Shown here piece after piece: positions 1-64,000 of a stretch of 64,000 bases of DNA. Numbering within the stretch: the stretch's first letter is position 1; every line of letters begins with the position of its first letter. The notes beneath the pieces are model-generated. The model had not been told where the DNA came from. It saw only the letters and a program-made list of their open reading frames with translations, and did not search any database. A program made the translations under genes and the position numbers. The DNA lies in contig JAPDJW010000002.1 in assembly GCA_029258885.1 (NCBI GenBank), positions 515,168 through 579,167 of the forward strand, in the 5' to 3' direction. The stretch comes from Thermoproteota archaeon. Its GTDB lineage: Archaea; Thermoproteota; Thermoprotei; Thermofilales; B9-G17.

Positions 1-656
1 AAAACCTCATACTATTCGGATTAATGTATGGATACTCTATGAGTGAGGCACGAAGTAAAGCTAAGGAAATCCTCGATGTAGTCGGTTTATCCGAAAAAGC
101 TAATGATCGCCCATCGAAACTATCCTCGGGTGAGCGACAGAGGCTATCCTTAGCAAGAGGATTTATAGCTGAGACGCCAGTTTTCCTAATAGATGAGCCT
201 ACAGTTGGACTGGATCCCGAGGGAGCTAAACAGGTCAGAGACTACATCAAATCGGAGTTCAAGAAGCAGGGATTCACTCTAATCTTTACAACACACTTCA
301 TGCACGAAGCGGAATATTTGGCGGATAGAATAGCTATCATGGATAGGGGTAAAATAGTTGAGATAGGTAGTCCAGAAGAGCTTAAGCTTAAGTTTATAAG
401 GGGCAAGGTCATAGATATAAAGGCTCTAAACGTCTACAAAAACGTCTTGGAGAAGCTTAGGAGCCTCGATGTAATAAACGTTGATTACTTCTACCGCTTC
501 GGAGGAGCTGAGGTTAACCTTAAGATTTTGACCAAGAAGCCGTATGAGATCCTCGAGGAGGCAATTGATATCATACTATCCCATAGGGGTTCCCTAATAT
601 ATGCCGACGTTAGAGAACCCACGCTCGAGGATGTCTATAGGATTATTTTCAGGTGA
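1..656 (+). CDS. ABC transporter ATP-binding protein, C-terminal part (5' end outside window)
   Basis: The frame is open to the window edge. It has the ABC signature-like 'LSSGERQRLSLARGF', Walker B 'VFLIDEPTVGLD' and H-loop region 'FTTHFMHEA'. It overlaps the downstream permease gene by 4 nt. Confidence 0.85.
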   Translation, partial: NLILFGLMYGYSMSEARSKAKEILDVVGLSEKANDRPSKLSSGERQRLSLARGFIAETPVFLIDEPTVGLDPEGAKQVRDYIKSEFKKQGFTLIFTTHFMHEAEYLADRIAIMDRGKIVEIGSPEELKLKFIRGKVIDIKALNVYKNVLEKLRSLDVINVDYFYRFGGAEVNLKILTKKPYEILEEAIDIILSHRGSLIYADVREPTLEDVYRIIFR

Positions 657-1510
657 TGGTCTTGGGATACGAGTTTAAGAAGGGAGGATGTAGGGTCATA
701 CTTAATATTGCAATTGAAACCTTAAGGTCAAGAATATTCAAGGAATATTTCTGGGTCGTATCCCTGACTATGTCTATCGTAGATACTATCGTCGGTATTT
801 TGGCGTACTATTATGTTGCTCTATTCGTACAGGATGCCATGGAAAGGTACGTTTCAGCGTATGGAGTAAGCTATGCAGAGTATCTGTTAATAGGCTTAAT
901 GGCTGGAGTTATAGCCACATTCCTTCGATACAGCTTATACGAGGCCGTATACCTAGGATACTGGGCTTGTGAGACCGACCTATACATAACTTCGCCTATA
1001 GGTCTAAAAGGAATGCTAATAGGCCATATGATGTTTATAGCCCTATGGGAATCAGTAATTCTAGCGACATATACCCTAGCAGCCCTTGTGTTGGGAATAC
1101 CGCTACATTTAGAAAATCTGCCTCAGATAGTTTTAGCAATTTTAGTTGCCTCCCTACCCATGATAGGTATTGGGCTCGTTTCAGCTAGTGACTTCACTCT
1201 ATTTAACGCTAAAAGAGGTAGCATGACAGGGAAAGTATTCTCCATACTACAGAGGATTTTCGGCGGATACTACTTTCCGGTAGGCATACTCCCCCAGCAG
1301 CTCCACATAGTATCTTATCTGCTACCCCATACATACTTCTACGAGGCCGTGAGAATTGCCGCATTTAAAGGTGTTTGGATAACTCAAAAGCCGGAGCTAC
1401 TCTATCCCTTAATAATTCAGGGGATAATATTACTCCTGTTAGGGGCTTTACTTATGAAAAAGGCTATGGATAAGGCTGAGGAGACCGGAGATCTGAGCAG
1501 ATGGACCTAA
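653..1510 (+). CDS. ABC-2-type transporter permease (polytopic membrane protein)
   Basis: 285-aa ORF with multiple hydrophobic helices, translationally coupled (ATGA overlap) to the upstream ABC ATPase. Confidence 0.6.
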   Translation: MMVLGYEFKKGGCRVILNIAIETLRSRIFKEYFWVVSLTMSIVDTIVGILAYYYVALFVQDAMERYVSAYGVSYAEYLLIGLMAGVIATFLRYSLYEAVYLGYWACETDLYITSPIGLKGMLIGHMMFIALWESVILATYTLAALVLGIPLHLENLPQIVLAILVASLPMIGIGLVSASDFTLFNAKRGSMTGKVFSILQRIFGGYYFPVGILPQQLHIVSYLLPHTYFYEAVRIAAFKGVWITQKPELLYPLIIQGIILLLLGALLMKKAMDKAEETGDLSRWT

Positions 1511-1565
1511 AGCATGATTAATTAAATGATAGGTATATTTACTAAGACGCTTTTATAGAACTGTC

Positions 1566-2471
1566 TTGAATACCCTGGAGTATAGCTTTGTGGAGAAATA
1601 TTACAAGAACAGAACTGTAGCTGAGGAGATGTACTATTTCTCTAGACATAGGTGGCTTGCGATACACTGTAGCAAAAGCGATTCAAAGGGCAGACCCATA
1701 ATTGTAAGATACCTACGCGGAAAACCCTTAACCCTAAGAAGTCCAGATGACCTACATAGAATTTTCTCTGTATTGAATGCGTTTAAACCTAGGACAGTTT
1801 ATGTATCGGTGAACCTTTATAGGAGAATTAAGTCTAGAGAGGATGTTTTAGATTATTTGAATAACGTTTATCTGAGGACGCCCAGCTGGGATATCGACAG
1901 CGAGCTGAACTGGTGGAGGCATACACTCGAGGTTGCAAGAGCCATAGTAGATGTCTTGGAGAAGCACGGTGTCGTAAAATCAGTCTACCTGATTTGGTCA
2001 GGTAGGGGAGTACACGTGCATATCCACGAGAGGGCAATCTCAAGCAGTATTCTGAAGAAATATCATCCCATAGACGTAACCTACAGTATAGTGGAGTACG
2101 TTATAGGCAGAGTGAAGCCCCTCTTAAACGAATTAAACATCAATAAGAGTACCAGAATTAAAGTGGAGAACCTAATGGATCCTCAGAGGGTATTTACAGC
2201 CCCGCTAAGCCTACACAAGAAGCTTAATGTATCATGCATAGCGTTTAAGCCTGAGGAGATAGATAGTTTCGATTTAAGCTGGATTAATCCGGAGAACTTT
2301 AAACATAACCTGAAGTGGAGGCTCTACGAAGTCGGCGAAGCCGATGAGCTAGCGTTAAAGGCCTTCCAGACTATAGGCCCCTACCCGAAACCGTATGGAT
2401 CGGGAAGAAGGAGGCATAGGCCATTGGACGAGGCAATTAGAAAATATCTTCCCAAGGATGATATGCTATAG
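1566..2471 (+). CDS. Archaeo-eukaryotic primase (AEP) superfamily protein, PriS-like
   Basis: Three AEP motifs in the right order: 'SWDIDSE' (DxD), 'WSGRGVHVHIHE' (sGxGxHxh) and 'QRVFTAPLSLHKK' (h-motif). TTG start. Confidence 0.55.
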   Translation: MNTLEYSFVEKYYKNRTVAEEMYYFSRHRWLAIHCSKSDSKGRPIIVRYLRGKPLTLRSPDDLHRIFSVLNAFKPRTVYVSVNLYRRIKSREDVLDYLNNVYLRTPSWDIDSELNWWRHTLEVARAIVDVLEKHGVVKSVYLIWSGRGVHVHIHERAISSSILKKYHPIDVTYSIVEYVIGRVKPLLNELNINKSTRIKVENLMDPQRVFTAPLSLHKKLNVSCIAFKPEEIDSFDLSWINPENFKHNLKWRLYEVGEADELALKAFQTIGPYPKPYGSGRRRHRPLDEAIRKYLPKDDML

Positions 2472-2990
2472 CCTACCCTTAACAGCTTCAACCTGCCTTT
2501 CAATGATGTTTCTAACTTCAAGAGGATTTCTAACGTTTGCTATAATTATCGGCTTTACTCCAACCGACATTATAATGATCGATCCCGTACCGTATATTTT
2601 ATCTATTACGCCGACGTTAACCTCTATCTGCTGTACAAGCTCAAGTTTAAGGAAATCATAGTCTATTCCAATGACACCCCTACGTACAATTATCCTATTC
2701 TCGGTTAGAACATAGAATACATTCCTCCACAGCAATATCGGATACAGCGTAAATGCACCCAGTATAGTCAACGTTATACCATACCAGAACATAAAGAAGA
2801 GTAGTACGAAAGGCCATGCCGAGGCGGAAAATATACCAGGTATGAATAGGGGAAAAACTATAAACGGTATAATAAATGGTATAATAAAAACTCCCCTTAG
2901 TATAAAGGGCCAGAAAAGAGGTCTACCATACCAAATAATTCTCTCGCCCTTAACGGCATCTAAAAGATCTCTGGGGAGCTCTTGGAACAT
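2466..2990 (-). CDS. Membrane protein with bacterial-type PH domain (bPH_2 / YdbS-like)
   Basis: Two N-terminal TM helices, then 'FYVLTENRIIVRRGVIGIDYDFLKLELVQQIEVNVGVIDKIYGTGSIII', typical of the DUF304/bPH_2 family. Confidence 0.55.
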   Translation of the reverse strand: MFQELPRDLLDAVKGERIIWYGRPLFWPFILRGVFIIPFIIPFIVFPLFIPGIFSASAWPFVLLFFMFWYGITLTILGAFTLYPILLWRNVFYVLTENRIIVRRGVIGIDYDFLKLELVQQIEVNVGVIDKIYGTGSIIIMSVGVKPIIIANVRNPLEVRNIIERQVEAVKGRL

Positions 2991-3076
2991 GGTTTAAATT
3001 TAGGGAGTGAAGCCTTATAACTTTAACCTCCTTTTCCTAAGAATAATCTCCGATTCGCCCGGTAGAATAGCGTCCT

Positions 3077-3478
3077 TTATCTCGCAACATACTCGTATCC
3101 TCTCTTCTCATAGAATCTCCTAGCATATCTATTAAAGGAGGATACAAGCAGAAAGATGTTCCTCCTAAACTTGAAGATATCATTCTCAGCTACATCCATA
3201 AGCCTAGATCCTATGCCAAGCCCCCTAAACCCCTCCTTTACAGCTATAGCCCTTATATACCCGCCAAGCGGAAAGCCGTCGAAAAACCTATATATAATGA
3301 AGCCAACAACCTCGTCATTTACCTCAGCTACCTTGATCCATCCCTCCTCAAGACCTGCTAGCACAACATCTATACACATATCACGGGTATATCCTAGCCT
3401 TTTAAAGGGATCAGTAGAAAGCATGATATTGCATACACTCTCTATATCACTATATCTGCAGTTACGGATTCTAAACAT
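3077..3478 (-). CDS. GNAT family N-acetyltransferase
   Basis: Acetyl-CoA binding motif A 'IRAIAVKEGFRGLGIGSRLM'. 133 aa. Confidence 0.75.
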   Translation of the reverse strand: MFRIRNCRYSDIESVCNIMLSTDPFKRLGYTRDMCIDVVLAGLEEGWIKVAEVNDEVVGFIIYRFFDGFPLGGYIRAIAVKEGFRGLGIGSRLMDVAENDIFKFRRNIFLLVSSFNRYARRFYEKRGYEYVAR

Positions 3479-3539
3479 GTTAATTCTCCTAAATTCTCTC
3501 TAGAGCCTTAATCCTCAGCCAACCTAAAATATCGGAAAC

Positions 3540-6500
3540 TTAAACGTTACGCTCACCTTCTACTGAGCTTCGTCCATGCCAACTTAATTTAAGCCTCGAG
3601 AGATGCCTATACTTCCTAGCATCTTCAACTTTTCTTGCTATGGCTAGGTATAGGTAGAAGGAGAACTCCTCATTTGGCTTTAATTCTTCAACAGGTTCAA
3701 TATTGGCGTGTAAAGCGCATGCAGAATCTAATCCAGCGACAGTCCCCAGGAATAGGTCGTTACGCTTAGGCTTCGCCAAGACAACGGCGGCTTTATCATT
3801 ATAGGCAAGGATGTACTCCCTTGAGGTGATTGGATATGCTATTTCGTGGACGTAGATTTCTTTCTCATATTCTCCATCCTTAAGCGGCACTATTACTTTC
3901 TTTGCATTCTCCCCTCCAGGGCTTACGTAGACCGGTAACCATAGGTACGGCCTAATATACCTTCTAGTCTCATTTATAAGCCTGGTTAAAAGCAGAATAA
4001 AACTACACCTAGGCCTAGTCAAATAGTACTGTTCAACTCTAACACCCCTCAATTCCCTACTTTTCTCATACTTAACCTTAGTATACAGCTTAACTCCAAC
4101 CCATTTTTCCATTACAGCCTTATCAATACGCCACTCCTCCCTCCATAGATTATCCGACCATCCATCGCAAAGTCTCACGCCGCCATACCAGGGTCTAATC
4201 CACGATAGTTCACTAGGCTTAGGATACGATGAAAACAGGTGTGATCCCTCGAAATCTCTAGTAGTTATTTCATAGAGCGTTCCAGCGAAGCCTGCATCAA
4301 CCTTAAAGGTTAAGTAGCCATTATCCACAGTAGCTTTACTCCCATTCAGTTCCACTGAAACATTGCCTTTACCGAATGATATTACCGGAAGTACACGCCT
4401 AAAGGTGCCGTAATTCGAGTATAGAACGCATGAAACCTCAGCACAGCCAATAGCCTTCCTCCTAATCCTAACAGCTTTTGAAAATACTCTATCTCTCAGC
4501 TCCTGTATCTCAAATTCCCTCGGCTTCACATCCAGATCTTCTGACGAAAGCGTAATTCTACCTTTAAGAACCTTACCCCTATTCCTCCTTAATACCAGCT
4601 CCGCCTTACAGCTTTCATTCTCCATAACTAGCGGACTAGGCCTAAAGGCCAGCTCAACCACGTCGATCGTTTCCTTCACCCAAACCTCTGGTACGAGATG
4701 CTTCCTCCTGAAAAGCATCCAGTATAATCTTCTAACATCCCTCCATCCTCCCCCACCAATATAGATGTATAGTGGAGGCATCTTAACCCTACTATGAGGT
4801 TTAAGTTCTATTAGGTAAGTTAGCCTAGGTAATCCTCCCCGGGCAAAGTCGATTTTATCTAAGCCTCTATCCCCCCACAGTAGACCAACCGTGTAGCCGT
4901 CATCGGTGATATGACATGTCCAGTATTCAGCATATTCACTAGGACTGCTTGGTAAATCTTCCCGGCTAGCTGGGAACTCTCCCGGAATTGCTCTAGCATT
5001 AAGGATACCCTCCTTCAATGGGACAACTAGCCTGCTACGCCACCATATCCTGCTGTCTATCCTAAGCTTAACATTCCTCTTGATCGATGAGTTATTGACG
5101 ATAGTATAGCTTAACTTCAATACTGGGGACGACCCCTTAACCTCAAGGACTTTAACTAATTCAATTCCAGGAATCTTCCTCAGGCGAGCTCTAGCGTATA
5201 GCCTAACAAACTCCCTCCCCTCCTCGAGCTCTACATAATAATTCACTCTACTCAGTTCACTAGGCCAAAATGGTGGACCTATACTCTCGCCAGCTAGGTT
5301 AAAGATTGCATTATTATTCGATTTACGTATAACGTCTATACGTCCACCTCTAAACCTAAGCCTTATAAAGTAGTCCCCTAAATCTACGATGGCAACCTTC
5401 CTCTTTCGATCAACGTATCCAACAGCCTCCCCAATACGGCTAATAGTTACGAATAAGTCGATTGGAGGGGACCTTATGTCCTCTACATCATATAGTAGGG
5501 TTAACTTAGACTTACGTAGAAGCGGATCCATTACCTTAACCTTAAGTGGTAAAGTGAATTTCTCCTCCGAATGAGCGGTGAAGCTTAGGACTCTGGGTTC
5601 AACTTCAAGTCCTTCACTTGGAACTACAACGATTCTCCCGGAAACACTCCGTTTGAAATTATTGCATAGATCGAGCAATATAGTATCCGTAGATTGAGGC
5701 AGAAGCGAGGGCATACGTATCGGTTTTATCGAGAGAGGAGCCTTCTCGTCGAAGCCTATGGATAAGCTAAAGACTCTCCCATTCACTATAAGCTTGGACT
5801 TAAGCTTTCTCGACAGTTCATCCCTAGGCTTATCTTCAGCCTCAATATCAACTACTGCCTCAGCCTCCACAACCTTTTCCTCCCCAGGCTTAACCTCAAA
5901 AGCTACGGGTGGCTTAGACAAAAGCTTTACGTTTTCTCCAGGCTCGGGAATAAGCACAACCTTAAACTTTTCGTTGGATCTATTAACGATCCTCCAGTAC
6001 GCCTTAAACGGCGACCCCCTAACAACTCTATCATCCTCTGTCAAAAGCTCAACGAGTCCACTGCTCCACTCTAAGCCACATAGATCCCATCCATACCTAT
6101 CCACGATAGCCTTAAGGTAATCTCCATCAATACTCCATTCGTAGATGTATACGCTCCTACCCCTATACTTAAGCCTATCCTCCTCAACGCTTAGATCCCT
6201 TCTGAACCCGTAAAGAGCATCGGGATGTCTACTAAAGAACTCCGATGCGGTAGGATTTGCTAGAATTAGGGGTATAAAATTCTGCATGTATACGGAGGTC
6301 TCTGGAACCCAGAAGAACCCTAGCTTCTTATAAAGCCTAATAGCTCTACTATTCCCCGGCCATGTGTGTAGATCAATCCTGCGAGCACCTATTGATATAG
6401 ATCTGACTACAGCCTCCTTGATAAGCCTAGTACCTATACCCCTGCCCCTTAAATTGGGGTGGACGTTAATGAGTGATATATAGGTTGCATCCTCCGACGA

Positions 6501-6743
6501 CCAGTGCTTAGTAAGCTCAAGATACCCGACTATCCTCCCATTAAGCTCGGCAACGAGATGTGCTATAGCATCGGTACTTCTCATTTTCTCGAGCAGTGTT
6601 TCAGCCGTAAATGGAACGCCGCCAGTCAATCCACCAGGCCATCCCTCCTCACTCTCATTAAGCATCCTAGCAAGATCCCCAGCATCTACCTCCCTAAAAT
6701 CTCTAATTACTAAATTTTGTGGCCTAGGGTCTACAATATCCAT
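3540..6743 (-). CDS. Large (1067 aa) protein: N-terminal GNAT acetyltransferase domain plus ~900-aa uncharacterised region
   Basis: Uninterrupted 3.2-kb ORF. GNAT motif A 'INVHPNLRGRGIGTRLIKEAV' lies near the N-terminus. I recognise no motif in the remainder. Confidence 0.7.
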   Translation of the reverse strand: MDIVDPRPQNLVIRDFREVDAGDLARMLNESEEGWPGGLTGGVPFTAETLLEKMRSTDAIAHLVAELNGRIVGYLELTKHWSSEDATYISLINVHPNLRGRGIGTRLIKEAVVRSISIGARRIDLHTWPGNSRAIRLYKKLGFFWVPETSVYMQNFIPLILANPTASEFFSRHPDALYGFRRDLSVEEDRLKYRGRSVYIYEWSIDGDYLKAIVDRYGWDLCGLEWSSGLVELLTEDDRVVRGSPFKAYWRIVNRSNEKFKVVLIPEPGENVKLLSKPPVAFEVKPGEEKVVEAEAVVDIEAEDKPRDELSRKLKSKLIVNGRVFSLSIGFDEKAPLSIKPIRMPSLLPQSTDTILLDLCNNFKRSVSGRIVVVPSEGLEVEPRVLSFTAHSEEKFTLPLKVKVMDPLLRKSKLTLLYDVEDIRSPPIDLFVTISRIGEAVGYVDRKRKVAIVDLGDYFIRLRFRGGRIDVIRKSNNNAIFNLAGESIGPPFWPSELSRVNYYVELEEGREFVRLYARARLRKIPGIELVKVLEVKGSSPVLKLSYTIVNNSSIKRNVKLRIDSRIWWRSRLVVPLKEGILNARAIPGEFPASREDLPSSPSEYAEYWTCHITDDGYTVGLLWGDRGLDKIDFARGGLPRLTYLIELKPHSRVKMPPLYIYIGGGGWRDVRRLYWMLFRRKHLVPEVWVKETIDVVELAFRPSPLVMENESCKAELVLRRNRGKVLKGRITLSSEDLDVKPREFEIQELRDRVFSKAVRIRRKAIGCAEVSCVLYSNYGTFRRVLPVISFGKGNVSVELNGSKATVDNGYLTFKVDAGFAGTLYEITTRDFEGSHLFSSYPKPSELSWIRPWYGGVRLCDGWSDNLWREEWRIDKAVMEKWVGVKLYTKVKYEKSRELRGVRVEQYYLTRPRCSFILLLTRLINETRRYIRPYLWLPVYVSPGGENAKKVIVPLKDGEYEKEIYVHEIAYPITSREYILAYNDKAAVVLAKPKRNDLFLGTVAGLDSACALHANIEPVEELKPNEEFSFYLYLAIARKVEDARKYRHLSRLKLSWHGRSSVEGERNV

Positions 6744-6821
6744 AGTATAGATACTTTGAGATTAATTTATTAACGTTACTGGGAGGGAGCCATATTAATC
6801 ATTAAATATACTTTATATTAT

Positions 6822-7607
6822 GTGAAGCATTATCCGCGAATGTTAACCCCTAATACGCCCAGATTTAATCCTGTAGAGCTGGCTAAAGTTACCGAAAGTA
6901 TAGTCTGCAGAAATGATTCGAGGAAGTATACGGCATTCTACGTTGCTGGAGTGTATAGGGGCATTTCAACCGGATATGCTGTTGGATGCTGTTTAAGATG
7001 TTTTTTCTGCTGGAGTGGATGGAGTAGGGACTTCCCCGAACTCTATGGCAGATTCTATACGCCTAGGGACGTATTTAAAAGGCTATGTGAGGCGGCCAAG
7101 GAGTATCGTATCAGGAAGGCTAGAATATCTGGCTGTGAGCCCACCTTATGTAGAGGACACCTACTTAAGCTTCTGGAGCTCGTGGAATCCTCCGAATTCA
7201 ACATATTTATACTTGAGACAAACGGCATACTATTTGGAGCCGATAAAAGCTATGTGAGGGATATCTCGAAGTTTACAAAGGTATATGTTAGGGTGAGCCT
7301 TAAGGCGGGTAATCCCAGGGCATTTTCCCATAGAACGGGAGCATTACCGGATTTCTTTGAGCTGCCGTTTAAGGCTATAGAGTATCTCATAGACTATGGG
7401 GTTAGGTTTCACGTCGCAGCCATGACCGATCCGAGGATAATGCCAGCGGGCGAAAGGGTTGAGCTATTGAATAGGCTTAGGGATATAGATCCAAAGTTAG
7501 CTAAATATCTGGAGGAGGAGCTCTGCGACCCATACGATGCAACAATAGTTAGGATGAGCATATTTGGAATAGATCCCGTTAAATTCTATAAGTATTCGTT
7601 ACCTTAA
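6822..7607 (+). CDS. Radical SAM domain protein
   Basis: CX3CX2C cluster motif in 'GCCLRCFFCW', followed by 'ISGCEPTL' and 'ILETNGILFG'. GTG start. Confidence 0.7.
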   Translation: MKHYPRMLTPNTPRFNPVELAKVTESIVCRNDSRKYTAFYVAGVYRGISTGYAVGCCLRCFFCWSGWSRDFPELYGRFYTPRDVFKRLCEAAKEYRIRKARISGCEPTLCRGHLLKLLELVESSEFNIFILETNGILFGADKSYVRDISKFTKVYVRVSLKAGNPRAFSHRTGALPDFFELPFKAIEYLIDYGVRFHVAAMTDPRIMPAGERVELLNRLRDIDPKLAKYLEEELCDPYDATIVRMSIFGIDPVKFYKYSLP

Positions 7608-7658
7608 CACGGCTTAATGTTATATTTAATAATTTTATTAAATTGTTGGGTGTTCTCG

Positions 7659-8525
7659 ATGAAGATAGGATTAAATACGTGGACTGTAACAGGGTTTAGA
7701 TATAGAGGTGTTCCTGGATTAAAGGAGATACTTAAGATAGCCAGCGAAGCTGGATATGATGGCGTTGAATTCACCTTTGACGCCAACCTCCTTCACCCGG
7801 ATAAGATTACGAGGGAAATTAGGAGGGAGCTTCTTGAAACCGCTAAATCCTATAACCTAGTTTTCCCGAGCGTTGCTACAGGCGTATTTTGGAGGTATAA
7901 CTTAGGCTCGCCAGATGAAAGCGTAAGGAAGACTGGCGAAGAATTCGTAATAAAAGGTTTGGAGCTCGCTAGGGACCTTGAGGCCCGCGTACTGCTTGTA
8001 GTTCCTGCTGTTGCGAAGCCAGAGATACCCTACGATAAGCTCTATGAGACGTCTGTTAAAACACTAAAGAAGTTATCTAAGAAGGCGGAGGACGTTGGGG
8101 TTATCATAGGCGTGGAGAATGTTTGGAATAAGTTCCTCTACAGCCCGTTGGAGTTCAGGAGGTTCCTCGAGGATATAGGCAGCGAGTACGTTAAGGCGTA
8201 CTTTGATGTAGGGAATGTGGTCAATCTCGGCTACATAGAGAACTGGATAGATCTAATAGGCGATTTAATAGCGATGGTTCACGTAAAGGATTTTGACGTA
8301 AACGTGGGGAACATATACGGCTTTAGACACGTTGGCAGGGGGAGCATAGACTGGAAGATGGTTATAACGAAGCTTAAGGAGGTCGGCTACGATGACTTCC
8401 TCAATGCAGAGTGTCCGCCAGAGTTCTATCCAGACTTAAAGGAGCCTAAAATACCTGAGGACGGAATAAGAGCGGCAAGGGATAACGCTAAAGCGCTGAG
8501 GGAGATACTTGAGAAATACTATTAG
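7659..8525 (+). CDS. Sugar phosphate isomerase/epimerase (xylose isomerase-like TIM barrel)
   Basis: 'MKIGLNTW' start and 'GYDGVEF', 'IGVENVWN', 'VHVKDF' strand-end motifs typical of the AP endonuclease 2 / xylose isomerase-like fold. I prefer the internal ATG at 7659 over the track start at 7617. Confidence 0.7.
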   Translation: MKIGLNTWTVTGFRYRGVPGLKEILKIASEAGYDGVEFTFDANLLHPDKITREIRRELLETAKSYNLVFPSVATGVFWRYNLGSPDESVRKTGEEFVIKGLELARDLEARVLLVVPAVAKPEIPYDKLYETSVKTLKKLSKKAEDVGVIIGVENVWNKFLYSPLEFRRFLEDIGSEYVKAYFDVGNVVNLGYIENWIDLIGDLIAMVHVKDFDVNVGNIYGFRHVGRGSIDWKMVITKLKEVGYDDFLNAECPPEFYPDLKEPKIPEDGIRAARDNAKALREILEKYY

Positions 8526-8528
8526 ACC

Positions 8529-10133
8529 TTAAGTCCTTATATCGATTTTTTCCACAAATCCTGCTATCGGGTTAGCTAAAACTTCGTGTATTGCTAGGGC
8601 TATCGCTAAGGATACTGCGCTGGATAATACAATAAATTCTACTGGTAGTATGTTAAGCAGGAGCTTATATACCAAGTCGGCTATCAGGAAGGCTGGCATG
8701 AAAACGATTAACAATATTGAAACAACTATTCCTTCAGTAACATATAGGCCCGTAGGAGCTTTCCTCACAACCTTTCTTCTTGATGCGAGGTATACGGCAA
8801 CTAATAGAATAACGTACGATACTATTACCGTTGATGGAAGCACGGTTAGGGGTAGAAGCAGGTGCGCTGGATTACGTGTTAAAGAGCAGTTGAAGACCGC
8901 TAAAATTAGCAGTCCCTCAGAAATGTATGTAGAATATCTTAGGGCGAGGCTTGATATGAACGGCTTAATAGACAACATATACACCCTATAGATCCACATA
9001 GATGGCAGATCTAAGGCGAGCGATGCATTAACTAGTGCTTCTATAACTTGAGATACTATCATTGGTGTGAGAACCGATGATACAAAGACTAGAAACTCGG
9101 GGTCAGGAACACAGTTAGCTAATACATATCCCGCAATGAACGCTAGAGCTGTCGATACAAATACAAAGGTAACGTTCCCCCTGCCGGCTACTTTAGCTAA
9201 ACACACGTAGTTGAAGACAACCCTATCAGCTGGGCCTAGGTACTTCATTTCAACGCTCCTCCTAACTCTTTTCCTTCTTTCGGCCATACCTACTGTTATC
9301 GGCTGAATTAGCTCTGGATGTATGTAATTCGAAGCCTTAACTATCAAGATATTAAGCAATACTATGATTACAAGAACCTTTACATAGGCTAGGAGCACGT
9401 CGCCTACGTCCTCCGTTATGGTGAGGCAGTATATGATAGCTTCAAATGCTGGCTTAAGCGGAGCAGATAAAATAGGCGAAATCCATCCGATATATAATGA
9501 GTGCAGTAATCCAGAGGCCATGTATAGGATTAGGATCAGCTTAACGTACCTCAGCTTCTCTCTCATAACGTAGGCTAGGATACTTAAAGACATACTTAAA
9601 CTGCCTAGCACTATGAAAAGAAGCATAAAGGATATTGGTAAAAGCAAGGGCTTCGTGTAATTGCCCCCTGAGAGCTGTATCGAATATGGTATAAAGCCCA
9701 CCATAAATACGCTCATCCACGCTATCTGTAATAAATCGCTAAACCTCTTAGCCAGAATATAGGTAGACATATCTATCGGCTGAGACAGCAATACCTCGTA
9801 TTCGGCCTCGTTCATAACTATAATCTTCAACCTAGACTTAAATACCAGACTCAGGATAAAGTACATCAGCATTAATGCGCTCAGGAGATCTATGATTACA
9901 TACTTATCTACACCATAGCTTTTCAGAAGCCTCCTTAAGGCTAAGGCTGAAGTATAGTTGTGCTCGCCTCTATCTCCACCAGAGAAACTACCCACAACTA
10001 CCATAACCGCAATAATAAATACGATAACTCCTATGGAGAAGAGCGCCACAAGCCTATGTTTCCTGAAGATGGGATTTAAAACGTAGTTTTTAAGCAGGTA
10101 CCAGAAGACTATCAACGCTTTCTTAACGTTCAC
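8529..10133 (-). CDS. Polytopic membrane protein, putative permease partner of the upstream ABC ATPase
   Basis: 534-aa ORF with many hydrophobic helices. 4-nt overlap with ABC ATPase gene 10130..10879 on the same strand. Confidence 0.6.
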   Translation of the reverse strand: MNVKKALIVFWYLLKNYVLNPIFRKHRLVALFSIGVIVFIIAVMVVVGSFSGGDRGEHNYTSALALRRLLKSYGVDKYVIIDLLSALMLMYFILSLVFKSRLKIIVMNEAEYEVLLSQPIDMSTYILAKRFSDLLQIAWMSVFMVGFIPYSIQLSGGNYTKPLLLPISFMLLFIVLGSLSMSLSILAYVMREKLRYVKLILILYMASGLLHSLYIGWISPILSAPLKPAFEAIIYCLTITEDVGDVLLAYVKVLVIIVLLNILIVKASNYIHPELIQPITVGMAERRKRVRRSVEMKYLGPADRVVFNYVCLAKVAGRGNVTFVFVSTALAFIAGYVLANCVPDPEFLVFVSSVLTPMIVSQVIEALVNASLALDLPSMWIYRVYMLSIKPFISSLALRYSTYISEGLLILAVFNCSLTRNPAHLLLPLTVLPSTVIVSYVILLVAVYLASRRKVVRKAPTGLYVTEGIVVSILLIVFMPAFLIADLVYKLLLNILPVEFIVLSSAVSLAIALAIHEVLANPIAGFVEKIDIRT

Positions 10134-10879
10134 TTCCCCTCACCTATAAGCTTCAGGAAGACATCCTCAAGAGTACTTTCCTCACCGGCCTCAACCCTAG
10201 CCTTAAGCTCCTCCAAGCTCCCCTCAGCGATTAATACTCCCTCGTTGATTACACCGACCCTCGTACAGAACCTCTCGACCATATCGAGGAGATGGCTTGA
10301 AATTAGTGCAGTAGCACCGTTGTCGACCAGCCTCTTAACCTCCTCCTTAAACACGTGCTGTGCCTCGGGGTCCATCCCAGCCATAGGCTCATCCATAATG
10401 AGAACTCTGGGCTTAACTAGGAAGGCGGCTGAAGCCAGTAGTTTCTGAAGCATGCCCCTGGAAAGTCCCTCAATAAGAGCATTAGCCTTCTCATCGAGTT
10501 CAAATACGTTAAGGTAGTATTCTACCCTCTCCCTAACTTCATCCTTAGGTATACCCCTGAGGGACCCTATAAAGTACAGGAACTCCTTAACGGTAAGATT
10601 CTGGAAGCAAACGGGGTTCTCGGGAATATACCCCACGTGCCTTAAGGCATCAACCCTATGGCGAAGGATGTCGTAGCCGTATATTCTAGCGTAGCCTCTA
10701 TCGGGCTTCAGGAGGCCAACTAAAATCTTCAACGTAGTGGTCTTTCCAGCGCCATTTGGTCCTAAAAGCCCGTAAATCTCGCCCTCACCAACCCTGAAGG
10801 ACAGGCCCCTTAACGCCTTAACCCTACCGTAACTCTTATGGAGGTCAATAATCTCGATAGGATAAACTCCGTGCATCAC
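10130..10879 (-). CDS. ABC transporter ATP-binding protein
   Basis: Walker A 'GPNGAGKTT', signature 'LSRGMLQKL', Walker B 'VLIMDEPMAGMD', H-loop 'ISSHLL'. Confidence 0.9.
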   Translation of the reverse strand: MMHGVYPIEIIDLHKSYGRVKALRGLSFRVGEGEIYGLLGPNGAGKTTTLKILVGLLKPDRGYARIYGYDILRHRVDALRHVGYIPENPVCFQNLTVKEFLYFIGSLRGIPKDEVRERVEYYLNVFELDEKANALIEGLSRGMLQKLLASAAFLVKPRVLIMDEPMAGMDPEAQHVFKEEVKRLVDNGATALISSHLLDMVERFCTRVGVINEGVLIAEGSLEELKARVEAGEESTLEDVFLKLIGEGK

Positions 10880-11095
10880 GATTAGAAGATAGAATTCAAA
10901 AATAAAAATTACGAAAGTTTAATCCCACTCGGCGAGCACGCCACATCTAACGGAGATCTACACGGGCCAACCTAGCAGTTTTGCAGACCCAAAACTGCAA
11001 AATTTAACTTGAAAGAATTCGGTAAAACCGAATAAATGTATATACTTATCTAAACTATACTATTCATCTATAGTATTAAGGATAAAGTATTGCTG

Positions 11096-11536
11096 TTACT
11101 GGCTTGGTAGTGCTACATCATCATACCTAAGCACAGATATATTATATCGTTCCGCTATAAGCTTCCTCAACGACAGTATATCCCTATCTTCAGTCATCAA
11201 ATCCTCATTAAATGCAACTGCAGTAGCAACTATAATACAATCAATAAGATCGTCGAGTAAATCACGTAGCTCGTAGGTTACGTTAACTACCTTGGAATGA
11301 TAGAATGGAACTATCTCAAAGTTCCTTATAATTGCGTTTACGGCCTTCAACACATAATCTAAGGGAACCCTCATCATCCAAGCTTTAGCCTGAAGCTCGA
11401 ATAGGGAGATTAAGCTTACCTTCAAATCCTCGAAACCAAAATCTATCTTCAGTTTCCCTAAGGCTATAGCCTTCAGCAGGTCGTATCTAACGTTTATCCT
11501 AGCTAACGGCAACAGATAAGTTGTATCTATGATCAC
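11096..11536 (-). CDS. vapC: PIN-domain toxin (VapC-like)
   Basis: N-terminal 'MIIDTTYLL' (first PIN acidic residue) and a later 'LIDCIIVATAV' segment. 4-nt overlap with the small upstream gene. Confidence 0.65.
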   Translation of the reverse strand: MIIDTTYLLPLARINVRYDLLKAIALGKLKIDFGFEDLKVSLISLFELQAKAWMMRVPLDYVLKAVNAIIRNFEIVPFYHSKVVNVTYELRDLLDDLIDCIIVATAVAFNEDLMTEDRDILSLRKLIAERYNISVLRYDDVALPSQ

Positions 11537-11775
11537 CTTTCCTCAAGCCTCCTACTTAACTCTTTACGGAACTCATTAAACCCCTCCAAATCAATCTCAG
11601 CTATTTTCTCAGAGAATATAAGCTGAAGTAGCTCGTCTCTAGCAGAGAGTTTCTCCCTCAAAATCTCGTTCAATACCTTCGAGATAGCCCTCACCGTACC
11701 ATATCTTCTAATGCTCTCCTGAACTAGCCTCTCGTAAACATCATCCTCAAGTATTACCGTTGTACGCCTAGGCAT
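11533..11775 (-). CDS. Putative antitoxin (VapB / ribbon-helix-helix-like)
   Basis: 'MPRRTTVILEDDVYERLVQESIRRYG' looks like an RHH N-terminus. Coupled to the vapC-like gene. I prefer the internal ATG at 11775 over the track start at 11799. Confidence 0.5.
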   Translation of the reverse strand: MPRRTTVILEDDVYERLVQESIRRYGTVRAISKVLNEILREKLSARDELLQLIFSEKIAEIDLEGFNEFRKELSRRLEER

Positions 11776-12056
11776 GTAGAAATATATATGCTTAAACATA
11801 TAAATGTTTAGATGATTTCACAATCAACTTAATGTTTATCTGAAACACTTTGTAATACATTTAAGGCATAGGATACACTGCCTTTTCCAGCTCCATTGTC
11901 CTTATCGATGAGGACATCAATAAATACCGACGTACAGGGCAGGACAATTATGAAATGATTGTTGTCTCTGTTAAGGTTTATATGAATTTGGGAGCTTTGA
12001 TGCTATTAATATGAACATTACTTGCAACCGCAGATAATAAAACTGATGAAGCTAAT

Positions 12057-13004
12057 TTAGAATATTACCCTTTCGCCTGGGACGCGCCTAAATGGCTGAA
12101 TGTCGCCTATGTGCCTTGCTCCAGTAATGTACCTTACGAACCTCTCAACGCCTATACCCGCGCCTGCGCTCGGTATAAGTAGCCCCTCCCTGGCCACCTG
12201 TAGATAGGTCTCAAACCTCCGTGGATCTAGGCCATCGCGCCTTATACGGCTGATAATTCGGTCGTACTCCCACTCCCTCTCACCGCCCGAGAGCGCTTCA
12301 CCGAATCCCTCGGGATATATTAAATCATAGTTCCTATAGTGTCCTGGCCTCTCGGGATCCTCCCTATCATAGAACTCTCTCTTATGGCATATAACCCAGA
12401 AGGGCTCTGTATGGTCAAGGGATGCCCTTATCTCCCAATCTGAGCCATATTTATCGATCATCTCGTGTGTAGTATATACTTCAAAGGGTGTACTCGGAAT
12501 CTTAAGGCTTCGACCAAGTATCTCGAGGTCTTCAGCATTCTCCTTAACCACGCTTTCTATAACGTATTTAACGAGCTCCTCCGTTAGCGACATTATCTCC
12601 TCCATGGTACCGTATGCAACTTCAAAATCCATCTGAGTGAACTCAAACAAATGCTTGCCAGTCTTGTACCTATCCCTGCGTTCAAACCTTACGTTCGGAG
12701 ACATTATAAATATCCTCTCAGCTCCAGTCAACAGCGAAAGCTGCTTATGTAGAATCATGCTCTGAGTAAGGAAAAGCTCCTCATCATAGTACTTAATCTT
12801 CGGAAAAGCTATAATCGAGCTGTCTGGGTCAGGGCCGAGGGGATCCGTAACCTTAGCTGTTATAACAGGCATCAGCTGAATGAACCTCTTCTTAACCATG
12901 AACTCCTGCATCCTAGTTAAAACGGTCGTCTGTATCTTCAGTATTGGAAGCATCTCACGTCTCTTAAGGTAGCTAACCGCTGACAGTAGATCCGTCCTAA
13001 GCAT
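12057..13004 (-). CDS. Class II aaRS catalytic-core paralog without anticodon-binding domain (archaeal AsnRS-like asparagine synthetase type)
   Basis: Motif 2-like 'VRFERRDRYKTGKHLFEFTQMDFEVA' and motif 3-like 'GAGIGVERFVRYI'. At 315 aa it has no N-terminal OB fold. Confidence 0.6.
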   Translation of the reverse strand: MLRTDLLSAVSYLKRREMLPILKIQTTVLTRMQEFMVKKRFIQLMPVITAKVTDPLGPDPDSSIIAFPKIKYYDEELFLTQSMILHKQLSLLTGAERIFIMSPNVRFERRDRYKTGKHLFEFTQMDFEVAYGTMEEIMSLTEELVKYVIESVVKENAEDLEILGRSLKIPSTPFEVYTTHEMIDKYGSDWEIRASLDHTEPFWVICHKREFYDREDPERPGHYRNYDLIYPEGFGEALSGGEREWEYDRIISRIRRDGLDPRRFETYLQVAREGLLIPSAGAGIGVERFVRYITGARHIGDIQPFRRVPGERVIF

Positions 13005-13124
13005 GAGGCTTTAGAATAACGCTTTAAATATAAACATTATGCATTAAAAGAGGAAAAATTTACAATAGCTTCCATGCATAAACCGGATTAAAATATAAAT
13101 CTTACATCATAATATATAAATAGC

Positions 13125-13595
13125 ATGGACAGAAAAGATCTCGAGATACTCCGGCTCCTCCAGAGGAACTGTAAGCTTAGCGTGAGGGAGATAGCTAAAA
13201 GGCTCAAAATACCTTCATCAACCGTATACGCTAGGATAAATAAGCTCGAGGAAAAGAGGGTGATAACTGGATATCATGCTAAGGTTGATGAGAAGAAGCT
13301 TGGATACGGCGTTAAGGCTTTTATACTCGTATCCTATACTCCAATGCCGATACCACAGGAGGAGGTAGCAAATAAGATAGCAGCACTGCCTCAGGTACAA
13401 GGAGTATACATAATCTCCGGAGAATGGGACATGATAGTAGAGGTCATAGAGAAGGACGTGGAGAGCTTAGGCGACTTCGTCATAAAGAAGCTTAGAAACA
13501 TCGAAGGAGTAAGCAAGACACTAACATGCGTAGTATTAAAGAAAATCAAGGAGACTACATACGTCCCTGTGGCTTTCGTTCAAGGATTTAACTAA
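13125..13595 (+). CDS. lrp: Lrp/AsnC family transcriptional regulator
   Basis: 'DRKDLEILRLLQRNCKLSVREIAKRLKIPSSTVYARINKLEEKRVITGY' HTH plus a C-terminal RAM-like domain. Divergent from the AsnRS-like gene. Confidence 0.9.
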   Translation: MDRKDLEILRLLQRNCKLSVREIAKRLKIPSSTVYARINKLEEKRVITGYHAKVDEKKLGYGVKAFILVSYTPMPIPQEEVANKIAALPQVQGVYIISGEWDMIVEVIEKDVESLGDFVIKKLRNIEGVSKTLTCVVLKKIKETTYVPVAFVQGFN

Positions 13596-13921
13596 ATGCC
13601 TGATAATTCTACAACTATACTAATCATGGCAGGTTATTGTAGCTAATAATATTTAGACCTATAAACCGAGATTTACACTTATGTTTTGCTAATGGCGAAA
13701 CAATGGGTGGGAATGATGAAATATACCACCATATCTAGAATATTGCTCAGTTTTCTCTTGACATACTTCACGGTATTTTCTTCCCTATTTCTCGACAGGA
13801 ATATATAGCAGCTGATACCTAATATTTATGAGAGCTATGGATAAAAGATTTCTTTTAAAGCCTAGAAAAAGGCTTGGAAGAATGAGGAGGAAGCGTAGAC
13901 TCGGATTAATAGTTCCATTGG

Positions 13922-14353
13922 GTGAAGGGATTGCCGGTAAGAGTAAGGGTGAGGCTGGAGAGCACAAGAAGCAGTAATAGCGTGGAGACTATAGCTTTTT
14001 TAAACACAGGATTCACCTCTGACACCCTTGATATACATATTCCACTAGACATTGCTGAGAAGCTTAAATTATGGCCGCCGCCATCGAATGCTGTGCTTGA
14101 ATCCCTTGATACATCAGGTGGTGAAGTTTTAAGCTACTTTATACCGGATGCCGTTAAATTAACCGTATTAGAGGATGATAGATGTTCAAAGACCATAACC
14201 TGCAACGCTATTATTACAACATATGAAAGAGAGGTTCTACTCTCAGACGCCGTTATAGAGGAGCTTGAGATAGAAATACTATCTCCTAAGACTGGGCTAT
14301 GGAGATTCAAAGGAGAGGAAAAGGTTAGGAGGGGATTAACCTCTGAGGATTAA
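13922..14353 (+). CDS. Hypothetical protein, retropepsin-like (AF_0612-type aspartic protease) with degenerate active site
   Basis: 'AFLNTGFTSDTLDIHIPLDIAEKL' parallels 'FMVDTGFAGGVLISLDIYTEL' of ORF 58987..59376, but Asn replaces the catalytic Asp. Confidence 0.35.
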   Translation: MKGLPVRVRVRLESTRSSNSVETIAFLNTGFTSDTLDIHIPLDIAEKLKLWPPPSNAVLESLDTSGGEVLSYFIPDAVKLTVLEDDRCSKTITCNAIITTYEREVLLSDAVIEELEIEILSPKTGLWRFKGEEKVRRGLTSED

Positions 14354-14883
14354 CCTAAAATATCAACCTAATAGGCTTCCCTGTTGAAACCTATCTACTA
14401 GGTAGAGCTTAGGATACTCTGGAGAATAAAGCTAATATACTCATTTAACATGTTAATTCTACTCGGGCGATGAAGCTGGACAGGATATAAAAATCGGTAG
14501 AAACGGACTAGTATACGTTGCAGGCTACTTAACGTCCGGACTAACGCATACATCTGACGTTCTAGATCAAGTATAAATCTAAACTGCGACCTAATATATT
14601 GGCTCGCGTATCTGATGAACGCCGACATAGATGAGGCACGCAGTATAACGGTTGTAGACCACGATATTATTGCACTAGCTGGCCCCTACGACTTCTCGAT
14701 ACTCCCCATGAATCTACCAGAATTCGCAGGCGAAACCTTCTACACCTTCATAGATGATGAAAATAATCTTAACGCTACGGTAGTTATATTCTCTAGTGGA
14801 GGACATGGAACATAATTGAGGTAATGGAACTACCCTAAATCTTTTTCAGTAAACAATTTTTATCTGAAAGCATCCTTATTCTT

Positions 14884-15351
14884 ATGCCTGACTTCTTTAC
14901 ACACGTGCTTACAGGAGTAATAGTATCGTCGATAATGGGGAAAGTAGAGCCCATAGATTTACTGCTAGCCATAGTCCTCTCGACACTGCCTGATATAGAT
15001 GCATTTATGCCTCCGCACCGAGCTCTGCTCCATTCCCTGATTGTAGTTATACCGATATCGCTCGTATCCTTTGCTCTGCTTCAAGGCATATACGGAGGCT
15101 ATAGCATAGTCGTATCACTTCTCCCATTAATCCACATCCTCCTAGATGCTTTAACTGGTGGAATACCAGTAAGGCTTTTCTATCCATTATCTAAACGCAG
15201 CTATCAGCTAAGCAATATAGTAGACAGGTTTATAGTAAAGTTGCTGAAGATGAGTCCATACGGCTACTACATTGAAGTTATAAGAGTAAACATGATACTT
15301 ACGCTACTAGCCACTTTACTGATACTTTATCGATATTTAGCTGCTACTTAG
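14884..15351 (+). CDS. Membrane-bound metal-dependent hydrolase (YdjM/DUF457 family)
   Basis: 'FFTHVLTG', 'LPDIDAFMPPHRALLHS' His/Asp pattern and 4-5 TM helices. Confidence 0.65.
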   Translation: MPDFFTHVLTGVIVSSIMGKVEPIDLLLAIVLSTLPDIDAFMPPHRALLHSLIVVIPISLVSFALLQGIYGGYSIVVSLLPLIHILLDALTGGIPVRLFYPLSKRSYQLSNIVDRFIVKLLKMSPYGYYIEVIRVNMILTLLATLLILYRYLAAT

Positions 15352-16117
15352 GCTTATGGAATACAAAACGTACCCGCACCCCTTCAATATTTCCAATTAC
15401 TTCACCTACATAGCTTATAAAAGCTTCCTTATCGGTTAAAATCTCGTAACTCCTAGGATATGTTTTCTTTAGAGCATTAATGAACTCTATTCCTGCAGCC
15501 TTAAAGTTCACGAATTCAACCATAAAATAATTTACAATATCCCTTAAATTATCTATAATCCCATTTACATCAACTAACTCAGGTATTACGGGGCTAATAT
15601 AACAGTATGTTTTTATCCCAGAATTATAAAGTTCCTCTAATGCCCTAATTCTCCTATCATGCGATGGAGGGAAAGGCTCAAATATTTCCTTTAATCTTCC
15701 CTGAAGCCCACTGACATTTAATCCAACTTCTAAGTTCCTAAATTTCCTCAAAATATCTATATCTCTGATGATAAGATCAGACTTAGTTAATATACTTAAG
15801 TTAATATCCTTATGCATACTTTCAAGCACCCTTCTAGTAAGCATTAATTTCTTTTCAACAGGTTGATAGGGATCGGAGACGGTGGACATACGTACCTTTC
15901 CATGTATAAATTTATTCTTTACAAGTTCAGGAGCATTAATCTTAGCCTCAACCCAGCTACCCCATTTGCCGTGCATTCTCCATTTACACAGAAATTTTGC
16001 ATAGCAATACAGGCATGCATGCTGACATCCAACATAATGATCAATTGAATATATGCAGTCGGAGATTTCAGTGGGGGTAAAAATGCTCTCGGTTTTAACC
16101 TTGATTATTTTAACCAT
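15344..16117 (-). CDS. Radical SAM domain protein (SplB/DNA-photolyase-like group)
   Basis: CX3CX2C in 'HYVGCQHACLYCYA'. 257 aa. Confidence 0.7.
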   Translation of the reverse strand: MVKIIKVKTESIFTPTEISDCIYSIDHYVGCQHACLYCYAKFLCKWRMHGKWGSWVEAKINAPELVKNKFIHGKVRMSTVSDPYQPVEKKLMLTRRVLESMHKDINLSILTKSDLIIRDIDILRKFRNLEVGLNVSGLQGRLKEIFEPFPPSHDRRIRALEELYNSGIKTYCYISPVIPELVDVNGIIDNLRDIVNYFMVEFVNFKAAGIEFINALKKTYPRSYEILTDKEAFISYVGEVIGNIEGVRVRFVFHKPK

Positions 16118-16303
16118 TTTTCACCATGATTTTACCGCTAGTATTAAATATAAGTTTATCTAATAACCGCGACAATATATTCTTTAGCTTATATGCTGAT
16201 CATCTTGTAAGCCTGCAAGTAATAGATATTTATGTTTTCAAACCAATAATTAAGCTTAATAGGATGTATACAGTATTTTAATCAGCCAATAACTGGGGAT
16301 AAT

Positions 16304-16687
16304 ATGTGGATGCATAAACTTAGAAAAAATTCAATGAGTCCTCTTGTTGCTACTATAATAATTGTAGCTGTATCTATAGCTCTTTCGATAGCTATTACTC
16401 TATGGATTGAAGGCATAATCGGTATCACAGGTTTTGGAAGCAGAGTAATTAGACTAGTTACCTATGGAGATATGGAGGTTAAGGGAATTGAGGTAGGTAG
16501 TCAATTTAGATTATTTCTTAAGAACCTTGGAGGGGACCCTGTCTACATAGACATGATCCTCATAGATAGTAAATATAAAGCAATATTTGTTAGTGCTAGG
16601 AATAGCGAGGGTGAAAGCAGATTAGTGGAGGATAGAACTGTAATAATGATATATCCGGGGAAACTGTTGAAATTTACGGTATTGTAA
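16304..16687 (+). CDS. Archaeal type IV pilin-like protein (class III signal peptide); likely the N-terminal part of a longer frame-shifted gene
   Basis: 'SPLVATIIIVAVSIALSIAITLW' hydrophobic N-terminus after a short charged leader. See the finding on frame continuity with 16636..18096. Confidence 0.6.
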   Translation: MWMHKLRKNSMSPLVATIIIVAVSIALSIAITLWIEGIIGITGFGSRVIRLVTYGDMEVKGIEVGSQFRLFLKNLGGDPVYIDMILIDSKYKAIFVSARNSEGESRLVEDRTVIMIYPGKLLKFTVL

Positions 16688-16959
16688 AAGGCGTAAAGCT
16701 AGCCCCTGCAACGGTTCATGAAATCACGATACATACAGCTTTAGGTCTACAGTATACTAGGCCCATTAGAGCGGAATATTGTGGCATAGGGATTGGATTA
16801 GGTAATGAAACAAATAGAGGAGCATATTGCACAGGGGTAAAGAGAGGCGATGGTAAGATAGCATGTATATTAGTTGATACCATAAAGAATAGGCTAAGAA
16901 AGAAGTTAGTAAATGGGAGAATAGAAGTATACGTTTGGGAGGAGGAGCAACCAATATAT

Positions 16960-18096
16960 GTGGAAAGCCTACCCCCTGATCTTGCTGAGATAGATCCAGA
17001 GGAGCAGGTAACATTAAAACTGTACTTTGGTATACCTCCCGGTTATGAGGATCAGCCATTAATAGTACATTTAATTTATGATGTGGAAGGGGGCGGTGAG
17101 AGAGAGGAGTTTGCATACTACATGGATCCGCCACAACCTATTTACATCTACATTCTGTGGCTTGGTGAAGATACTCCGGGATCATGGGTTGATCCAACTA
17201 TTATGAAGAGTATAGCTCAAAGTATAATTGATCCAAATCACGTTATAATGATAGATAGCTCACAGAAGCTCTACGAGTTCTTTAAAGATCCTCCAGAAGG
17301 TGCCATCATCATCAATTGCCATGGAGAGGGATTGCCAGCACCTACAAAGGACGACATATTGAATGATACAGATAGCTATATTAGCGATATATATGATGAG
17401 GGTCATGATCCCGACAATACGGGCGACCATGTTCCGGTATATATTCCAAGGTACTGGAAAATATGGTTCCGCTACGTAAGCAGTAAAATTAACGAGAAGG
17501 GTTTAATCTTCACGCATGCCGTTGGAATTTTCGGATGGTATTTAATAACTACACCTGATAGCACTAATCCAACCTACAGTCACTATGATTGGAGACCATC
17601 TATTGTATACACAGGCTCATGCTGTGGAGATAACGGCAGGTTTCACAGAGATGGTAGGTGGACAGATACAGCTATAGAGAGAAACGGCCTCAAGGAATTT
17701 CTCAATATCTCCACAATAACCTATACTACGTATCCAGTCCATGGCGAGGCAGAGAAAAGGAGTAATGATTTAGAAGATCTTGAAAAATTGTTCTTAATAA
17801 CATTCCCTGAAAAAGTAGGCGACACAGGATCAGGCTGGACAAGTTGGAGGTCGCTAAATGAGGCACCAAACCTAGTCTTCTGGTTCTACTCAACCGAGAA
17901 TATAGCAGCCGATTTCCCCTATGCTTCAATAGCAATTAAGGTTGGAAATGGATTCTTTATACATAATGCATGGCCTCCAGCCTCCGTCCTCTACACAGAA
18001 AATCCCTCATGGGACGCCAACCAATTCATAAGCTATGCCGCCATCTATTTCTCAGTCTATATATACATAAAACACTACGTACTAGGAGACATATAA
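16960..18096 (+). CDS. Hypothetical (probably secreted/surface) protein; reading frame is open upstream to 16636
   Basis: 378-aa ORF from a GTG start. The same frame has 108 stop-free codons upstream, overlapping the end of the pilin-like ORF. Confidence 0.5.
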   Translation: MESLPPDLAEIDPEEQVTLKLYFGIPPGYEDQPLIVHLIYDVEGGGEREEFAYYMDPPQPIYIYILWLGEDTPGSWVDPTIMKSIAQSIIDPNHVIMIDSSQKLYEFFKDPPEGAIIINCHGEGLPAPTKDDILNDTDSYISDIYDEGHDPDNTGDHVPVYIPRYWKIWFRYVSSKINEKGLIFTHAVGIFGWYLITTPDSTNPTYSHYDWRPSIVYTGSCCGDNGRFHRDGRWTDTAIERNGLKEFLNISTITYTTYPVHGEAEKRSNDLEDLEKLFLITFPEKVGDTGSGWTSWRSLNEAPNLVFWFYSTENIAADFPYASIAIKVGNGFFIHNAWPPASVLYTENPSWDANQFISYAAIYFSVYIYIKHYVLGDI

Positions 18097-18274
18097 AATA
18101 CTTAAATAATGCATAAGTTTTCCAGAATAAAATATAGCTTAGATTACGTAGATAGTTAGTAAAGCCAGACATACTAAGTCTATAACTCACAGAATACGCA
18201 TACTCAGGAACCTTAACCATCTGACCATTCATCATCTGAAATATTTATCATTATTATAATAAATAAATTATTCA

Positions 18275-18610
18275 ATGTACATAAGGAACTGCGATATAAA
18301 GAAGGTGCTAATTGGAGTCCCCAAGGGACACAAACACCTAAGAATAGCATTAATCCTAGAAAACGGCGAAACAATAGTATTCAGCGAAGCAACCATAGCC
18401 AACATCACAAGAGCCTACATAACAATAAAAACACACCCAACAATACGAGCAATAGAACTAGAGAAGAAAACCCTAGACAAAGAATCTATAAAAGAGGGAT
18501 ACGCAGAATGCCAACTACTCGAAACCAGCAGACAACCAGATGAAGTAGAGAATGAAATCAATAAAATTATGAGTAGCCAAATGTTTCTACCCAGCAATCT
18601 TTCTGTCTAG
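18275..18610 (+). CDS. Hypothetical protein
   Basis: 111-aa ORF with an ATG start in an otherwise empty intergenic interval. No recognisable motif. Confidence 0.35.
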   Translation: MYIRNCDIKKVLIGVPKGHKHLRIALILENGETIVFSEATIANITRAYITIKTHPTIRAIELEKKTLDKESIKEGYAECQLLETSRQPDEVENEINKIMSSQMFLPSNLSV

Positions 18611-18759
18611 CTTGCACATTTAGGATAAAACCTTTTACCATAAAACTTTTTACCCTAAAAGCATTTATCCTATACGTTGTCCCTTGATAGAGAGGAGTTG
18701 GCCTTAATCGAGAGCAATATTAATCTAGAGGCATACAGGTAGAATATAGAAAAATATAG

Positions 18760-19623
18760 TTAGGATTCGTGGAGCTTCTTTAAATCCTCAAGCACATTTG
18801 TGAATAACAGCTCCTTTTCGGTGACTCCGGTAACGTTAACTAGACCGTATCCTCTACTCTTCAGCGCACCGATTTGTAACCCAAAGTTTTTAATGTAGTC
18901 GAGTGTAGCCTTGAAAAGCTTATATTCGGGACTATTATCCTTGATGCCCTTAAGCACTATCTTAAAACTAAATTGCGTGCCTGGAGGTATGAGTTCGTAT
19001 GTTACAAGCGCTCCCTTCCTAGCAGTCATAGTCTTTCTATCAATTCCTATTATAGTCCTGAAGATCGTGTTTACTGGTTCAAGGGGGATAGCTGAAGTAA
19101 AGGATACTCTGCTGGCAATATTGCGTGATCCATAGAGTCTACATATCGGACATAGTAGTGGCAATACATATGATAGTGCAAGCTTGGCCTTCGCCGTAGC
19201 ATCCTTCCTCCTCTCCCTAATGCTATTCAATATAGCTTTAGCTTTATCTGAGGGAACTCCAAGTTCAATTAACATGGATTCATCGATTCCCAGCCTATTG
19301 AAAAGGTCTATGGGATTCTTAACTTCATGTTCATCCTCCCTATGATTCATTATACAGATTTTCTCCACGTCGTTCCTAGCGAGGCTATCAACGCTAGCCT
19401 TAGATAGGACTTCACTTGTAGCCCTAAACACTCCCTTAATCGTATTAGAGGGTATTACAGGAGTCATTCTACCTAAACGAGGAACATAGACTTTGAATAA
19501 TGGTTGCAGGCTTTCGCCACGAGCACCTGTGCCTATGTGTAACGGCGAGGCAACCTCCAGCTTAACCTCATATATCCTAATAGGAGTATACTCAAATAAG
19601 CTCGAAATGACGTTTCTTATCAT
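18760..19623 (-). CDS. cas7: Type III RAMP subunit, Cas7-like (Csm3/Cmr4/Cmr6 group)
   Basis: 'PLHIGTG', 'IPSNTIKGVFR', 'CPICRLYGS', 'GIDRKTMTARKGALVTYELIPPGT', G-rich loop 'ALKSRGYGLV'. Last gene of the operon. Confidence 0.75.
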   Translation of the reverse strand: MIRNVISSLFEYTPIRIYEVKLEVASPLHIGTGARGESLQPLFKVYVPRLGRMTPVIPSNTIKGVFRATSEVLSKASVDSLARNDVEKICIMNHREDEHEVKNPIDLFNRLGIDESMLIELGVPSDKAKAILNSIRERRKDATAKAKLALSYVLPLLCPICRLYGSRNIASRVSFTSAIPLEPVNTIFRTIIGIDRKTMTARKGALVTYELIPPGTQFSFKIVLKGIKDNSPEYKLFKATLDYIKNFGLQIGALKSRGYGLVNVTGVTEKELLFTNVLEDLKKLHES

Positions 19624-20831
19624 TTAATCACCTCCTCCAAGGATAATGGACCTGAAATATAATCCGTAGACATTGGAAGCAAGTGGCTGAGGCCGTAGGC
19701 TGCTAATTCATTAACCCCTAAAACCAGCATTGATGCAAAAAGTTCAGCTATAGAATGTATATCGCCATCCAGGTGGTCTACCTTATAGATGATCACGCTA
19801 CCACTAACCAGCGTCCTTAGAACCATCTTTGGATAACCCGTCTTCAGAGAGTAACCGCCGTATCTGCCATAACCACCTACGGATCCTATCAGCTTCAACC
19901 TAGCTTCAGCGTTGAACTCCTTATGCATTTTCATCCAGTCGGTCGGCAACGTTAACGTATCTCTGAGAATACGTCCTCTAAGGAGTCCTTCGGGATCAAA
20001 GCTAGCATAAGGCGTAAAACACACGAAGAACATATTTGCTCCCTCATCTAGGTCTAGATTGTCTAAGTTTAGGCGTTTAATCAAGTCCTCGACACTTATT
20101 CGTCTCAGTTTCAATGTAGCTCTACCGAAGCCCCTGCTGACGCCTCTGCCTATTCCAACCCTAATCTCCTTGACATTATTAAGTATTCCTTTACTATCCA
20201 CGATAAATCCCCTAAAGGATTGGTCTCTGGAAATAGCTTCATAGTAGAAGAACATTTCACTTTCAACGCTGCGTCTACCCCTATGCAGACCTATATTGAC
20301 CGAAACTTCATGCGCTGAATTACGTCTAAACCATACATCCCCTATTTTCACGGCAATCGCTCCGGTACATCTCTTAAACTCAAGTGGATTAAATATCGTC
20401 TGCTTCTTCTTTGCAGATAGTTCCATACCTAATTTAGAAAATCTTTTCTCAAGTTCCTCAACGTATCGGCTAATATCTGATATTGCTTTCTTTTCATAAC
20501 CACTTAAGATAGACACTATAGGCTGTCCATAGTCTCCGATGGAATGCTTTGAAACCCTAGAGAAGGCATGTGCAATACATAGATTACTAAATAGCATGGG
20601 CTCTTCAAGATCACCGCTAAAATATGCCGAAGAAATAGAGAGGGAGGGATTATCTACTTCCTCCTCTAGATCCTTTAAGTCGATATATCCTCTTTCATAT
20701 AGGGCGGTAAGTAGACCTCCCCTCACAACTGATCCGGGGATTAAGTCATCGTAGGATTTATATCCTAACCTACCTACTTTCCTAGTTACTATAGCTGGAG
20801 ATAGGAGATTTAATTCATACTCATATATCAA
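19620..20831 (-). CDS. Type III RAMP subunit, Cas5-family (Csx10 / Csm4 / Cmr3-like)
   Basis: 403 aa. 'LIPGSVVRGGLLTAL' near the N-terminus and G-rich loop 'GIGRGVSRGFGRATL'. Sits downstream of cas10 among cas7 genes. Confidence 0.55.
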   Translation of the reverse strand: MIYEYELNLLSPAIVTRKVGRLGYKSYDDLIPGSVVRGGLLTALYERGYIDLKDLEEEVDNPSLSISSAYFSGDLEEPMLFSNLCIAHAFSRVSKHSIGDYGQPIVSILSGYEKKAISDISRYVEELEKRFSKLGMELSAKKKQTIFNPLEFKRCTGAIAVKIGDVWFRRNSAHEVSVNIGLHRGRRSVESEMFFYYEAISRDQSFRGFIVDSKGILNNVKEIRVGIGRGVSRGFGRATLKLRRISVEDLIKRLNLDNLDLDEGANMFFVCFTPYASFDPEGLLRGRILRDTLTLPTDWMKMHKEFNAEARLKLIGSVGGYGRYGGYSLKTGYPKMVLRTLVSGSVIIYKVDHLDGDIHSIAELFASMLVLGVNELAAYGLSHLLPMSTDYISGPLSLEEVIK

Positions 20832-20832
20832 A

Positions 20833-21591
20833 TTACCTCACCTCAAGCCTGCTTATAAGGTCAACTAGGAAGCTGTCACGGGAGATAACATCCTTCGATG
20901 CTCCTAAATCGACTTTTATACCTCTTAACTTAACTAATCCCCTACGGCCCATGGACGCGTAGTTTAGCAGTGCAATACTCGTAAAAAGTAATCTATAAGC
21001 AGTCGTTATCTCCTTATCTCCTCTATCCCTTAAAGCAAGCAATAGACTTCTCTCCAATAACTCCATTTCACCGTAAAATAGGGTTGATGGAAGTACTTGT
21101 TCAGCCGTGAAAAGGGCACCCTCACTTACAGTCTTGCTCGAATCTTCCAGCCTAATATAGGTGGTAATCTTGAAAAGCTCCCCCATCTTTCCTGCCTTGG
21201 ATTTAATATACCTGTGAATTCCGCCACTAAATATTTCATCGAGATCCTCCACCCCAGCTATGGGATACATATCTGTAAACCTTAGAGGGCTCAACGATCC
21301 TCCAGGAGACCCAAATAGCTTACATATAAGGCATAAACCGCACGGCTTAGTAGCAACATTCATCAAGGGATTAATCCCCTTACATACAGGATACTTATCG
21401 ATAAAGAGCCCCCTCTTCTCGAGTATAGATGCAGCCACATAAGCCTGAGTCCTGAGAACTCCCTTAAAGCTACTTGAGGGACATATCGGTAGACCCTTAT
21501 ACTTAGAAGCAACAACATCAGCCTCAAAGGTTTCCAAGCCACTACCCCAGGAGAACATGTTAAGAGTCTCAACTACAACTCCTATCCTCAT
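20833..21591 (-). CDS. cas7: Type III RAMP subunit, Cas7-like
   Basis: 'PSSSFKGVLRT', 'CGLCLICKLFGSPGG', 'LRFTDMYP'. Confidence 0.7.
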   Translation of the reverse strand: MRIGVVVETLNMFSWGSGLETFEADVVASKYKGLPICPSSSFKGVLRTQAYVAASILEKRGLFIDKYPVCKGINPLMNVATKPCGLCLICKLFGSPGGSLSPLRFTDMYPIAGVEDLDEIFSGGIHRYIKSKAGKMGELFKITTYIRLEDSSKTVSEGALFTAEQVLPSTLFYGEMELLERSLLLALRDRGDKEITTAYRLLFTSIALLNYASMGRRGLVKLRGIKVDLGASKDVISRDSFLVDLISRLEVR

Positions 21592-24275
21592 ATAGCACCA
21601 CCCCCAGCAAACTTAATTAAGTTAAATATGTCGATTAGAGACGGCATAACTACTTTCCCATTTCTAATTATAAAGCGCTTAAAGCTTGACGCCAGCTTAT
21701 ACCTCGTCTTCTCCTTTTCGGAGTAGTGTACACTCATCTCCCTAGCTACATAAACAGCCACCTTAGCTGAGGCACAATTAACATATTCCTCAAGCCTGGC
21801 CCCGGGACGCTTAGCCGAGTGAATATAATCCAGACATTGGCTAAGAACATCGTGAACAAACTTCCTCGCATTCCTTACATTCATTGCCGCCTCTTTATCC
21901 ACTACTACCTTATTTTCATCACTCTTATAGGAGCCTCTAAAAACATCGTAGAATGTTCTCAGAAGCGATTCCAGGCTAGCTATCTCGCTAACGCCGAGTA
22001 TAAATTTGAGCTCCTCCATTAGATCACTGTTTTTCATGTTTGCTGATATAATAAACGGCTGGTTAGACAGCTTTAAGCTAGTGTAGTTATTTAAGAGTGT
22101 ATTAACCACGCTACCAGATATTATACCCCTTTCAACGAAATAGAATGAAAGAACCCCCTGAACGTCACGTACGGATTGTAATTGCCTAAACTTCCTCTTA
22201 CACCTAGCAAGTAGGCTCTCAGATGCTGATATAGTACCCCAAATATTATACTTAGCATTTGATGCTATAACTCCCACTGATAGGCTACAGGCTCCACCCA
22301 TGCCCTTCCAGAACTCCTCGATAAGGATTAGTGAAGCAGGTATAGCCATCCACGAAGGTACTATTGCAACTGTATCGTCACCACCAGCATAAAGTATACC
22401 CAGTTGAACTCTCTTCGCTTCATCGTTATCTATCTCATTTAAGGCTCTAAAAAGTCTCCTATATGCATTCTTAAGCGCTAAATCCAGCCTCAAACTCTTT
22501 TCAACAGCTGAAGATATCGAAAACGATTTACTCATGAAAATTCCAGCGGCATTCCCATCAGCCTTAATAATAGCCAGATTTAATATTCTCTTAATCTCAC
22601 TCCCTAAGATCTCCTCAACATCATGACCCGCCAGATATTCCATCAAATACTCACTAACAATTTTCTCCTTGCTTTCCTGATTTAAGGCAATATTCCAAAG
22701 AATAGTTTCTCTATGAGCTTTTCCTACTTCCTCTTTGAACTTACATATTTCACAGAGATATTCTCCATGCACATTCTCAGTTGCAGGACGTTTCCGGCAT
22801 ATACTACATAATCTCTCAAATCCAAATCTTTCCACACATGAATCCAGCTCTTCCTTAAGCAGTATCTTCTTGGAGGAAACTCGAGCCGATAGATTCCCGA
22901 CGGTAGCTGGCCAGTAGTCGAAGAGAGGATATTTAGCAATAGCTACGTCAATAACGTCTCTAGTAAAGCCTTTATGAAGAATTCTACGTATACCAGACCT
23001 GATGGAATCAGCCACGGATTCCTCATCCATATCTCTCCATAGAAATTCGATAATCCCGCCGCCTGCATATACTATAGCCTCGGGGACTACGCCAAATTCC
23101 TCATAGAGTATCCTAGGTATAACATAGTAGACTATTAAATCGAGGATATGACTGGCGGCAATAAGGCTCTTCAAATCCTCGGACTCATAGATAAACTCCT
23201 GAATGCCTCTAATATCGATCATCCAGACATAGACATCCCTAACCTGCCTAGGCTTAATATCCAAGCCAGCTCTAGCCCTATAAGCTTCAGGATCCTGCAA
23301 TATTCTGGCAGTTTCCTCGCAGAGCTCCCTAAGCTTATCCAATGGAATTTTACTCCAGAACTCTCTAACTTCATCTCCCGATCTCAGAAGCTTATCCCTA
23401 ACCTCACCGACATCAACGCCAAGTTTCCCTGCTATAAATCCAGCAACTAAATCAACAATTCTATCAATCGAAGCAGAGTCCCTATCAGCCTCATATAGCC
23501 TACCACCCTTTTCATGGTGTCTTCTTATAGCCTCAAGTATCTCCCTCAACTTATCATCGTCAACTATATCCCTTAAAAGATCTTTGGCAATTTCAACAGA
23601 TTTTCCAACATGACTGACCCCAGTAAACCAGCTGTAGGGCTTAGCTATATCGTGGAGAAGAGCAGCTATCCTAAGGATATTTCTACCCTTGTCCTCCCTT
23701 ATAGCAGTAATCGCTGAAGTCAACAGAAGATGGACAATAAGACTCGAAGAGTTGAGGCCCACCCTAGTATCCGCTGGAAGCTTCATAAATGCTTCAAAGA
23801 CCTCCTCATGCGTTTTATCATCAAACAACACGTTAAGAACATTAAGTAACCAGGCATTTCCAAACACATTTCTCCCGTCTTTCAATGCATTAAATATTCC
23901 TTCATAAAATGCTTCATAAACCTCCTCGAGGGGGCGCGCAAAGAATAAATCAAATATCTTCCTATCAAATCTAGAGATGAGCCAAAGCCAATATATCCTA
24001 TATGGAGTGGGGTATACCCCGCTGGCGTAGGGGTCTATTAGTAAAGGTGCCTTAAAGAATGCAACTATAGAGTCGGCTAAAGCCTCAAGCTCACGGTCGT
24101 CCGATAATGGTTTATCGGGGGAGATAAATTCCTTAACCTTAACAAGGTATTTATGTAGCATATCAAGTAGAGAATTATATTTCTCGAGCACATCCTCCTC
24201 GATTTCACTGACGCTTGTAGCTACGCCGTCCTTAAATACGGGTACAGAATGTATCCTAAGAACGCCCATAATCAA
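21588..24275 (-). CDS. cas10: Cas10 large subunit (HD nuclease domain + cyclase/Palm domains)
   Basis: HD region 'LRIAALLHDIAKPYSW...RRHHEKG', Palm1 'VWMIDIRGIQEFIY', Zn finger 'CSICRKRPATENVHGEYLCEIC', Palm2 'GILYAGGDDTVAIVP' (GGDD). 895 aa. Confidence 0.9.
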   Translation of the reverse strand: MIMGVLRIHSVPVFKDGVATSVSEIEEDVLEKYNSLLDMLHKYLVKVKEFISPDKPLSDDRELEALADSIVAFFKAPLLIDPYASGVYPTPYRIYWLWLISRFDRKIFDLFFARPLEEVYEAFYEGIFNALKDGRNVFGNAWLLNVLNVLFDDKTHEEVFEAFMKLPADTRVGLNSSSLIVHLLLTSAITAIREDKGRNILRIAALLHDIAKPYSWFTGVSHVGKSVEIAKDLLRDIVDDDKLREILEAIRRHHEKGGRLYEADRDSASIDRIVDLVAGFIAGKLGVDVGEVRDKLLRSGDEVREFWSKIPLDKLRELCEETARILQDPEAYRARAGLDIKPRQVRDVYVWMIDIRGIQEFIYESEDLKSLIAASHILDLIVYYVIPRILYEEFGVVPEAIVYAGGGIIEFLWRDMDEESVADSIRSGIRRILHKGFTRDVIDVAIAKYPLFDYWPATVGNLSARVSSKKILLKEELDSCVERFGFERLCSICRKRPATENVHGEYLCEICKFKEEVGKAHRETILWNIALNQESKEKIVSEYLMEYLAGHDVEEILGSEIKRILNLAIIKADGNAAGIFMSKSFSISSAVEKSLRLDLALKNAYRRLFRALNEIDNDEAKRVQLGILYAGGDDTVAIVPSWMAIPASLILIEEFWKGMGGACSLSVGVIASNAKYNIWGTISASESLLARCKRKFRQLQSVRDVQGVLSFYFVERGIISGSVVNTLLNNYTSLKLSNQPFIISANMKNSDLMEELKFILGVSEIASLESLLRTFYDVFRGSYKSDENKVVVDKEAAMNVRNARKFVHDVLSQCLDYIHSAKRPGARLEEYVNCASAKVAVYVAREMSVHYSEKEKTRYKLASSFKRFIIRNGKVVMPSLIDIFNLIKFAGGGAI

Positions 24276-24570
24276 TCAGCCTCTTACCTTCATATGATAT
24301 AGACTCGTGTAGGAACACGTTAACATACTTCTTAAACTTGGATAGCTCAGCCCCAGAATAAACTATATATCCATCATCCCTCCTAAACCAGAAATATTTA
24401 GCTCCATCGCCAGAAAACAGCAGCCCAAAGGCAGCTAAATCCTCCTCCTTAACGCGCTCACTCCTCTTCACAACCTTTATACTGAAATCCCTTAAATACG
24501 TTACAATCACTCCATCAACCCCTTTAATCAGTTTAACGAGCCCCTCAGCCGACTCAAGCACGTAAGACAC
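24256..24570 (-). CDS. Small uncharacterised protein inside the type III operon
   Basis: 104-aa ORF overlapping the cas10 start by 20 nt, same strand. No recognisable motif. Confidence 0.4.
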   Translation of the reverse strand: MSYVLESAEGLVKLIKGVDGVIVTYLRDFSIKVVKRSERVKEEDLAAFGLLFSGDGAKYFWFRRDDGYIVYSGAELSKFKKYVNVFLHESISYEGKRLIDYGRS

Positions 24571-24574
24571 AGCA

Positions 24575-25522
24575 TCACCCCAACTTCTCTAAAGCCTCAA
24601 CCTCATCAAAATCCCTCCTAAGCTCAGGAAACTCCTCGAAGGCGATATCGGCAAGCTTACGAGCGAAACCAATAGCATCCCTAACAACTAACATATCTCC
24701 CTCCTTAACATAGGATACGTTAAGCCCCTTCAAAGCATCCTCACAGTAATCCCTAAACCTGAACTCAACAGGAGTGAGAAGTAATCTACCGAGTTTAAGT
24801 TTTTTCGAATTAATTTTTCTTTCTCTATACTTACTTCTCCCAATTAACACAACCTTATTCTCATGTAGTCTTAGACCAATTATTATAAGTCCTAATTCTT
24901 CCGCTTTTAAACCTATAAAAGTTATCTCACCATTAAATATAGTTCCCGGCGCTATTGCGAATATTTTCTCACTATAATCCAAGATTAATTTTCTCAATTT
25001 TTCCTTTTCTGCTATTAAATTACCAAAGAATACTCTTGAGGAAAGATTAAGATGACCAAAAAGGTCTTCATCTACGGAATATTTTTTCTTTTCCTCTTTT
25101 TTCCTCGCTTTCTTTATTTTTCTTTTTTCTCTTTCTCTTTTTTCCCATGTAGCAGGAGACCATAAAGCAAAATGCCTCCATCCTGGTGCACCCTTAGGTA
25201 TAGGTTCATCTGGCGGATCTTCGGATGGATCTAAGGTGAACCTAATTTTATTTTTTGAAACTGCTAAAAGCTGTATTCTTGATCTACACAAACCTTTTAA
25301 TGTTGATCCAGGTATAACCACCTTATTATACCTTACTTGTTCTTTAAATCCCAAGTAATATCTTCCAGAGCCGATATGAATATATGATTCAGCTTTTCCT
25401 TTAATTATCATAATGCCCGTTAGAAGCTGTCTAGGTTTAACACGCTCAGGGTCTAAATTCCTAGGAGTATACTCCTTTTCTTCGATTATAACTTCATACT
25501 TTCTGTAATTTTTTTGATACAT
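24575..25522 (-). CDS. Type III RAMP subunit (Cas7-like, Csm5/Cmr1-type?) with Lys/Glu-rich insertion
   Basis: 'YIHIGSG', 'IPGSTLKGLCRSR', 'DLFGHLNLSSRVFFGNL', plus the insertion 'EKREREKRKIKKARKKEEKKKYS'. Confidence 0.6.
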   Translation of the reverse strand: MYQKNYRKYEVIIEEKEYTPRNLDPERVKPRQLLTGIMIIKGKAESYIHIGSGRYYLGFKEQVRYNKVVIPGSTLKGLCRSRIQLLAVSKNKIRFTLDPSEDPPDEPIPKGAPGWRHFALWSPATWEKREREKRKIKKARKKEEKKKYSVDEDLFGHLNLSSRVFFGNLIAEKEKLRKLILDYSEKIFAIAPGTIFNGEITFIGLKAEELGLIIIGLRLHENKVVLIGRSKYRERKINSKKLKLGRLLLTPVEFRFRDYCEDALKGLNVSYVKEGDMLVVRDAIGFARKLADIAFEEFPELRRDFDEVEALEKLG

Positions 25523-26387
25523 TTCTCCAAACCCTCCTAAATTCTTCGATTAATTTCCAGCTATCTGAGGTATATTTAATATCTTCATCGTAAGGATCTA
25601 AAGCTTTTATTATTTCTTTAGATTTTGTTTCAGGATTGTAAATATCAATATTAATTTTTTCAAATTTTACTCTTCCAAATCCTCTACTTTTTAATCCTCC
25701 TATTTTCACTATTCCATGATGGATTTCCATTAATACCTCAGCTAAAAGCCCTACTGCATAATTAGGTAGATTAAAGGCAATGAACTTAAAGTTAAATAAC
25801 GTTCCTGGTTCTACGTATTCAACAGAGTAGAGTGCACGCTTATACGCAGCACCTGTACGTCTATTGATTGCTACCATCGTTCTATAACCTAGCTTATAAG
25901 TATTTATGGGAAAACTATCCATAAATGTTACATGGCTAAAATAGCCTGGTGATCCAAATATTCTACATAGCAAACATAACTGAATTTTGTTAGAAATTAT
26001 ACTCTCTATCTTAGCTCTAATAGATGAAATAAAATCTAAATTTTCATTTTTTTCTATTTCTTCAAATTCCTTTCCTTTTAAGCATGTTTCTCTAGGTAGA
26101 CCCGAGCAGGCATATAAGTTATTGATCATCATTATCCTATTAGCAGTAGCTCTAAATACTCCCTTCCAAGATGAGCCAGGAATTACTATTGTTTCTCCTT
26201 TATCAGTTCTATATTTAAGTACTAGTGAATAAGTAGTTTCTCTAATTCTACGTGTTCTTCCTGAACCAATGATTAAAGGTTCTATATTCTTAACTTCCCC
26301 ACTGACAGTTATTCGTCTAAGTATTTTATGATTGCCGAGCCATTCCCATTTTTTCCAGTCATCCATCATTAGACCACTCCTCAACAA
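25494..26387 (-). CDS. cas7: Type III RAMP subunit, Cas7-like (Csm3/Cmr4)
   Basis: 'PLIIGSG', 'IPGSSWKGVFR', 'CLLCRIFGSPG', 'AINRRTGAAYKRALYSVEYVEPGT', 'GGLKSRGFGRV'. Confidence 0.75.
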   Translation of the reverse strand: MLRSGLMMDDWKKWEWLGNHKILRRITVSGEVKNIEPLIIGSGRTRRIRETTYSLVLKYRTDKGETIVIPGSSWKGVFRATANRIMMINNLYACSGLPRETCLKGKEFEEIEKNENLDFISSIRAKIESIISNKIQLCLLCRIFGSPGYFSHVTFMDSFPINTYKLGYRTMVAINRRTGAAYKRALYSVEYVEPGTLFNFKFIAFNLPNYAVGLLAEVLMEIHHGIVKIGGLKSRGFGRVKFEKINIDIYNPETKSKEIIKALDPYDEDIKYTSDSWKLIEEFRRVWRNVSKKLQKV

Positions 26388-27126
26388 GTTTTTTCAATAT
26401 ATATTCGCTTTGCTTAGTGATCTTAAGGTTTTTAATGGTATACTTTATTACTCTAGTTTCATCAGGCAAAAGCTTTACTAAGCCGTAGCCTATGCTTCTA
26501 TTACCTCCTATAAACATACCGTATTTTGATAAAGTTAAAAATACTTGCCTTATAAGTTCTACTTTAGAGTAATATTCTTCATCATTTAGTCCAGGCGGTT
26601 TATTTTTATCAATCATGTCTAGGTTATATATTTTAACCTTAAATTCCCATCTAGAATTGGGTTCAACATACTCAGTTCTAAATAATGCGCCACTCCTAGC
26701 TCCTCCTCTAAATCTGTCGATTCCTACTCTTGTAATGTATCCTATCTTAAAATCTTTAGGAAGTGCATCAAAGAATATGATGTGGCTTGCTAATCTGTTC
26801 TTTCTTGCACCTCCTCCACCGAATATTTGGCATATAATGCATGGCCCATTTTTCTCTTCCCATTCTTTATCTTTTTTTGAGAAAGGATCGCAAACCTTAT
26901 ATCCCGATGTTCTGGCAATTTTCTCAGCGAAACTTCTAAGAGCTCCCTTTAGGCTTGAACCTGGTATTATAGGTTTTCCGTTCACCTTTATAATTAATTG
27001 ATCTACTCTTTTCTCCGATTCTTTACCAGTTCCTATTCTCAATGGTGTTTCATTTACTAAAACTCCATGTATTTCTATTAGTGAGTATATTCTATCAAAG
27101 TCTGCTCCGGAGACTATACTAATCAC
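26359..27126 (-). CDS. cas7: Type III RAMP subunit, Cas7-like (Csm3/Cmr4)
   Basis: 'PLRIGTG', 'IPGSSLKGALRS', 'CIICQIFGGGG', 'GIDRFRGGARSGALFRTEYVEP', 'GGNRSIGYGLV'. Confidence 0.75.
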   Translation of the reverse strand: MISIVSGADFDRIYSLIEIHGVLVNETPLRIGTGKESEKRVDQLIIKVNGKPIIPGSSLKGALRSFAEKIARTSGYKVCDPFSKKDKEWEEKNGPCIICQIFGGGGARKNRLASHIIFFDALPKDFKIGYITRVGIDRFRGGARSGALFRTEYVEPNSRWEFKVKIYNLDMIDKNKPPGLNDEEYYSKVELIRQVFLTLSKYGMFIGGNRSIGYGLVKLLPDETRVIKYTIKNLKITKQSEYILKKLVEEWSNDG

Positions 27127-27527
27127 CTCCTTTCTAAAATAGCCTTTATAAATTTATCATAGTTAATACTCTTGCAGTTAAGATCGCTTAGATCTATACC
27201 TTCTGATGCCTCATATAATAATTTAAGTATATCTAAAAACTTTCTAATTTCTTCTTTAATGGTCTTTGTATCGGGGAGATTCGATACAAAATATATTATT
27301 ATCTTACCTACATTTTTTCCTATTATATCTCTAGAAATTTGTCTTAGAATATAGGCAGAAATATACTGCTTAACTTCATTTGCTGAGACGGTATCGACTT
27401 GATTCATCAACTTATCTATTTGGTTTTTTTCTAATTTATCCCCTTTATGCACTAAACATATAACCTTAGCGGCCACATCAAAATAGTCATCAAAATAGTT
27501 AATATTTACTCCCATAGATTGTTTCAC
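27123..27527 (-). CDS. cas11: Candidate type III small subunit (Cas11; Csm2/Cmr5-like)
   Basis: 134-aa ORF that looks all-helical by composition. It is the first gene of the operon and overlaps the next cas7 by 4 nt. Assignment rests on size, position and composition only. Confidence 0.45.
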   Translation of the reverse strand: MKQSMGVNINYFDDYFDVAAKVICLVHKGDKLEKNQIDKLMNQVDTVSANEVKQYISAYILRQISRDIIGKNVGKIIIYFVSNLPDTKTIKEEIRKFLDILKLLYEASEGIDLSDLNCKSINYDKFIKAILERR

Positions 27528-27750
27528 CTGTTGATATTAATAACACTTTATTATGATACTTTCCTCTAATTAAATCTTTTCAAAGTTATTAACAAAATTA
27601 GACATAGATCATAATACGCATGTTGAATGTATTAGATATTTTAATCAAATATTCGAGTATTTGCTGGAACTATTGGTAATACATTATATTATCAATTAAA
27701 GATCATTGGGCGACAGTAAGCTTAATAGATAAATATAAATTTATAGAAAT

Positions 27751-28419
27751 ATGATCAAAATTCCGAACTATAATTTGCTAAAAAACGAACATTTAAGAAA
27801 AATAGTTTTAATTGTGGCTAAAAAGTTAATATGTTCATTCAGGGATTTACTTTTAGAAAGTGGTATGTCTCCTTCTACACTACAGTATAGATTAGCTAAA
27901 TTAGTCAAAGGGAATATATTAAGAAAATCTTCACGTGGATACTATACACTAGCATATAGAACACCTTTAGCTTTTCTTTCCGATAGAGCGCCAATAGCAT
28001 ATGTAGGTTTATTAGGCTTAAAGGAAGGACATGAAGAGCCAGAATGGTTAGTGGCTTCAAATCTTTTAAAGAGGGAAGGTTTCTTGTTGAAGAAAATAGT
28101 AGTGATAGCCTCACCTAAAACGATTTCATCATGGAATAATAACTTCATGTCGAATGTTGATTGGAAACTATTTAAGTCGGATGAATTATTTGATCCTTCT
28201 AGCTGTAGCAAGGTATTAGAACCAATAATAGCAGAGTTAATCAAGGAATATGCCTTAATAGCAGATATAACAGCTGGACCGAGGCCAGCAGGGATAGTGT
28301 TGCATAAAATTGCTTCAAGATACTATGTACCTCAAATATATGTGAGGGAGGATACTAAAAAGCTATATTGGATAGTAAGCCTTGAGGAGATACTGAGAAA
28401 TATGGGCATTATGAGCTAG
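27751..28419 (+). CDS. wHTH + CARF-like (Csa3-type Rossmann) putative regulator, domain order permuted relative to Csa3
   Basis: N-terminal wHTH 'SFRDLLLESGMSPSTLQYRLAKLVKGNILRK'. C-terminal half has 'IAYVGLLGL' and the CARF-type 'ADITAGPRPAG' (DxTxGxR). Divergent from the type III operon. Confidence 0.45.
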   Translation: MIKIPNYNLLKNEHLRKIVLIVAKKLICSFRDLLLESGMSPSTLQYRLAKLVKGNILRKSSRGYYTLAYRTPLAFLSDRAPIAYVGLLGLKEGHEEPEWLVASNLLKREGFLLKKIVVIASPKTISSWNNNFMSNVDWKLFKSDELFDPSSCSKVLEPIIAELIKEYALIADITAGPRPAGIVLHKIASRYYVPQIYVREDTKKLYWIVSLEEILRNMGIMS

Positions 28420-28450
28420 CTTATTCAATATAGTTATATAAGTTTATGAA

Positions 28451-29011
28451 ATGAATTCTAGGGGATACATGAAAACTTTAACTAGGAGGCTAAATGATGC
28501 AAGAAGAAAAATTCGTGAAGAGATAGAGAGATTAGCTAAGAAGATAGGTGATACGTGCATAATAGTCGCCTTGCTAGGAGCTGGAGGAAGAGGTATAGAG
28601 GAAAGGAGACGGATAAAGCTACACCTTGAGAAGATGAATATAATAACCCTAATACCTGAGGATGATATTCCAGAAGAATTGTCTCCAAGTCTCTTAGAGG
28701 AGGCCATTTTAACGAAGTCTGATATCGACTTAATATTTGTTAATGTAGAATCATGGGGTACGGCAACTGAATTTGCCCAGTTTCACGATAAGCATGAGAT
28801 AGCATATAAGCTTAGGGTGCTTGTTCCTGCCGAGTATCATCCTATATACGGTAGAGAGGGAGGATATTTGACGGATCTATACCTTACACATTTAACACTA
28901 TATGGACACGTATATGCATATGGCAACGGAGAGCGTTTTCCTAAACCGGAGAAGATAATATTAACTATAGCGATGAGATTTAAGGAGCTGAAAGCTTTAG
29001 GTAAAATATAA
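28451..29011 (+). CDS. Hypothetical protein, Rossmann-like (nucleoside 2-deoxyribosyltransferase / SLOG / TIR-like superfamily?)
   Basis: 'CIIVALLGAGGRG' followed by 'SDIDLIFVNVESWGTATEFAQF', which resembles the D/GT..E motif of NDT/LOG-like folds. The family call is tentative. Confidence 0.3.
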   Translation: MNSRGYMKTLTRRLNDARRKIREEIERLAKKIGDTCIIVALLGAGGRGIEERRRIKLHLEKMNIITLIPEDDIPEELSPSLLEEAILTKSDIDLIFVNVESWGTATEFAQFHDKHEIAYKLRVLVPAEYHPIYGREGGYLTDLYLTHLTLYGHVYAYGNGERFPKPEKIILTIAMRFKELKALGKI

Positions 29012-29065
29012 TTTATCAGATAAAGAAATATATATCTGATAAACGAATATAAATATGGGGGACTT

Positions 29066-29344
29066 ATGGAGGCTGTTCGTAGGAAGCTTAAGATGTATAG
29101 GGCTCTGGATAACGAGCATAGGTTGAGAATAGTGTTAACATTGGCCAGTAGGCCTGGTTTATCGTTTAACGAGTTAGCTGGAGAGCTTGGATTGGAGAGA
29201 GGTCTTCTGGCGTATCATTTAGCGGTTCTTAAGAATGCGGGTTTAGTGGAGCTGAAGTATGAGAGGAGGAGTAAGAAGCTTACAAAATACTATTTGACGG
29301 AGGATGGGGTTAAAGTATTAAGGGAGCTAGGTTTAATCCAGTGA
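29066..29344 (+). CDS. ArsR family wHTH transcriptional regulator
   Basis: 'YRALDNEHRLRIVLTLASRPGLSFNELAGELGLERGLLAYHLAVLKNAGLV'. Confidence 0.8.
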   Translation: MEAVRRKLKMYRALDNEHRLRIVLTLASRPGLSFNELAGELGLERGLLAYHLAVLKNAGLVELKYERRSKKLTKYYLTEDGVKVLRELGLIQ

Positions 29345-29417
29345 AACATAATAGATGGAACCTGTCAGTAAAGCTAGGGGCTAATGTAGGCTATCTAAAT
29401 TAAGGTTAACGGCGTTA

Positions 29418-30776
29418 TTACTCGGGTTTTAGTAGCCACTTCTTTATGGTTCCTATCCATTCGGCCTTATAGCGTGCTATTACCTTATTATTTTTCCGAT
29501 TAAAGTTTGTCTGGTTTTGACTCATACCACTATGTGCATAAAAGTTCCTTATTTCATAGCCACGAAACTCCTTTCCCGTAAGTTTAGAAGTCTGCTCTCT
29601 CACGTCTCTCTCTAAGAAATACGTTAAAATCTTCTGCCCAAGCTTCTCATATAGTTCCTTAAATACCTCCTCTATGTATCCAAGCTCAGGCTCTCTCCCA
29701 TCTATCTTCTCCCTCCAGAATCTCGCTATGCTTTCAAGTAGTGCTGCTGAATACAGGATATTAGCAATCACCTTACTATTAAGAGGTATCCTCTCAATGA
29801 ACAGCTTGTTACCCTCAATTCTAGTCTCGGTTCTCTCCAAGAGGATACGTATTAATTCCTTAGTTTTCGACAGCGTATTCATACTGGTATTCATATCCTC
29901 TTCCTCGAAATGAATCAATTTATCATGGAAGAATGCGAGTGGTATATTGTATTTAATAGCGTTAAAGGCAGGCTTAAGCTTCCTCCACAATCTATCTACT
30001 AAATCCCTCAGCTCAACATATTGTTTTAAATCTCTAACCTCGTTCATCACCTTCTCCTTTTCCTCCTTACTCCCTGCACCAAATATCATGTCCGCCTTTA
30101 CCCTACCTTTAAAGGGTAGCTCAAAGAAAGCCTTAACATCAACCTCATGAGAATAAATAGCAGCCGACTTTACACCACCAACCACAGGGCTCGAAACGTG
30201 GAAATACACCTTCTTATCGTATTCCCCATAAACAATATTCCGCAGCTTCTCAAAGACAATTAAAGCCCTCAGCGCCTCCACCAGAGCCGACACATATATA
30301 TTATGTCCAATAGAGATATCCGCGTGAACCTCAGAGTATCCTCCCCTCATCACCCTATCGGTAAGAGCAATAAACATCTCAGCAACCACATTATCATAAG
30401 ACACATTAAAAACCATCCTACTACCTTCCCTCAGGCTATACTCTCCAATAGAACTTACAACCTCAGACGAATCCTTACATATCTTCTCCCAGAAAACTTT
30501 CTCCAAAAGCTTCCTCCTCAACTCCACTCTATTTCTAACCAGCTCCTCTACCTCATTAATAGAATAATTTTTCCTTAAAGCCAAGAGACTTTCAGGCATA
30601 AAAACTAAAAGATCCACCTCACAGCCTTTATCAGAAAAATAGTTATAAAGCGCTTGAAAAGGCGTATAAGACCGATAAATACTACCCCTTTCTCCTATAA
30701 TTTTATAGTCAACCTCATCATAGCCTTCTAGCTTACCTAATACTCCAATTACCAGAATCCTAGACATACCTCCCAC
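29418..30776 (-). CDS. csx1: Csx1-family CARF-HEPN ribonuclease
   Basis: N-terminus 'RILVIGVLGKLEGYDEVDYKI' is typical of Csx1. C-terminal HEPN 'RNFYAHSG' (R-x4-H). 452 aa. Confidence 0.7.
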   Translation of the reverse strand: MGGMSRILVIGVLGKLEGYDEVDYKIIGERGSIYRSYTPFQALYNYFSDKGCEVDLLVFMPESLLALRKNYSINEVEELVRNRVELRRKLLEKVFWEKICKDSSEVVSSIGEYSLREGSRMVFNVSYDNVVAEMFIALTDRVMRGGYSEVHADISIGHNIYVSALVEALRALIVFEKLRNIVYGEYDKKVYFHVSSPVVGGVKSAAIYSHEVDVKAFFELPFKGRVKADMIFGAGSKEEKEKVMNEVRDLKQYVELRDLVDRLWRKLKPAFNAIKYNIPLAFFHDKLIHFEEEDMNTSMNTLSKTKELIRILLERTETRIEGNKLFIERIPLNSKVIANILYSAALLESIARFWREKIDGREPELGYIEEVFKELYEKLGQKILTYFLERDVREQTSKLTGKEFRGYEIRNFYAHSGMSQNQTNFNRKNNKVIARYKAEWIGTIKKWLLKPE

Positions 30777-31318
30777 AACATACTTAAATTTACATAAGCC
30801 ATATATAGGTTACATTACCAATACTAAACCTTAACTACTCAATGCTGATACTACCTAATCAACTAAATTACTTTAACGCTCTTGTTTTAAGGCTACATGA
30901 CCTATCACTTCTATTAGCCAGTGGCATCTCTGTTACTTGCTCGTCTGTGAGGGTTAGCTTAAGCTTAACCCGATCCATACGCTATAAATGCATTACAACA
31001 ATAAATCATTAACCTAAAAACAAGAGCGTACTTTAAAAATCAGTAAGCAAGAATTTAATCAGATCCTATATTTACAGCGTGTCTCAATTCTTTAAGGATA
31101 TATCGCTAAGGTTATATCTATACACGAGAAAACATACCGTAAACTATCGAAGGTTAAGAGCATGTTAAAATCAAGAAACTTCAATGAAATAATAGAGAGG
31201 CTTATAGAGATATTCTACGAGGAGCGTAGACGGCGACTCCTGGAAATAATAAAGGAGACAAAACTGCCAGAAGAAGAGGTAAAGAAAGTTAAGGAGGCAG
31301 TAAGGAGGATAAGGGAGC

Positions 31319-31480
31319 GTGACTGGTGGTAAAATAGTTCTAGATACATTCATAATAGAATTACTGGATAGAGGACAGGTTTCTTTCTACCAAGAAACCC
31401 CTAGCAGTAAAGACAGGAAAAGCGAAACAGCTCTACAAAACACCAAACAAGCACTCCTTCTTCAAGAGCACCAGCTATAG
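31319..31480 (+). pseudogene. Truncated PIN (vapC-like) remnant preceded by a 56-aa antitoxin-like ORF (31162..31332)
   Basis: GTG-initiated 'VTGGKIVLDTFIIELLDRGQ...' has a PIN-type 'lDT' N-terminus but stops after 53 codons. It overlaps the stop of a helical 56-aa ORF ('MLKSRNFNEIIERLIEIFYEERRRRLLEIIKETKLPEEEVKKVKEAVRRIRERDWW'). Confidence 0.25.
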
Positions 31481-31526
31481 CAGAAAATGCAACATTTAAA
31501 GCAAAGATGGATCACAGGGGTATTTA

Positions 31527-34500
31527 CTCTCAATTCTCTTTTTTGAGAGTATTTCTGTAGCGCATGGTTAGAAGGGAGGGATATAGGTATAATTCAAACT
31601 GGAGGGGTGGGCTCTCAATTCTCTTTTTTAGAGTATTTCTGTAGCTCAAAAGAGAAGTCTTAATTCAGGAGCTTAAGGAACTCTAAATCCTTCTTCTCTC
31701 AATTCTCTTTTTTGAGAGTATTTCTGTAGCCTAACTGTGTTAAGATTTTAACGATTAGAGGCAAGGCTCTCTCCTCTCAATTCTCTTTTTTGAGAGTATT
31801 TCTGTAGCAGTTCTGGAGAAGGCGACCTGTCTACTTTGTTTACTTGGGCTTTCTCTCAATTCTCTTTTTTGAGAGTATTTCTGTAGCAGGCTTGAGGAAA
31901 AGGGTTGGATACTACATAAGGTGATAACTCTCAATTCTCTTTTTTGAGAGTATTTCTGTAGCTTCAAATAGAGGATTGGCTTTACGACAGAGAAATCGAG
32001 GAAATCTCTCAATTCTCTTTTTTGAGAGTATTTCTGTAGCAAAGATGTAGTCGAGAATAGATATATGAGAGAAAAATATGCGACTCTCAATTCTCTTTTT
32101 TGAGAGTATTTCTGTAGCAAGCCTGTTTTTCACACCGACAGCCCCGTGGCTGTAAAGAGCTCTCAATTCTCTTTTTTGAGAGTATTTCTGTAGCTGCAGT
32201 GGTGTTTGCGTATGTTATGTATCAGGCGTATATGGCCTCTCAATTCTCTTTTTTGAGAGTATTTCTGTAGCGCTTATGATGAAATAGATAAAGACGGGCC
32301 TAAATGCATAATCTCTCAATTCTCTTTTTTGAGAGTATTTCTGTAGCAGATAAGAGAATTCTGATGCTGAGAAATGAGATTATCATCTCTCAATTCTCTT
32401 TTTTGAGAGTATTTCTGTAGCCAGCAAAATTATTAGTTTTTCTAATTGGGGTTAAAAATGGCCTCTCAATTCTCTTTTTTGAGAGTATTTCTGTAGCAAG
32501 AAGAGAAGGAGACTGGTGGTGGCAAACCAACAGGTACACCTCTCAATTCTCTTTTTTGAGAGTATTTCTGTAGCATTTATGACAGAGACTTTAGTTACAC
32601 TGTCTCCAGAACAACCTCTCAATTCTCTTTTTTGAGAGTATTTCTGTAGCGTTACAGTAATGCTTGTGTATACAGACTTCACATAATTGCCTCTCAATTC
32701 TCTTTTTTGAGAGTATTTCTGTAGCTCAGAAAAAAGGAGAAAAAAGATACATACCTTTCAAAATTGACTCTCAATTCTCTTTTTTGAGAGTATTTCTGTA
32801 GCAGTTAAGAGAAAAGTATGGAGTGGCCACATGGAAACTAATTCCTCTCAATTCTCTTTTTTGAGAGTATTTCTGTAGCTATGGAGCTGTGAACCCGTGG
32901 GATGGCGTAGGATCCGCTACCTCTCAATTCTCTTTTTTGAGAGTATTTCTGTAGCAAAAGTATATAGCATTCACTACAGAGGAATGGGAAAAGTATCTCT
33001 CAATTCTCTTTTTTGAGAGTATTTCTGTAGCACGCCGCCATAACCAACAAGGAGTGGCGTGATGTGGTTATTGACTCTCAATTCTCTTTTTTGAGAGTAT
33101 TTCTGTAGCGAGCTAAAGGAAAAGGAGTTTACAGCCTATGACGTATCAGCTCTCAATTCTCTTTTTTGAGAGTATTTCTGTAGCATAATAAATGTATCCT
33201 ACAGGTATGATTCCTCCACTGACTCCTCTCAATTCTCTTTTTTGAGAGTATTTCTGTAGCGCAAGTTACACTATGCAATTCTCCATGAGCATAAGGCTAA
33301 GACTCTCAATTCTCTTTTTTGAGAGTATTTCTGTAGCCCCTGAGTATCGGGGGCTGGAGTTAATAGGCTTCCTTACTGTTCTCTCAATTCTCTTTTTTGA
33401 GAGTATTTCTGTAGCCAAGAGGATAGTTAAAGCTGGTATCCATCCATTAGAGAAGAGCTCTCAATTCTCTTTTTTGAGAGTATTTCTGTAGCGTGTATGT
33501 ATGAAGGATGTAATTGAAAGATTAAAGAAATTCTCTCAATTCTCTTTTTTGAGAGTATTTCTGTAGCCATGGAATTACGACTGTACACGTAAAGCTTTCA
33601 TTGAGATACGCTCTCAATTCTCTTTTTTGAGAGTATTTCTGTAGCAATAACATATAGGAAATTTGAGGAAATTCAGAAATTACCTAACTCTCAATTCTCT
33701 TTTTTGAGAGTATTTCTGTAGCCCAGATAATGCAAAGTACTTCCTTCGAAGATATTTCACAAACCTCTCAATTCTCTTTTTTGAGAGTATTTCTGTAGCA
33801 TAAAACTGAAAAGAAAATAGCCAATTACAATAATAAGATAACTCTCAATTCTCTTTTTTGAGAGTATTTCTGTAGCCCCGTATTAAAATTGCTTGAAGAA
33901 AAATATAATTTAAGATTTCTCTCAATTCTCTTTTTTGAGAGTATTTCTGTAGCTTAAAGATGAAATTGAAGCAAGAACAAAAGCCAATCAAAAGATCTCT
34001 CAATTCTCTTTTTTGAGAGTATTTCTGTAGCGAAGCTAATATAGTCTTTATAAAGCTCCTAGGATTTCTTAGCCTCTCAATTCTCTTTTTTGAGAGTATT
34101 TCTGTAGCGAATTGAATTTGAATTTGGAATACATAGGTTGGGTATAAACCTCTCAATTCTCTTTTTTGAGAGTATTTCTGTAGCTATCGTTCGGTTTAGA
34201 ATTTGAGTTTGGCATCCACAGATTAGGAACTCTCAATTCTCTTTTTTGAGAGTATTTCTGTAGCGCGACCACTATGCTGCACTCTCAGACAGTGTACACG
34301 GCACACTGGCTCTCAATTCTCTTTTTTGAGAGTATTTCTGTAGCAAAATTATTCATCATAAAATGCTTGAAAATATTCTTAGCGACTTACTCTCAATTCT
34401 CTTTTTTGAGAGTATTTCTGTAGCGCAGGAAGAGAAACGAGAAGATTGATGTTCTCCGTGAAGTATTGGACTCTCAATTCTCTTTTTTGAGAGTATTTCT

Positions 34501-34973
34501 GTAGCTTGGAAAGGATAGGCTCTACTAGTGTTCATTTAGACGGTAATCTCTCAATTCTCTTTTTTGAGAGTATTTCTGTAGCACACAATATAATATGTAT
34601 AGAGTGTCCAGAGAACTAGAAAGAACAATACTCTCAATTCTCTTTTTTGAGAGTATTTCTGTAGCCCAATTTTAAAGATACTTGAGGAAAAATATAATTT
34701 AAGATTTCTCTCAATTCTCTTTTTTGAGAGTATTTCTGTAGCTAAGCAATAGATTTGTAGCGAAAATAAACCAGCTTATAATTAAATCTCTCAATTCTCT
34801 TTTTTGAGAGTATTTCTGTAGCTGGCTGTGAACGGCAGGGTGGTTGAGCCTGAGTACTGGAACGCTCTCAATTCTCTTTTTTGAGAGTATTTCTGTAGCG
34901 TTTTTGTAGGAGTATAGGCGGTGAGGTTAAGGAGAAAGCTCTCAATTCTCTTTTTTGAGAGTATTTCTGTAGC
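31527..34973 (-). CRISPR. CRISPR array 1: 45 repeats of 35 nt, 44 spacers (39-50 nt)
   Basis: The + strand repeat is CTCTCAATTCTCTTTTTTGAGAGTATTTCTGTAGC (first copy 31527..31561, last 34939..34973). The reverse complement GCTACAGAAATACTCTCAAAAAAGAGAATTGAGAG ends in a handle-like ATTGAGAG. The AT-rich leader is on the right flank. The only degenerate copy (1-nt deletion, 31612..31645) is at the far left, so the array is read on the minus strand. Confidence 0.98.
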
Positions 34974-35372
34974 TGTTTTTGTTGTGTTTATATTTTGTCT
35001 CTTTTTGTATTTATGCGTTTCGGTGTTTTAGCAAAACTGCATTCTACGTTTAGCCCTATTTAAAGGGGTATATATACAAATATTTTTCAACTATATAAAA
35101 TCGATGGATAAAATATATAAGCTTGAATTTTTGGCAGCGGATCTTTTTCTCTTTTTAGAAATGATCTTATTGCTATAATTATGAAATTATTAATGTATGC
35201 TGGGGAATATGGTATATTATTTTTAATATTTTTATCTACTTATTAAAAATTTATTTTTGAAAATATTTTTGGAATGTTTTATCATAGTGATTTTTCATGA
35301 AAAGAGAAATAAATCATATATAAAGGGGGTCAATGATTATAAGCCGTAAAATTGCCAAATGTTCAATTTGGT
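34974..35372 (-). promoter_or_regulatory. CRISPR leader of array 1 (inverted duplicate of leader 2)
   Basis: AT-rich ~400 bp abutting the last repeat. Its reverse complement aligns by eye with 47501..47898, near-identical over the ~170 nt next to the repeats (including TTTGTATATATACCCCTTTAAATAGGGC) and over a distal ~75-nt block. Confidence 0.8.
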
Positions 35373-35406
35373 TAATGTTATATTTTTGTTTGCTGTTTTA
35401 TTGTTT

Positions 35407-36453
35407 ATGGAGTTTAGGGAGCTTGTTGGTAGGTTTAGGTGGCGTAGTTTCGAGGATTATTTGGGTGAGGAGGATTCTGTTCTTGCTGAGGATGTTAGGT
35501 TTTTCCGTAGGGTTAGGGGTGAGCTTAGGCGTTTTGTTGAGGGTTTGAGGGGTTTTAGGGATAGGCTTAGGCGTATCGATCTGGGTAGGATTGATGTTTT
35601 TAGGTCTCTCCTGTATGAGGGTCGTGTCTGTGGTGTTGATGGTACTATTGCTGTCTATCCTACTCCCATAGGCGTTAAGTGTAGGATTGGTGTTATTGCT
35701 GTTAACTATGCTGGCGGTAGGCTGGAGAAGGTTGTTTATGTTAGTGATGCAAACTTGATTGATGAGGAGTTGAGGAGGGTTGATGAGCTTCTCTCCTCCC
35801 TTGAGAGAGTTGTCCGTTTCTCCAGGCTCCTCTATAGGACTATTATGCTGTATGAGGAGAGGAGGATTGCCCTTGAGAGAGATGAGGATTGGAGGATTGT
35901 TCATGGACCATTGATTCCTCTCGAGTTTAGGCTTGGTAGGCTTGGTGTTGAGGGCGTTCTTGAAGCCTGTCTTGAGCTTGGCGCTAAGCTTATCGATGAT
36001 GGCCATGTGATTGGTGTTCTTTCATCCACTAATAGGCTTAGGATTGCGAGTTTAGGCTATATCCTTAATCCTGGTGAATACCTGTATGTGGGTGAGCTCG
36101 GCCGGATTATGGAGGCTGAGAAGAGGAGGCTTACGGCTGAGGAGGAGTCGCTTGTGGACGACTTCATATCCAAGTATGGCTCTAAAGTAGCCTTGGGTAT
36201 ATATAGGGTTGGGGCTAGAAGCTTCGTTTTTGAGGCTAGGAAAGATTTCTTCGATAATGCTGCACACCTTATAATTGCCGACTCACTGAATAATAGGTTT
36301 AAGGGTTTTCCCCTGCTCCTCGACTATGCGGATTCTATGTGTAGGACTCTGCTTAACAGCAGCGATTTTGAGAGGAAGATTGAGAACATGTATCTCATCG
36401 AGGAAGGGGAGGAAGGCCTATTATCCTTCGACGAGAGGAGGCTTAGAGGCTGA
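35407..36453 (+). CDS. NurA-like nuclease (divergent)
   Basis: 'RVCGVDGTIAVYP' (NurA 'aiDGs'), 'WRIVHGPLIP' (position of 'lmDGsL'), 'GFPLLLDYADSMC' (position of 'GYPfpL..AH'). I prefer the ATG at 35407 because the track start at 35359 lies inside the duplicated leader. Confidence 0.5.
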   Translation: MEFRELVGRFRWRSFEDYLGEEDSVLAEDVRFFRRVRGELRRFVEGLRGFRDRLRRIDLGRIDVFRSLLYEGRVCGVDGTIAVYPTPIGVKCRIGVIAVNYAGGRLEKVVYVSDANLIDEELRRVDELLSSLERVVRFSRLLYRTIMLYEERRIALERDEDWRIVHGPLIPLEFRLGRLGVEGVLEACLELGAKLIDDGHVIGVLSSTNRLRIASLGYILNPGEYLYVGELGRIMEAEKRRLTAEEESLVDDFISKYGSKVALGIYRVGARSFVFEARKDFFDNAAHLIIADSLNNRFKGFPLLLDYADSMCRTLLNSSDFERKIENMYLIEEGEEGLLSFDERRLRG

Positions 36454-36472
36454 ATTCATGTAGCTAAGGTCT

Positions 36473-37417
36473 CTAGGAGTTTTCAAGGGTATTCTTAGCC
36501 CTTATATTGATGGGTGCTTCTTGCTGTTTTTGAATGATGTGTAGCACTATTGCGGATGCTAGGAATAAGATACCTATGACGCCTGCATTTAATCCCGCCA
36601 TAGCGTATTCCAGTATGTGTGCATAGGATTTCTCATACCATCGGAGCTCTATGAATAGTTGAACTTTAATGTCTACGGGTTTTAGGTAGCTCCTATTCAT
36701 CGATATCAATACTTTTAGCGTCGGCTCATTCAGCTCCATTTTCTCTACAACGTAGTATAGGTTTGTATTGTATTTCTCCCTCGGTACGGTGAACGTGAAT
36801 ATGTATAGTGATTTTCCTGTTCCATTAAAGTATGATTTAAACGGTAAGCCTGCCCTCCATTTCTCGAAGTTTTGTTCATCTAAGATGTATAGGTTGAATT
36901 TCTGTCCGTTCATCTCCTCAGCCCTTCCCGAAATCACTATTGAGGTTTTAGGGGGAAATGTTAGCGGCGTTTTTGAGGCGTATGCTGAATTATTGTATAC
37001 TGTAAGCGTATCTGTAAGGAATTCTTCTGTAATGTTTTCTAGAGCCATGTTTACTATCGTCATCTTCAGGCCCCTACCTAATTCGGAGTAGTTTATGGGA
37101 AAGGAGAAGATGTATCCGGAGACGTTCTCGGCCTTCACATAGGAGTCTATGTAGAGGCTGAAGGATTCCCTAACATCAGGGTATTCGTCGAGTACGCCGA
37201 TGCAGCCGAATACAGTTAAATTTCTCCTATTAGCAAGGGGTAATTGTAAGGTATAGGATATGGTATCACTGTATGCCTCGTGGATAGTTATGGTGCTATC
37301 CTTTAAGATTACGGCCTTAGGGCTCCACTCCTCGTAGGTAAATGGAATTAAAGCCACTACTAAGCTTAAGAATATAAGGGTTAATCCTATTAATCCTATG
37401 AATTCGGTAAACTTCAC
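36473..37417 (-). CDS. Membrane-anchored protein (N- and C-terminal TM helices, large external domain)
   Basis: 314-aa ORF. N-terminal 'IGLIGLTLIFLSLVVALIPF', C-terminal 'GLNAGVIGILFLASAIVLHII', several N-x-S/T sequons. GTG start. Confidence 0.55.
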   Translation of the reverse strand: MKFTEFIGLIGLTLIFLSLVVALIPFTYEEWSPKAVILKDSTITIHEAYSDTISYTLQLPLANRRNLTVFGCIGVLDEYPDVRESFSLYIDSYVKAENVSGYIFSFPINYSELGRGLKMTIVNMALENITEEFLTDTLTVYNNSAYASKTPLTFPPKTSIVISGRAEEMNGQKFNLYILDEQNFEKWRAGLPFKSYFNGTGKSLYIFTFTVPREKYNTNLYYVVEKMELNEPTLKVLISMNRSYLKPVDIKVQLFIELRWYEKSYAHILEYAMAGLNAGVIGILFLASAIVLHIIQKQQEAPINIRAKNTLENS

Positions 37418-37604
37418 GAGTAAATATATCTGTTAATCCTTTATTAAGTTTTCAGTTTCACAGTTAAATCTATGCTTTAAGATTATGAGTGACTAGGTAC
37501 AGCCTATTATCAGCAGCTTATAAGGCGTAATCCTTTAGATTTTAGCTGAAGGAATAGTTAGTTTTATTAAATCAGGGTTTTAATATTATATTCGAGGGGT
37601 TTTT

Positions 37605-39203
37605 GTGTCTAGTAGGCCGATTGGCTATGTGGCTTTCGATACTAAGGTTGATACCCAGTATTCTAGCCTCTCCGCTATAAACGTGTTTATGGATAATATT
37701 GATAAGATCCATAGGGGCAAGTATGTCCGCATAGACTCTACTGAGGGTAGGAGGTTTGTTGGGCAGGTTGTAGCTGGCCCATTCTATATGCCTGAGGGGC
37801 TTAGCCCCAGCTCTCACGTTGCTCAAGCTTTTACGATTAGGGGTGAGAGGTTTAAGTCTCTTCCACCCTACTACGCCGTCTTCTACGTTGAGATACTTGG
37901 TGAGTGGGAGAAGGAGTTTAAGTCCACCTATACTAAGCCTAGGCCTAAGTCCCCCGTATACGAGATGGGTGCTCTCGAGATATCGGATATCCTCGGCCTA
38001 AGCAAGGGTGACATGGTTTTAGGCCATCATATCGGGTATAAGGGCGTTAAGATTAAGCTTCCATCAAGCCACATGGACGTTTTACCTAGGAACGTCGGCA
38101 TATTCGGAACCGTTGGCAGCGGGAAGACTAATACAGCACAGGTTCTCATAGAGGAGGCCGCGAGACACAACTGGAGTGTTATAGTGATAGATATTGAGGG
38201 CGAATACACCTACATGGACTATCCGAACGACGACCCCGAGATGTATGAAGTACTGAAGAGCATATACGGCATCGAGCCGTTTAAAATAGAGAATTTCCAC
38301 GTATTCGTCCCCGTAGGTAGGGATTCTACGCGTGGAAGCGAGGCAGTTAGATTCGGTATACCGTTCTTCCAGATAAACCCGTACGTGTTGGCCGAGATTA
38401 TCAGGGCTACCGAGCCACAGCAGAGGTATCTGAGCATAGCTATAGGTGAGCTTTTAAGCCTAAGGGAGGGAAGCGGAGCCGAGGAGGCTACGGAGTTCGA
38501 GGAGTTCGCCTTCGGAGGCTCCAAGGAGGTTGAGCCTATAACTCTCGAGGAGGTAATTAACCATATTGAAAGTAAGATTAGCTCTACTAGGGATAGGGGT
38601 GTCGTCTCCGCCCTAACCGCGCTATCGACGAAGCTTAGGAGGCTTGACCTTTACGGCGTTATTGATGAGGGCAAGCCTATAGACTTCAGCTCTATACTTA
38701 AGCCAGGCCACGTTTCGGTCCTAGATGTAAGCGATGTTGAAGATAACGTTAGGAATATATGTATAGCCTGGCTCCTCGACACAGTGTTTAACCTTAAGCT
38801 TAGGGATGTCGAGAGGAAGCTGCCTAAAATCATGATCGTAATTGAGGAGGCACACGCCTTCGTAAGTAAGGAGGTTAGGGATAAGATGGAGGCTACGATC
38901 GACCTGCTTAAGAGGATAGCTAGGAGGGGTAGGAAGAGGTGGATATCCCTCGTATTCATATCCCAGCAGCCCGGCCACCTCCCGCCGGAGATATTCGAGC
39001 TATGTAACACTAGAATTATACATCAGCTTAGAAGCGAGATGAATATTAAGGCTATTAGGGAGACCACCGGAGCATTAACGAGGGAGCTTGCCCGGAATAT
39101 AGTCAACCTATCGAAGGGTGAGGCTATAGTCACATCCCCCGTACTAAGGTATCCAGTACTATGTAAGATAAGGCCAGCCGCTACCAAGAGGTTTAAACAC
39201 TAG
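37605..39203 (+). CDS. herA: HerA-family (FtsK/HerA superfamily, DUF87) ATPase
   Basis: HAS-barrel-like N-terminus 'IGYVAFD...GKYVRIDSTEGRRFVGQVV', Walker A 'GIFGTVGSGKTNTAQ', 'VIVIDIEGEY', Walker B 'IMIVIEEAHAFV', 'LVFISQQPGHLPPEIFELCNTRIIHQLR'. Confidence 0.85.
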   Translation: MSSRPIGYVAFDTKVDTQYSSLSAINVFMDNIDKIHRGKYVRIDSTEGRRFVGQVVAGPFYMPEGLSPSSHVAQAFTIRGERFKSLPPYYAVFYVEILGEWEKEFKSTYTKPRPKSPVYEMGALEISDILGLSKGDMVLGHHIGYKGVKIKLPSSHMDVLPRNVGIFGTVGSGKTNTAQVLIEEAARHNWSVIVIDIEGEYTYMDYPNDDPEMYEVLKSIYGIEPFKIENFHVFVPVGRDSTRGSEAVRFGIPFFQINPYVLAEIIRATEPQQRYLSIAIGELLSLREGSGAEEATEFEEFAFGGSKEVEPITLEEVINHIESKISSTRDRGVVSALTALSTKLRRLDLYGVIDEGKPIDFSSILKPGHVSVLDVSDVEDNVRNICIAWLLDTVFNLKLRDVERKLPKIMIVIEEAHAFVSKEVRDKMEATIDLLKRIARRGRKRWISLVFISQQPGHLPPEIFELCNTRIIHQLRSEMNIKAIRETTGALTRELARNIVNLSKGEAIVTSPVLRYPVLCKIRPAATKRFKH

Positions 39204-39846
39204 ATTTAAGGAGGGATTTAACTAGCCTGTATGCTTCAGCTATATCCAGCTTGGAATCCCTACTCCTCAGCCTATTTATCATTCTCCTTACAAACCTCCT
39301 GTCCTCACTCCTTAAGTCCTCAAGCTTTAACATCTCCCTTAGAGCGGATATCATGAGTAGTTTCGCATACTTCACCTGCCCGGTGGTGGTTGCTTTGCTT
39401 GCTATAGCCAGCGATTTTTCGGCTTTACCGAATATAATCTTTCTCCAATCTTTAGCCTTCCTCTCCCTCACTTCATATAGTGCATATCCCTCAAAGACTA
39501 TAGCTCCCCTTAACCTAAGCTGCTTAGGTAGTTTCTGCCTCCATGGGGCTACGTATACGTTCTCAGATATTCTCCTTAAACCGCATTTATCTAGGTTTTC
39601 TCCGACAGCTACTATTACCCTATCTCCCTTAACGCTGCCGCTTTCTAGGGCTTTTAACCCGCATAGGGTTAGTGTAATGTATCCTCCATCCACATTGATG
39701 TAGCCCTTCTCTATCAGGCTGTTTAATGCGCTCGATAATCCGCTTACATCTTCATCTATCGACTTAGCCAGATTGGAAATGCTTATTTTACCCTTCCTCT
39801 TAACTATCTAAAGGATATTTAGTTCAACTATGCTAAGTGTATCCAC
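39193..39846 (-). pseudogene. wHTH protein gene interrupted by an in-frame TAG (39808..39810); paralog of 39847..40548
   Basis: The track ORF starts at GTG 39693. The same frame continues upstream as 'IVKRKGKISISNLAKSIDEDVSGLSSALNSLIEKGYIN', and beyond the TAG as 'MDTLSIVELNIL' (GTG 39846). Together these form a complete wHTH. Confidence 0.55.
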
Positions 39847-40548
39847 ATGTATAGTTTAGAGCAATGCAGGATTTTAGGTTTACTGGTAATGTTTAGAAAT
39901 ATCCACCTAGCGGACATATCATTCTACCTGGACGCTAGGATGGATGATATTCTCACCTACTGTAGAAGCCTGCGGGGCTACGGCTTCCTAAAGCTCCATG
40001 AGAATTCAGCATTGATTACCGAGGCCGGAATACGTGCATGCCTAGGGGATCTCGCATTCAGTGGACGGAGATGGTTTATTCTAGTGGTGGATCCATCTGG
40101 TGCGCCGAGGGAGATGGATTTCGTGAACGTTAGGGGACAAGCATACGTAACTCCCTTTACCCTTCAGATGCTCGAGCTAATTAAGCTGCTCTATCGGGAG
40201 ATCTTCGTAGTCTCATCAAAGGCCTGCAGTATATGGATTAGGATGGCTGAGGATAGGATGCCGTACCGCAGAATTATAGACGTCATGAGGACTATAGAGG
40301 ATATTCAAGATAAACTATCTAGGCTGAGCTATCCCCGTTCGAGCAGATACGTTAAAGCTATCATATCCAGGCTTAACAGGTGTAGGAGGGAGCTTGAGAA
40401 GGCCGCTAGGATAGCTAAGCTTGATTTCAGGCTAGTAGGGCTAAATAGATCCTTCTCGAGGGATCCGCTAAGCTATTCTAGGGAGCTGTACGGGGTAGCC
40501 TTATCGTGTAGGGATAAGGTTCTACGTAGTGCTGAGGGTCTTAGATAG
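39847..40548 (+). CDS. wHTH domain protein, putative regulator (paralog of the gene on the opposite strand)
   Basis: 'LEQCRILGLLVMFRNIHLADISFYLDARMDDILTYCRSLRGYGFLKL' wHTH. The downstream region aligns by eye with the 39193..39846 product ('QAYVTP' vs 'NVYVAP'). Confidence 0.55.
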   Translation: MYSLEQCRILGLLVMFRNIHLADISFYLDARMDDILTYCRSLRGYGFLKLHENSALITEAGIRACLGDLAFSGRRWFILVVDPSGAPREMDFVNVRGQAYVTPFTLQMLELIKLLYREIFVVSSKACSIWIRMAEDRMPYRRIIDVMRTIEDIQDKLSRLSYPRSSRYVKAIISRLNRCRRELEKAARIAKLDFRLVGLNRSFSRDPLSYSRELYGVALSCRDKVLRSAEGLR

Positions 40549-40819
40549 CTATATCCTCCTCCTCATGTATCTCGTAGTTGTGTATTATCGTGAGGACTTT
40601 AGCTTCGTCTCGTCCACATATTGGTATGGCTATAACCCTAGCTTTACTTGGACCTATTATCCTCCTTATTTCGCTCATTATCCCCTTTATTTCGGCGGCT
40701 GAAGCCTCGAATAGGAATGCGCTGTACTGTATCCTATCTCCGCCCATATCCTTAAGGTATCTCCTAACCTCATTCCTAATGCTGTCATCTGATATGTCGT
40801 AGACTATAATGTACTTCAA
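40541..40819 (-). CDS. cas2: Cas2
   Basis: 'MKYIIVYDISDDSIRNEVRRYLKDMGGDRIQYSAFLFE' is a typical Cas2 N-terminal ferredoxin-fold signature. 92 aa. Confidence 0.85.
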   Translation of the reverse strand: MKYIIVYDISDDSIRNEVRRYLKDMGGDRIQYSAFLFEASAAEIKGIMSEIRRIIGPSKARVIAIPICGRDEAKVLTIIHNYEIHEEEDIAI

Positions 40820-40870
40820 GCTTCACCTAATACTTATATCCCTTTAAATCCTTATTATTTTTGAGGATAA

Positions 40871-41335
40871 ATGACGCGTATAATTAAGATGTTTCTCGAG
40901 GATAACGTGTTGTCGGTTTTAATAGATTTAGTTGCTCTGGATGAAACGTTTGGAGAACGCTCACGCGAAGTACTGGGTAAAGTTGTGTCTAGAGTGGAGG
41001 CCATCCTTCTAGCTCATGGAGGCAGAAACCTAGAGAGGGAGGAAGGTCTGACTTACGTTAAGGTTAAATGTAAAATTAATCCGAGGAGCTACGGCTACGT
41101 CGAGAGGAGCCTCACATCCCTAGAGGATGAAGTTAGGAGGAAGCTGGGGCTGGTTGAACACCTTGTTGCAGTATTTAGGAGTACCTCCAAGCTGTCTCCG
41201 TATCTCGTGAGCTTCTATGAGGTTTCCCCCGCGCTCCCTAGGAGCCCGGAGGGCTATAGAGTTACTTCACGGATAGCCAGAATCCTATCGAGGGAGAGGA
41301 GAGTTATCTGGGCGAGTACGGCCTCGGAGTCCTAG
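40871..41335 (+). CDS. Hypothetical ORF; its last ~40 codons appear to be the start of the Argonaute N-domain
   Basis: 154-aa ORF. From about 'LSPYLVSFYEVSPALPRSPEGYRV' it resembles the first strands of long pAgo N-domains. An in-frame GTG is present at 41207. Confidence 0.4.
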   Translation: MTRIIKMFLEDNVLSVLIDLVALDETFGERSREVLGKVVSRVEAILLAHGGRNLEREEGLTYVKVKCKINPRSYGYVERSLTSLEDEVRRKLGLVEHLVAVFRSTSKLSPYLVSFYEVSPALPRSPEGYRVTSRIARILSRERRVIWASTASES

Positions 41336-42120
41336 GCTATCTCGTTAAGCCGGGAGTTTCTATTGAGGATAGCTTTAAGGTATACGTTGGAGATAGGGAG
41401 TACACCTTAAATAAGCTGCGCGATAGGCGTCTCAACTTTAACCTTAGAGGCGATAGGGAGTTCTTCAAAAAGATCGTTGATAGGGGTATTAGAAGGAAGT
41501 TCCGTGAGCTAGGGTTTAGGGTTCGCGGATACATAGTGGTCTATAGCCAGCCCATATACTCATATGAGTATGTGGATGTTTGGCCAGCATGTGAGTTCCA
41601 GACTATAATTGATTCGGATGGCACGCTATCCCTCGCCTTATCGCCGAGACATATCATCGAGTCGATGAGGAGCATAATGGAGGACTACGAGAGCTTAGAG
41701 GAGCTGGTTAAAAGGAGGCGGGAGCTAGTGGGATGCAGTGTTAGAAGTATCGTTGATGGACAAGTATACAGGATAGTTTCGGTGCTCGATAAGAGGGCGA
41801 GGGATTCATTTGAGGAGCTCAACGGTTCAAGCCTATGCGAGTTCTATAGGGACTACAATATCGACCCAATGGAGCCAGCTATAGTTATCGAGAGGTATGG
41901 TTTCAGGCTCCTCCACGCTCCCTCACTTCTAAGGAGGATATATAGTCCAGCTGAACTGGCAGGTTTAGGCGTAGCTAGGGAGGTTATGAGAGCCATAAAG
42001 CTCAACCTGCTAAGGTGGAGCGATACCTCACGCAACATTGTTAGAACGTTATCTCCCATAGAGATAGATGGAATCGAGATAAGGTTCTCCGATCAGCCCG
42101 AGGTTCTCGAGGTGGCGTAG
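41260..42120 (+). CDS. Argonaute N-terminal half (N-L1-PAZ-L2), frame-disrupted near 41263; no canonical start before GTG 41536
   Basis: The frame is open from 41260. L1-like 'VDVWPACEFQTIIDSDGTLSLALSPRHIIESMRSIMEDY'. PAZ-like 'QVYRIVSVLDKRARDSFEELNGSSLCEFYRDYNIDPMEPAIVIERYGFRLLHAPSLLRRIYSPAEL'. It resembles PfAgo-type long pAgos as I remember that sequence. Confidence 0.6.
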   Translation, partial: SYFTDSQNPIEGEESYLGEYGLGVLGYLVKPGVSIEDSFKVYVGDREYTLNKLRDRRLNFNLRGDREFFKKIVDRGIRRKFRELGFRVRGYIVVYSQPIYSYEYVDVWPACEFQTIIDSDGTLSLALSPRHIIESMRSIMEDYESLEELVKRRRELVGCSVRSIVDGQVYRIVSVLDKRARDSFEELNGSSLCEFYRDYNIDPMEPAIVIERYGFRLLHAPSLLRRIYSPAELAGLGVAREVMRAIKLNLLRWSDTSRNIVRTLSPIEIDGIEIRFSDQPEVLEVA

Positions 42121-42121
42121 C

Positions 42122-43069
42122 ATCTACAGGGAGTTCTGTGATTGGGGCTACATCCTCGCTCCACGTAATGGGGAGATTATAGCTAAGGGACAGATTGAAG
42201 CGGGCAGATTTAAGCCCAAGGATAGGATAGTTCTCTCGGGCTCCGGCTCAATAAATGTCGATGCTGTGGCGAATATCGTCGGTGCGGGAGGCTCAATTTT
42301 GGTTGAGAAGGGATCTATACAGCTAGACTACTTCAACTCTATGTTCTCACGTAACCTGCTGGCTCAGCTCGCGTCTGTGGAGAATTCTGAGGTTAGGAGC
42401 AGAGTTGCCTCCTCTATATTGGAGGCTGCTGCATATAATAAGATTAGGGTTCTGGAGATACTGGAGGTTCCCGAGGACGTTAGGAGCAGGGTTGTCGGGG
42501 AGATTAAGGGGCTTATATCGATGCTTAAAGGAACTGTTCTAAGCAGATTGATGGGCGTTGAAGCTAGAATAACCAAGCTCTACTTCGAGGCTCTAAGATA
42601 CGTAATTCCCGTGGAGTATGGTTTTAAGGCTAGAACGCGTAGACCCCCTAAGGACTACTTTAGCGCTGCACTAAGCTATGGGAACATGCTCCTCTACAGA
42701 CACGTACTTAAGGAAATACTTAGGTTCGGCCTGGATCCTAGGCTAAGCTACCTCCATACGCCCTATAGGCATAGGCCATCGCTAGCGCTCGATATAGCCG
42801 AGGAGTTTAGGCAGGCCGTGGTTGATCTAGCAGTTATTCCGCTCTACACGTCGAGGTCTATGAGCATTAAGGGGGACTTCCAGGTTTTCGGCTCATCCAT
42901 ATACCTCAATAAGCGTGGAAACTTTAAGGTTAGGAGGAGCTTCCACCACAGGATGAACCTTAGAGTTAAGGGGAGGAGCCTCGCCGACGCAGTAAGAGGT
43001 CAGATTAGGAAGCTGCTGGAGTTCATCCACGGCGATAGGAGCGAATATACTCCGTTCAGAATTCAATAG
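42122..43069 (+). CDS. cas1: Cas1 (canonical catalytic motifs); conserved N-terminus lacks a start codon (track start GTG 42266)
   Basis: 'RIVLSGSGSINVDAVANIVGAGGSILV', 'GVEARITKLYFEAL', 'GLDPRLSYLHTPYRHRPSLALDIAEEFRQAVVD' (E, H, D/E motifs). Confidence 0.85.
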   Translation: MYREFCDWGYILAPRNGEIIAKGQIEAGRFKPKDRIVLSGSGSINVDAVANIVGAGGSILVEKGSIQLDYFNSMFSRNLLAQLASVENSEVRSRVASSILEAAAYNKIRVLEILEVPEDVRSRVVGEIKGLISMLKGTVLSRLMGVEARITKLYFEALRYVIPVEYGFKARTRRPPKDYFSAALSYGNMLLYRHVLKEILRFGLDPRLSYLHTPYRHRPSLALDIAEEFRQAVVDLAVIPLYTSRSMSIKGDFQVFGSSIYLNKRGNFKVRRSFHHRMNLRVKGRSLADAVRGQIRKLLEFIHGDRSEYTPFRIQ

Positions 43070-43313
43070 TATCTATTATAATGATATTTTCATAGCATCT
43101 CCTACATGGAAATATTATATCGACCCTCCCAGCCCCCTCCGCAACGATTCTCCTAATGTCGTTAATCATCCTCTCGGCGTTTTTCTCGTCCAGCTCTACC
43201 TCATAAACGCTGTACTCCCTGAAAACGCCGCCGTAGTCCTTAAGCCTATTCCTTAATCTATCCCTAAGCCTATCATATCCAACTGGGATATCGAAGACGA
43301 CTATTATCTTCAA
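43056..43313 (-). CDS. cas2: Cas2 (second copy)
   Basis: 'MKIIVVFDIPVGYDRLRDRLRNRLKDYGGVFREYSVYEVEL'. 4-nt overlap with the upstream cas1-like gene. Confidence 0.8.
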   Translation of the reverse strand: MKIIVVFDIPVGYDRLRDRLRNRLKDYGGVFREYSVYEVELDEKNAERMINDIRRIVAEGAGRVDIIFPCRRCYENIIIIDTIEF

Positions 43314-44179
43314 TAAACCGCCTCCTTAAACGGTATAAAGCCTCCAGCCGGATTCATCAGATAGGATGCAAGCCCCTTCGCAGCGGCCTTTATGTGTTTA
43401 AATAGAGGCATCCTCCTACCATCAGTATCCTCAACGTTCCTCTCAACGATATTCCTAAGATACTTCAGGAGAAGCCTCCTCCCCTCATAGCTACCTAAGT
43501 CGATGGATGAAAGGATGTCGGAACCAACTTCAACGAGGCAACGCCAGACAGTCGATGGCTCAAATACTAGAAGGAAATCCCTTGTAAGCGATCTCCTATT
43601 TACGAAGCCTATGTGTGGGGTTAAGCCAGCCCTAACCACGGCGTCCAGACATTCTGCTTCAATAAAATAGCTGAGATACTGGATAACTGACTCGATTAGG
43701 CTAAGTTTTACTCCAAGATATCTTGATAAAAGCTTAAGCGCATTAACCCTAACTTCCTCCAGCTCCCCCTCGGCCCTGAATGGAAGGTTAAGTCTCGAGA
43801 AAAAGGCGCAGAGGTTATGGTTGAATGCCTCCCTAATGCATGAAGCTATCTCCTCAGCTCTCGAGGTAGAGTACTGGGTTAATATCAGCTCAACGTGCTT
43901 CCTTTGAAGCATCCCCGTAAACCACGCTATCCTATCCTTAAATACCAGAGCTATGGTTACGTTATCCTCTGAAGCCAGCGATAGAGCCGATGTACTTATC
44001 CTCCTACATCCATCCAATACTAGGAGGTAGGCAGTTAAGGAGGCTATCTCACGTCTACGATCTCCAGCCTCAACTACGAAGCGCCTACTCCTACGGCCTA
44101 AATTAAAGCCATTGTACGCTATCCAGTAGCTCCTCCTCAACCAATCCCCTTGATCATAGTATATAGTTTCCTTATCCAC
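43310..44179 (-). CDS. cas1: Cas1-like protein, divergent (conserved His replaced)
   Basis: 'GLTPHIGFVNRRSLTRDFLLVFEPSTV' aligns with the Cas1 'GldP.lGflH....sLa.DlmEefR' block but has Asn in place of His. 289 aa. Confidence 0.65.
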   Translation of the reverse strand: MDKETIYYDQGDWLRRSYWIAYNGFNLGRRSRRFVVEAGDRRREIASLTAYLLVLDGCRRISTSALSLASEDNVTIALVFKDRIAWFTGMLQRKHVELILTQYSTSRAEEIASCIREAFNHNLCAFFSRLNLPFRAEGELEEVRVNALKLLSRYLGVKLSLIESVIQYLSYFIEAECLDAVVRAGLTPHIGFVNRRSLTRDFLLVFEPSTVWRCLVEVGSDILSSIDLGSYEGRRLLLKYLRNIVERNVEDTDGRRMPLFKHIKAAAKGLASYLMNPAGGFIPFKEAVY

Positions 44180-44967
44180 GGCCTAGGCTCAACCCTACCC
44201 TCCCTAATAATGATCACGCCCCGCTCCTCAAGCTCTTTAATTCTCTCGTACCCTATAATATCCTTTAAATCGGCCAGTGATATGTGTGGGAAAATCCTAT
44301 CTATGAGGGAGAGGAATTCCTCCTTTACAGTTATCGGCAGCAGGGGGAGTGCCACAACCTCCCTGAAGGACTCATGTATATAATATACCTTATCCGCTCC
44401 CATAACCATTGAGATAATGGTGGCGAATGAGGTTTCAGGCTTAAAGCCAGCAGTAGCATTAACGTAGACCCTGTATCCAGCATTCTTCTTACTCTTAACG
44501 ACCCCAGCAATTTTATCTATTAAATTGGATAAAGCCTCATCGAAGAGCGAGGCGCCGAGCCCGAAGCCCCTAACCCTAACGGGCTCATTAACGTAGTACC
44601 CCCTAGACTTAAGGTGTTCATAAACTATCCTTCCACATAGATATCCGGTGCCGGTATCAGTGGTATATAGCCCTATCTCAATATCCTCAATCCTCGATGG
44701 ACCGTAGAGGTCGGTGAACCTGTAGAATGCGTTAAGCTCAGCACTAGCACTATAGGGATCAGAGTTCACATACTCCAGAAGCCTATCGAAAACCTTGGAA
44801 CCCCTATGGGCGGAAGCCTCAGCCTTCTTCTGATCATCATGGTCGGGTGGAAGCCTACCCCACGAACTTATTTTAAGCTCCTCAGCCTCATCCTTAAAAG
44901 TCCTTGCAAAGTTTAGGAGGATTGCAGTTCCAACCGTAACCACGTGAAATACCTTCATAGATACCAC
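44137..44967 (-). CDS. CARF-domain protein of the APE2256 type with probable C-terminal wHTH
   Basis: 'FHVVTVGTAILLNFA', 'SAELNAFY', 'YVNATAGFKPETS' (CARF signature). C-terminal 'ISLADLKDIIGYERIKELEERGVIIIREGRV'. Confidence 0.6.
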   Translation of the reverse strand: MVSMKVFHVVTVGTAILLNFARTFKDEAEELKISSWGRLPPDHDDQKKAEASAHRGSKVFDRLLEYVNSDPYSASAELNAFYRFTDLYGPSRIEDIEIGLYTTDTGTGYLCGRIVYEHLKSRGYYVNEPVRVRGFGLGASLFDEALSNLIDKIAGVVKSKKNAGYRVYVNATAGFKPETSFATIISMVMGADKVYYIHESFREVVALPLLPITVKEEFLSLIDRIFPHISLADLKDIIGYERIKELEERGVIIIREGRVEPRPWIRKLYTMIKGIG

Positions 44968-44997
44968 AAAAATATAACAGCATAACGAGTATATAAA

Positions 44998-45711
44998 ATG
45001 ATGCTACGTGGATACAGTCGCCTAGCAGCCTCAGGCATAAATAGAATGGTTAGAGTAACGGATGTCACGTTATACCTCTTCTGTCCGCGGAAACTCTACC
45101 TAGTGGGCTTCCTAGGGATAAGAGGCAGGCCGACTAGGGAGAGCATTATGGGTAAATTGGCCCACTACGCATACCTAAGGGCAAGCATCCTAAAGATAAC
45201 CGAGAATAGGGTGGAGGAGGAGAGCGTGAATATAGCTAGAGAGGCAGTCGAGAAGAAGCTTACGGAGGGGCTAAGCGATACGGAGGTCAAGGAGATAGTT
45301 GTAAAAACCTTAAGGTTTAGGGCTGAAAACCCGATTACGGGTGGGGTTGAGGTCGAGAAGTACGTTGAATCGGTAAGGCTGGGGTTAAACGGACAGATAG
45401 ACCTAATGGAGGAACATACGCCAGTGGAGGTAAAGTACAAGTCCAGAGCTGAATACAGGGATCTAATACAGCTAACACTCTACACACTACTACTCGAGGA
45501 CGTCTACGGGTGGGATATAGATTACGGCTACATCGATCTACTTAAGGCTTCAAGAAGGTTAAGAATTGAAGTAAATAATAGGCTTAGAGGTGATGCGCTT
45601 AAGCTTAGGGATAAAGTGCAGGAGACAATACTAATGGGGACGTATCCGCCAGCTAGGGATAAGTGTAGGGGATGCGACCTAAAGATAGAGTGTAGATCCC
45701 TCTTCCACTAG
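44998..45711 (+). CDS. cas4: Cas4 (RecB-like nuclease with Fe-S cysteines)
   Basis: N-terminal Cys in 'LYLFCPRKLYL', 'IDLMEEHTPVEVKYK' (D..EVK), 'QLTLYTLLLE' (QxxxY), C-terminal 'CRGCDLKIEC'. Confidence 0.85.
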   Translation: MMLRGYSRLAASGINRMVRVTDVTLYLFCPRKLYLVGFLGIRGRPTRESIMGKLAHYAYLRASILKITENRVEEESVNIAREAVEKKLTEGLSDTEVKEIVVKTLRFRAENPITGGVEVEKYVESVRLGLNGQIDLMEEHTPVEVKYKSRAEYRDLIQLTLYTLLLEDVYGWDIDYGYIDLLKASRRLRIEVNNRLRGDALKLRDKVQETILMGTYPPARDKCRGCDLKIECRSLFH

Positions 45712-46910
45712 AGGAACCAGAGCCTAGAATAATACTCCTCCGACGGCGATACACCCAACCTAAGGAAGCTACATATCCTATGGGCATACAAAGTCGTTAT
45801 TGGAAGCCTAGTTGAAGCAAACGCTGAAGCCCAGTGTAGCTCGCTCAACCAGTACACATCCCTGGCAATATCATACATACTAACCTCCCAGTTAGATGCC
45901 TCAGCCAGCTCAACAACAACCGGCCTAACCAATCCAGACACATCAATATAGGGGTGCTCCGGGAAGCCTGAGGTAACCACAAGATACCTATATTTATCAA
46001 GCACATAGAACGTACCTTTCTCCGGATTAGTAACTCTTCTCCCAACCCTCCTGGTAACCCTAGGCACAGCCCTCTTCTTAACCTCAACAAAAACCCAGTT
46101 AGATGCAACGCCCTCATCAACAGCCGAGTCCATAACATCCCTAACCGCTTCAAGCTCAACATCAAAGGTAGAGCCATCCCTATGAACAACTATTAAATTA
46201 ACCCTACCAGCATGCCTATGAATAACGTCGAGAGCGAGCGTAAGCACATTCCTAATCGAATAGATAACCTCAACCCCGGGATTAAACTCGAAGCGCCAGT
46301 CGAAGAATATGCCCCCATCAAACACGAAGACTGTTACAACAACGTTGTTACCGACAGTATCCAAGCCAATATACGCATCACCTAAAAGCCTATCCCCCAA
46401 AACCCAAGGTATTCCCCCAGCCTTACAGTAGATAGACAGAGCTAAATTAAAGAGAACATAGGATTTACCCGCAAGCCTTCTAATAGTAGAGTATGTAACC
46501 ATTTGACTAGGAATCCCACGTAGAGCTAAAGCCTGCTTAATAGGAACATAGGGATCCTCCTCAAAACCCGGATAGTTTTCATCGGGAACAGCTACGATAG
46601 CTACATCAACATCCTCAATTGAATCGATGACATCAGCGTACCTATCATATGATTCAAAGAAGTACTCAACGTCCCCAACCCTACAGCCAAACCATCCAGT
46701 AAGACCTCCAAAACCCCTAACACCATAGATAAGGTTATCCATGAGGACACGAGAGTAGCTATACATTCCACGAGGACAGATAAAACAGAGCCTAACAGCA
46801 TCAGGACCGGAGAAAGGACCGAAGCCGAGTTTAAACCCCTCATAGGGGAAAATAGAGGTACCACTCCCAAACCTTAAAACAGGCCTAGAGAAGACGCCTC
46901 CCCTAACCAT
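45708..46910 (-). CDS. Argonaute MID-PIWI half (400 aa) with apparent DEDH catalytic tetrad
   Basis: MID pocket pattern 'PYVPIKQ...GIPSQMV...SIYCKAGGIPWVL'. PIWI 'AYIGLDTV' (D), 'GVEVIYSIRNVL' (E), 'LIVVHRDGS' (D), 'LPITTLYAHRICSF' (H). C-terminal 'RLWFL'. Confidence 0.8.
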   Translation of the reverse strand: MVRGGVFSRPVLRFGSGTSIFPYEGFKLGFGPFSGPDAVRLCFICPRGMYSYSRVLMDNLIYGVRGFGGLTGWFGCRVGDVEYFFESYDRYADVIDSIEDVDVAIVAVPDENYPGFEEDPYVPIKQALALRGIPSQMVTYSTIRRLAGKSYVLFNLALSIYCKAGGIPWVLGDRLLGDAYIGLDTVGNNVVVTVFVFDGGIFFDWRFEFNPGVEVIYSIRNVLTLALDVIHRHAGRVNLIVVHRDGSTFDVELEAVRDVMDSAVDEGVASNWVFVEVKKRAVPRVTRRVGRRVTNPEKGTFYVLDKYRYLVVTSGFPEHPYIDVSGLVRPVVVELAEASNWEVSMYDIARDVYWLSELHWASAFASTRLPITTLYAHRICSFLRLGVSPSEEYYSRLWFL

Positions 46911-46931
46911 AAGATAATAAAGCTAACCAAA

Positions 46932-46939
46932 TATATAAA
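46932..46939 (-). promoter_or_regulatory. TATA box candidate for the MID-PIWI gene (leaderless-type spacing)
   Basis: Minus strand reads CTTTATATAT. It is centred about 25 nt upstream of the ATG at 46910. Confidence 0.4.
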
Positions 46940-46975
46940 GCCTAAGACACCGCTTAATCGATACAACGATGTATC

Positions 46976-47386
46976 CTATAAGCTGCCTCTAGGAAAGAGG
47001 GGACCCCCAGACACAAGCTTCAACACGTATTTAAAGTACTCCCTAAAGTGATCCGCCAAATAACTCCTCTCAGAGGACTTAAGCTCAGCAAGCTGTTCCT
47101 CTATAAACACATCATCGTCATCGGGCTCCATTCTGAAATACTTCGTAAGAAACTTGGCAGTAACCAGTATGTAGAAGTCGCCGAGACTTAAAATAGCGTA
47201 GGCTGGCGGAATACCCGAACCATAAATCCTCACATGATACTTCCACGCCTCAAGAGCCTCCTGAGCCATCGGATACACATCACCACTCTCATACCCACAC
47301 CTCGGACAAACAACACCCTCCCTAAACACAGCGTAGCGAGTACCACAAGACGGACACCTATAATTATACGAAGAATGATACGTCAC
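46976..47386 (-). CDS. Zn-ribbon protein, upstream neighbour of the MID-PIWI gene
   Basis: 'CPSCGTRYAVFREGVVCPRCG' (CxxC...CxxC) plus a ~95-aa uncharacterised domain. A minus-strand TTTTATATATGGG lies ~35 nt upstream of the ATG. Confidence 0.6.
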   Translation of the reverse strand: MTYHSSYNYRCPSCGTRYAVFREGVVCPRCGYESGDVYPMAQEALEAWKYHVRIYGSGIPPAYAILSLGDFYILVTAKFLTKYFRMEPDDDDVFIEEQLAELKSSERSYLADHFREYFKYVLKLVSGGPLFPRGSL

Positions 47387-47500
47387 TATAATCCCTCAGA
47401 CTACTAAACCAACACCCATATATAAAATCCAGCATCCTTCACATCAAACACCAAAACAACGCAGAAATAGCATCAACCATAGATAAACACAAGCCATAAC

Positions 47501-47898
47501 ACCAAATTGTACTTTTGGCAATTTTACGGCTTATAGTCATTGACCCCCTTTATATACGGTTTACTTCTCTTTTTGCGAAAAACTTCTATGATATTTTTAT
47601 CCAAAAAATATTTGAAAAATAATATTTTAATATTTAAATCAATATTCTTAATACTATTCAATAATTATAGTGAATATAATTAAAGATTATTTAACTCAAT
47701 GATAAAATTATTTTTGAAAAGTGAATAGGGCTTGCTGCCAAAAATTCGATCTTATATATTTTATCCGTCAAAAATATATAACTAAAAAATTTTTGTATAT
47801 ATACCCCTTTAAATAGGGCTAAACGTAGAATGCAGTTTTGCTAAAACACCAAAACACATAAATACAAAAAGAGACAAAAAATAAACACAGCCAAAACA
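47501..47898 (+). promoter_or_regulatory. CRISPR leader of array 2 (inverted duplicate of leader 1); TATA-like TGTATATATA at 47794..47803
   Basis: AT-rich ~400 bp ending at the first repeat. It aligns with the reverse complement of 34974..35372. Confidence 0.8.
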
Positions 47899-49085
47899 GC
47901 TACAATAAAACTCTCAAAAAAGAGAATTGAGAGGCCTTGTGATGTGGAAGTATAGTCGCTTGATGGCATCTGCTCTGCTACAATAAAACTCTCAAAAAAG
48001 AGAATTGAGAGGCAATATTGGCTGTGTCGTTGCCTATAAGATACAATGGGTATATCGCTACAATAAAACTCTCAAAAAAGAGAATTGAGAGAGGCAGTCA
48101 TATCGTGTTGCCTTCTCCATCCTCTTGGCAAGTATCGCTACAATAAAACTCTCAAAAAAGAGAATTGAGAGATTTTTCCACAATATGGTGAATTCACTTG
48201 AGTGTTCTGTCTTAGCTACAATAAAACTCTCAAAAAAGAGAATTGAGAGATATACTCGTCAATTTTCGTTAACGCCTCTGTTAAGTCCTCGCTACAATAA
48301 AACTCTCAAAAAAGAGAATTGAGAGATATAATCTAGTTTCATCTACCTCGCTTTCAAAGAGACCAACGCTACAGAAATACTCTCAAAAAAGAGAATTGAG
48401 AGTAGCATTTTGAGTAATTTAACGATTTTATCCCACTCTTCTGCTACAGAAATACTCTCAAAAAAGAGAATTGAGAGTCTTCATCAGTTACCTTGAATGG
48501 CAAGTTCTCTATTCTTACTTGCTACAGAAATACTCTCAAAAAAGAGAATTGAGAGAGACATAGTCTTTTACCACAGTAATGTAGCCGTCAATAATGCTAC
48601 AGAAATACTCTCAAAAAAGAGAATTGAGAGGCATGCCTAGTCGTAACCGGCGGCATACTAATTCTCATAAGCGCTACAGAAATACTCTCAAAAAAGAGAA
48701 TTGAGAGTATAGAAGCGTTTACTTTTCTTTTCTCCTCATTAAGCTTATTGCTACAGAAATACTCTCAAAAAAGAGAATTGAGAGGATAGGGATTTTAGGT
48801 TATTCTAATTCTTTTTTCAATTTCGCTACAGAAATACTCTCAAAAAAGAGAATTGAGAGGAATTATGCTCAGTTTTTAGGTATTGCTTAATGACTTTTAT
48901 GCTACAGAAATACTCTCAAAAAAGAGAATTGAGAGAGCATGTTAGTGTACATCTCTACAACATCCTTTAATGTCATGCTACAGAAATACTCTCAAAAAAG
49001 AGAATTGAGAGATACTGATGTAGAATTCTTTCGAGGTTCTTTTAAATACTGCTACAATCCTAATAAATGACCTAAGGAGGATTGG
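47899..49085 (+). CRISPR. CRISPR array 2: 15 full repeats + 1 degenerate terminal repeat, 15 spacers (39-45 nt)
   Basis: Repeats 1-6 are GCTACAATAAAACTCTCAAAAAAGAGAATTGAGAG. Repeats 7-15 are GCTACAGAAATACTCTCAAAAAAGAGAATTGAGAG (last full copy 48977..49011). The degenerate copy is GCTACAATCCTAATAAATGACCTAAGGAGGATTGG at 49051..49085. The leader is on the left. Confidence 0.97.
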
Positions 49086-49209
49086 AATTAGATTTAAAGA
49101 TGGCGTTGAGAAGTTTACTGTTCTCTCGGTAGAGCGAGCGTTTAAGGTAATTAGGGAGGCTTTAAATTCCAGCTTTGAGAAGGCGTTATTTTACACTACC
49201 TGGATAAAC

Positions 49210-49566
49210 ATGGAGGATCCAGCGGTGCTCGTGGGTATGATGGAGAATGTGGATGCAGTATTATCGTCGATACTCTATTTAAGGAGTGGACTCCGGAAGG
49301 AGGAGCTAAGAAGTATGCTAATTAGGCTCTTCAAGGTGAAGCCTCACATTATAAAGTATGCTTTGATAGCTCTCCTACAGAGGGAGGTAAGCCGCAGAGG
49401 CACTTACGGATATTGCTGGGCTATAGATAGCCTAAAGATAATTAGAAACGCTATCTCGGGAATGACGGAAGCTGAGAGACATTATCTCGATATAATCTCC
49501 GAACTTGCTGCACTCAATAAAAAGAAAAGAAAATTCCTAGAACTACTAGATGAACACCTAAAATAG
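49210..49566 (+). CDS. Hypothetical protein
   Basis: 118-aa ORF directly downstream of the array 2 trailer. No recognisable motif. Confidence 0.35.
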   Translation: MEDPAVLVGMMENVDAVLSSILYLRSGLRKEELRSMLIRLFKVKPHIIKYALIALLQREVSRRGTYGYCWAIDSLKIIRNAISGMTEAERHYLDIISELAALNKKKRKFLELLDEHLK

Positions 49567-49960
49567 GCTAAAACCGCAGTCTCTGTCAAACGCAAATTCT
49601 TCAACAGCATGACTTGGCAGCCGTTGACCCCCTCTACTTTGCCCACATTCCTACTGGCAACTCTACTCTCATATTATCTGTGAAGTTCGTGCTAGTAGGC
49701 TTAATTTAAACCTATTGATTAGTGATGCTTCGCTTATGCTTAAAGGATATATACGGGCCTTAGGTTAAATATGTTAGATAACTATGGTTGGGAAGCCTAA
49801 GGTTAGAAGTTTTTCCTCTGGGAGGAAGCGTGGTTCTAGGGATATTCATAGGATGCTGACGGAGCCTAAGCGCGTTCTACGGGGTATTTATCCTATATGG
49901 AAGGCTTCTAAGGGTAGGCTATTTGGCATGTTTGATAAAATATTTCGGGAGGAGTAATTA

Positions 49961-51445
49961 TTAAGCTATGTTCCTGTAGAATATTTCGATGAACTTATCG
50001 GCTGTCCTTATTAATCTATCCACGTTCCTCTTCACGGGTCTTCCAAGCCCATGCTCTAGGTAGAGTAGGTTTCTATGTATAGCGTTTCTATGTAGCTCCC
50101 TTATAAGCTTAAGCCCTACGATGTTTTCATCGAGTGCGAGTAGTAGGGTTAAGGCTTCAAATAGCGATAGCTTCATTTCTCCATCCTCTTCCTTAAGCTT
50201 AAGTGGATCTACTACATGTGTTTTCAGGAACCTGTTTATTTCCCTCGCTTTTTCCTCAAACCTCTCTGCGTGTTCCTCCTTGACTCTATACTTCGAGGTA
50301 TCTATTTTATGTTTGCGATAGAGTAATATCTGTACTATTAATTCAACTATCCTGTAGGCTAATATCAGCTTTAACGCTGGATCCTCGTAGAAGTCAAGCC
50401 TCCTCCTAAAGTCCTGGACGAAAGCCTTCAACCCATCCACGCCGCTTTTTTCAGCTATCCTATCGACGGCCTCCGACACCTTATTTACCCCGCTTAAGTC
50501 GGCTTTTATCCTCCTAGATATATCCTTAATATGTGTTAATACCGTGAATAGCTTCTCCTTTAAGGGATGATGTAGTTTAAATTGGCGCTCTACCTCCTCT
50601 AGAAATTCTAAGGCGTTTTCAGCAAGCGTATCAGCGCCCTCGTAGCTGAATAGAAGCCATTTCCTGATAGCCTCCTTAGAGTTCCTTAAAGCCTCCCTCA
50701 AAATTACTTCGCTAGTCCCTCTAGCTATTCTATCCATATCCTCCACGTTGAAGTTATTTAACGCCATTAGATAGTCCTCCTGGATTCTCTCATTTATAAA
50801 CTGTAGGAACATCGGTATCCTCTCTATCCTCCGATAGGGTAGCTCGTATCCCCTCATTATTTCCATGAGCTCTTCTCTCTCCAGCTTAAGTCTATGTGCC
50901 AGCTCTTCCATGAGCTCGTTATTCCTCGGATGCACAGCGAGGTATATTAAGTCTATTCTCCATCCTCTAGCAAGCATTACGTTGTTAGCCAGCTGGCTTA
51001 GGTAGGTCGCCATAGACTTTGTTCCACCCGTAACATCAAACAGTATCCTTACGTTTTCTCTGCCTGATGATACTAGCTCTATGAAGCTTAAGGCATTGTT
51101 CCGAATACCCTCGTAGTTGGTGATACCATCTATAGGTGCTATAACTATTCCTTTCTTCCCTCTAACTATCTTATTCCTAATTTCATATGCTATCTTCTCC
51201 GTATCCTTAGTTGGCAGTAATAGAGCATGTTCATAGTCAAATATAAGTAGGGTATAGGCTATGGGCCAAGGCGTTTTCCCTACGGTTGCAACGACTGCAT
51301 TATACTTAACACGTAGATCAGATGGTATCTCAGCCTTCTCAGCTGCAAGGTAGAGAAGCTTAATGTATTTTTCCTTAGCCTCCTCTTCCCTACCATCTCT
51401 TAACAGTTTTACAAACTCCTCCAAAAGTGAAAGCTCCCGCTCCAT
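49961..51445 (-). CDS. csm6: Csm6-family CARF-HEPN ribonuclease (TTHB144-like architecture with N-terminal helical extension)
   Basis: CARF 'VVATVGKTPWPIAYTL' and 'LFDVTGGTKSMATYL'. HEPN 'HRNLLYLEHGLG' (R-x6-H). Confidence 0.7.
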   Translation of the reverse strand: MERELSLLEEFVKLLRDGREEEAKEKYIKLLYLAAEKAEIPSDLRVKYNAVVATVGKTPWPIAYTLLIFDYEHALLLPTKDTEKIAYEIRNKIVRGKKGIVIAPIDGITNYEGIRNNALSFIELVSSGRENVRILFDVTGGTKSMATYLSQLANNVMLARGWRIDLIYLAVHPRNNELMEELAHRLKLEREELMEIMRGYELPYRRIERIPMFLQFINERIQEDYLMALNNFNVEDMDRIARGTSEVILREALRNSKEAIRKWLLFSYEGADTLAENALEFLEEVERQFKLHHPLKEKLFTVLTHIKDISRRIKADLSGVNKVSEAVDRIAEKSGVDGLKAFVQDFRRRLDFYEDPALKLILAYRIVELIVQILLYRKHKIDTSKYRVKEEHAERFEEKAREINRFLKTHVVDPLKLKEEDGEMKLSLFEALTLLLALDENIVGLKLIRELHRNAIHRNLLYLEHGLGRPVKRNVDRLIRTADKFIEIFYRNIA

Positions 51446-51491
51446 TAGATTTTATAATATCCTCATAGTATTTATGCTTCTCCCGATATCC

Positions 51492-53285
51492 TCATGCTTT
51501 TACAGTCTTCTCTAAGCCCATCTGCGCAACGTATAGCTTATAGTATATGTTCTTCCTCTCCATAAGCTCCATATGGTTTCCTATTTCAACTATTTGCCCG
51601 TTTTCAAGCACTATTATCCGATCCGCCGACCTAGCCAGCGTTAACCTATGTGCTATTATTATAGTCGTCCTATTCTCCATTAATACCTCAAGTGCCTTCC
51701 TTACAATAGCTTCCGTCGCGGGATCCACGTTTGACATAGCCTCATCTAATATCAGTATCGGCGGATTCTTCAGCAATGCCCTCGCTATGGATATTAGCTG
51801 CCTCTGTCCGGCTGACAGCCTCTTGCCGAACTCGCCTATATCGGTGTCGTATCCCCCGGGTAGGGATTCTATTATCCTGTGTATTCCAAGCCTCCTACAT
51901 ACATCAACTATTTCCTCGTCGCTTGCGTCAGGTCTACCTATCCTTATATTATCCCTTATAGTTCCAGGGAACAGTATGGTGTCCTGCGGCACGTAGCCTA
52001 TAAACCTCCTAAGGGATTTCCTGACAATTTTCCTTAGGTCTATACCATCGACCAGTATTCTCCCTACGTCGGGGTTGTAGAACTTACATATAAGGTATAC
52101 CAGCGTAGTCTTTCCTGCTCCCGTTGGCCCAACTATTGCCAGCTTCTCGCCCGGCTTCACCTCGAAGCTTACGCCCCTTAATACTGGAGTTTTCTTATCG
52201 TAGGAGAACCAGACGTCCTCAAACACTATGTGTCCCTTAACCTCCTCCAGTACTATGGTCTCGCTTTCATCCTTCGTCTCAGGCTCTACGTCCATTATCT
52301 CAAATACCCTCTCCAAAGCTACGAGCGCCTCCTGAATTAGGTTGTACATTGACACCAGCGTGAATATAGGCCTAAAGAACCTCGAGGTGTAGGAGATGAA
52401 GGCAAGCAATACCCCTATTGTCGTCCTGCCTCCAACAACCATCGTTCCACCGTACCATATCACTAGAGCTGAGCCAACGGCCAGTATTACGTCCATGAGC
52501 GGTATATACATCGAGAACGTCTTCGTTGCCTCAACTCTAGCCTCCAGAGCCTCTGCACTAACCTTCCTGAATTCCCTCAGGCTCTTATCCTCCTTAGCGA
52601 AAGCCTGTATCTCCCGCACTCCGGATACGCTCTCCTGAACCTTAGTAGTAAGCTCTGACGTTTTCTTCCTGACCTCCATGAATACCCTCCTAAATCTAGT
52701 GGTGAAGAGGTAGGTTACTGCAACCATGGCTGGTATTACTAGGAGTGTTACTAGCGTTAGCTCTGCATTTAAAGTGAACATGATTATGAATGAGCCCGCC
52801 AGAATGACTGTATCCCCAGCTACCGCCACTATGCCGCTTACGAAGACATCTCTTACCCTCTCACAGTCGCTCATAACCCTAGCTATTAGATCCCCTACAC
52901 GAATTTTCGTGAAGAAGCTGTGCGGTAGGGACACTATGTGCCTGAAGAGCTTCTCCCGTAGCTCGTAGACGAACTTGCTTCCAATCCACTGATAGTAGAA
53001 GGTGTTTATGGAGTCAAACAGCCAAAAGGCTGCGACGGACGCCAGATATAGTATGGATGCCTTCATCAGCACCTCCATATTCCGTGAGCCTATACCCTCA
53101 TCTATGGCCAGCTTAATTAGGTAGGGCTGGGCTAGGCTCACTAGGGAGCTTAAAATAACTATTACTGTAAGTCCAGCTATAATCCACTTATAGGGCGACA
53201 GCAAGCTAATGAGTCTCTTCAACAGTACCCTGAGGGGCATTTTACGCTCGCCCTTAACTGGTTCAGACCATAGTCCTCTATGCAT
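51492..53285 (-). CDS. ABC exporter half-transporter (TMD-NBD fusion, MdlB/MsbA-like)
   Basis: Six-helix TMD, then Walker A 'GPTGAGKTT', signature 'LSAGQRQLISIARAL', Walker B 'ILILDEAMSNVD'. TAATG overlap with the upstream paralog. Confidence 0.9.
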   Translation of the reverse strand: MHRGLWSEPVKGERKMPLRVLLKRLISLLSPYKWIIAGLTVIVILSSLVSLAQPYLIKLAIDEGIGSRNMEVLMKASILYLASVAAFWLFDSINTFYYQWIGSKFVYELREKLFRHIVSLPHSFFTKIRVGDLIARVMSDCERVRDVFVSGIVAVAGDTVILAGSFIIMFTLNAELTLVTLLVIPAMVAVTYLFTTRFRRVFMEVRKKTSELTTKVQESVSGVREIQAFAKEDKSLREFRKVSAEALEARVEATKTFSMYIPLMDVILAVGSALVIWYGGTMVVGGRTTIGVLLAFISYTSRFFRPIFTLVSMYNLIQEALVALERVFEIMDVEPETKDESETIVLEEVKGHIVFEDVWFSYDKKTPVLRGVSFEVKPGEKLAIVGPTGAGKTTLVYLICKFYNPDVGRILVDGIDLRKIVRKSLRRFIGYVPQDTILFPGTIRDNIRIGRPDASDEEIVDVCRRLGIHRIIESLPGGYDTDIGEFGKRLSAGQRQLISIARALLKNPPILILDEAMSNVDPATEAIVRKALEVLMENRTTIIIAHRLTLARSADRIIVLENGQIVEIGNHMELMERKNIYYKLYVAQMGLEKTVKA

Positions 53286-55087
53286 TATCTCACCCTAATC
53301 TCCGCCGTCTCCAGACTTTTAATCATCTCCATGTAGAGCCTGTAGTAGAGTCCCTTCTTCTCGATAAGTTCCTCGTGCGTGCCCTCTTCCACTATTTCAC
53401 CGTTGGAGAGCACCACTATTTTATCGGCCAGCTTCAGTAGCGCTGGCCTACTTGTAATGATGATGGCTGTCTTATCCCTTATCACGTCCCTAAGCATTTC
53501 AACAAACTCCTTCTCCGTCTTCGCATCCAGGTTGGATGTTGGATCATCCAAGACTATGATCCGCGGGTTCACTAGAATGGCTCTAGCTATAGCTATTCTC
53601 TGCTTCTGTCCACCCGAGAGCGTTATACCCCTCTCCCCTACTAGTGTCTCATACCTTTTAGGCAGATTCTCTATGAAGTCGTGGATTCTAGCGACCCTAG
53701 CCGCGTGAACTATCTCCTTTCTGGACGCGTTTGGTCTACCAAGGGCTATGTTCTCCCTTAAAGTCCCCGCAAAGATGTACGGCTCCTGAGGGACTATAGC
53801 GATTTGCTTTCTTAAAGACTTCAGCTTTACATCCCTAATATCAATTCCATCTATAAGTATCCTGCCATCGGTCGGGTCGAAGAACCGTGGAATCATCATT
53901 ACCAGTAGCGATTTGCCTGAGCCAGTCGGCCCAACTATAGCCACCTTCTCGCCGGGCTTTATCTCCAGGTTAATGTTCCTTAGTATCGGTCTATCCTTTT
54001 CGAAGCCGAAGCTTACGTTCTCGAACACTATATGCCCCCTAATGGGAGGCATGGGCTTCGCGTTAGGCTTTTCAACTACCTCCGGTATAGCTTCTATGAG
54101 GTCGAAGACTCTCTTTGCAGCGGTCATTGCCCTCTGGAAGGATGTTATGAACATTCCTATGAATCGTAGAGGCCACGCGAGCATCGTTAGGTAGCTTATG
54201 AACGCCATGAGGCTACCTATAGTGAATCCTCCGTTTAATACGCTTTGTCCTCCATAGTAGATTATGGATACGGTGGCTACGCCGATTATGAAGGATATGG
54301 CTGGAATATAAGTTGCGCGGATCTTAGCCGCCCTAATGTTGAGCTCTAGGTATCGTCTGTTCTCCCTGGAGAAGTTGCTGATTGAGTGGTCTTCCACGCC
54401 TAAGGCCTTTATAGTTATTATTCCTACAAGCGGATTGTTCACGGCGGACGTTAGCATGCCATACTGGTTCCTTATCTGCATGAAGAGAGGCCTTATCAGC
54501 GTGGAGTACTTGTAGAAGAGTACTATGATTATGAGGAAGAAGGGCAGCACCATTATGGTTAAGCTAGAGTTTAGTGAGAGCATAGCTGTAAATGCTAGGA
54601 CTGCAAGTATACATGCATTTAACAGGTTCGTTAAAGGCCAAGTAAGGAACCTGGATACGACGTCGGTATCGCTTGTTATTCTCGAAATAAGCTGTCCAGT
54701 AGGCACTTTCGAGAAGAAGGTGTATGACTGGCGTTGAATAGCCTTAAACGAATCCACCCTAAGGTCATATACTATCTTCTGGGAAAATAGCGTGCTAATA
54801 TATCTTCTCACAGAGCTTATACCTGCTGAGGCAGCAGTTAAACCGACAGAGAGTAGGATAAGGCTTGGCATTAACTCCAGTTGGCCGCCTATAATACATT
54901 TATCGATTATATCCTTAGATACGAGGGGGATGAATATACTCAGCTGATTCGATATGAATAGGAGAAGCACCGCTCCGAAGAAGTACCTCCACTGTCTAGC
55001 TATATAGGGGATAAGCTTCCTAAATATCCTTATGCTTTCTCTTCTCGAAATAACTTTAACAGAGCTATCTATACGAGATCCCTCCAA
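53285..55087 (-). CDS. ABC exporter half-transporter (TMD-NBD fusion), heterodimer partner
   Basis: Walker A 'GPTGSGKSL', signature 'LSGGQKQRIAIARAI', Walker B 'IIVLDDPTSNLD'. Confidence 0.9.
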   Translation of the reverse strand: MEGSRIDSSVKVISRRESIRIFRKLIPYIARQWRYFFGAVLLLFISNQLSIFIPLVSKDIIDKCIIGGQLELMPSLILLSVGLTAASAGISSVRRYISTLFSQKIVYDLRVDSFKAIQRQSYTFFSKVPTGQLISRITSDTDVVSRFLTWPLTNLLNACILAVLAFTAMLSLNSSLTIMVLPFFLIIIVLFYKYSTLIRPLFMQIRNQYGMLTSAVNNPLVGIITIKALGVEDHSISNFSRENRRYLELNIRAAKIRATYIPAISFIIGVATVSIIYYGGQSVLNGGFTIGSLMAFISYLTMLAWPLRFIGMFITSFQRAMTAAKRVFDLIEAIPEVVEKPNAKPMPPIRGHIVFENVSFGFEKDRPILRNINLEIKPGEKVAIVGPTGSGKSLLVMMIPRFFDPTDGRILIDGIDIRDVKLKSLRKQIAIVPQEPYIFAGTLRENIALGRPNASRKEIVHAARVARIHDFIENLPKRYETLVGERGITLSGGQKQRIAIARAILVNPRIIVLDDPTSNLDAKTEKEFVEMLRDVIRDKTAIIITSRPALLKLADKIVVLSNGEIVEEGTHEELIEKKGLYYRLYMEMIKSLETAEIRVR

Positions 55088-55138
55088 CTAGAATTTCCAC
55101 CAGCTAATATAAGCCTTATTCCTCAACCTAATTAAAAA

Positions 55139-55501
55139 TTATTCGATGAACGTCAAAACTAGAATTTCATTTCGGATATGTAGCTCTACTACTTTGTCAT
55201 TAAGGAGAAAGTATATCGAGTAGTGTATAGGGTCTAGCTTACGAAATAGCCATATGCCTCCCGATTTTAGTAGTCTTTTCTCCATATGAAAGTCCCCATA
55301 ATACTTTGCTGTTAGGCGACCATTATCTTCCTTAAGTATTCTTCTAACTATTGTCCTAGTTTCAACGGCCATTAGAAGCTTGTAATAATAGTGCCTTAGT
55401 ATTGCTCTCAGAGGTGGTAGGCGTTCGCTGTAGTAGATTTCCACGAGTATATTAACTATACGAACAGGTACGCCTAATATGGATAATAGTATCTCCCACA
55501 T
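55139..55501 (-). CDS. Hypothetical protein
   Basis: 120-aa ORF upstream of the ABC exporter pair. No recognisable motif. Confidence 0.35.
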   Translation of the reverse strand: MWEILLSILGVPVRIVNILVEIYYSERLPPLRAILRHYYYKLLMAVETRTIVRRILKEDNGRLTAKYYGDFHMEKRLLKSGGIWLFRKLDPIHYSIYFLLNDKVVELHIRNEILVLTFIE

Positions 55502-55667
55502 AAATTCCTGTTTTTAAACAGGAATTTATGATTAAGATGATGACGGTTAGAAAGATAACAGCAATTACGTTGATTAGAAGGAACAGAAAATGCGGCCTTA
55601 AGCTGTAAATAATATAAGGCTACTTAATATTTATCTTTATGGTGGAGTATATTTATGTGTGATTTTT

Positions 55668-57035
55668 ATGTCCCACGTGAGGCTTCTAGTTACGGTCGGC
55701 AAAACTCCTGTTCCTATTGAATATACTTTAAGCAGAATTGCAGGAGAGAATGCTGGAAATATCTACGTTTATGCTATTTTAAGTGAGGAGAGCCAGCAAA
55801 CTCTTTATAATGTTTTAGCGGAGGCTATAAGGCGTTACGGTGATAGGTTTAATGTTAAACAGTTTATTGTAGAGGATCCCGAGGATATCGAGGAATGTCT
55901 TAGGGTTTGTAGTGAAGCTGTTATGGAGCTTCTCGACGATGTTAGGGAGAGCGGTGTTCAGGACGTTTCTAGAGAAAATATAGTCGTCAACTATACTGGC
56001 GGCACTAAGCCTATGAGTGCTGCTCTTGTTGCGGTGGTGTTAAATAGGCTACCGCACGCCAATCTCGTCTACATAGGGGGTAAGAGGGATGAGAGGGGTA
56101 TCGTTGTCTCAGGCTTAGAGAAGGTTGTTCAGGAGAATGTCCTGCCGATTAGTGCTCTGTTTAAGGCTAAGGAGCACTACGAGAACTTTAACATAAACTA
56201 TGCGTATATCCTGATTAAGGAGGCCGCCGAGAGGTATGGTTCCCAGTACTATATGGCTCTCTCAGGCTTTCTCGAGAGTCTCGCGTTAAGGGATATATAC
56301 GACTTTAAGGAGGCCTGCAACGTATTAAATAGGTTTAAGAGGCCCTTTAAACTATATACCGATAGAGTTATCTTCCCCGAAGATGTCGTTAAATTCTTCA
56401 CTAAGGCTTCTGAAAGCGTGGATCTAGTAAATTCAATATATTATTCGCTTAAGCAACTGCGTCGGTTAAAGGAGGCGAGAAACTCCGAGCAGAGTAAAAG
56501 CATTATAAAGCCGTTTAGTAGGAATAGAGGGCTTGTACGTGGCCTAGAATATTTAATCGCAGAAGTTTTATTGAATATTGAAAGGCGGATATTAACGGGC
56601 GAGCTTCTTATCGCATGCGTTTCAACCTACCGGTTATACGAGTTACTAACTCAATATAGGCTGATTGTAAAGTATGGTCTATCGCCGACCTACGTGGACT
56701 GGAGTGAGATACCCAGTGACTTTATAAGGGAATATAACATCGATACTTCTGAAGTTAAGCATCTGAATCTCCAGACATCGTTTAACCTTCTCAACTATTA
56801 CGGGGACGAGCTTGTTGATGCTCTGGATTCAGATCTTCTAAGGAAGCTTCAGTTTGAGAGAAATAATTCGTTAATTGAACATGGCTTCTCGGAGGTGGAT
56901 AGAGAAGTTGTCGAGAATGCAATTAAGGACATCAATGGGGCATGTAGAAGAGTGATTAGCGGCTTCGATATAATGCTTGATAAACTTAAGTTTCCCAAGC
57001 TAACTGATGAAGTCCTCTTTTGCGTTAGAGCATGA
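55668..57035 (+). CDS. csm6: Csm6-family CARF-HEPN ribonuclease (second paralog)
   Basis: CARF 'LLVTVGKTPVPIEYTL' and 'VVNYTGGTKPMSAAL'. HEPN 'ERNNSLIEHGFS'. I prefer the ATG at 55668 over GTG 55659. Confidence 0.7.
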   Translation: MSHVRLLVTVGKTPVPIEYTLSRIAGENAGNIYVYAILSEESQQTLYNVLAEAIRRYGDRFNVKQFIVEDPEDIEECLRVCSEAVMELLDDVRESGVQDVSRENIVVNYTGGTKPMSAALVAVVLNRLPHANLVYIGGKRDERGIVVSGLEKVVQENVLPISALFKAKEHYENFNINYAYILIKEAAERYGSQYYMALSGFLESLALRDIYDFKEACNVLNRFKRPFKLYTDRVIFPEDVVKFFTKASESVDLVNSIYYSLKQLRRLKEARNSEQSKSIIKPFSRNRGLVRGLEYLIAEVLLNIERRILTGELLIACVSTYRLYELLTQYRLIVKYGLSPTYVDWSEIPSDFIREYNIDTSEVKHLNLQTSFNLLNYYGDELVDALDSDLLRKLQFERNNSLIEHGFSEVDREVVENAIKDINGACRRVISGFDIMLDKLKFPKLTDEVLFCVRA

Positions 57036-57037
57036 GA

Positions 57038-58408
57038 TTAACCGCTTACTAGATCATCGATACTGAAGGCTAGGTAGCCACTCTTCAACAGCCTTTCCTT
57101 ATCCTCTATCCTCCTAGCTATTAGTCCGTAGTACTTTACTGGATAGCCGAGATATTTCCCCTTATCTTCCAGCTCGAATAGAATCCTTTCAGCCTCATTT
57201 AATCCGATGTCCCTCCACTTAACCTCCATTAAAATGGCTTTTCTTCCACTTCTATCTACAGCTACTACGTCTATCTCCACGCCCTTTCTCCACCATCCCC
57301 CAACTCTGTATGGCTTAAACGGCAAGCTAAGCCTCCATACCTGCTGGCGTGCTATATCCTGGAACACGAGCCCCATGTACGTGTTAAAGTCCTCCCTGAC
57401 CTTCTCTAACACCTCCCCTCTTTCTCCGAGCTCCAGCATACTCCTATTCGGAAACACGTACCTGAACCAGAACCTGAAGAAGTTATCCTTAATCCTATAG
57501 ACTGCCCTGCCTCCACCAATCGGTTCATCTCTAGCCACCAGATCCAAGTCTCTAATCAGCACGTTTAGGTAGTAGCTTAGCGAGGTCTTGGATGCTCCTA
57601 GGCTACCCGCTATCTCACTAAACGTGGATTTACCTGATGCCAGAAGTCTAAGGATTTCAAAATACGTTACATGCTCCCTAAGCTCGGTCTTCAACAGTAA
57701 CTCTGGTTCTAGATACAGCGGAGACCTGTAGTCGAAGATGAGCCTCTCGGCCTCCCTAAGCCAGTCTCCTGAACTAAGCATTGAGAGGTAATAGGGGGTC
57801 CCACCGAATACCCCATATATGGCGACAGCATTCACGGGGCTTACTCCTAAACGCATGGCTAGGTAGCGGTAGGTGGCTTGGAAATCGAAGGGCTTTATCT
57901 TCAGGAATCCCGTAGCCCTCCCATATAGCGGCTGACCGTAGTTGTAGATTCTTTCCATCATGCCTATTGAGGAGCCAGTACATATAAGCATCAGCTGGCA
58001 ACCGTGTGCCTCCTCATCTATAATCCTCTGAAGGATCGAGAGAGCGCCCCTATCTATCTCAAGCAGCCTCTGGAATTCATCGAAAACAACTATATGCTTC
58101 TCCCTACGCGATAGCCTAAATATGCCTCTAAATATCTCATCCCACGTGGGATTAAAGCTGAGCCTTAGGTTAAACCTGCGGTAGAGCTCCTCAGCTAACT
58201 TCCCCCTAAGGCTCTGAGGAGACATCTCGGAGACATAGAAGTAGAGGCTCCTCTCCTTGTCCTCGAGGAACTTCCTGACGAGGAACGTCTTCCCTACTCT
58301 TCTTCTGCCATATATAACTATAAAGCTGAATTTTTCCTTACGATAGTTCTCCTCAAGGTATTCTAGCTCATCGCTTCTATCAAAAAATTGTTCAACCATA
58401 TTAATCAT
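57038..58408 (-). CDS. Archaeal AAA-type ATPase with C-terminal DUF234-like domain
   Basis: 'FFDRSDELEYL', Walker A 'IYGRRRVGKTFL', Walker B 'VVFDEFQRL', wHTH-like 'TFSEIAGSLGASKTSLSYYLNVL'. C-terminal 'GGWWRKGVEIDVVA' is typical of DUF234. Confidence 0.75.
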   Translation of the reverse strand: MINMVEQFFDRSDELEYLEENYRKEKFSFIVIYGRRRVGKTFLVRKFLEDKERSLYFYVSEMSPQSLRGKLAEELYRRFNLRLSFNPTWDEIFRGIFRLSRREKHIVVFDEFQRLLEIDRGALSILQRIIDEEAHGCQLMLICTGSSIGMMERIYNYGQPLYGRATGFLKIKPFDFQATYRYLAMRLGVSPVNAVAIYGVFGGTPYYLSMLSSGDWLREAERLIFDYRSPLYLEPELLLKTELREHVTYFEILRLLASGKSTFSEIAGSLGASKTSLSYYLNVLIRDLDLVARDEPIGGGRAVYRIKDNFFRFWFRYVFPNRSMLELGERGEVLEKVREDFNTYMGLVFQDIARQQVWRLSLPFKPYRVGGWWRKGVEIDVVAVDRSGRKAILMEVKWRDIGLNEAERILFELEDKGKYLGYPVKYYGLIARRIEDKERLLKSGYLAFSIDDLVSG

Positions 58409-58582
58409 TAATTAATTAATCATTAATATATTAATTTCTTCCCAGCGCCTCCTCCACCGCACGCACCTTATCCACATACTCCTTAACCCTTTCCATAATT
58501 CCTCTATCAACAATATCGAGGCTTATAGGTTATATCAGTATAACTTTATATACTAATTATATTGTTTATACTATGTGGTATA

Positions 58583-58990
58583 ATGGGGAAGCTTGTCGCC
58601 ATAAAGGGTATCGATAGGGATCTATATAAGAAAATTAAGGCTATAGCTTCGCTCGAGGAGAGGACGATAGGTTCCATAGTTAATGAAGCTCTTAGGCTAT
58701 GGCTTCTACTTAGGAGCGATAGAAAATATAGTCGTTGGCTTAAAATCGAGGAGGCGTACAGGAAGAACTACAGGCTTCTTGTTAAAAAATATAGTGAGCT
58801 ATGTGAAAGATATAAGGGCAAGTATTTAGCGATATGTAATGCTAAATTTCTAGGAGTATTCGATAGTTTTGAGGAGGCTGCATCAAGTGTTCACAGGAAT
58901 TGCTCTAGCCATGCCTTCATTATAAGGATAGGTGAGGATATAAGGGAGAGGGAGGAGATCGAGCTAGGTTTTCCGGTGGAGTTTATATGA
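58583..58990 (+). CDS. RHH-like N-terminus + DUF5678-like domain protein (partner of aspartic protease gene)
   Basis: 'KLVAIKGIDRDLYKKIKAIASLEERTIGSIVNEALRLWL' and 'KGKYLAICNAKFLGVFDSFEEAAS'. 4-nt overlap with the downstream gene. Confidence 0.45.
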   Translation: MGKLVAIKGIDRDLYKKIKAIASLEERTIGSIVNEALRLWLLLRSDRKYSRWLKIEEAYRKNYRLLVKKYSELCERYKGKYLAICNAKFLGVFDSFEEAASSVHRNCSSHAFIIRIGEDIREREEIELGFPVEFI

Positions 58991-59376
58991 GGGCTTACTT
59001 TTCAAATATTATAAAACCTAAGGCTCCGATAGTTACTGCTACCTTATATAATCCTTTATTAAGTAAGAAGGCTACTGTGGATTTCATGGTTGATACTGGG
59101 TTTGCTGGAGGAGTACTTATCTCTCTAGATATTTATACAGAGTTAGACCTGCACCTTTTCGAGACGGTGAAGAAAATGGGTAGGGTTGTAACTGGAATGA
59201 CATTTGAGCTTAGAGCTTCTAGGGCTATTCTAGAATTTAATGGAGTTAAGATACCCTGTATGGCATATACTTCTCTAGGAGTTTCTAGAAATCTCTTAGG
59301 CCGTGAAGTACTCGAAAAATTAAAAATGACATATATTCCGAAACAAAATGTACTGAACCTAGATTTTGATCCCTAA
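58987..59376 (+). CDS. Retropepsin-like (clan AA, AF_0612-type) aspartic protease
   Basis: 'FMVDTGFAGGVLIS' (DTG active-site motif). 129 aa. Confidence 0.6.
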   Translation: MRAYFSNIIKPKAPIVTATLYNPLLSKKATVDFMVDTGFAGGVLISLDIYTELDLHLFETVKKMGRVVTGMTFELRASRAILEFNGVKIPCMAYTSLGVSRNLLGREVLEKLKMTYIPKQNVLNLDFDP

Positions 59377-59529
59377 TATGGACTTTCCTTATTCTTAGAG
59401 AATCTCATAGCGAAAAGGTATTCCTTTCTTCTCTCATCATACACGACTATAAACTAGATTTATCCCTATGATACGTTCTCCTTAAGGTATCCTGGTTCCT
59501 CACTTCTATCGAAGAATAGTTCAACCATG

Positions 59530-60456
59530 CTAGTCATTAATTTTTCTCAGCACATTCTCCACCGCATGTACCTTATTCACATACTTCTTAATCTTCTCCA
59601 TAATTCCTCTATTGGGCGAGGATACGACTATCTTTTCCTCGATCCACTTCTCCATAGTCTTCCCAGGATATATTCCCCTGACTTCAACCCACCTTAATCC
59701 AGAATACAGTTTAAGAGTGATGTAGTATGTTGAGAGGGTGTAGATAAGCTTAACTAAATTTCTGTAGGTTAACTTTATGTCTATTTCATGGGGCGTCTTA
59801 AGGAATAAGCTCCTCAAACCAACGGCTGAAGTATATGCTCTCATTCTATCATCGGAAGTCAACACCACAACTTCAACGCCGTTTTCACGCATAAAGTCCC
59901 TGTAGGATTTAGCTATAACTCTATCGCCTATTCCTTCACAACTACATTCGTAGGTCATATAATTGCTTTTAACGTATTCAAGTTCAGCTAGCGCTATAAG
60001 AGCTTTCCTAGCAGCTAGGCTTAATATTCCATCATACACATACCTTGTAGTACCTAACCCCCTGAACGATAGCCCCCGCCTAAGCTCAGATAAATCCCTA
60101 ACCCTAAGGTTTGCTTTCCTAGCTATCTCCCTCTTAACGCATTCCGACACTGCAAACGTTAGCCTATAAGGGATATCATTAAGAAAGTTGCTTACGATTC
60201 TATAGAAGAGGACGTTAGTATCCACGGCCAGAACAATGGGTCTAGGATACTCTATCGGATTCTCAGCTCTAAGCCTATACTCCCGAAGTATTCTCTCCCT
60301 CACATCCTCGATGTTAGGCGGCTTAACGACGCCAGACGATAACAGCGCATCTCTAAAGTCGTCGTAGCCGGGTACCTCACGGTCAAATACCTCGCTCTTC
60401 CTTATTCTAAGCCTTACAGTATTTAAACCCATAAAAGTATTCGGCCTTACCGACAA
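59530..60456 (-). CDS. PIN-domain nuclease with N- and C-terminal extensions
   Basis: Four acidic PIN positions in order: 'LAVDTNVLF', 'VSECVKREI', 'GIGDRVIA', 'VVLTSDDRM'. TTG 60456 or ATG 60432 is the possible start. Confidence 0.65.
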   Translation of the reverse strand: MSVRPNTFMGLNTVRLRIRKSEVFDREVPGYDDFRDALLSSGVVKPPNIEDVRERILREYRLRAENPIEYPRPIVLAVDTNVLFYRIVSNFLNDIPYRLTFAVSECVKREIARKANLRVRDLSELRRGLSFRGLGTTRYVYDGILSLAARKALIALAELEYVKSNYMTYECSCEGIGDRVIAKSYRDFMRENGVEVVVLTSDDRMRAYTSAVGLRSLFLKTPHEIDIKLTYRNLVKLIYTLSTYYITLKLYSGLRWVEVRGIYPGKTMEKWIEEKIVVSSPNRGIMEKIKKYVNKVHAVENVLRKIND

Positions 60457-60598
60457 CCCTAGCCGAGCTTAGGTCACCGTAGTTAAATTCCACTAGATTC
60501 AGGTCGAAGAGGGGTGCCTTAACCATTATCTTTCCATTTGGATCTGTAATAGCATTTAATACCGTAATCAGAAACCTGCTTTCAATCTCTATTTCCAA
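60407..60598 (-). CDS. Small ORF bridging the CARF and PIN genes (possibly part of a frame-shifted fusion)
   Basis: 63-codon TTG-initiated ORF. It overlaps the CARF gene end by 17 nt and the PIN gene start by 50 nt, each in a different frame. Confidence 0.25.
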   Translation of the reverse strand: MEIEIESRFLITVLNAITDPNGKIMVKAPLFDLNLVEFNYGDLSSARVVGKAEYFYGFKYCKA

Positions 60599-61037
60599 GT
60601 AAAACCACCTGTCTAATACATGGCTTGGGTATCAGAGGATACAATATACCTTCAAAGCTCCTATCCTTAAGCTGAAGGTAAACTACCTTATTGGCCTTAC
60701 ATTTCTGGGCGGCCACGTACAGCCCAATACTCATAGTCTTCCTACCGGGCGTAACATCCACTAAAATATCAAACCCTGCATCCTTATACTCAACTAATTT
60801 ATGGGAGACGGATTTCACGATATTATCGACGCTAGCTTCATCGACCACAATATAGTCTACATGCACGTTTGGAAAAAGAGTCCTCAGCGCTCTGGAGATA
60901 GAGTCCTTGAAAGCATAGGTTCTACCGCTAAATACCAAGCAGATCCTAGCAGGTACACCATATTTCTCAGCAGAAATCCATACACAACTTAAAACAGCTT
61001 CAACAGTTAAACCCACGGAAATAACATACATATACAT
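60582..61037 (-). CDS. Stand-alone CARF-domain protein (Crn1-like ring-nuclease candidate or sensor module)
   Basis: 'MYVISVGLT' N-terminal strand/loop and 'ILVDVTPGRKTMSIGLY' (DxTxGxK CARF signature). 151 aa. Confidence 0.55.
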   Translation of the reverse strand: MYMYVISVGLTVEAVLSCVWISAEKYGVPARICLVFSGRTYAFKDSISRALRTLFPNVHVDYIVVDEASVDNIVKSVSHKLVEYKDAGFDILVDVTPGRKTMSIGLYVAAQKCKANKVVYLQLKDRSFEGILYPLIPKPCIRQVVLLGNRD

Positions 61038-61091
61038 GATGATTCAATAAATCATTAAAATAATTATTAACTTATCGAGTATATTCCAATC

Positions 61092-62339
61092 TTATTCTAA
61101 GGGAACACGCTTTATATCCAGGTGGTAAGCTATAGCTCCTAGAAGACCCCTATAGTCGCCGGCAATTATTACGTGATGATTACCTAGCGCTAAGTCCAGC
61201 AGATTACTTAACTTAGTCTTATGAAGTCTCGCGAAAACCTGCGTTCTGCATTGATTAGCATCTAGTTTAACGGGAGCGTTAACATCAGCACAATCTATGT
61301 ATATCTCCCTTAAATCAATGCTCAGCCTCGAAATAGTCGCTCGAGTAGCTTGAAACAGGCCACTAATTGAATAAGGTTTTCCAGACTCGAAGTGTTCCAC
61401 TAAACTGTAGCTATTACACAGTAACGTAGGTACAGTACAATGGGCTAACAGAATCCTCTCGTTATACAACGATGCCAGGTTCGCCATCCAGCCCGGCTTA
61501 CCAGAGATCTTTTGAGCAATAATTAGTAGCACTAGGCTATATAGGTCTGCCTCACAAGCCGCTGGTATCCCCTCATCTAAAAGCCATGCTACCGGTAGAC
61601 ATGGTGTATATCCGTGCTTCTGAATAAAATTAAAGCATTCTATGGCTGAAGCACTACAGGAATTCTTCTCAAGTATCCTCCTTAAAGCTAGATAAAGCTT
61701 AGATATCTTAACTAAAACCTTCTCATTAGGCCCAGCTGCCTTCTCTCCGAGCTTTTTCCTTAAGTTTTCTAGTGCCTCATCATCTGATATAGTCTCAACT
61801 TCCTTCAGCAGCACCTCTTCGGGTATGGGAATAATTACGAACCCGAACTTACGTGATAACATTCTAGCGTACTCCGGCACCTCGGATAGGTTTACTAGCG
61901 CTATCCTAGCCCCAGAAAGCTCACGTATAATTTTCAGAGCCCTAAGATGTAATCCAAGAGTCGAATCTATTCCCGAAGGGCTATGTGAAAACAATATCTT
62001 AGCTCTCTTACCAGCATTTCTCAACCTATTATAGGATGACAACGCTGAAGGTAAGCTATTATGCTCTCCGTGAGCCACAATTAGTAAGGGATTCGGATTT
62101 CTCGAAGCTATTTCCGTAGCAAGCCTCGAAGTCCCGCCCGTCAACGTTAAAATTATCAGATGCACATTGCTCCTCGAAGCTTCCTCCATAACTTCCTCAG
62201 CTTCACTCAGCGAAGTTATCAGCCTTTCATACGGCTTAACATTATACTTGGAGAAAACTTTAGCGTACTGACCTAGTATCTTAAGACAATACTTTTCGCC
62301 ATGTATCTTGGATGCCAGAGGTATTATCAGTATCCTCAT
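61092..62339 (-). CDS. L-fucose/L-arabinose isomerase family-like protein
   Basis: 415-aa ORF with an N-terminal Rossmann-like 'MRILIIPLAS...LIILTLTGGTS' and a central 'ACEADLYSLV'. The family call is tentative. Confidence 0.4.
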   Translation of the reverse strand: MRILIIPLASKIHGEKYCLKILGQYAKVFSKYNVKPYERLITSLSEAEEVMEEASRSNVHLIILTLTGGTSRLATEIASRNPNPLLIVAHGEHNSLPSALSSYNRLRNAGKRAKILFSHSPSGIDSTLGLHLRALKIIRELSGARIALVNLSEVPEYARMLSRKFGFVIIPIPEEVLLKEVETISDDEALENLRKKLGEKAAGPNEKVLVKISKLYLALRRILEKNSCSASAIECFNFIQKHGYTPCLPVAWLLDEGIPAACEADLYSLVLLIIAQKISGKPGWMANLASLYNERILLAHCTVPTLLCNSYSLVEHFESGKPYSISGLFQATRATISRLSIDLREIYIDCADVNAPVKLDANQCRTQVFARLHKTKLSNLLDLALGNHHVIIAGDYRGLLGAIAYHLDIKRVPLE

Positions 62340-62657
62340 ACTTCTATAAATTAAGAGGGAGAATGTATAAATATTACCGATAGGTTCTTAATAGCTTCCC
62401 AGTTAGGTACTCAGGGGCAGCATTAATAGTCATGTATTCTCCCGTTTCTCTACGGAATACAGCTGAAAGCTCTATTTCAAAGACGAGGGATTTTCTCTGT
62501 CCTCCCTTCAGATATCCTATTGCTATTTTCTGGCCTTTCTATTTGGGTGTATATAGCGACGATAGGTGAGCTGAGTGTACATGATATACAAGTTAGCCGA
62601 TAACTGTCCGGTTAGGAACTGTTTTCAATATAATTATATATCAGGCTCTGGATAATA

Positions 62658-62996
62658 TTGGTGATGCGTAATTTAGATGTCGTTACGGTTGGAGTATTAT
62701 TTATCTCTCTATCCTTGTCAATTGCTTTGGCTGCCGCTGGAGCTATAAGCTGGCTTATTGTACTTCCACTTATAATATCAATTATGGGAGTATACGGGGT
62801 GGCTGTAAGTCTAATAGTGTTCGGCGGCTCGATATATCATTTAGGATGGTCTGCCGTGGTGCTGATCCTTGGTGTATTGTGGATATGCAATATTCTATAC
62901 CCTGAGCTAACCCTCTACTTGTTTGCTCTACTTATCGGATTCGTAGGCGTTCTAATAATTATCTCGGCTCTAAAAGAAGAGAAAAAGACTAAATGA
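62658..62996 (+). CDS. Small integral membrane protein
   Basis: 112 aa with four hydrophobic helices and a Lys-rich C-terminus. Confidence 0.5.
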   Translation: MVMRNLDVVTVGVLFISLSLSIALAAAGAISWLIVLPLIISIMGVYGVAVSLIVFGGSIYHLGWSAVVLILGVLWICNILYPELTLYLFALLIGFVGVLIIISALKEEKKTK

Positions 62997-63017
62997 ATGT
63001 CGGTCTAAAAGTAACGT

Positions 63018-63545
63018 ATGGAGAGATATATAGCTATAGCCAGAGCTAGAGTGGATTCGCTCGATGAAGCGAGGAGTAGGATAGAGAGTATAGGCGCCAG
63101 CTACATAGGAAGTATTCGCTTAACCGAGTTGTACTATAAGACTAGCATCGGCAGGCTGGTGGTCAGAGAAATTGAGGGCGAGGATACGCTGAAGCTGATA
63201 TATTATGCTAAGAGGATGAGCGGTATTGTCACGATATTCCGGGTATACGTGGTGTATACGCGTGAGAGGGGCGAGCTAAAGAAGATCCTAAAGGATGTTC
63301 TAGGCACAGATGCTGTGGTCAATATATCTAGGGACATCTACTATCTGAACCAGGTTGAAATACATTTGGACAATGTAAGTAAGCTAGGTGCTTTCATTGG
63401 GCTTAAGAGGATGTTTGGATTCAAGAGGGGGGAGAAGAGGAGGAATATTAGGCTCATAAAGGATCTCCTAGAAAAGCTTAATATTAATCCAGGCGACTTA
63501 GTAGATGCGTTGTACGGCGACCTATTGGAGGTCGGGAGAGGATAA
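63018..63545 (+). CDS. CYTH-like (class IV adenylyl cyclase / triphosphate tunnel) protein with degenerate N-terminal motif
   Basis: 'VEIHLDNVSKLGAFIGL' matches the CYTH 'v.lD.V.gLG.FvEiE' strand region. The N-terminal 'YIAIARARV' occupies the position of ExExK. Confidence 0.45.
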   Translation: MERYIAIARARVDSLDEARSRIESIGASYIGSIRLTELYYKTSIGRLVVREIEGEDTLKLIYYAKRMSGIVTIFRVYVVYTRERGELKKILKDVLGTDAVVNISRDIYYLNQVEIHLDNVSKLGAFIGLKRMFGFKRGEKRRNIRLIKDLLEKLNINPGDLVDALYGDLLEVGRG

Positions 63546-63547
63546 TA

Positions 63548-64000
63548 TTGACGGACTACCTATTCTATCTGCTTTTAGGTATTATACAGGGCGTTCTCGA
63601 GTGGATTCCGGTTAGCAGCGAGGGATTTTTAACGCTAATATTAACCAATATCATGCACGTCGACTTCTCTAAGGCAGTTGAGCTATCCTTGCTCCTACAC
63701 TTAGGCACGCTATTTTCTGCGCTACTGTATTTTAGGAATGACGTTATCAAAGTAGCTAGATGTTTTCTAACCGGCAATTTCCTAAGGGATGGACTGAGCA
63801 GATTCCTTTTCTTCGCCACATCTTCAACTGTATTAGCTGGCCTACCACTCTACATGGCGGTAGGTTCGATAAATTTAGCCAGCCTCTCTATCATAAACCT
63901 AGCTATAGGTATCCTGCTCATAATTACGGGTCTTATCCAGTCAATAGCTAATAAGATCGATGGAGGGAGCAAGGCAGTTGATGAGGTAAGTACTAGGGAT
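63548..64000 (+). CDS. uppP: Undecaprenyl-diphosphatase (UppP/BacA), N-terminal part (3' end outside window)
   Basis: A TTG-initiated frame open to the window edge: 'LLLGIIQGVLEWIPVSSEGFLTL' and 'LLLHLGTLFSALLYF' are UppP hallmark segments. Not in the ORF track because there is no stop in the window. Confidence 0.7.
   Translation, partial: MTDYLFYLLLGIIQGVLEWIPVSSEGFLTLILTNIMHVDFSKAVELSLLLHLGTLFSALLYFRNDVIKVARCFLTGNFLRDGLSRFLFFATSSTVLAGLPLYMAVGSINLASLSIINLAIGILLIITGLIQSIANKIDGGSKAVDEVSTRD

Follow-up and report, generated by a model that had tools for sequence, protein, structure and literature searches.

The proteins X and HerA, encoded directly beside a CRISPR leader in a Thermofilum-like archaeon, may form a version of the HerA-NurA machine of archaea that is dedicated to defence. 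We tentatively propose that this machine processes DNA ends and feeds spacer acquisition. The analysis covered a stretch of 64,000 nucleotides, referred to here as the window. X, HerA and the membrane protein ORF between them were all confirmed as real ORFs, with the boundaries that an earlier sequence-only reading of the window had given (Table 1).

Table 1. Positions of the X-HerA pair and of the neighbouring CRISPR features in the window.
Feature	Position	Strand	Basis or remark
CRISPR array 1	31527..34973	-	44 identical 35-nt repeats; transcription leftwards
Leader 1	34974..35375	-	about 400 bp homologous to leader 2
X, NurA-fold (RNase H/PIWI-like) predicted nuclease, 348 aa	35407..36453	+	AF2 and Foldseek; conserved residues
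Membrane/surface protein ORF, 314 aa	36473..37417	-	no family match; transmembrane segments, sequons
HerA-family hexameric ATPase/translocase, 532 aa, cognate partner of X	37605..39203	+	Pfam, fold
Cas2, first copy	40541..40819	-	Pfam CRISPR_Cas2, 2e-17
Cas1	42266..43069	+	Pfam Cas_Cas1, 9.5e-46
Second Cas2 (43056..43313) and degenerate Cas1-like gene (43310..44179)	43056..44179	-	
Cas_APE2256 (CARF; Bernick's 'csm6')	44137..44967	-	Pfam, 8e-37; recurrent partner of CRISPR-linked NurA/HerA
Cas4	44998..45711	+	
Short PIWI-only Argonaute, 400 aa	45708..46910	-	conserved D..E..D..H-position motifs
Leader 2 and CRISPR array 2	47387..49011	+	repeats at 47899..49011

No match to X was found in Pfam, NCBIfam or PADLOC at E ≤ 0.1. 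The sequence-only reading had named a NurA-family HMM match as the test for X; Pfam gave none, and PF09376 was reached weakly by only 3 of 59 distant family members (best 2.9e-5). Profiles A1 and A2 of the X family had no match to the PDB NurA sequences. The AF2 model of X (pLDDT 91.2, pTM 0.86) showed an RNase H/PIWI-like fold with helical extensions at the N- and C-terminal ends, and NurA was the nearest structure. The top 10 PDB matches of this model in Foldseek were all NurA (E 1.5e-8 to 5.8e-5, TM about 0.5), led by NurA 2ygk (E = 1.5e-8), the T. kodakarensis HerA-NurA 9x1n and P. furiosus 3taz; Argonaute PIWI and EndoV ranked behind them, from about 1e-4. The description of X as NurA-like was upheld at the level of fold and failed at the level of HMMs, and X is identified as a predicted NurA solely from its modelled fold.

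The catalytic set of NurA consists of an Asp on β1, a Glu on a helix, an Asp after β4, and a His or acidic residue on the C-terminal helix (PMC3326311, PMC3300031). The correspondence between X and NurA was judged by secondary-structure register against these two papers. The motifs GVDGT, VHGPL and LLDYAD, quoted earlier for X, were present and conserved in 33 homologues. D78 and G79 of the first motif, G167 of the second, and Y307 and D309 of the third were invariant, as were E151, R152 and D292. Position 166 was His in 27 homologues, Gln in 5 and Asn in 1; it lies at the end of predicted β4 and was Asp in 7 of the 59 distant members. X appears to keep the β1 Asp and the helix Glu of housekeeping NurA, but His/Gln (H166) seems to stand in place of the canonical β4 Asp, so that activity of X cannot be taken for granted. 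Asp292 and Asp309 are extra invariant residues relative to housekeeping NurA. The Asp/His swap suggested by the sequence-only reading is plausible, judged by sequence register and predicted secondary structure. X is also smaller than Pfu NurA, with a reduced middle domain.

The earlier call of 37605..39203 as a HerA/FtsK-type ATPase was borne out by domain matches, motifs and fold. HerA matched Pfam PF01935 DUF87 (4e-24, 86.4 bits, cut-off 23.2) and HerA_C (6e-11, 42 bits, cut-off 22). Residues 168-176 form Walker A (GTVGSGKTN), and residues 411-417 form Walker B (IVIEEAH). G168-T177, E414-H417 and the Arg-finger region R440-R445, an Arg-rich motif, were invariant in 40 sequences. The AF2 model (pLDDT 91) contained a beta-rich N-terminal domain at residues 1-152 (HAS-barrel). 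This domain, the RecA-like core and the Walker motifs are shared with housekeeping HerA, and the model aligned over its full length with S. solfataricus HerA 4d2i (E = 1e-31, TM 0.69/0.79). The structure 9x1m was also among the fold matches. Since X matches NurA and HerA matches 4d2i and 9x1m, the two proteins correspond to the two chains of one solved machine. The housekeeping structures (S. solfataricus 2ygk/4d2i, P. furiosus 3tai, T. kodakarensis 9x1m) were the best fold matches for both proteins, at about 12% identity for X and about 20% for HerA.

In about 45 loci, X lay beside a HerA of this subfamily. The cognate HerA adjoined X in 39 of 40 loci, and in the remaining locus the contig stops just past X. 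The neighbour-joining trees of X and HerA were congruent. The pairing is obligatory, and the pair co-evolves. In the window, X and HerA are separated by an antisense gene and 1.15 kb and are not co-transcribed, which counts against the explanation preferred here. The two genes are convergent in L007 and L008.

The membrane ORF between X and HerA matched no family in Pfam, NCBIfam or PADLOC. It carries 7 N-glycosylation sequons. The sequence-only reading had called the protein bitopic; it has hydrophobic segments at both termini (about residues 3-26 and 270-298), predicted as two transmembrane segments, so the term is not strictly correct. The same reading had treated the three genes as a trio. 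That the three form a membrane-anchored system, with X and HerA tethered or regulated by the membrane protein, is most improbable. The gene does lie between the other two, and the X-membrane ORF-HerA arrangement recurs in independent samples of one species-level lineage. However, the ORF is on the opposite strand, resembles a glycosylated surface protein and had no homologue in the 40 related loci tested (L001-L040); it was confined to relatives of at least 90% identity (near-identical genomes). HerA directly follows X in the gene tables of the more distant loci L042, L043 and L046. The membrane ORF is probably a lineage-specific passenger insertion and not a third component, and it can be ignored when the X-HerA pair is studied.

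The repeat of array 1, read on the minus strand, terminates in ATTGAGAG, a typical 8-nt crRNA handle. Leaders 1 and 2 had 82% mean column identity, and the near-identical distal block of leader 1 extends to about 35375, which leaves some 30 bp before the start codon of X. The pair was thus rightly described as set directly against leader 1. The longest ORF of X begins at 35359, and this alternative ATG falls within the conserved leader block. X also directly abuts a leader in L001 and L004.

X-HerA was found within cas1/cas2 cassettes in six Thermoprotei lineages (window, L001, L004, L007, L008, and L046), five of which also showed arrays or array repeats. The placement inside a CRISPR adaptation cassette, first noted in the window, is therefore recurrent, and this recurrence makes a dedicated accessory or defence role a sensible reading. 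The accessory nature of the pair is indicated by L041, a syntenic cassette without the X-HerA block at its leader-proximal end. In the six lineages, a CARF gene (APE2256) and a gene for a short PIWI protein usually accompanied the pair. APE2256 comes directly after HerA in L001 and L004-L006, and PIWI-X-HerA gene strings were found in L046 and L047. As the sequence-only reading had said of the window, the pair lies away from the mre11-rad50 context: neither gene was found next to it in the Pfam-annotated gene tables of the window or of about 45 related loci.

Outside Thermoprotei, 35 of 36 X-HerA loci adjoined a DNA methyltransferase and lacked a CRISPR array in the vicinity. These loci often also hold a C-protein, a GHKL ATPase, HNH and Vsr. 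In L009, for example, the order is C-protein, Dcm, X, HerA, GHKL ATPase, a 399-aa protein of unknown function, HNH, and Vsr. The methylase-linked operons of bacteria and other archaea share the X and HerA subfamilies of the window (30-37% and 40-45% identity, respectively), and the two genes are likewise always adjacent and co-evolving; they differ from the window in the methylase, the extra ATPase and nuclease genes, and the lack of CRISPR nearby. X and the 399-aa protein of these operons had no PADLOC or Pfam match, and the operons appear to be uncharacterised.

The inference that the pair is a dedicated accessory module was sound, but it is not new. CRISPR-linked nurA-csm6-herA clusters, and the idea that they act in adaptation, were published in 2012 (Bernick, PMC3396285), 2014 (Vestergaard, PMC3973734) and 2019 (Shah, PMC6546367); the role in adaptation was proposed by Bernick in 2012. 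The Cas NurA/Cas HerA of Thermoproteales resemble the window pair in that a NurA-type nuclease always occurs with HerA, lies beside a CRISPR array or cas cassette, is linked to APE2256 and differs from the repair copy. The published genes (PAE0122/PAE0128, Vdis_1157/1158, VMUT_1471, Tagg_0814/0815) were compared with X-HerA by their descriptions. Published Cas-NurA match Pfam NurA at 1e-7 to 1e-16, whereas X and its close homologues match nothing. The gene order is X-HerA-APE2256 or dispersed here, in contrast to nurA-csm6-herA in the published clusters. What is new is a NurA lineage that is invisible to Pfam and has an apparently altered active site, methylase-linked relatives and a frequent pairing with short PIWI. 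For S. islandicus, Csa3a, an activator of adaptation genes, was reported to bind a nurA-herA promoter, and the authors suggested RecBCD-like fragment production. RecBCD/AddAB (PMC5587795) have the function proposed here, namely end-dependent DNA degradation that yields Cas1-Cas2 substrates in naive adaptation, but their protein families are unrelated to X-HerA; the link to adaptation is experimental for RecBCD and inferred for X-HerA. Sir2-HerA, DUF4297-HerA and TdpAB were among the strong fold matches of HerA. In these anti-phage systems, as in the window, a HerA hexamer is coupled to an adjacently encoded effector in a defence context; the effector is Sir2, a DUF4297/Cap4-like protein or TdpB there, and a NurA-fold nuclease in the window.

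In the archaeal HerA-NurA machine, an ATP-driven DNA translocase of six HerA subunits carries a cap formed by a dimeric nuclease with an RNase H fold. This nuclease, NurA, is a toroidal homodimer with 5'-3' exo/endonuclease activity that docks on the HerA hexamer. The machine engages free ends of DNA and degrades or resects it. CRISPR-linked pairs of this kind, on record since 2012, have to our knowledge had no functional test, and they bear on the question of how archaea make prespacers. We infer that X and HerA form a complex, that X acts as a nuclease, and that the complex is linked to spacer acquisition. In this archaeon and its Thermoprotei relatives, the pair would have been recruited to the CRISPR adaptation cassette, at a site with the leader on one side and cas1-cas2-cas4 on the other. 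X-HerA would most likely chew linear or broken foreign DNA to fragments, and these could serve as prespacer substrates of Cas1-Cas2-Cas4 and possibly also as guides of the co-encoded short PIWI protein. The role would be that of RecBCD/AddAB in bacteria.

A rather unlikely alternative is that the pair is a type III signalling effector: APE2256 would sense cyclic oligoadenylate from the neighbouring Cas10 complex and activate or recruit HerA-X, and DNA would be degraded during interference. The window holds a type III module, consisting of Cas10 with HD (21588..24275) and RAMPs, together with Csx1 and two Csm6-HEPN proteins. The linkage of APE2256 to HerA described above is consistent with such an effector, and in Pyrobaculum APE2256 is located between nurA and herA (Bernick 2012, PMC3396285). 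Shah 2019 (PMC6546367) listed HerA/NurA as 'Type III coevolved' (clusters 57/58), and that HerA model (PDLC01055) was the second-best PADLOC match of the window HerA, a partial match of 95 bits. This classing, together with a CARF protein (APE2256) as the tightest partner, favours signalling or interference over adaptation. However, APE2256 of the window, although in the same cassette, is 5 kb away from HerA, and what it overlaps is the Cas1'/Cas2 operon. X-HerA in L007, L008 and L046 lies beside PIWI, Cas6 and Cas1 with no adjacent CARF gene, and no recognisable cOA-binding domain was found in X or HerA. An autonomous innate defence, for which we rate the chance similarly low, would be a restriction-type motor-nuclease that has lost its methylase, is parked in the CRISPR island and attacks the ends of linear viral DNA. 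Such a restriction-like role is equally compatible with the ancestry of the pair, because its nearest relatives work with methyltransferases and not with CRISPR; HerA-effector pairs are, moreover, established stand-alone defences. Against it, the pair is consistently embedded in the adaptation cassette or set against the leader in the six lineages, not just close by, and the absence of the methylase leaves no obvious discrimination between self and non-self. As for MADS (mad1-mad8), HerA gave a generic P-loop match to mad8 only, and X and 58 relatives matched no mad model.

That the pair is the housekeeping herA-nurA copy for double-strand-break repair, lying near CRISPR by chance, is improbable. 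X and HerA have the same folds as the repair enzymes, but the pair has no mre11-rad50 synteny, Pfam NurA does not detect X, the closest relatives sit in restriction-modification-like operons, and L041 lacks the block. HerA was also far under the NCBIfam equivalog cut-offs (109 vs 800 for HerA_Thermprot NF040937 and 84 vs 970 for helicase_HerA NF040819). DNA-end processing for spacer acquisition is the reading that we prefer.

The pair now has a defined structural identity, predicted with high confidence, and D78, E151, H166, D292 and D309 are a candidate active site of X for mutagenesis. It is tied to two further partners, the CARF protein APE2256 and a short PIWI protein in which residues at slicer positions are retained. 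Beyond Thermoprotei, X-HerA makes up the core of a methylase-linked operon that is widespread but has no entry in PADLOC. The carriers include the cultured bacterium Hydrotalea flava, whose operon offers a direct testing ground for methylase-linked X-HerA. More speculatively, and with less likelihood than the adaptation role as such, X-HerA could be a motor-nuclease module that provides the restriction arm in a methylase-linked defence system so far undescribed and that was captured by Thermoprotei adaptation cassettes, where it would work with Cas1-Cas2-Cas4 and a catalytically intact mini-PIWI as a dedicated source of DNA fragments for both spacers and guides. If this is true, the captured module would represent a counterpart of RecBCD in archaea, dedicated to immunity.

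All three ORFs proposed in the sequence-only reading, namely X, a membrane ORF and HerA, were recovered at the same coordinates. The HerA product matched Pfam DUF87 (4e-24), HerA_C and many PADLOC HerA models. Walker A, Walker B and an RRGRKR motif were invariant in 40 HerA homologues. The AF2 model of HerA (pLDDT 91, pTM 0.88) had a beta-rich N-terminal domain and aligned over its full length with S. solfataricus HerA 4d2i (E=1e-31, TM 0.69/0.79). The next fold matches were the T. kodakarensis HerA-NurA complex, D. radiodurans HerA, and the Sir2-, DUF4297- and Tdp-associated HerAs.

X matched no model of Pfam, NCBIfam or PADLOC, and the NurA-family HMM search suggested in that reading left X itself without a NurA match. 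NurA chains in PDB were not reached by sequence from X alone or from its 33-sequence and 59-sequence profiles; the sole matches of X queries and profiles, to PPR, SecA and fluorescent proteins, were rejected as noise. A word-indexed search gathered homologues in 35 clusters and an exhaustive HMM search in 342 representative ones, and those named were "hypothetical protein" throughout, with names from MAGs. Pfam NurA was reached weakly by 3 of 59 distant members (best 2.9e-5). The AF2 model of X was confident (pLDDT 91.2, pTM 0.86). NurA accounted for all ten of its best PDB matches, led by S. solfataricus 2ygk (E=1.5e-8) and including P. furiosus 3tai/3tal/3taz and the T. kodakarensis HerA-NurA complex. 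Argonaute PIWI domains and EndoV came next, from ~1e-4. Given no sequence-model match and ten best fold matches to NurA, X is, by its predicted structure, a NurA-fold protein that the family's present sequence definition does not cover. MADS membership was rejected. No X-family member was found among PLSDB plasmids and INPHARED phages.

The canonical NurA site consists of Asp (beta1), Glu (helix) and Asp (after beta4), which are D58/E116/D133 in Sso NurA and D51/E105/D126 in Pfu NurA. Pfu NurA has an additional His411, where T. maritima NurA and TtAgo have an acidic residue. In X, predicted beta1 carries D78 and the long helix has E151 at its end; both were invariant, and so were three residues of the C-terminal helices, D292, Y307 and D309. 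H166 closes predicted beta4; this position was H in 27, Q in 5 and N in 1 of the close homologues, and 7 of the 59 distant members have Asp there. The "Asp/His swap" noted earlier appears, from the sequence register, a fair description of this pattern.

Two CRISPR arrays with a common 35-nt repeat bracket the three-ORF region. Read on the minus strand for array 1 and on the plus strand for array 2, the repeat terminates in ATTGAGAG. Transcription of both arrays therefore runs outward from the central cassette, which the two leaders face. Leaders 1 and 2 are homologous over ~400 bp. The homology on the array-1 side reaches ~35375, ~30 bp short of the X ATG, and X therefore does lie directly against leader 1, as had been claimed. 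The NCBI gene call (364 aa) begins at the upstream ATG 35359; that start was rejected in favour of 35407 because its 16 extra codons are hydrophobic, missing from homologues and inside DNA conserved with leader 2. A near-identical ~75-bp block with a TATA-like sequence occupies the distal end of each leader, 30-110 bp upstream of a divergent gene (X or a Zn-ribbon gene), and could act as a common bidirectional promoter or as a regulatory site. Six leader-proximal repeats of array 2 carry an identical three substitutions relative to the remaining repeats, which indicates that this variant has spread at the acquisition end. An Rfam search of the window found no known RNA.

Coordinates and gene orders of features in the window and in related loci (L numbers)
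Feature	Locus	Position	Strand	Remark
X	window	35407..36453	+	348 aa
Membrane ORF	window	36473..37417	-
HerA	window	37605..39203	+
CRISPR array 1	window	31527..34973	-	44 identical repeat copies
CRISPR array 2	window	47899..49011	+
Variant repeats, array 2	window	47899..48325
Leader block	window	35300..35375; ~47500..47575
Zn-ribbon gene	window	46976..47386
Cas2 and Cas1-like genes	window	42266..44179; 40541..40819
Pre-Cas1 protein	window	40871..41335 + 41536..42120
APE2256	window	44137..44967	-	CARF gene
Type III module	window	18760..30776
Cas10	window	21588..24275		HD domain
Csx1	window	29418..30776
Csm6-HEPN/CARF proteins	window	49961..51445; 55659..57035		region 49961..57035
Short PIWI	window	45708..46910	-
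Short PIWI	L007	4256-5458
Short PIWI	L008	3385-4587
Short PIWI	L041	8050-9261
Short PIWI	L046	5041-6252
Short PIWI	L047	680-1891
Gene order	L001, L004			array, X, HerA, APE2256, ..., Cas6, ..., Cas2, ..., Cas1
Gene order	L007, L008			..., Cas1, Cas2, Cas1', PIWI, Cas6, X, HerA
Gene order	L046			Cas2, ..., Cas1, Cas2, Cas1', PIWI, X, HerA
Dcm-type operon	L009	2379-11086		also L010, L013, L015-L019, L022-L024, L027, L033, L035
N6/N4-methylase variant	L032, L034, L036, L037, L039, L040, L042, L043

The membrane protein had been read as the third member of a trio with X and HerA. Among 40 loci searched with the window proteins, a cognate HerA (E=1e-105 to 1e-190) adjoins X in 39, the contig of the other stops just past X, and none has a homologue of the membrane ORF; later loci agreed. 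The trio was thus not recovered. The membrane ORF was recorded only on contigs with X, HerA and APE2256 at least 90% identical to those of the window, and the X-membrane ORF-HerA arrangement was identical in two independent samples. It is therefore real but restricted to the window's lineage. It has hydrophobic segments at the N and C termini and seven N-glycosylation sequons, and resembles an ordinary surface protein of archaea whose gene was inserted between X and HerA. The insertion splits X and HerA into two transcription units in the window. The two genes are convergent in L007 and L008.

NJ trees of X and HerA were congruent. The window, L001, L004 and L007, all Thermoprotei MAGs, formed one clade, and every member of it sits in a cas cassette. 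These four and L046 also showed arrays or array repeats. Thermofilum sp. ex4484_79 falls in the 90% cluster of the APE2256 protein, which marks the source of the window as Thermofilum-like. The cassette of L041 matches that of the window, except that the array comes straight after the o39193-like gene, without the X-HerA block. The block is therefore a variable accessory.

The window cassette contains two Cas2 and two Cas1-like genes. For the degenerate Cas1' the Pfam match (6e-9) is confined to the N-terminal part; the 5' end of this gene shares 43 bp with the 3' end of upstream APE2256. The APE2256-Cas1'-Cas2 unit is also present in L041, and Cas1'-Cas2 in L007, L008 and L046. Two window ORFs correspond to a single 380-422 aa protein, with no Pfam match, that lies upstream of Cas1 in L001, L004, L007, L008, L041 and L046; in the window, its gene seems to have been split or frameshifted. 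The window also carries a type III module, with Cas10 and several RAMP proteins, accompanied by Csx1. Two Csm6-HEPN/CARF proteins flank two ABC-transporter genes.

A short PIWI-only Argonaute of ~400 aa recurs in the adaptation cassettes of the window and five related loci. L046 and L047 carry it in a co-directional PIWI-X-HerA string. The motifs IG[IL]D, VEV, HRDG and Y[AP]HR, aligned to CbAgo 6qzk, lie at what we take to be the catalytic positions of CbAgo and are conserved among homologues of just 40-48% identity. This conservation suggests an active slicer, which is unusual among short pAgos.

In bacteria and other archaea, X-HerA adjoins a DNA methyltransferase in 35 of 36 loci, and no array was detected within 10 kb. 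The commonest order was HTH C-protein, Dcm-type C5 methylase, X, HerA, GHKL ATPase (HATPase_c_3 + HATPase_c), ~390-aa protein, HNH and Vsr. The ~390-aa protein, like X, had no Pfam or PADLOC match. This operon is spread over many bacterial phyla and several archaea, and L018 represents Hydrotalea flava CCUG 51397. A literature search found no description of a methylase-linked X-HerA operon.

CRISPR-linked pairs have been reported previously. A nurA-csm6(APE2256)-herA cluster beside CRISPR arrays across Thermoproteales was described as a paralogue apart from the repair copy, and an adaptation role was proposed (Bernick 2012, PMC3396285). "Cas HerA" and "Cas NurA" were found in 14 cases, always together, with types I and III (Vestergaard 2014, PMC3973734), and HerA/NurA form type III co-evolved clusters 57 and 58 (Shah 2019, PMC6546367). 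Csa3a binds a nurA-herA promoter in S. islandicus, and RecBCD-like fragment generation was suggested (Liu et al. 2017). The accessory module proposed in the sequence-only reading is thus partly supported but not new, being a hypothesis already published in 2012, 2014 and 2019. By the published descriptions, X is set apart in that Pyrobaculum Cas-NurAs score 1e-7 to 1e-16 with Pfam NurA, whereas X escapes it. The published order is nurA-csm6-herA, and the X-HerA loci are ordered differently. Other members of the X family are methylase-linked, unlike the published clusters as described. Arguably, the methylase-linked operon and the short PIWI with slicer-position residues exceed the CRISPR-linked pair in novelty.

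A role of X-HerA as fragment generator for spacer acquisition, perhaps also for PIWI guides, is favoured tentatively. It is suggested by the position between leader and cas1-cas2-cas4, the bacterial RecBCD precedent and the PIWI-X-HerA strings. The main rivals, both given the same low probability, are an interference effector controlled by cOA/CARF and an ex-restriction module that acts autonomously and merely happens to sit in the defence island. A housekeeping role is very unlikely; HerA scored 109 against the NCBIfam repair-HerA equivalog, far below the cut-off of 800. A membrane-anchored trio is the least probable reading. For the favoured fragment generator, solved complexes suggest by analogy that a HerA hexamer would be capped by an X dimer. 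This assembly would thread DNA and degrade it from free ends, and the fragments would supply spacer acquisition and perhaps PIWI guides.

Follow-up and report, generated by a model that had tools for sequence, protein, structure and literature searches.

Two stretches of Argonaute-like sequence lie 3.6 kb apart and on opposite strands of an archaeal contig, with CRISPR adaptation genes between them, which raises the question of whether they are the remains of a single broken gene or the subunits of a naturally split prokaryotic Argonaute (pAgo), and whether their position reflects a role in spacer acquisition. The window, meaning the whole 64,000-nt stretch of DNA that was analyzed, comes from a Thermofilales genome (contig JAPDJW010000002.1).

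A MID-PIWI subunit with a predicted DEDH catalytic tetrad

The MID-PIWI subunit is encoded on the minus strand (45708..46910) as a 400-aa protein that contains the rest of the L2 linker followed by the MID and PIWI domains. All of the MID and PIWI motifs quoted in the first-pass annotation of this DNA are present, including PYVPIKQ (aa 120), IPSQMV (aa 133), YCKAGG (aa 161), IGLDT (aa 181), GVEVIYS (aa 212), HRDG (aa 243), LYAH (aa 374), and LWFL (aa 397). The protein matches Pfam Piwi (E value of 4e-16) and the PADLOC pAgo model (2e-66), and its best sequence match among solved structures is CbAgo (6qzk, residues 441 to 734; E value of 1e-21). Its AF2 model (pLDDT 87.5, pTM 0.86) has an Argonaute fold, with CpAgo matched by Foldseek at a TM score of 0.80. 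When this protein alone was used to scan genome contigs, the matches were confined to bacterial long pAgos that are only distantly related. The predicted catalytic tetrad is D184/E214/D245/H377 (DEDH), three of whose residues (D184, D245, and H377) are aligned with the CbAgo catalytic residues at 541, 611, and 727. E214 falls one column off CbAgo E577 in the pairwise alignment and was assigned to the tetrad because it is conserved in the family and is lost together with the other tetrad residues. The 5'-phosphate pocket is of the canonical YKQK type (Y121/K125/Q136/K163). As had been proposed, the gene appears to have its own TATA element and ATG, with TTTATATA found 22 to 29 nt ahead of the start codon, and it follows a Zn-ribbon protein gene on the same strand (46976..47386, minus; weak Zn-ribbon Pfam matches) that is 100% conserved in the related locus L020.

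A separately encoded N-terminal lobe

The plus-strand frame at 41260..42120, previously read as L1 and PAZ, was confirmed to be open and to carry the strings quoted for it, but the gene does not begin there. The N-subunit gene starts at 40871 and runs to 42120 on the plus strand, so that the earlier total of 305 + 400 aa for the two pieces is corrected to ~416 + 400 aa. In the window this gene is split into an upstream open reading frame (ORF) at 40871..41335, encoding 154 aa, and the frame at 41260..42120, and tblastn with the 418- to 421-aa upstream genes of relatives matched two frames. The frame-corrected translation is 95% identical to an intact homolog of 416 aa (P0032).

The AF2 model of the intact N-subunit (pLDDT 91) matched TtAgo, CpAgo, CbAgo, Siwi, and HrAgo1 in Foldseek, with E values of 1e-14 to 1e-11, and it aligned with the N-L1-PAZ-L2 portion of long Argonautes over 320 to 360 columns (E value of ~1e-14). 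A profile of the N-half family matched the N-terminal regions of TtAgo (1.5e-5), PfAgo (2e-5), and CbAgo (9e-5) in the PDB. Pfam and single-sequence PDB searches with the N-half found nothing, so that of the two pieces proposed for profile searching only MID-PIWI was matched by Pfam, and the Argonaute homology of the N-half is visible only through the family profile and the structure model. The two subunits are also colinear with single-chain pAgos: in the PADLOC model PprPIWI (666 positions), aa 99 to 406 of the N-half match positions 5 to 288 and aa 6 to 393 of MID-PIWI match positions 296 to 659, and the N-half HMM matches residues ~6 to 360 of single-chain pAgo ORFs of 693 to 789 aa. The PADLOC name PprPIWI was absent from the papers in our literature search.

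The model of the N-subunit begins with an additional, family-specific domain of ~100 aa, after which come N, L1, PAZ, and the greater part of L2. The first ~100 aa had no significant profile match in the PDB. The putative PAZ, ~90 aa in length (aa ~269 to 357), is placed between L1 and L2 in the model and has weak profile matches only, those to isolated PIWI-clade PAZ domains in the PDB being nonsignificant (E values of 0.06 to 0.1). No effector domain was found in the protein. Judged by model, profile, and colinearity, the N-subunit is the N-L1-PAZ-L2 lobe of a long-type Argonaute carried on its own polypeptide, and the two pieces are halves of such an Argonaute divided within L2, as the first-pass annotation had proposed.

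The adaptation module of a type III locus

The genes lying between the two halves were confirmed by profile matches to be those originally named. The cas1 gene (42092..43069, plus; TIGR00287, E value of 3e-48) overlaps or abuts the 3' end of the N-subunit gene. The cas1 frame stays open back to 42083 and contains no ATG, GTG, or TTG before 42266, and the likely start is an ATC at 42122 behind a GAGGTGG motif; the dN/dS of its N-terminal region is ~0.2. A fusion of the N-half to Cas1 by +1 frameshifting was considered and not adopted, because cas1 in locus L024 has an ordinary ATG. On the minus strand are cas2b (43056..43313; Pfam CRISPR_Cas2, E value of 2e-13), a divergent cas1 paralog designated cas1' (43310..44179; weak Cas1 matches across both domains), and a CARF protein gene of the Cas_APE2256 family (44137..44967; Pfam E value of 8e-37). 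The catalytic His of Cas1' is apparently replaced (GFVN versus GFLH in an alignment to casposase 6opm and AfCas1). The CARF protein is similar to ring nucleases, although its match to ring nuclease model NF040951 (2e-31) is below the cutoff of that model. The cas4 gene (44998..45711, plus; TIGR00372, E value of 2e-23) runs toward the MID-PIWI gene, which it overlaps by 4 nt at the 3' ends, and the same convergent pair is found in L101, L105, L029, and L032.

A second Cas2 gene, cas2a (40541..40819, minus; Pfam CRISPR_Cas2, E value of 2e-17), is divergent from the N-subunit gene and occupies the same position in L002, L004, L029, L030, L101, L105, and L106. Farther upstream are a NurA-like gene (35359..36453, plus), herA (37605..39203, plus; Pfam and PADLOC matches), and genes encoding p166 (39193..39693, minus) and p233 (39847..40548, plus); all four are conserved neighbors, and homologs of the 364-aa, p166, and p233 proteins adjoin the module in L101, L103, L105, and L106. 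CRISPR arrays lie on both sides, the first with ~45 copies of the repeat CTCTCAATTCTCTTTTTTGAGAGTATTTCTGTAGC (31527..34975) and the second, oppositely oriented, with repeats of that family (47887..49011). The window also contains Cas10 and RAMP genes (18760..27126) and Csx1/Csm6-like genes. By gene content the locus is an archaeal type III locus with the Argonaute genes inside its adaptation module, in agreement with the first-pass placement.

The split is a family trait

An exhaustive search of representative proteins for the N-half family yielded 30 representatives, nearly all of ~350 to 465 aa besides a few short fragments, and none of them was fused to MID-PIWI. MID-PIWI proteins formed 31 clusters, and every complete one was ~400 aa. 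The family, which is small and archaeal, occurs in Thermoprotei, including Thermofilum, and in metagenome-assembled genomes of Nezhaarchaeales. Three gene orders recur: halves adjacent, with their start and stop codons overlapping by 4 nt; halves with cas1, cas2, and cas1' between them; and the order of the window, in which cas4 and MID-PIWI are inverted. The opposite-strand layout is therefore one of three, and it is found in a relative at just 48% identity; interleaved orders are seen on independent contigs at PIWI identities as low as 41 to 48%. The conserved module comprises cas2a, the N-subunit gene with cas1, cas2b with cas1', the MID-PIWI gene, and cas4, with HerA, NurA-like, and CARF genes alongside. 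Such synteny fits functional coupling and co-inheritance within a defense island alike.

These distributions bear on whether the pieces are pseudogene fragments left when a cas cassette recently inserted into, or inverted within, a single-chain Argonaute gene. Opposite strands and a 3.6-kb separation filled with mobile-looking adaptation genes would be expected from such an event, but each half is a separate, complete ORF in ~30 clusters and is never fused to the other, both halves are under purifying selection (N-half dN/dS of 0.09 to 0.20 among close strains), the window order recurs at 48% identity, and boundary inverted repeats are lacking, making a broken gene very improbable. A recent site-specific inversion as the source of the opposite-strand order was rejected on the same grounds, there being no meaningful boundary inverted repeats and the order being shared with a relative at 48% identity. 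Misassembly of a gene that is really contiguous found no support and has a negligible probability, as the order is repeated in contigs that were assembled independently, from other samples and by other assemblers (L001, L020/L021, L030, L101, and L102). Across the sequences compared, the split is a conserved, ancestral, and maintained property of the family and not an accident of the window locus.

The YKQK pocket is invariant in the family alignment (26/26 members). DEDH or DEDD is found in 14 of the 26 and in every interleaved locus examined; slicing is unlikely to be universal in the family, since the tetrad is degenerate in nearly half of the members. Some distant members (L004 and L041) combine a degenerate tetrad with a downstream 525-aa gene.

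A proposed coupling to CRISPR adaptation

The explanation that best accounts for the locus, to which we assign a probability of about 0.72, is a two-subunit, slicer-type long pAgo that is naturally split and has a functional tie to CRISPR adaptation. Going by the examples of AfAgo/AfAgo-N and short pAgo/APAZ pairs, its subunits would assemble into a heterodimer that corresponds to a full-length slicer and would act together with spacer acquisition. The support for the functional coupling suggested by the first-pass annotation consists of conserved synteny and overlapping ORFs, and its mechanism can be put forward by inference. End-processing enzymes (HerA/NurA-like proteins and Cas4) may make small 5'-phosphorylated DNAs that are loaded into the pAgo; invader DNA would then be sliced under guide direction, and the resulting fragments and ends could supply Cas1-Cas2 as prespacers. 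In this way the type III host would gain a DNA-level, priming-like route. A more specific proposal, which is tentative and on balance doubtful, is that Argonaute functions as a component of the adaptation machinery, bound to Cas1, Cas1', and Cas2 and turning guide-directed cuts in invader DNA into prespacers. Such an association would account for the duplication of cas1 and cas2 and for the operon of the N-half and cas1 and, if true, would give type III systems, which have no Cas3-type DNA shredder, an Argonaute-driven counterpart of primed adaptation.

The split pAgo might instead be a self-contained innate defense system that is co-inherited with the adaptation genes in a defense island, with no mechanistic link. 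The general clustering of defense genes is consistent with this, as are the adjacent-type loci L002, L004, L028, L029, and L031, which keep the halves together with no cas1 between them (in L002 and L004, cas1 is several kilobases off or unseen on the contig). Pairwise PIWI identities correlate poorly with cas1' (r = 0.17) and cas2b (r = 0.39) identities, which also favors this alternative, whereas the correlations with N-half (r = 0.61) and cas1 (r = 0.71) identities favor a link. Moreover, two different interleaved orders have persisted over deep divergence, every interleaved locus has an N-half gene that overlaps or abuts cas1, the 3' overlap of the PIWI and cas4 genes recurs, a dedicated second cas2 adjoins the N-half even in adjacent-type loci, and the module is abutted by CRISPR arrays, which flank it directly in 7 relatives. 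We consider co-inheritance alone unlikely and prefer a pAgo tied to adaptation.

Comparison with known Argonaute systems

To our knowledge, the split Argonautes so far described are catalytically dead, effector-triggering sensors, and the only CRISPR-embedded Argonautes described are the single-chain, bacterial proteins of the MpAgo group; work by Kaya in 2016 reportedly concerned such an MpAgo-like, CRISPR-associated pAgo. No description of the arrangement seen here was found in the searchable literature, as the first-pass annotation had supposed. AfAgo with AfAgo-N (fAfAgo) and its relatives are split long-B pAgos (Manakova et al. 2024, PMC10954474). Like them, the family has two genes, one for the N-terminal lobe and one for MID-PIWI, with the N gene immediately upstream in adjacent-type relatives. 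In contrast, the AfAgo-type PIWI is catalytically dead, AfAgo-N lacks both a PAZ and the extra ~100-aa domain of the window N-subunit, and AfAgo-type genes pair with a downstream effector instead of being embedded among cas1, cas2, and cas4. The closest solved relatives of the window MID-PIWI, by sequence and fold, are the long-A proteins CbAgo and CpAgo and not the long-B AfAgo; whereas a long-A pAgo carries N-L1-PAZ-L2-MID-PIWI on a single polypeptide, every family member found has two genes.

MpAgo-like, CRISPR-associated long-A pAgos (group 5 of Ryazansky 2018, PMC6299218) likewise lie in type III CRISPR loci beside cas1 and cas2, but they are bacterial and single chain and have a MID-OH pocket suited to RNA guides with a 5'-OH, whereas the window family is archaeal and split and has the 5'-phosphate pocket. 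The MpAgo structure was not among the PDB sequence matches of MID-PIWI at E values of ≤1. The unclassified pAgos of T. uzoniensis and V. moutnovskia (Ryazansky 2018, PMC6299218) were rejected as relatives, being 504 and 611 aa long and having no YK motif. Long-A pAgos co-encoded with Cas4-family nucleases (ACE1; PMC12094033) resemble the window system in pairing a tetrad-bearing pAgo, predicted to be active here, with such a nuclease; those pAgos are single-chain cyanobacterial proteins accompanied by a dedicated ACE1 gene that is not part of a CRISPR locus, in contrast to the window Cas4, which scores as a CRISPR Cas4 and is encoded alongside cas1 and cas2. Short pAgo systems (SPARTA, SPARSA, SPARDA, and SiAgo-Aga1) share the heterodimer logic of a MID-PIWI protein with an N-lobe protein, and the window MID-PIWI has a similar fold (TM scores of 0.70 to 0.77). 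Unlike the window system, short pAgos are catalytically dead, have HK or RK pockets, and act by abortive infection, and their APAZ partners are PAZ-less and fused to effectors.

The family joins a split architecture, an N-subunit with a putative PAZ, and an intact predicted slicer site, and its genes, interspersed with a duplicated cas1/cas2 set next to CRISPR arrays, belong to hyperthermophile-type archaea. It makes substrate exchange between Argonaute and CRISPR immunity, and the source of type III prespacers, testable, and it offers a potential thermostable, two-piece scaffold for a programmable nuclease.

A frameshift in the window strain

The N-subunit gene of the window is interrupted at 41310..41312 (plus strand), where alignment with L020 reveals a GGG run with one G fewer than the GGGG of intact alleles. 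This deletion is the sole indel in the 6,602-nt alignment of the window with L020 (98.6% identity). The gene is intact in L020 and L030, and close relatives at 96 to 98% nucleotide identity carry it unbroken. As a result of the deletion, the full heterodimer is probably not made in the window strain. The earlier suggestion of possible slicing competence holds for the MID-PIWI half, which keeps DEDH and is encoded by an intact gene, but is doubtful for the strain because its N-half is frameshifted. Programmed frameshifting at the G run is unlikely, as there is no slippery heptamer and the P site would hold a Trp codon.

We lean toward the interpretation that the pAgo system of this strain is decaying, with MID-PIWI either inert or acting alone as a PAZ-less Argonaute. 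AfAgo was itself long assumed to work as a stand-alone protein. The downstream N-half frame has no canonical start codon before 41536, and frameshifted products with the 1-nt deletion are recorded in NCBI, ENA, and Logan assemblies. These assemblies may share data, however, so that a homopolymer error in the reads may lie behind the GGG. There is a precedent in AfAgo-N, whose gene is likewise disrupted by a small indel in one strain, A. fulgidus DSM4304 (PMC10954474). Set against decay are the intact MID-PIWI gene and neighboring genes and the low dN/dS of the N-half, which implies that the lesion, if real, is very recent.

A predicted Argonaute encoded by two genes

The MID-PIWI gene (45708..46910, minus strand) encodes a 400-aa protein in which every MID and PIWI motif listed in the first-pass annotation is present. 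The protein matches Pfam Piwi (E value of 4e-16), a PADLOC prokaryotic Argonaute (pAgo) model (2e-66), and residues 441 to 734 of CbAgo (6qzk; 1e-21), with D184, D245, and H377 corresponding to CbAgo catalytic positions 541, 611, and 727. An AlphaFold2 model with 26 family members as input was confident (pLDDT of 87.5, pTM of 0.86) and superposed on CpAgo (TM score of 0.80), CbAgo (0.76), and AfAgo (0.75), as well as on short pAgos. Judged by sequence, the gene encodes an intact slicer tetrad and a 5'-phosphate pocket.

The partner gene, the N-half (40871..42120, plus strand), had been read as the frame 41260..42120. That frame is open and contains the strings quoted for it, but its extent is too short; the real half is longer and is broken in the window. 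In relatives, a 418- to 421-aa gene without Pfam matches lies directly upstream of the MID-PIWI gene, and tblastn with these proteins found two window frames, residues 1 to 144 aligning with 40871..41305 and residues 157 to 388 with 41350..42018.

Single-sequence searches of Pfam and PDB with the N-half found nothing. An exhaustive HMMER search gave 30 representatives, nearly all of about 350 to 465 aa plus a few short fragments; none was fused to a MID-PIWI region, and the lone long match (710 aa) was marginal, with an E value of 5.5e-4 over a short stretch. The family profile matched TtAgo residues 85 to 227 (1.5e-5), PfAgo residues 32 to 168 (2e-5), CbAgo residues 138 to 319 (9e-5), and, weakly, isolated PIWI-clade PAZ domains (0.06 to 0.1). 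A structure model of P0032, an intact 416-aa N-half protein, was confident with 28 N-half sequences as input (pLDDT of 91, pTM of 0.71), and its best structural matches were the long Argonautes TtAgo, CpAgo, CbAgo, Siwi, MILI, HrAgo1, and hAgo2 (1e-14 to 1e-10 over 320 to 360 aligned columns).

In the PADLOC PprPIWI model (666 positions), N-half residues 99 to 406 map to positions 5 to 288 and MID-PIWI residues 6 to 393 to positions 296 to 659, and the N-half HMM aligns with residues about 6 to 360 of single-chain pAgo open reading frames of 693 to 789 aa (loci L034 to L048). The two predicted products are together colinear with a long pAgo, and this colinearity of both halves with single-chain pAgos places the break within L2, where it had been guessed to lie. 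The N-terminal ~100 aa of the N-half (40871..41170) form a family-specific domain, beta-beta-alpha-beta-beta-alpha in the model, that has no match in Pfam or PDB and no counterpart in the single-chain pAgos compared. By analogy with AfAgo/AfAgo-N and short pAgo/APAZ pairs, the N-half and MID-PIWI would form a heterodimer, as has been reported for AfAgo and AfAgo-N (PMC10954474).

Distribution of the split family

The MID-PIWI search returned 31 clusters with 34 to 58% identity from Thermoprotei, Thermofilum, and Nezhaarchaeales MAGs, the complete ones all being 382 to 408 aa; as predicted from these genes, the split is a family trait. The Y-K-Q-K pocket is invariant among aligned members (26/26). 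Fourteen of the 26 retain DEDH or DEDD, and the remainder have a degenerate tetrad, loss of E214 coinciding with loss of the other tetrad residues.

Documented split pAgos (long-B and short clades) have no catalytic activity, a reduced PAZ or none, and a link to effectors, and the documented CRISPR-embedded pAgos, the MpAgo group, are bacterial and single-chain with a MID-OH pocket. The present split archaeal family lacks some defining features of each group. Searches of the openly accessible literature found no description of it, and for the genera checked it does not appear in the supplement of the 2018 pAgo census.

Interleaving with CRISPR adaptation genes

As the first-pass annotation had listed, the genes between the two halves are cas1 (42092..43069, plus), cas2b (43056..43313, minus), the divergent cas1' (43310..44179, minus), a Cas_APE2256 CARF gene (44137..44967, minus), and cas4 (44998..45711, plus). 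A comparison of about 20 loci from relatives revealed three recurrent gene orders. Type A is cas2a(-) / N(+) PIWI(+) with a 4-nt stop/start overlap (L002/L003, L004/L023, L028, L029, and L031). Type B is [cas2a(-)] / N(+) cas1(+) / cas2b(-) cas1'(-) / PIWI(+) [cas4(-)] (L024, L103/L104, L105, and L106; in part L022 and L025). In type C, the cas4/PIWI pair is inverted and the CARF gene is added (the window, L001, L020/L021, L030, and L101/L102, the last pair with PIWI only 48% identical). All type B and type C loci examined keep DEDH; in both types cas1 either overlaps the N-half gene or directly adjoins it, and PIWI and cas4 are repeatedly convergent with overlapping 3' ends. CRISPR arrays lie directly beside the module in L002, L004, L022, L024, L103, L105, and L106. 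Interleaving of the predicted pAgo genes with adaptation genes is conserved.

Also recurring with the module are HerA (37605..39203, plus), a NurA-like 350-aa protein, and the p166 (39193..39693, minus) and p233 (39847..40548, plus) families, the last with a winged-helix-like N terminus. HerA, p166, and p233 are beside the module also in L101, L105, and L106, and the window's NurA-like protein (364 aa, in the 35359..40548 region) is 50% identical to HerA-adjacent genes in L103 and L106. The main rival explanation is that pAgo and adaptation genes are merely co-inherited in a defence island. Pairwise identities across six loci correlated between PIWI and the N-half (r of 0.61) and between PIWI and cas1 (r of 0.71), which is only suggestive, as the 15 pairs are not independent.

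We infer that the pAgo cooperates with CRISPR adaptation, and substrate sharing between the two is favoured. Products of DNA-end processing serve both to load long-A pAgos with guides and to supply naive spacer acquisition. HerA, the NurA-like protein, and Cas4 would be end-processing enzymes supplying 5'-phosphorylated guides to the pAgo, and pAgo slicing would in turn yield prespacers for Cas1-Cas2. A long-A pAgo working with a Cas4-family nuclease has been reported (PMC12094033).

From 42083 onward the frame of cas1 is open, but the window and L020 both lack an ATG, GTG, or TTG ahead of 42266; the first such codon of L030 comes later still, a TTG lying about 33 nt farther downstream. Conservation nonetheless extends over the 60 N-terminal codons (dN/dS of about 0.2). 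Directly 3' of the TAG that ends the N-half (42118-42120) stands an ATC at 42122, with GAGGTGG ahead of it at 42109-42115; this arrangement suggests either a start codon of non-canonical type or coupling to the N-half by termination-reinitiation. The full-length, very divergent paralogue cas1' always occurs with a normal cas1 and cas2b. Its catalytic His appears lost, since the conserved GFLH reads GFVN, and among PDB entries the casposase 6opm matches it best (E value of 0.002). Cas1' could have a structural role, paired with Cas1 in a Cas1/Cas1' heterodimer. A second cas2, cas2a (40541..40819, minus), is divergent from the N-half gene and keeps this position even where cas1 is several kilobases away (L004) or unseen on the contig (L002); the L029 copy appears to be split in two.

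In adjacent-type loci, the PIWI gene is immediately followed by an overlapping gene of ~525 to 570 aa without Pfam match (L004, 11194..12771; L041, 66..1775; L023, 8255..8821). The PIWI tetrad is degenerate in at least L004, and by analogy with long-B systems the downstream gene may possibly encode an effector.

A recent frameshift in the window

The frame-corrected N-half is 95% identical to P0032, from a Thermoprotei MAG, over 100% of its length. Aligned with window 40825..47425, the contig of that MAG (L020) is 98.6% identical and shows just one indel, GGG at 41310-41312 versus GGGG in L020, and the N-half is intact also in a third strain (L030). The frameshifted products (154 and 194 aa) are recorded from NCBI, ENA, and Logan assemblies, and one further ENA contig (L001) shares 100% identity with the window, so an assembler artefact does not account for the lesion, although the assemblies may rest on the same reads. 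Among the three strains, N-half dN/dS is 0.09 to 0.20, indicating a gene functional until very recently. The frameshift probably blocks assembly of the full complex in the window's strain.

Divergence from L020 is mosaic: the N-half gene differs by 7.3% in its 5' third and cas2b by 6.2%, compared with just 0.1 to 0.7% for cas1', CARF, cas4, PIWI, and the Zn-ribbon gene (46976..47386, minus), a pattern that suggests strain-to-strain recombination within the module.

Surroundings of the module

The window also contains a type III effector module (18760..27126; Cas10 with HD domain and RAMP proteins), Csx1 (29418..30776), and two CRISPR arrays of opposite orientation (31527-34975 and 47887-49011), which flank the whole HerA-to-PIWI block. 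Repeats of the second array come in two variants: the six units closest to the Zn-ribbon/PIWI side have GCTACAATAAAACTCTC..., and those further out have GCTACAGAAATACTCTC..., the latter identical to the repeat of the first array. A 314-aa open reading frame (36473..37417, minus) had no match in Pfam, NCBIfam, or PADLOC. Csm6-like genes lie downstream of the second array; two Csm6-type HEPN proteins, one at 49961..51445 and one with an added CARF domain at 55659..57035, are separated by an ABC-transporter gene pair (51492..55087).

Follow-up and report, generated by a model that had tools for sequence, protein, structure and literature searches.

The window, by which we mean the whole 64,000-nucleotide stretch of archaeal DNA that was analysed, contains a Cas1 gene whose complete coding sequence (315 codons plus a stop; 42122..43069, forward strand) covers an N-terminal beta domain and the catalytic domain, as delimited by profile matches, homolog alignment and dN/dS (omega). 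It is accompanied by two Cas2 genes and by CRISPR arrays of 44 and 15 repeats. One Cas2 gene (43056..43313, reverse strand) is convergent with Cas1; its homologous gene in L001 matches PF09827, and omega does not exceed 0.03 in the comparison with either L001 or L085. The second Cas2 gene (40541..40819, reverse strand) is divergent from a gene encoding the N-L1-PAZ part of a split Argonaute (hereafter the N-half), is conserved upstream of that gene in related loci, and has homologous genes in L145, L149 and L150 that match PF09827. On the other side of Cas1 lie, on the reverse strand, a divergent Cas1-like paralog (43310..44179; 35.9 bits against PF01867, weakly matched by TIGR00287), which is conserved in related loci and shows Sd 35 and Nd 18 (synonymous and nonsynonymous differences) against L085, and a CARF/Csx1-family protein (Cas_APE2256; 44137..44967; PF09651, 126 bits), followed by a Cas4 nuclease on the forward strand (44998..45711; PF01930; TIGR00372, 83 bits). 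The 400-aa MID-PIWI half of the split Argonaute (45708..46910, reverse strand) matches PF02171 and residues 441-734 of CbAgo (E=1.4e-21), and GLD, RDG and YAH motifs were seen in it by eye; nearly all members of its family, which comprises about 30 clusters, are about 400 aa long (the few shorter ones come from small contigs), and not one is a full-length Argonaute. Array 1 (31527..34973, forward strand) holds 44 identical 35-nt repeats, and array 2 (47899..49011, reverse strand) holds 15 repeats in inverted orientation. These long perfect-repeat arrays flank the module, which is consistent with recently active adaptation.

The N-half gene is broken in the window. Its 5' fragment (40871..41335, forward strand) corresponds to positions 1-151 of the N-half family profile and is colinear with P0036, the intact 416-aa protein of L001, but ends prematurely by a frameshift; its 3' part (41260..42120, forward strand), covering L1-PAZ-L2 and ending at TAG 42118-42120, corresponds to profile positions 146-417. 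The frameshift is a 1-nt deletion in a GGG run (41307..41309, forward strand), where eight of eight related contigs have GGGG and orthologs read W-G-E (TGG GGC GAG). The alignment of the N-half-Cas1 region (40871-43069) contains no other indel, and among the nine contigs the window is the only one without an intact N-half ORF. Unless the deletion is a homopolymer sequencing error, coupling of Cas1 to a full-length N-half cannot operate here. The Argonaute relationship of the N-half is visible only by a family profile and by alignment-based AF2 modelling: single N-half sequences gave no match in Pfam, NCBIfam or PDB, and single-sequence AF2 reached a pLDDT of 37. The profile of 27 family members matches the L1-PAZ region of KmAgo (E=4e-8, residues 78-287), PfAgo (E=1.2e-6), CbAgo and TtAgo (residues 86-272), and an AF2 model built on the alignment (pLDDT 91, pTM 0.73) returned CpAgo, TtAgo, CbAgo and Siwi as top Foldseek matches (E 2e-14 to 1e-12, about 320-357 columns). 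In the scan of GTDB species representatives, from which the window's own lineage is absent, the best match was 41% identical. The earlier note had described this gene as an Argonaute N-PAZ half, and the profile and fold matches agree with it on that point; that the gene is frameshifted in the window, and is not one ORF there, had escaped the note.

The open Cas1 frame begins at 42083, directly after a TAA (42080..42082, forward strand) that lies inside the N-half codons ATA AGG and is kept in both of the allele groups described below. An incidental ATG at 42068, also in the Cas1 frame, was ruled out as a start, because the conserved TAA 42080 intervenes before Cas1. Up to 42265 the open frame contains no ATG, GTG or TTG, and the first canonical start is the GTG at 42266..42268 (forward strand; ORF 42266..43069), an internal valine codon that is not conserved as a start: allele group B has GTA there and offers no canonical start before a TTG at codon +58. 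In the window the near-cognate codons of the frame are limited to ATC (42092, 42122 and 42152), ATT (42176 and 42194) and ATA (42179, 42227 and 42251), and a CTG stands at 42098 in the other eight contigs, where the window has CCG. The N-half frame ends at TAG 42118..42120 (forward strand), in a position homologous to that of the N-half stop in orthologs, and Cas1 follows in the +1 frame with 38 nt of overlap between the two open frames. Reading of the frames thus confirmed the coordinates given in the earlier note both for the start-free stretch and for the overlap. Two Shine-Dalgarno (SD)-like motifs, GAGGT at 42100-42104 and GAGGTG at 42107-42112 (42100..42112, forward strand), lie in the codons for conserved E-V residues at the C-terminus of the N-half, and GAGGTG is also found 5' of the TTG start of Cas1 in L088. 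The ATC at 42122..42124 (forward strand) is one substitution from ATG and lies 1 nt past the TAG and 9 nt past GAGGTG, with a longish spacing of 11 nt from the GAGG core. All nine contigs are identical over 42100-42141, inside a block that is about 9% diverged on either side. An Rfam scan of the window gave no match.

Codons 42122-42265 encode 48 aa, IYREFCDWGYILAPRNGEIIAKGQIEAGRFKPKDRIVLSGSGSINVDA, and judged from profiles and alignment this stretch is a genuine Cas1 N-terminus. The protein scores 157.1 bits against PF01867 (cut-off 22.3) and 164.8 bits against TIGR00287 (cut-off 71.7), with residues 26-308 on positions 26-325 of the latter model, and the HMM of the Cas1 family is matched from position 2. 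Full-length homologs are 311-322 aa long, align across the 48-residue N-segment and have their Met at codons 42116-42128. The catalytic columns E160, H225, D237 and E240 are invariant in the homolog alignment, the window sequence included, and Cas1 is without indels in every contig compared. The proteins reported by gene callers in the startless clade are truncated (267 or 256 aa), and the 267-aa product from GTG 42266 still scores as PF01867. The TIGR00287 match and the homolog alignment uphold the earlier assignment of codons 42122..42265 to the Cas1 N-terminus, although the string then given also took in the Val of GTG 42266.

Comparison with related loci places the junction in context. In nine distinct orthologous loci the N-half and Cas1 are two separate genes, and in all nine Cas1 has an ATG, GTG or TTG at its N-terminus, within -9..+1 codons of model position 1, where it overlaps or abuts the N-half stop (for example ATGA, TAGTG, ATGTCTGA and TGAggaTTG). 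The relative frame of the two genes in these loci is 0, +1 or +2, and the overlaps range from -26 to +6 nt. The C-terminus and stop position of the N-half align with those of the orthologs, so that the stop can be taken as ancestral. The canonical start at the Cas1 N-terminus is missing in the window and in eight other contigs of the same clade, which come from several samples (JGI, ENA, Logan), fall together with the window into two allele groups about 9% apart here, and carry an identical startless junction. The roughly 30 representatives of N-half clusters include no fusion protein; N-half homologs are at most 464 aa long, bar one weak 710-aa match, and none carries Cas1. Among Cas1 relatives no Argonaute-like N-terminal extension was found, and the distant Cas1 matches include Cas4-Cas1 fusions (P0019, P0021 and P0022).

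Selection was assessed between the allele groups by comparing the window with L085. The Cas1 body shows Sd 44 and Nd 20 (omega 0.12), and the 48-codon startless N-segment shows Sd 9 and Nd 9 (omega 0.26). Neutrality was tested by permutations preserving the substitution spectrum, which gave p<0.001 for the Cas1 body and p=0.014 for the N-segment, the latter value being drawn from 18 substitutions and effectively one deep comparison between two allele groups. By these measures Cas1, including its 48 N-terminal codons, is under purifying selection, and it is therefore most likely still translated. The argument that Cas1 must be functional for having accumulated no stops was dropped, because 34% of the permutations were stop-free given the 78:5 transition bias. 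A high-divergence block (about 41900-43200) spans the junction on both sides, and since it is continuous through the junction, the latter was presumably inherited with its flanks and not pasted in. The strain comparisons are mosaic, which leaves room for a recent spread of the junction by a short gene-conversion patch. The window copy has further peculiarities, namely the frameshifted N-half, CCG for CTG at 42098 and three nonsynonymous changes of its own, and these lesions hint at decay of this copy.

We consider the most plausible account, in which our confidence is about even, to be a coupled two-gene junction at which the Cas1 start was lost throughout the clade and Cas1 is weakly translated from a non-canonical codon, and not an Argonaute-Cas1 fusion. 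The N-half gene of the split long Argonaute ends at TAG 42118-42120, and Cas1 would begin there as a separate protein. Its canonical start has been lost in one clade of uncultured hot-sediment Thermoprotei (the window and the eight related contigs), in the simplest history by a single ATG to ATC change at 42122. Cas1 would then be made at low efficiency from a non-canonical codon, through either initiation or reinitiation after termination; ATC 42122 is the best candidate, given its location relative to the homolog starts and its conservation in nine contigs, with CTG 42098 as a possible alternative in the other eight contigs. Both the codon that starts Cas1 and the contribution of reinitiation are what we infer from these features. 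Termination-reinitiation or other non-canonical initiation, for instance at ATC 42122, was among the options listed in the earlier note, and it is the one favoured by the ortholog starts, the GAGGTG motif and the selection on Cas1. NCBI translation table 11 includes ATC and CTG among its rare initiation codons. The start codons documented in archaea are AUG, GUG and UUG (PMC7531240), and a review on archaeal recoding describes aIF1 as discriminating against non-canonical starts (PMC8211752), which together count against initiation at AUC or CUG. The longish spacing from the GAGG core also counts against ATC. The junction resembles known termination-reinitiation pairs (Huber et al. 2019, PMC6728339; PMC10666635) in that the genes are co-directional, the stop and the putative restart lie within a few nt, and an SD motif is located inside the end of the upstream gene; the orthologous loci even have the textbook ATGA and TAGTG overlaps. 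Unlike in those pairs, the restart codon in this clade is not AUG, GUG or UUG, and its presumed identity as AUC comes from sequence comparison. Genes that are coupled stop to start in this way often code for subunits of the same complex (PMC10666635).

A possible but rather unlikely alternative is that Cas1 is a start-loss pseudogene or dispensable in this clade, with the intact frame and low dN/dS left over from a recent loss or caused by a recent spread of the junction patch through short-tract recombination onto Cas1 alleles that were still diverged, and with the Cas1-like paralog performing adaptation. A canonical start is, after all, missing in 9/9 contigs and the called proteins are truncated (267 or 256 aa), the mosaic strain comparisons and the additional lesions of the window copy are in keeping with it, and a stop-free frame is uninformative in this respect. 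The second Cas1-like gene and the second Cas2 gene are both present and conserved, and the former could carry the integrase function. However, the continuity of the high-divergence block through the junction speaks against a pasted patch, the 64 substitutions behind the omega of 0.12 put the Cas1 body far from neutrality, from which the N-segment also departs (p=0.014), and a decaying gene is hard to reconcile with the complete lack of Cas1 indels in any contig and with intact catalytic columns.

A +1 ribosomal frameshift at GCG-TAG-C, either programmed or tolerated at a low level, which would join N-L1-PAZ (416 aa) and Cas1 (315 aa) into one protein of about 730 aa, appears improbable. In such an event the ribosome would pause at TAG with tRNA-Ala on GCG in the P site and read AGC in the +1 frame, giving the junction peptide ...PEVLEVASIYREF.... 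Cas1 does lie exactly +1 to the N-half, whose stop falls at the Cas1 N-terminus; selection acts on the entire Cas1 frame, startless N-segment included; 42100-42141 is invariant; and GAGGTG stands immediately 5' of the putative shift site. Programmed +1 shifts take place with a stop codon in the A site (prfB, antizyme) or with a non-slipping GCG codon in the P site (Ty3), so that the SD-like motif recalls the prfB stimulator and the GCG recalls the Ty3 site. To our knowledge, no programmed +1 frameshift has been documented so far in archaea. The junction shares with the bacterial prfB, antizyme and yeast Ty3 sites a +1 downstream ORF, here overlapping and without a start of its own, a junction stop, a 5' SD-like motif and GCG before the stop, but it differs from them in having no re-pairing slippery codon, in an SD spacing unlike that of prfB, in lacking a 3' structure and in not being conserved in orthologs; the likeness is thus a resemblance only. 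Specifically, GCG is unable to re-pair in the +1 frame (CGU), the downstream RNA structure is neither stable nor unusual (z=0.18), and TAG-C is the commonest stop context in the window and so, by usage, no weak terminator. The SD-like motif can equally be accounted for as the ribosome-binding site of Cas1 (compare L088). In the nine distinct orthologous loci the two genes are separate, Cas1 has a start of its own and three relative frames occur; no N-half homolog carries Cas1 and no Cas1 relative carries an Argonaute-like extension, and the frameshift within the N-half makes a full fusion impossible in the window. Natural Cas4-Cas1 fusions, such as those of P0019, P0021 and P0022, and RT-Cas1 fusions show that Cas1 tolerates large N-terminal partners, but these are true single ORFs, and an Argonaute-Cas1 single ORF was not found among N-half or Cas1 relatives. 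The proposal that the locus encodes a former or programmed Ago(N-PAZ)-Cas1 +1 fusion therefore received no positive support, and we regard it as quite improbable that this clade has turned a coupled junction into a recoding site at which a +1 shift at GCG-UAG-C would yield a covalent Argonaute(N-L1-PAZ)-Cas1 protein. The frameshifting cases discussed in the relevant part of the archaeal recoding review are -1 events (PMC8211752), which also counts against a +1 shift.

It is very unlikely that the cell makes an N-terminally truncated Cas1 beginning at the earliest canonical codon (in the window, GTG 42266), even though the 267-aa product is still recognised by PF01867: the codon is GTA in allele group B, which has no start before the TTG at codon +58, and the 48-residue N-segment is kept by all homologs and is under purifying selection. 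As known from Cas1-Cas2 structures, Cas1 depends on its N-terminal beta domain to dimerise and to contact Cas2, which counts against a truncated protein. The suggestion that Cas1 naturally begins at 42266 fails for the same reasons, as the homologs reach to about 42116-42128. A 1-nt sequencing or assembly error that conceals an ordinary start can hardly be the explanation, for although GTG 42112 lies one base off the Cas1 frame with GAGGT 7 nt upstream, and removal of one G would give MRSIYREF... (compare MRKIEEF... of P0002), the eight other contigs (JGI, ENA, Logan) have identical bases and no indel, and removing that G would also destroy the N-half stop at its ortholog-homologous position. 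The comparison with orthologous loci proposed in the earlier note returned ordinary starts in nine loci and no hidden indel at the junction of the startless clade. An extra G after GTG 42112 was likewise rejected as the origin of the junction, because the same insertion would have to create the N-half stop exactly at the orthologous position.

Prokaryotic Argonautes (pAgos) have been described in CRISPR-cas loci by cas1/cas2, as in Methanopyrus kandleri (MK1311) and in the Marinitoga piezophila MpAgo group (PMC1462988, PMC2743648, PMC5995195, PMC6299218). The present locus is similar to these in that an Argonaute is located within a Cas1/Cas2/Cas4 adaptation module that has CRISPR arrays and a type III effector module next to it. 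It differs in that the Argonaute is split into N-L1-PAZ (about 416 aa) and MID-PIWI (about 400 aa) halves, in that the N-half is directly coupled to Cas1, and in the presence of two Cas1 paralogs and two Cas2 genes. No description of a split Argonaute with a coupled Cas1 was found in the literature searched. The question of whether Argonautes hand over DNA fragments to CRISPR adaptation has been raised for pAgos beside cas1/cas2 (PMC5995195).

If Cas1 is dead here, the startless junction would be a mere start-loss mutation in an otherwise interesting module, and if the +1 fusion were true, there would be a physical link between the guide-end-binding module of an Argonaute and the CRISPR integrase. 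Under the coupled junction that we favour, a smaller point is that a conserved and selected archaeal gene is apparently expressed without AUG, GUG or UUG, and should reinitiation account for this, the output of Cas1 would depend strictly on translation of the Argonaute half. The partner immediately upstream of Cas1, coupled to it stop to start, is the N-L1-PAZ portion of a split and putatively catalytic pAgo, both in the nine distinct related loci and in this clade, and this coupling is an unusually direct genetic hint of a link between Argonaute and CRISPR adaptation.

The startless Cas1 frame is real and conserved. As the earlier note had described, ORF 42266..43069 belongs to a frame that opens at 42083, right after TAA 42080-42082, contains no ATG, GTG or TTG until GTG 42266, and lies +1 to the N-half (the N-L1-PAZ part of a split long Argonaute, pAgo), which ends at TAG 42118-42120 in the neighbouring frame, with 38 nt shared between the two open frames. 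The complete set of near-cognates in the Cas1 frame before 42266 consists of ATC (42092, 42122 and 42152), ATT (42176 and 42194), and ATA (42179, 42227 and 42251). Translated from 42122, Cas1 scored 157 bits against PF01867 and 165 bits against TIGR00287, its residue 26 (counted from 42122) fell on position 26 of the profile model, and the catalytic columns E160, H225, D237, and E240 (alignment numbering) were retained.

Cas1 follows an N-half on the same strand in nine other distinct loci (L002, L003, L004, L005, L088, L090/L091, L092, L093, and L094; L090/L091 is a single locus on two contigs and was counted once). In 9/9 of these, the Cas1 start is an ATG, GTG or TTG located -9 to +1 codons from model position 1, and in 9/9 it overlaps or adjoins the stop of the N-half, the junction reading ATGA in L002 and L090/L091, TAGTG in L005, ATGTCTGA in L093, GTGACTGA in L092, TGAggaTTG in L088, and TAGcggtGTG in L094. 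Relative to the N-half, Cas1 lies in frame 0, +1 or +2 depending on the locus; thus, no frame relation between the two genes is conserved. Because the N-half C-termini align and stop at equivalent positions (...DQPEVLEVA against ...EEPIVSELL and ...EEPVAIEV before the stop), TAG 42118-42120 is, judging from these alignments, the ancestral N-half stop.

We consider the startless Cas1 to be best explained by an ordinary coupled gene pair that has lost the canonical Cas1 start and in which low-level translation continues. The most economical history would be one substitution, ATG to ATC, at 42122-42124. Because ATC 42122 lies one base past the N-half stop, at the start position of the homologs and 9 nt 3' of GAGGTG (42107-42112), our preferred reading is weak initiation on this non-canonical codon, or reinitiation on it after termination, a step that we infer. 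The codons for the conserved Glu-Val at the N-half C-terminus make up GAGGTG, which is also found 5' of the TTG start in L088. ATC and CTG are listed as rare starts in translation Table 11. In the archaeal literature covered (PMC7531240, PMC8211752), the documented starts are AUG, GUG, and UUG, and aIF1 discriminates against other codons. At 42098-42100, the window has CCG, and 8/8 related contigs read CTG, which could be a near-cognate Cas1-frame start; the difference is silent for the N-half. The stretch 42100-42120 holds a tandem SD-like pair, GAGGTtctcGAGGTG, followed by a two-codon mini-ORF, GTG-GCG-TAG, in the N-half frame, and GAGGT lies 7 nt upstream of its GTG 42112.

A +1 frameshift at GCG-TAG-C, giving an N-half-Cas1 fusion of ~730 aa, would likewise translate the Cas1 N-segment (42122-42265, the 48 codons upstream of the first canonical start), but GCG is unable to re-pair in +1, there is no structure downstream (z=0.18), TAG-C is the commonest stop context within the window, and the orthologs give no hint of a fusion, with no N-half relative fused to Cas1 and no Cas1 relative carrying an Argonaute-like extension. 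An Argonaute-Cas1 fusion is not the best explanation. The earlier note had named, as a finding that would refute it, Cas1 homologs whose natural start corresponds to 42266; this is not the case, because the full-length homologs (P0002-P0010 and P0012, with 311-322 aa) match the entire N-terminal segment and their initiator Met maps to window codons 42116-42128. The insertion of one G after GTG 42112 would formally explain the frame and was rejected, because without that G the ancestral N-half stop would be lost as well. An assembly artefact at the junction is ruled out by independent assemblies, as it is covered by eight more contigs, drawn from JGI, ENA, and Logan samples (L001, L085, and L145-L150), 42100-42141 is invariant in 9/9 contigs including the window, and none of the eight has a canonical Cas1 start. 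Relatives go under the MAG names Thermoprotei archaeon or Thermofilum sp., several of the record names indicating Guaymas Basin samples.

These contigs form two allele groups, A (window, L001, and L150) and B (L085 and L145-L149). The Cas1 proposed by gene callers is truncated to 267 aa in group A and 256 aa in group B, where GTG 42266 is GTA and no canonical start occurs before TTG at codon +58. The groups are ~9% apart in a block from ~41900 to 43200, and since this block extends to both sides of the junction, the junction appears to have been inherited together with its flanks. For the Cas1 body (42266-43054), comparison of the window with L085 gave Sd 44, Nd 20, dS 0.29, and omega 0.12, and permutations keeping the strongly transition-biased substitution spectrum gave an expected Nd of 42 vs the observed 20 (p <0.001). 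The N-segment gave Sd 9, Nd 9, dS 0.34, and omega 0.26, with an expected Nd of 13.2 vs the observed 9 (p 0.014), and its replacements are conservative (I/V, R/K, N/D, and A/V). Cas1, including the part before any canonical start, has thus been under purifying selection since the divergence of the groups, both of which are startless; this result is effectively one deep comparison with only 18 substitutions in the N-segment. The absence of stop codons in Cas1 is uninformative, because 34% of permutations were stop-free. Cas1 substitutions in the strain comparison comprised 78 transitions vs 5 transversions. Window positions 38900-46100 are strongly mosaic against L085 and L001, blocks of 8-13% divergence (39300-39700, 40900-41100, 41900-43300, and 43700-44100) alternating with blocks of <2%, a pattern that indicates recombination among co-occurring strains.

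The earlier note had placed an Argonaute N-half upstream of Cas1; profile and fold bear out the identity, and in the window this gene is broken into two frames, 40871..41335 and 41260..42120. At 41307-41309, the window has GGG vs GGGG in 8/8 related contigs, and this 1-nt deletion, unique to the window and the sole indel between it and them, is either a strain-specific inactivation of the N-half or a homopolymer error in the source contig of 646,815 bp. The N-half had no match in Pfam, NCBIfam or single-sequence PDB searches. The intact ortholog of L001 (P0036, 416 aa), used as the query of a full HMMER scan, found 30 cluster representatives of 353-464 aa, except one weak 710-aa match and two short fragments. 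A profile of 27 members matched the L1-PAZ part of long pAgos of known structure (KmAgo with E=4e-8, followed by PfAgo, CbAgo, and TtAgo), and an AlphaFold model on the family alignment (pLDDT 91) had Argonautes as best structural matches (E about 1e-14). The partner MID-PIWI gene (45708-46910, minus strand, 400 aa) matches PF02171 and CbAgo residues 441-734 (E=1.4e-21), with GLD, RDG, and YAH motifs visible; nearly all of its ~30 family clusters are ~400 aa, and none is full-length. The long pAgo is therefore split clade-wide into N-L1-PAZ (~416 aa) and MID-PIWI (~400 aa), with ~30 clusters each. In the more distant loci L095, L097, and L099, MID-PIWI directly follows the N-half, the order that a long pAgo gene would be expected to leave on fission. 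Two architectures occur among loci including these three, L004, L005, and L092: N-half-Cas1 with PIWI elsewhere, and N-half adjacent to PIWI.

The 12-kb cas/Ago island (about 35.3-47.4 kb) has a G+C content of 43-50% vs 31-41% in its flanks and is flanked by a pair of mutually inverted CRISPR arrays that share a 35-nt repeat, one at 31527-34973 (44 repeats) and the other, in inverted orientation, at 47899-49011 (15 repeats, the six island-proximal ones having 3 substitutions in common). It is adjoined by a type III (III-D-like) effector module (19620-30776) with a Csx10-like gene (19620-20831), Cas10 (21588-24275), a 452-aa Csx1 (29418-30776), and Csx7-type RAMPs. From low to high coordinates, the island contains a HerA-like ATPase, two unknown genes, Cas2b (40541-40819, -), N-half and Cas1 (+), Cas2a (43056-43313, -), a very divergent Cas1-like gene (43310-44179, -; PF01867 only 36 bits), Csx1/CARF (-), Cas4 (+), and MID-PIWI (-). 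The core order Cas2b / N-half-Cas1 / Cas2a-Cas1-like / PIWI is found again in related loci. The two Cas2 genes and the additional Cas1-like gene suggest a heteromeric or dual integrase. The Cas1-like gene is conserved in related loci and is also under purifying selection (Sd 35 / Nd 18 vs L085). A HerA/CedD-like ATPase and several unknown ORFs accompany the module (36473-37417, 37605-39203, 39193-39693, 39847-40548, and 46976-47386); HerA also occurs in L004, L145, and L146, ORF 39847-40548 has a homolog upstream of Cas2b in L002, L004, and L091, and ORF 46976-47386 carries CxxC...CxxC motifs.

Argonaute genes in CRISPR-cas loci beside cas1/cas2 are known from M. kandleri (MK1311) and the MpAgo group (PMC1462988, PMC2743648, PMC5995195, PMC6299218), and we found no description in the searchable literature of a split pAgo with its N-PAZ half stop-start coupled to Cas1. 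The startless Cas1 is a modest curiosity, and the module around it is interesting.

Follow-up and report, generated by a model that had tools for sequence, protein, structure and literature searches.

A conserved archaeal CRISPR adaptation cassette with two types of Cas1, two types of Cas2 and a split Argonaute

Why should a single archaeal CRISPR locus encode two Cas1 proteins, one with a complete active site and another without it, and what is the role of the CARF gene that heads the operon of the latter? We addressed these questions for a 64,000-nucleotide stretch of a Thermoproteota genome (hereafter, the window). A sequence-only reading of the locus had described it as two adaptation pairs and proposed that the CARF-led operon of the divergent Cas1 (Cas1') and its Cas2 (Cas2') responds to cyclic oligoadenylate (cOA). 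We prefer one conserved supermodule to two independent pairs, and estimate the chances at about even (0.5) that the region forms the centre of a spacer-acquisition supermodule conserved in archaea, in which Cas1' acts as a non-catalytic partner in a heteromeric, Argonaute-linked integrase.

Layout and gene content of the cassette

The cassette and the flanking arrays are arranged as follows.

31527..34973, minus strand: CRISPR array 1, 45 x 35-nt repeat, leader toward the cassette
39847..40548, plus strand: w233, a conserved cassette protein with homologues in the L004, L006, L007, L011, L016 and L019 clusters
40541..40819, minus strand: Cas2, 92 aa (PF09827, E=2.1e-17)
40871..42120, plus strand: pAgoN, N/L1/PAZ-type half of a split Argonaute, frameshifted here (tblastn, PADLOC pAgo profiles)
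42119..43069, plus strand: canonical Cas1, E/H/D/E site complete (PF01867, TIGR00287)
43056..43313, minus strand: Cas2', 85 aa (PF09827, E=2.2e-13)
43310..44140, minus strand: Cas1', 276 aa from TTG 44140; the longest ORF reaches GTG 44179
44137..44958, minus strand: CARF-wHTH gene (PF09651), first gene of the CARF-Cas1'-Cas2' operon
44959..44997, no strand: putative divergent promoter with a pair of back-to-back TATA-like boxes, AAAAATATAA and TTTATATA, the latter on the opposite strand
44998..45711, plus strand: Cas4, 237 aa, divergent from the CARF operon (TIGR00372, 83.4 bits, cutoff 65; PF01930)
45708..46910, minus strand: MID-PIWI half of the split Argonaute, 400 aa (PF02171, PADLOC pAgo)
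47899..49011, plus strand: CRISPR array 2, 15 repeats, leader toward the cassette

The five genes recognized earlier (Cas1, Cas1', Cas2', CARF and Cas2) exist and their identities were confirmed by profile matches; sequence and coordinates likewise bear out the 4-nt overlap of Cas1' and Cas2' (TTGA, an AAGGAGG box being present at Cas2') and the 14-nt overlap of the convergent Cas1 (+) and Cas2' (-). Some gene borders had to be revised. The start previously given for Cas1, 42122, falls on an ATC codon, and although the first in-frame ATG, GTG or TTG is found at 42266, the N-terminal domain is encoded from approximately 42119. The CARF gene does overlap the 5' end of Cas1', but by 4 nt (TTGA) rather than by 43 nt; family alignment places the start of Cas1' at TTG 44140, and the CARF gene probably starts at ATG 44958. 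The interval 44959..44997, read off the sequence, may be a short divergent promoter.

Canonical Cas1 matches PF01867 (E=6.8e-46) and TIGR00287 (164.8 bits against the cutoff of 71.7) and contains 'YLHTPYRHRPSLALDIAEEFR'; E148, H213, D225 and E228 do not vary among 9 orthologues, and its dN/dS values are 0.11-0.22 (0.22 for the N-part, 42122-42298). Both Cas2 proteins pass the Cas2 thresholds (63.5 bits for Cas2 and 50.6 bits for Cas2', PF09827 cutoff 23.8). They belong to two distinct conserved orthologous groups, in both of which the N-terminal Asp of beta-1 (D8) is invariant, while the Cas2' group is characterized by a 2-aa insert, a PCxxC motif and the lack of a C-terminal tail. Comparison of Cas2' with its L001 counterpart revealed 14 synonymous and 0 non-synonymous changes (dN/dS 0.00).

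Cas2 had been considered orphaned, 1.3 kb away from Cas1. In fact most clusters have Cas2 in this place, oriented divergently to the Cas1-coupled gene for the Argonaute N-half, and the gap is filled by one conserved gene for a protein of approximately 416 aa, pAgoN, whose reading frame is disrupted in the window by the loss of 1 nt from a G run (41309-41311). Searches by tblastn with intact homologues switch there from frame 1 to frame 3, and L021 and L041 have GGGG at this place and an intact 416-aa ORF. The pAgoN stop abuts the coding start of Cas1 here, and the two genes overlap in relatives. The pAgoN homologues match PADLOC pAgo profiles at positions ~5-285 of 666 and 20-336 of 742 (E down to 1.9e-22), and a profile search matched the regions 146-319 of CbAgo (E=3.5e-5) and 85-180 of TtAgo; judging by these matches, pAgoN is the separately encoded N-L1-PAZ-L2 half of a long-type Argonaute. 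The other half, the MID-PIWI protein (PF02171, E=4.2e-16; PADLOC pAgo, E=1.9e-66), carries a DEDH-type tetrad (IGLD, E214, HRDG, YAH377) aligned with the catalytic positions of CbAgo, and the relatives possess the same pair, a ~400-aa N/L1/PAZ protein and a ~400-aa MID-PIWI protein with the DEDH tetrad. The split Argonaute is thus predicted to be slicing-competent. The frameshift in pAgoN and the lack of a canonical start codon in Cas1 may mean that the module is impaired in this particular strain.

Fold and lost catalytic residues of the second Cas1

The Pfam Cas1 family (PF01867) matches the N-domain of Cas1' with 35.9 bits (cutoff 22.3) and the PADLOC Cas1 profile matches its C-domain (E=1.2e-11); the TIGR00287 score, 30.3 bits, is under the cutoff of 71.7. 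Alignment with the partner Cas1 family by hhalign gave a probability of 99.35% (E=6.6e-21). The AF2 model (pLDDT 91.3, pTM 0.90) has the two-domain Cas1 fold, N-terminal beta and C-terminal helical, and its top Foldseek matches are Cas1 and casposase, with TM 0.70-0.76 to 2yzs, 4xtk, 4n06, 4wj0 and 6opm. The Pfam, PADLOC, hhalign and fold results agree with the earlier designation of the divergent copy as Cas1-like, and by its modelled fold Cas1' is a true Cas1.

The catalytic tetrad of Cas1 consists of E141, H208, D218 and D221 in E. coli numbering (PMC4046053). Cas1' carries 'GFVNRRSLTRDFLLVFEP', and its catalytic columns read R/N/D/L (Glu to Arg, His to Asn, Asp kept, Glu to Leu), so that 1 of the 4 residues is retained; the replacement of the metal-binding His by Asn, reported by the sequence-only reading, is correct, and the acid at D+3 is lost as well (Leu). 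Cas1' therefore neither keeps all catalytic residues nor falls outside the Cas1 homologues, and the role of a non-catalytic scaffold, suggested for it earlier, is reasonable for a Cas1 homologue lacking the catalytic set. The family is small (27 representatives among 1.8 billion proteins). The full set is missing from every member, and 31 of 40 sequences have Leu in place of the D+3 acid. Asgard-type Cas1' proteins have E, H and D at 3 of the 4 catalytic columns and Glu at D+4, and given these residues the family may not be uniformly inactive. The dN/dS of Cas1', 0.13, indicates purifying selection.

As to the affiliation of Cas1', two known groups were considered. Cas1-solo group 1, found only in Methanomicrobiales, is not CRISPR-associated and lacks the full catalytic set (Krupovic et al., 2014, PMC4046053). 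Cas1' resembles it in belonging to the Cas1 fold family and in having no member with all four catalytic residues; however, it is encoded within CRISPR adaptation cassettes, found in Thermoproteota and Asgard archaea (in the window, between two arrays), and HMM cross-scores reveal no particular affinity between the two (with the solo1 HMM, the partner Cas1 scores 41-63 bits but the window Cas1' 3.5 bits; with the Cas1' HMM, solo1 scores 24 bits at most), which excludes this group. The affinity to casposases (Cas1-solo group 2), a group characterized by strict conservation of the four catalytic residues and by a PolB/TIR context, is not decisive: they provide the best PDB sequence match of Cas1' (6opm, E=0.002) and its best reference scores (52 and 49 bits), but the advantage over the Cas1 of P. 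furiosus (46 bits) is marginal and the catalytic set is absent. No PolB was found among the cassette genes scanned.

Conservation of the module and the possible role of Cas1'

Cas1' was found in 17 locus clusters, in MAGs of Thermoproteota and Asgard (Baldrarchaeota). The sequence-only reading missed its constant partners: in all 14 clusters with a contig extending far enough in that direction, a canonical, catalytically intact Cas1 adjoins Cas1', and 16 of the 17 clusters have a PIWI gene on the contig of Cas1', counts which come from short metagenomic contigs found via PIWI or Cas1' and are thus biased toward linked loci. Cas4 is kept in the L007, L011 and L015 clusters, and the w233 homologue in L004 has weak TrmB/HTH_45 matches (a weak wHTH). 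In the 11 clusters of type A, Cas1' and Cas2' are TTGA-coupled and co-conserved, and Cas1 is coupled to pAgoN; in the Asgard-type loci (L004, L006), Cas1 and Cas1' overlap by 4 nt and Cas2' is absent after Cas1'. In the literature searched, we found no description of a module combining Cas1, Cas1', two Cas2 types and a split Argonaute.

On both sides of the cassette lie arrays with related 35-nt repeats, in the window as well as in L007, L011 and L016. Within the window, the two leaders have about 165 nt in common at approximately 95% identity, and the spacers are about 40-44 nt long. Six leader-proximal repeats of array 2 have a 3-nt variant, which indicates fairly recent spacer acquisition.

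In solved Cas1-Cas2 integrases, only one protomer per Cas1 dimer uses its active site. From this rule we suppose that Cas1' is most likely the permanent non-catalytic protomer of a Cas1-Cas1' heterodimer. The module contains the active Cas1, the dead Cas1', Cas2 and Cas2', Cas4 and the Argonaute predicted to slice; in this model, Cas2 and/or Cas2' would bridge two Cas1-Cas1' dimers, and the complex would insert spacers of ~40-44 nt at the conserved leader-repeat junctions of both flanking arrays. The gene overlaps (TTGA from CARF to Cas1' and from Cas1' to Cas2'; pAgoN to Cas1; Cas1 to Cas1' in Asgard-type loci) suggest stoichiometric co-production, and the couplings hint that the Argonaute physically works with the integrase. 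We may tentatively go further and propose that the split Argonaute, coupled physically as well as translationally to a heteromeric Cas1-Cas1'-Cas2-Cas2' integrase, supplies or selects prespacers for the type III arrays, the dead Cas1' serving as an adaptor, either to confer asymmetry on the integrase or to dock the Argonaute.

The type A couplings, Cas1' with Cas2' and pAgoN with Cas1, fit two separate complexes equally well. In that case Cas1' and Cas2' would form an inactive integrase-shaped complex of their own, (Cas1')4(Cas2')2, which would capture, measure or store DNA fragments, e.g., Argonaute cleavage products, and pass them to the active Cas1-Cas2 integrase or compete with it as a brake. 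The co-conservation of the coupled pair in all 11 type A clusters, where Cas1 goes with pAgoN instead, the PCxxC signature of Cas2' as a distinct orthologous group and the zero non-synonymous change of Cas2' relative to L001 speak for such a complex. The Asgard-type loci, with their Cas1-Cas1' overlap and without Cas2' following Cas1', imply that Cas1' does not need Cas2', and the strict adjacency to the active Cas1 is more simply explained by a shared complex; we therefore regard the separate complex as somewhat improbable.

As for the CARF gene, its earlier identification and the wHTH tail suggested for it hold: the protein matches PF09651 (E=8.4e-37, 126.5 bits), and its residues 6-270, the C-terminal part included, align with 7pq2 (E=1.7e-32) and 3qyf (E=3e-28). 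It is, by sequence homology, a relative of the Crn1 ring nucleases Sso1393/Sis0811, whose known job is the degradation of cA4; its NF040951 score, 109.4 bits, is below the equivalog cutoff of 600. The position of Sso1393 Lys168 is kept (AGFKPE); that of Ser11 is Ala in the window and in L001 and Ser in L007, L011 and L015. In Sso1393, the S11A mutation lowers kcat 32-fold and K168A is inactive. The gene could also have been Csa3, but TIGR01884 (Csa3) gave no match and the family is APE2256/Crn1.

The proposal that this protein senses cA4 of the type III system and switches on or modulates Cas1'/Cas2', and hence spacer uptake, is in our view unlikely. It gains from the place of the CARF gene, which leads the operon and has a TTGA overlap with Cas1' both in the window cluster and in that of L007 (where Cas1' is only 33-35% identical), from the wHTH present by homology, from the Ala at the Ser11 position, which would favour sensing over degrading, and from the type III effector, Csx1 and Csm6-like gene encoded within the window. 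Against it, only 2 of the 17 clusters have the CARF gene immediately upstream of Cas1'. A CARF gene lies elsewhere on the contig in 6 others, a Crn1-type gene being beside PIWI or HerA in L029, L035, L031/32 and L011 and a different short CARF occurring in L026 and L043, and none was seen on the remaining Cas1'-bearing contigs. Moreover, Ser11 is kept in the L007, L011 and L015 homologues, the protein is akin to Crn1 and not to Csa3, and the wHTH of Sis0811, in the part of its description available, is reported to auto-inhibit cA4 cleavage, with DNA binding not reported there. Thus, the translational coupling of the CARF-wHTH gene to Cas1'-Cas2' in the window stands, while the cOA-responsive unit is not favoured; the gene would rather be a local, facultative addition, most likely removing cA4 from the neighbouring type III system.

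That Cas1' is a decaying duplicate or a casposon-like remnant without present function, as the lost catalytic residues and the casposase matches might imply, is largely refuted by its low dN/dS, its confidently predicted fold, its maintenance at 22-38% identity in two archaeal phyla in the same cassette each time, the lack of PolB among the genes scanned and the marginal casposase score edge.

Relation to known systems and significance

Known integrases contain four identical Cas1 protomers, two of them catalytic. The module with its presumed non-catalytic Cas1' shares with the canonical integrase (Cas1 4 : Cas2 2, accompanied by Cas4 in archaeal type I/III systems) the folds, the intact E/H/D/E site of Cas1, Cas2 and Cas4, and adjacent leader-repeat arrays; the differences are an additional conserved Cas1 that lacks the catalytic set and an additional Cas2 orthologous group.

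Two split or CRISPR-linked Argonautes are comparable in part. AfAgo of Archaeoglobus fulgidus is a split Argonaute with an N-L1-L2 partner and is not known to possess slicer residues. Its structure (1w9h) is among the best PDB sequence matches of our MID-PIWI half, and in both cases the MID-PIWI and N-terminal halves come from separate genes; here, in contrast, the DEDH tetrad is present, the N-half has PAZ-region similarity and the context is a cas1/cas2 cassette. The MpAgo-type Argonautes of Marinitoga and Thermotoga (M. kandleri is also cited), whose genes stand between cas1 and cas2 in type III-B loci, likewise lie within a CRISPR adaptation or type III locus, and their interplay with spacer acquisition was proposed, not shown (PMC6299218, PMC5995195). 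These are single-chain long-A pAgos, mostly bacterial and with one Cas1, whereas here two genes encode the Argonaute, the one for the N-half is coupled to cas1, and the locus includes a dead paralogue of Cas1.

Two CARF systems are relevant as well. Csa3a of Sulfolobales is a CARF-wHTH transcription factor that activates adaptation genes, a precedent linking cA4 signalling to spacer uptake. The window protein resembles it as a CARF-wHTH protein encoded beside adaptation genes but differs in family, as its profile matches show. To Sso1393/Sis0811 it is homologous over the full length (E about 1e-28 to 1e-32), the C-terminal region included, and it has kept the catalytic Lys; it is distinguished from them by Ala at Ser11, by the operon with cas1'-cas2' and by the NF040951 score (109 vs. 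600 bits).

Current cas annotation pipelines would call the cassette merely "two cas1 genes". Its presence in MAGs of both Thermoproteota and Asgard suggests that the module is either old or spreads horizontally. If the integrase is indeed heteromeric, with a pseudo-enzyme among its subunits, it would illustrate how the functional asymmetry within a Cas1 dimer can become genetically fixed, and it might have a defined orientation or spacer length. Ever since Argonaute genes were noticed by cas1/cas2, the question has been whether Argonautes and CRISPR systems act together in spacer acquisition, and the reviews consulted call it untested; the cassette offers a compact, conserved and testable case. 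If the split Argonaute does supply or select the prespacers, this would mean Argonaute-primed adaptation, a direct mechanistic bridge from Argonaute innate defence to CRISPR memory.

Two Cas1 and two Cas2 proteins

The genes and repeats discussed are the following; related loci and contigs compared with the window are designated by L and a number.

Genes and CRISPR elements of the window
21588-24275, Cas10 with HD domain
31527-34973, CRISPR array, 35-nt repeat (same as in array 2)
34974-35140, leader segment adjoining the first repeat
35359-36453 and 37605-39203, HerA-type ATPase and conserved 364-aa protein
39193-39693, w166, conserved protein; single weak match (L011, E=2e-4)
39847-40548, w233, conserved protein; weak wHTH in one homologue
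40541-40819, minus, Cas2
40871-42120, plus, pAgoN, one half of a split Argonaute
42119-43069, plus, partner Cas1 (canonical)
43056-43313, minus, Cas2', second Cas2
43310-44140, minus, Cas1', divergent Cas1 paralogue
44137-44958, minus, CARF protein
45708-46910, minus, PIWI (MID-PIWI half of the Argonaute)
46976-47386, 136-aa zinc-ribbon protein
47733-47898, leader segment of array 2
47899-49011, CRISPR array 2, 35-nt repeat (same as in the first array)

On the plus strand lies a canonical Cas1 gene, as the sequence-only reading had held: the motif quoted there is present, TIGR00287 matches with 164.8 bits (cutoff 71.7), and E148, H213, D225 and E228, which occupy all four E. coli-equivalent positions, are invariant in nine orthologues. 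In E. coli Cas1 the catalytic residues are E141, H208, D218 and D221, and Ala at any one of them kills the nuclease activity (PMC4046053). The start of the gene had to be corrected, as the codon at 42122 is ATC and the first canonical start does not occur before 42266; in the region 42077-42266 no ATG, GTG or TTG is available to the N-terminal domain in the window, nor is one in L001, L021 or L041. Against L001, a 96%-identical metagenomic contig, dN/dS is 0.22 in the part that precedes the first canonical start codon and 0.11 in the C-part; this purifying selection implies that the preceding part is translated. In the window a single nucleotide separates the pAgoN stop codon from the reading frame of Cas1, and since the Cas1 ATG of relatives abuts or overlaps the pAgoN stop, we suspect reinitiation at a near-cognate codon. 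A programmed +1 frameshift joining pAgoN and Cas1 was considered and dropped, because the ATG starts of relatives are separate and GCG-TAG-C offers no cognate slip.

The minus-strand ORF 43310-44179 is likewise the Cas1 homologue it was taken for: Pfam Cas1 matches its N-domain (35.9 bits, cutoff 22.3), PADLOC Cas1 profiles match its C-domain (E=1.2e-11), and it aligns profile to profile with the partner Cas1 family at a probability of 99.35% (17% identity). AlphaFold2, given a family alignment of 24 sequences, returned a confident model (pLDDT 91.3, pTM 0.90), whose best PDB structure matches are all Cas1 or casposase (TM 0.70-0.76). At the four catalytic columns the Cas1' of the window carries R, N, D and L, followed by V. 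Among 40 family sequences, not de-duplicated, the Glu column shows no conservation. At the His position N (13), H (8) and E (6) occur along with other residues; D or E predominates at the Asp position, 31 sequences have Leu in place of the D+3 acid, and no member possesses the full catalytic set. Because E, H and D persist in the Asgard-type members, these may be not wholly inactive. A 533-aa 'Cas1'' ORF in L026, examined as a possible fusion, proved to be no more than an ORF prolonged upstream through GC-rich DNA.

Cas1' is not a decaying copy: its dN/dS against L001 is low (0.13; 0.00 for Cas2'), which argues against the idea of a pseudogene. Divergence from L001 is mosaic across 41731-46910, PIWI, Cas4 and the CARF gene being 98.4-99.0% identical (dS ~0.04) and Cas1', Cas2', Cas1 and pAgoN 88-95% identical (dS 0.2-0.35), a pattern that points to recombination with its breakpoint between Cas1' and the CARF gene.

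Relationships of Cas1' were assessed by scoring HMMs crosswise, with 15 sequences of a published alignment as references. Placement with solo Cas1 or with casposases, considered at the outset, found no decisive support. No specific similarity was seen to Cas1-solo group 1, a known Cas1 lineage devoid of the catalytic set and not linked to CRISPR (PMC4046053). Casposases scored marginally best with the Cas1' profile (52 and 49 bits, with 46 bits for P. furiosus Cas1); they require the full catalytic set that Cas1' lacks.

Both Cas2 genes were borne out by profile matches and form two separate orthologous groups, each conserved across loci. The N-terminal Asp is kept in both; in Cas2' strand 1 is followed by an insert of two residues, a PCxxC motif is present, and the C-terminal tail is missing. 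The other Cas2 had been regarded as orphaned from the canonical Cas1, but the intervening DNA is pAgoN, which adjoins Cas1, and this Cas2 therefore stands in its conserved place.

Split Argonaute and conserved gene order

The 400-aa ORF at 45708-46910, missed by the sequence-only reading, encodes a MID-PIWI protein (PADLOC pAgo, E=1.9e-66), in which IGLD, E214, HRDG and H377 fall on the catalytic positions of CbAgo when the two are aligned. The unannotated ORFs 40871-41335 and 41536-42120 are one gene, pAgoN, as intact homologues (376-439 aa) align over both, with the frame switch at ~41310. The G run at 41309-41311 is GGG in the window and GGGG, with an intact 416-aa ORF, in L021 (98.6% identical) and L041 (96%); the missing G reflects a mutation of this strain or else an error of assembly. 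Homologues of pAgoN correspond to the opening ~285-336 positions of profiles for full-length pAgo (E down to 1.9e-22), and its profile matches CbAgo residues 146-319 and TtAgo residues 85-180, which identifies pAgoN, at the level of profile similarity, as the N/L1/PAZ half of an Argonaute. With the C-half of pAgoN as the query, a word-index search for homologues returned none.

When 1.84 billion representative proteins were scanned exhaustively with HMMER, only 27 relatives of Cas1' (257-285 aa) emerged. The word-index search found one 95% relative with Cas1' as the query and five with the family alignment; a genome-contig scan with the Cas1' alignment gave 171 pattern matches, with no relatives among them. 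Loci were collected from contigs encoding family members, from a scan of GTDB genomes and from a scan of JGI metagenomes with the PIWI alignment, and were merged at 90% nucleotide identity into 28 clusters. Cas1' is present in 17 of these. A catalytically intact Cas1 adjoins it in all 14 clusters whose contig extends to that side, and a ~400-aa PIWI gene shares its contig in 16 of the 17.

Gene orders
Type A (Thermoproteota): <Cas2 pAgoN> Cas1> <Cas2' <Cas1' PIWI>
Type B (Baldrarchaeota and relatives): <Cas2 pAgoN> PIWI> w233> Cas1> Cas1'>

In type B loci Cas1 and Cas1' overlap by 4 nt. In most clusters w233 accompanies Cas2 and pAgoN; its place in Asgard-type loci is between PIWI and Cas1. 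The HerA-type ATPase (PADLOC matches include 'HerA, Type III coevolved') and the 364-aa protein accompany the cassette in the clusters of the window, L011, L013/30, L015 and L016.

CARF gene, type III genes and CRISPR arrays

The predicted CARF gene with a wHTH tail was confirmed, and its protein aligns with chains 7pq2 and 3qyf over residues 6-270; 3qyf yielded K168 under the Sso1393 numbering applied. We take 7pq2 to be the S. islandicus homologue Sis0811. Sso1393 and Sis0811 are ring nucleases of the Crn1 type, each with a wHTH at its C-terminus. Because the protein shows no match to TIGR01884, we class it by sequence as Crn1-type and not Csa3. Its start is most likely ATG 44958. Gene overlaps do exist as originally described, but that between CARF and Cas1' is shorter: with Cas1' most likely starting at TTG 44140, it comprises only TTGA, shared with the CARF stop.

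The active-site Lys of Sso1393 is kept, and Ala takes the place of Ser11 solely in the window lineage, the Ser being retained by the orthologues of L007, L011 and L015. Ser11 is called absolutely conserved in the ring-nuclease paper; S11A lowered kcat of Sso1393 32-fold and K168A was inactive. Since the S11A change slowed Sso1393, a sensor-like role of the CARF protein is possible in this strain; such a role is not a property of the cassette. Only two clusters, those of the window and of L007, have the CARF gene immediately before Cas1'; a Crn1-type gene adjoins PIWI in L029, L035, L037 and L031/32 and HerA in L011, and was not seen on the contigs of the remaining clusters. Another CARF family (L027:2659-4176, L028:8258-8821, L052:99-1778; 506-559 aa where complete, the L028 copy being truncated where its contig stops), whose N-terminus is CARF and whose C-terminus may be PIN-like, lies directly downstream of PIWI in split-Argonaute loci with no Cas1 or Cas1' in view; it hints at a broader link between Argonaute and cOA.

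The window also contains a type III effector cluster (the Cas10 gene and several RAMP genes), a Csx1 gene and a Csm6-like gene. The repeat end ...ATTGAGAG indicates that both leaders point toward the 12-kb block between the two arrays, within which the Cas1, Cas1' and Argonaute genes lie. The last ~165 nt of the leaders are ~95% identical and are likely to be the region of integrase/leader recognition. In array 2 the six leader-proximal repeats (47899-48325) carry a 3-nt variant, GCTACAATAAAA... versus GCTACAGAAATA..., which fits six acquisitions following a mutation in the first repeat. Related 35-nt-repeat arrays flank the cassette in L007, L011 and L016. The zinc-ribbon protein, encoded between PIWI and the array 2 leader, is found in L021 as well.

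Proposed role of Cas1'

Given that Cas1 and Cas1' are strictly paired, that Cas1' has a dead active site and is under purifying selection, and that genes overlap, we infer a heteromeric integrase, in which Cas1' would be a permanent non-catalytic protomer and to which the Argonaute would be functionally attached. The main rival is a separate, inactive complex of Cas1' with Cas2'. Ranking lower are the pseudogene and the proposal of the sequence-only reading that CARF, Cas1' and Cas2' constitute a cOA-responsive unit; the loss of catalytic residues from Cas1', noted there, holds, but the unit finds no support, given that CARF precedes Cas1' in two clusters only.

The MpAgo group and M. kandleri provide the only known cases of Argonautes in CRISPR loci (PMC6299218, PMC5995195), and our search for Argonaute with cas genes returned solely these associations; the MpAgo-group Argonaute is single-chain, whereas here it is split into pAgoN and MID-PIWI. 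Matches for an inactive Cas1 paralogue were mostly off-subject Cas12/Cas13 papers, and no description of a dead Cas1 paralogue or of this cassette was found in the searched literature, which is incomplete and offers absence of evidence only. The locus is a larger object than was first described, a CRISPR adaptation module in a new form.
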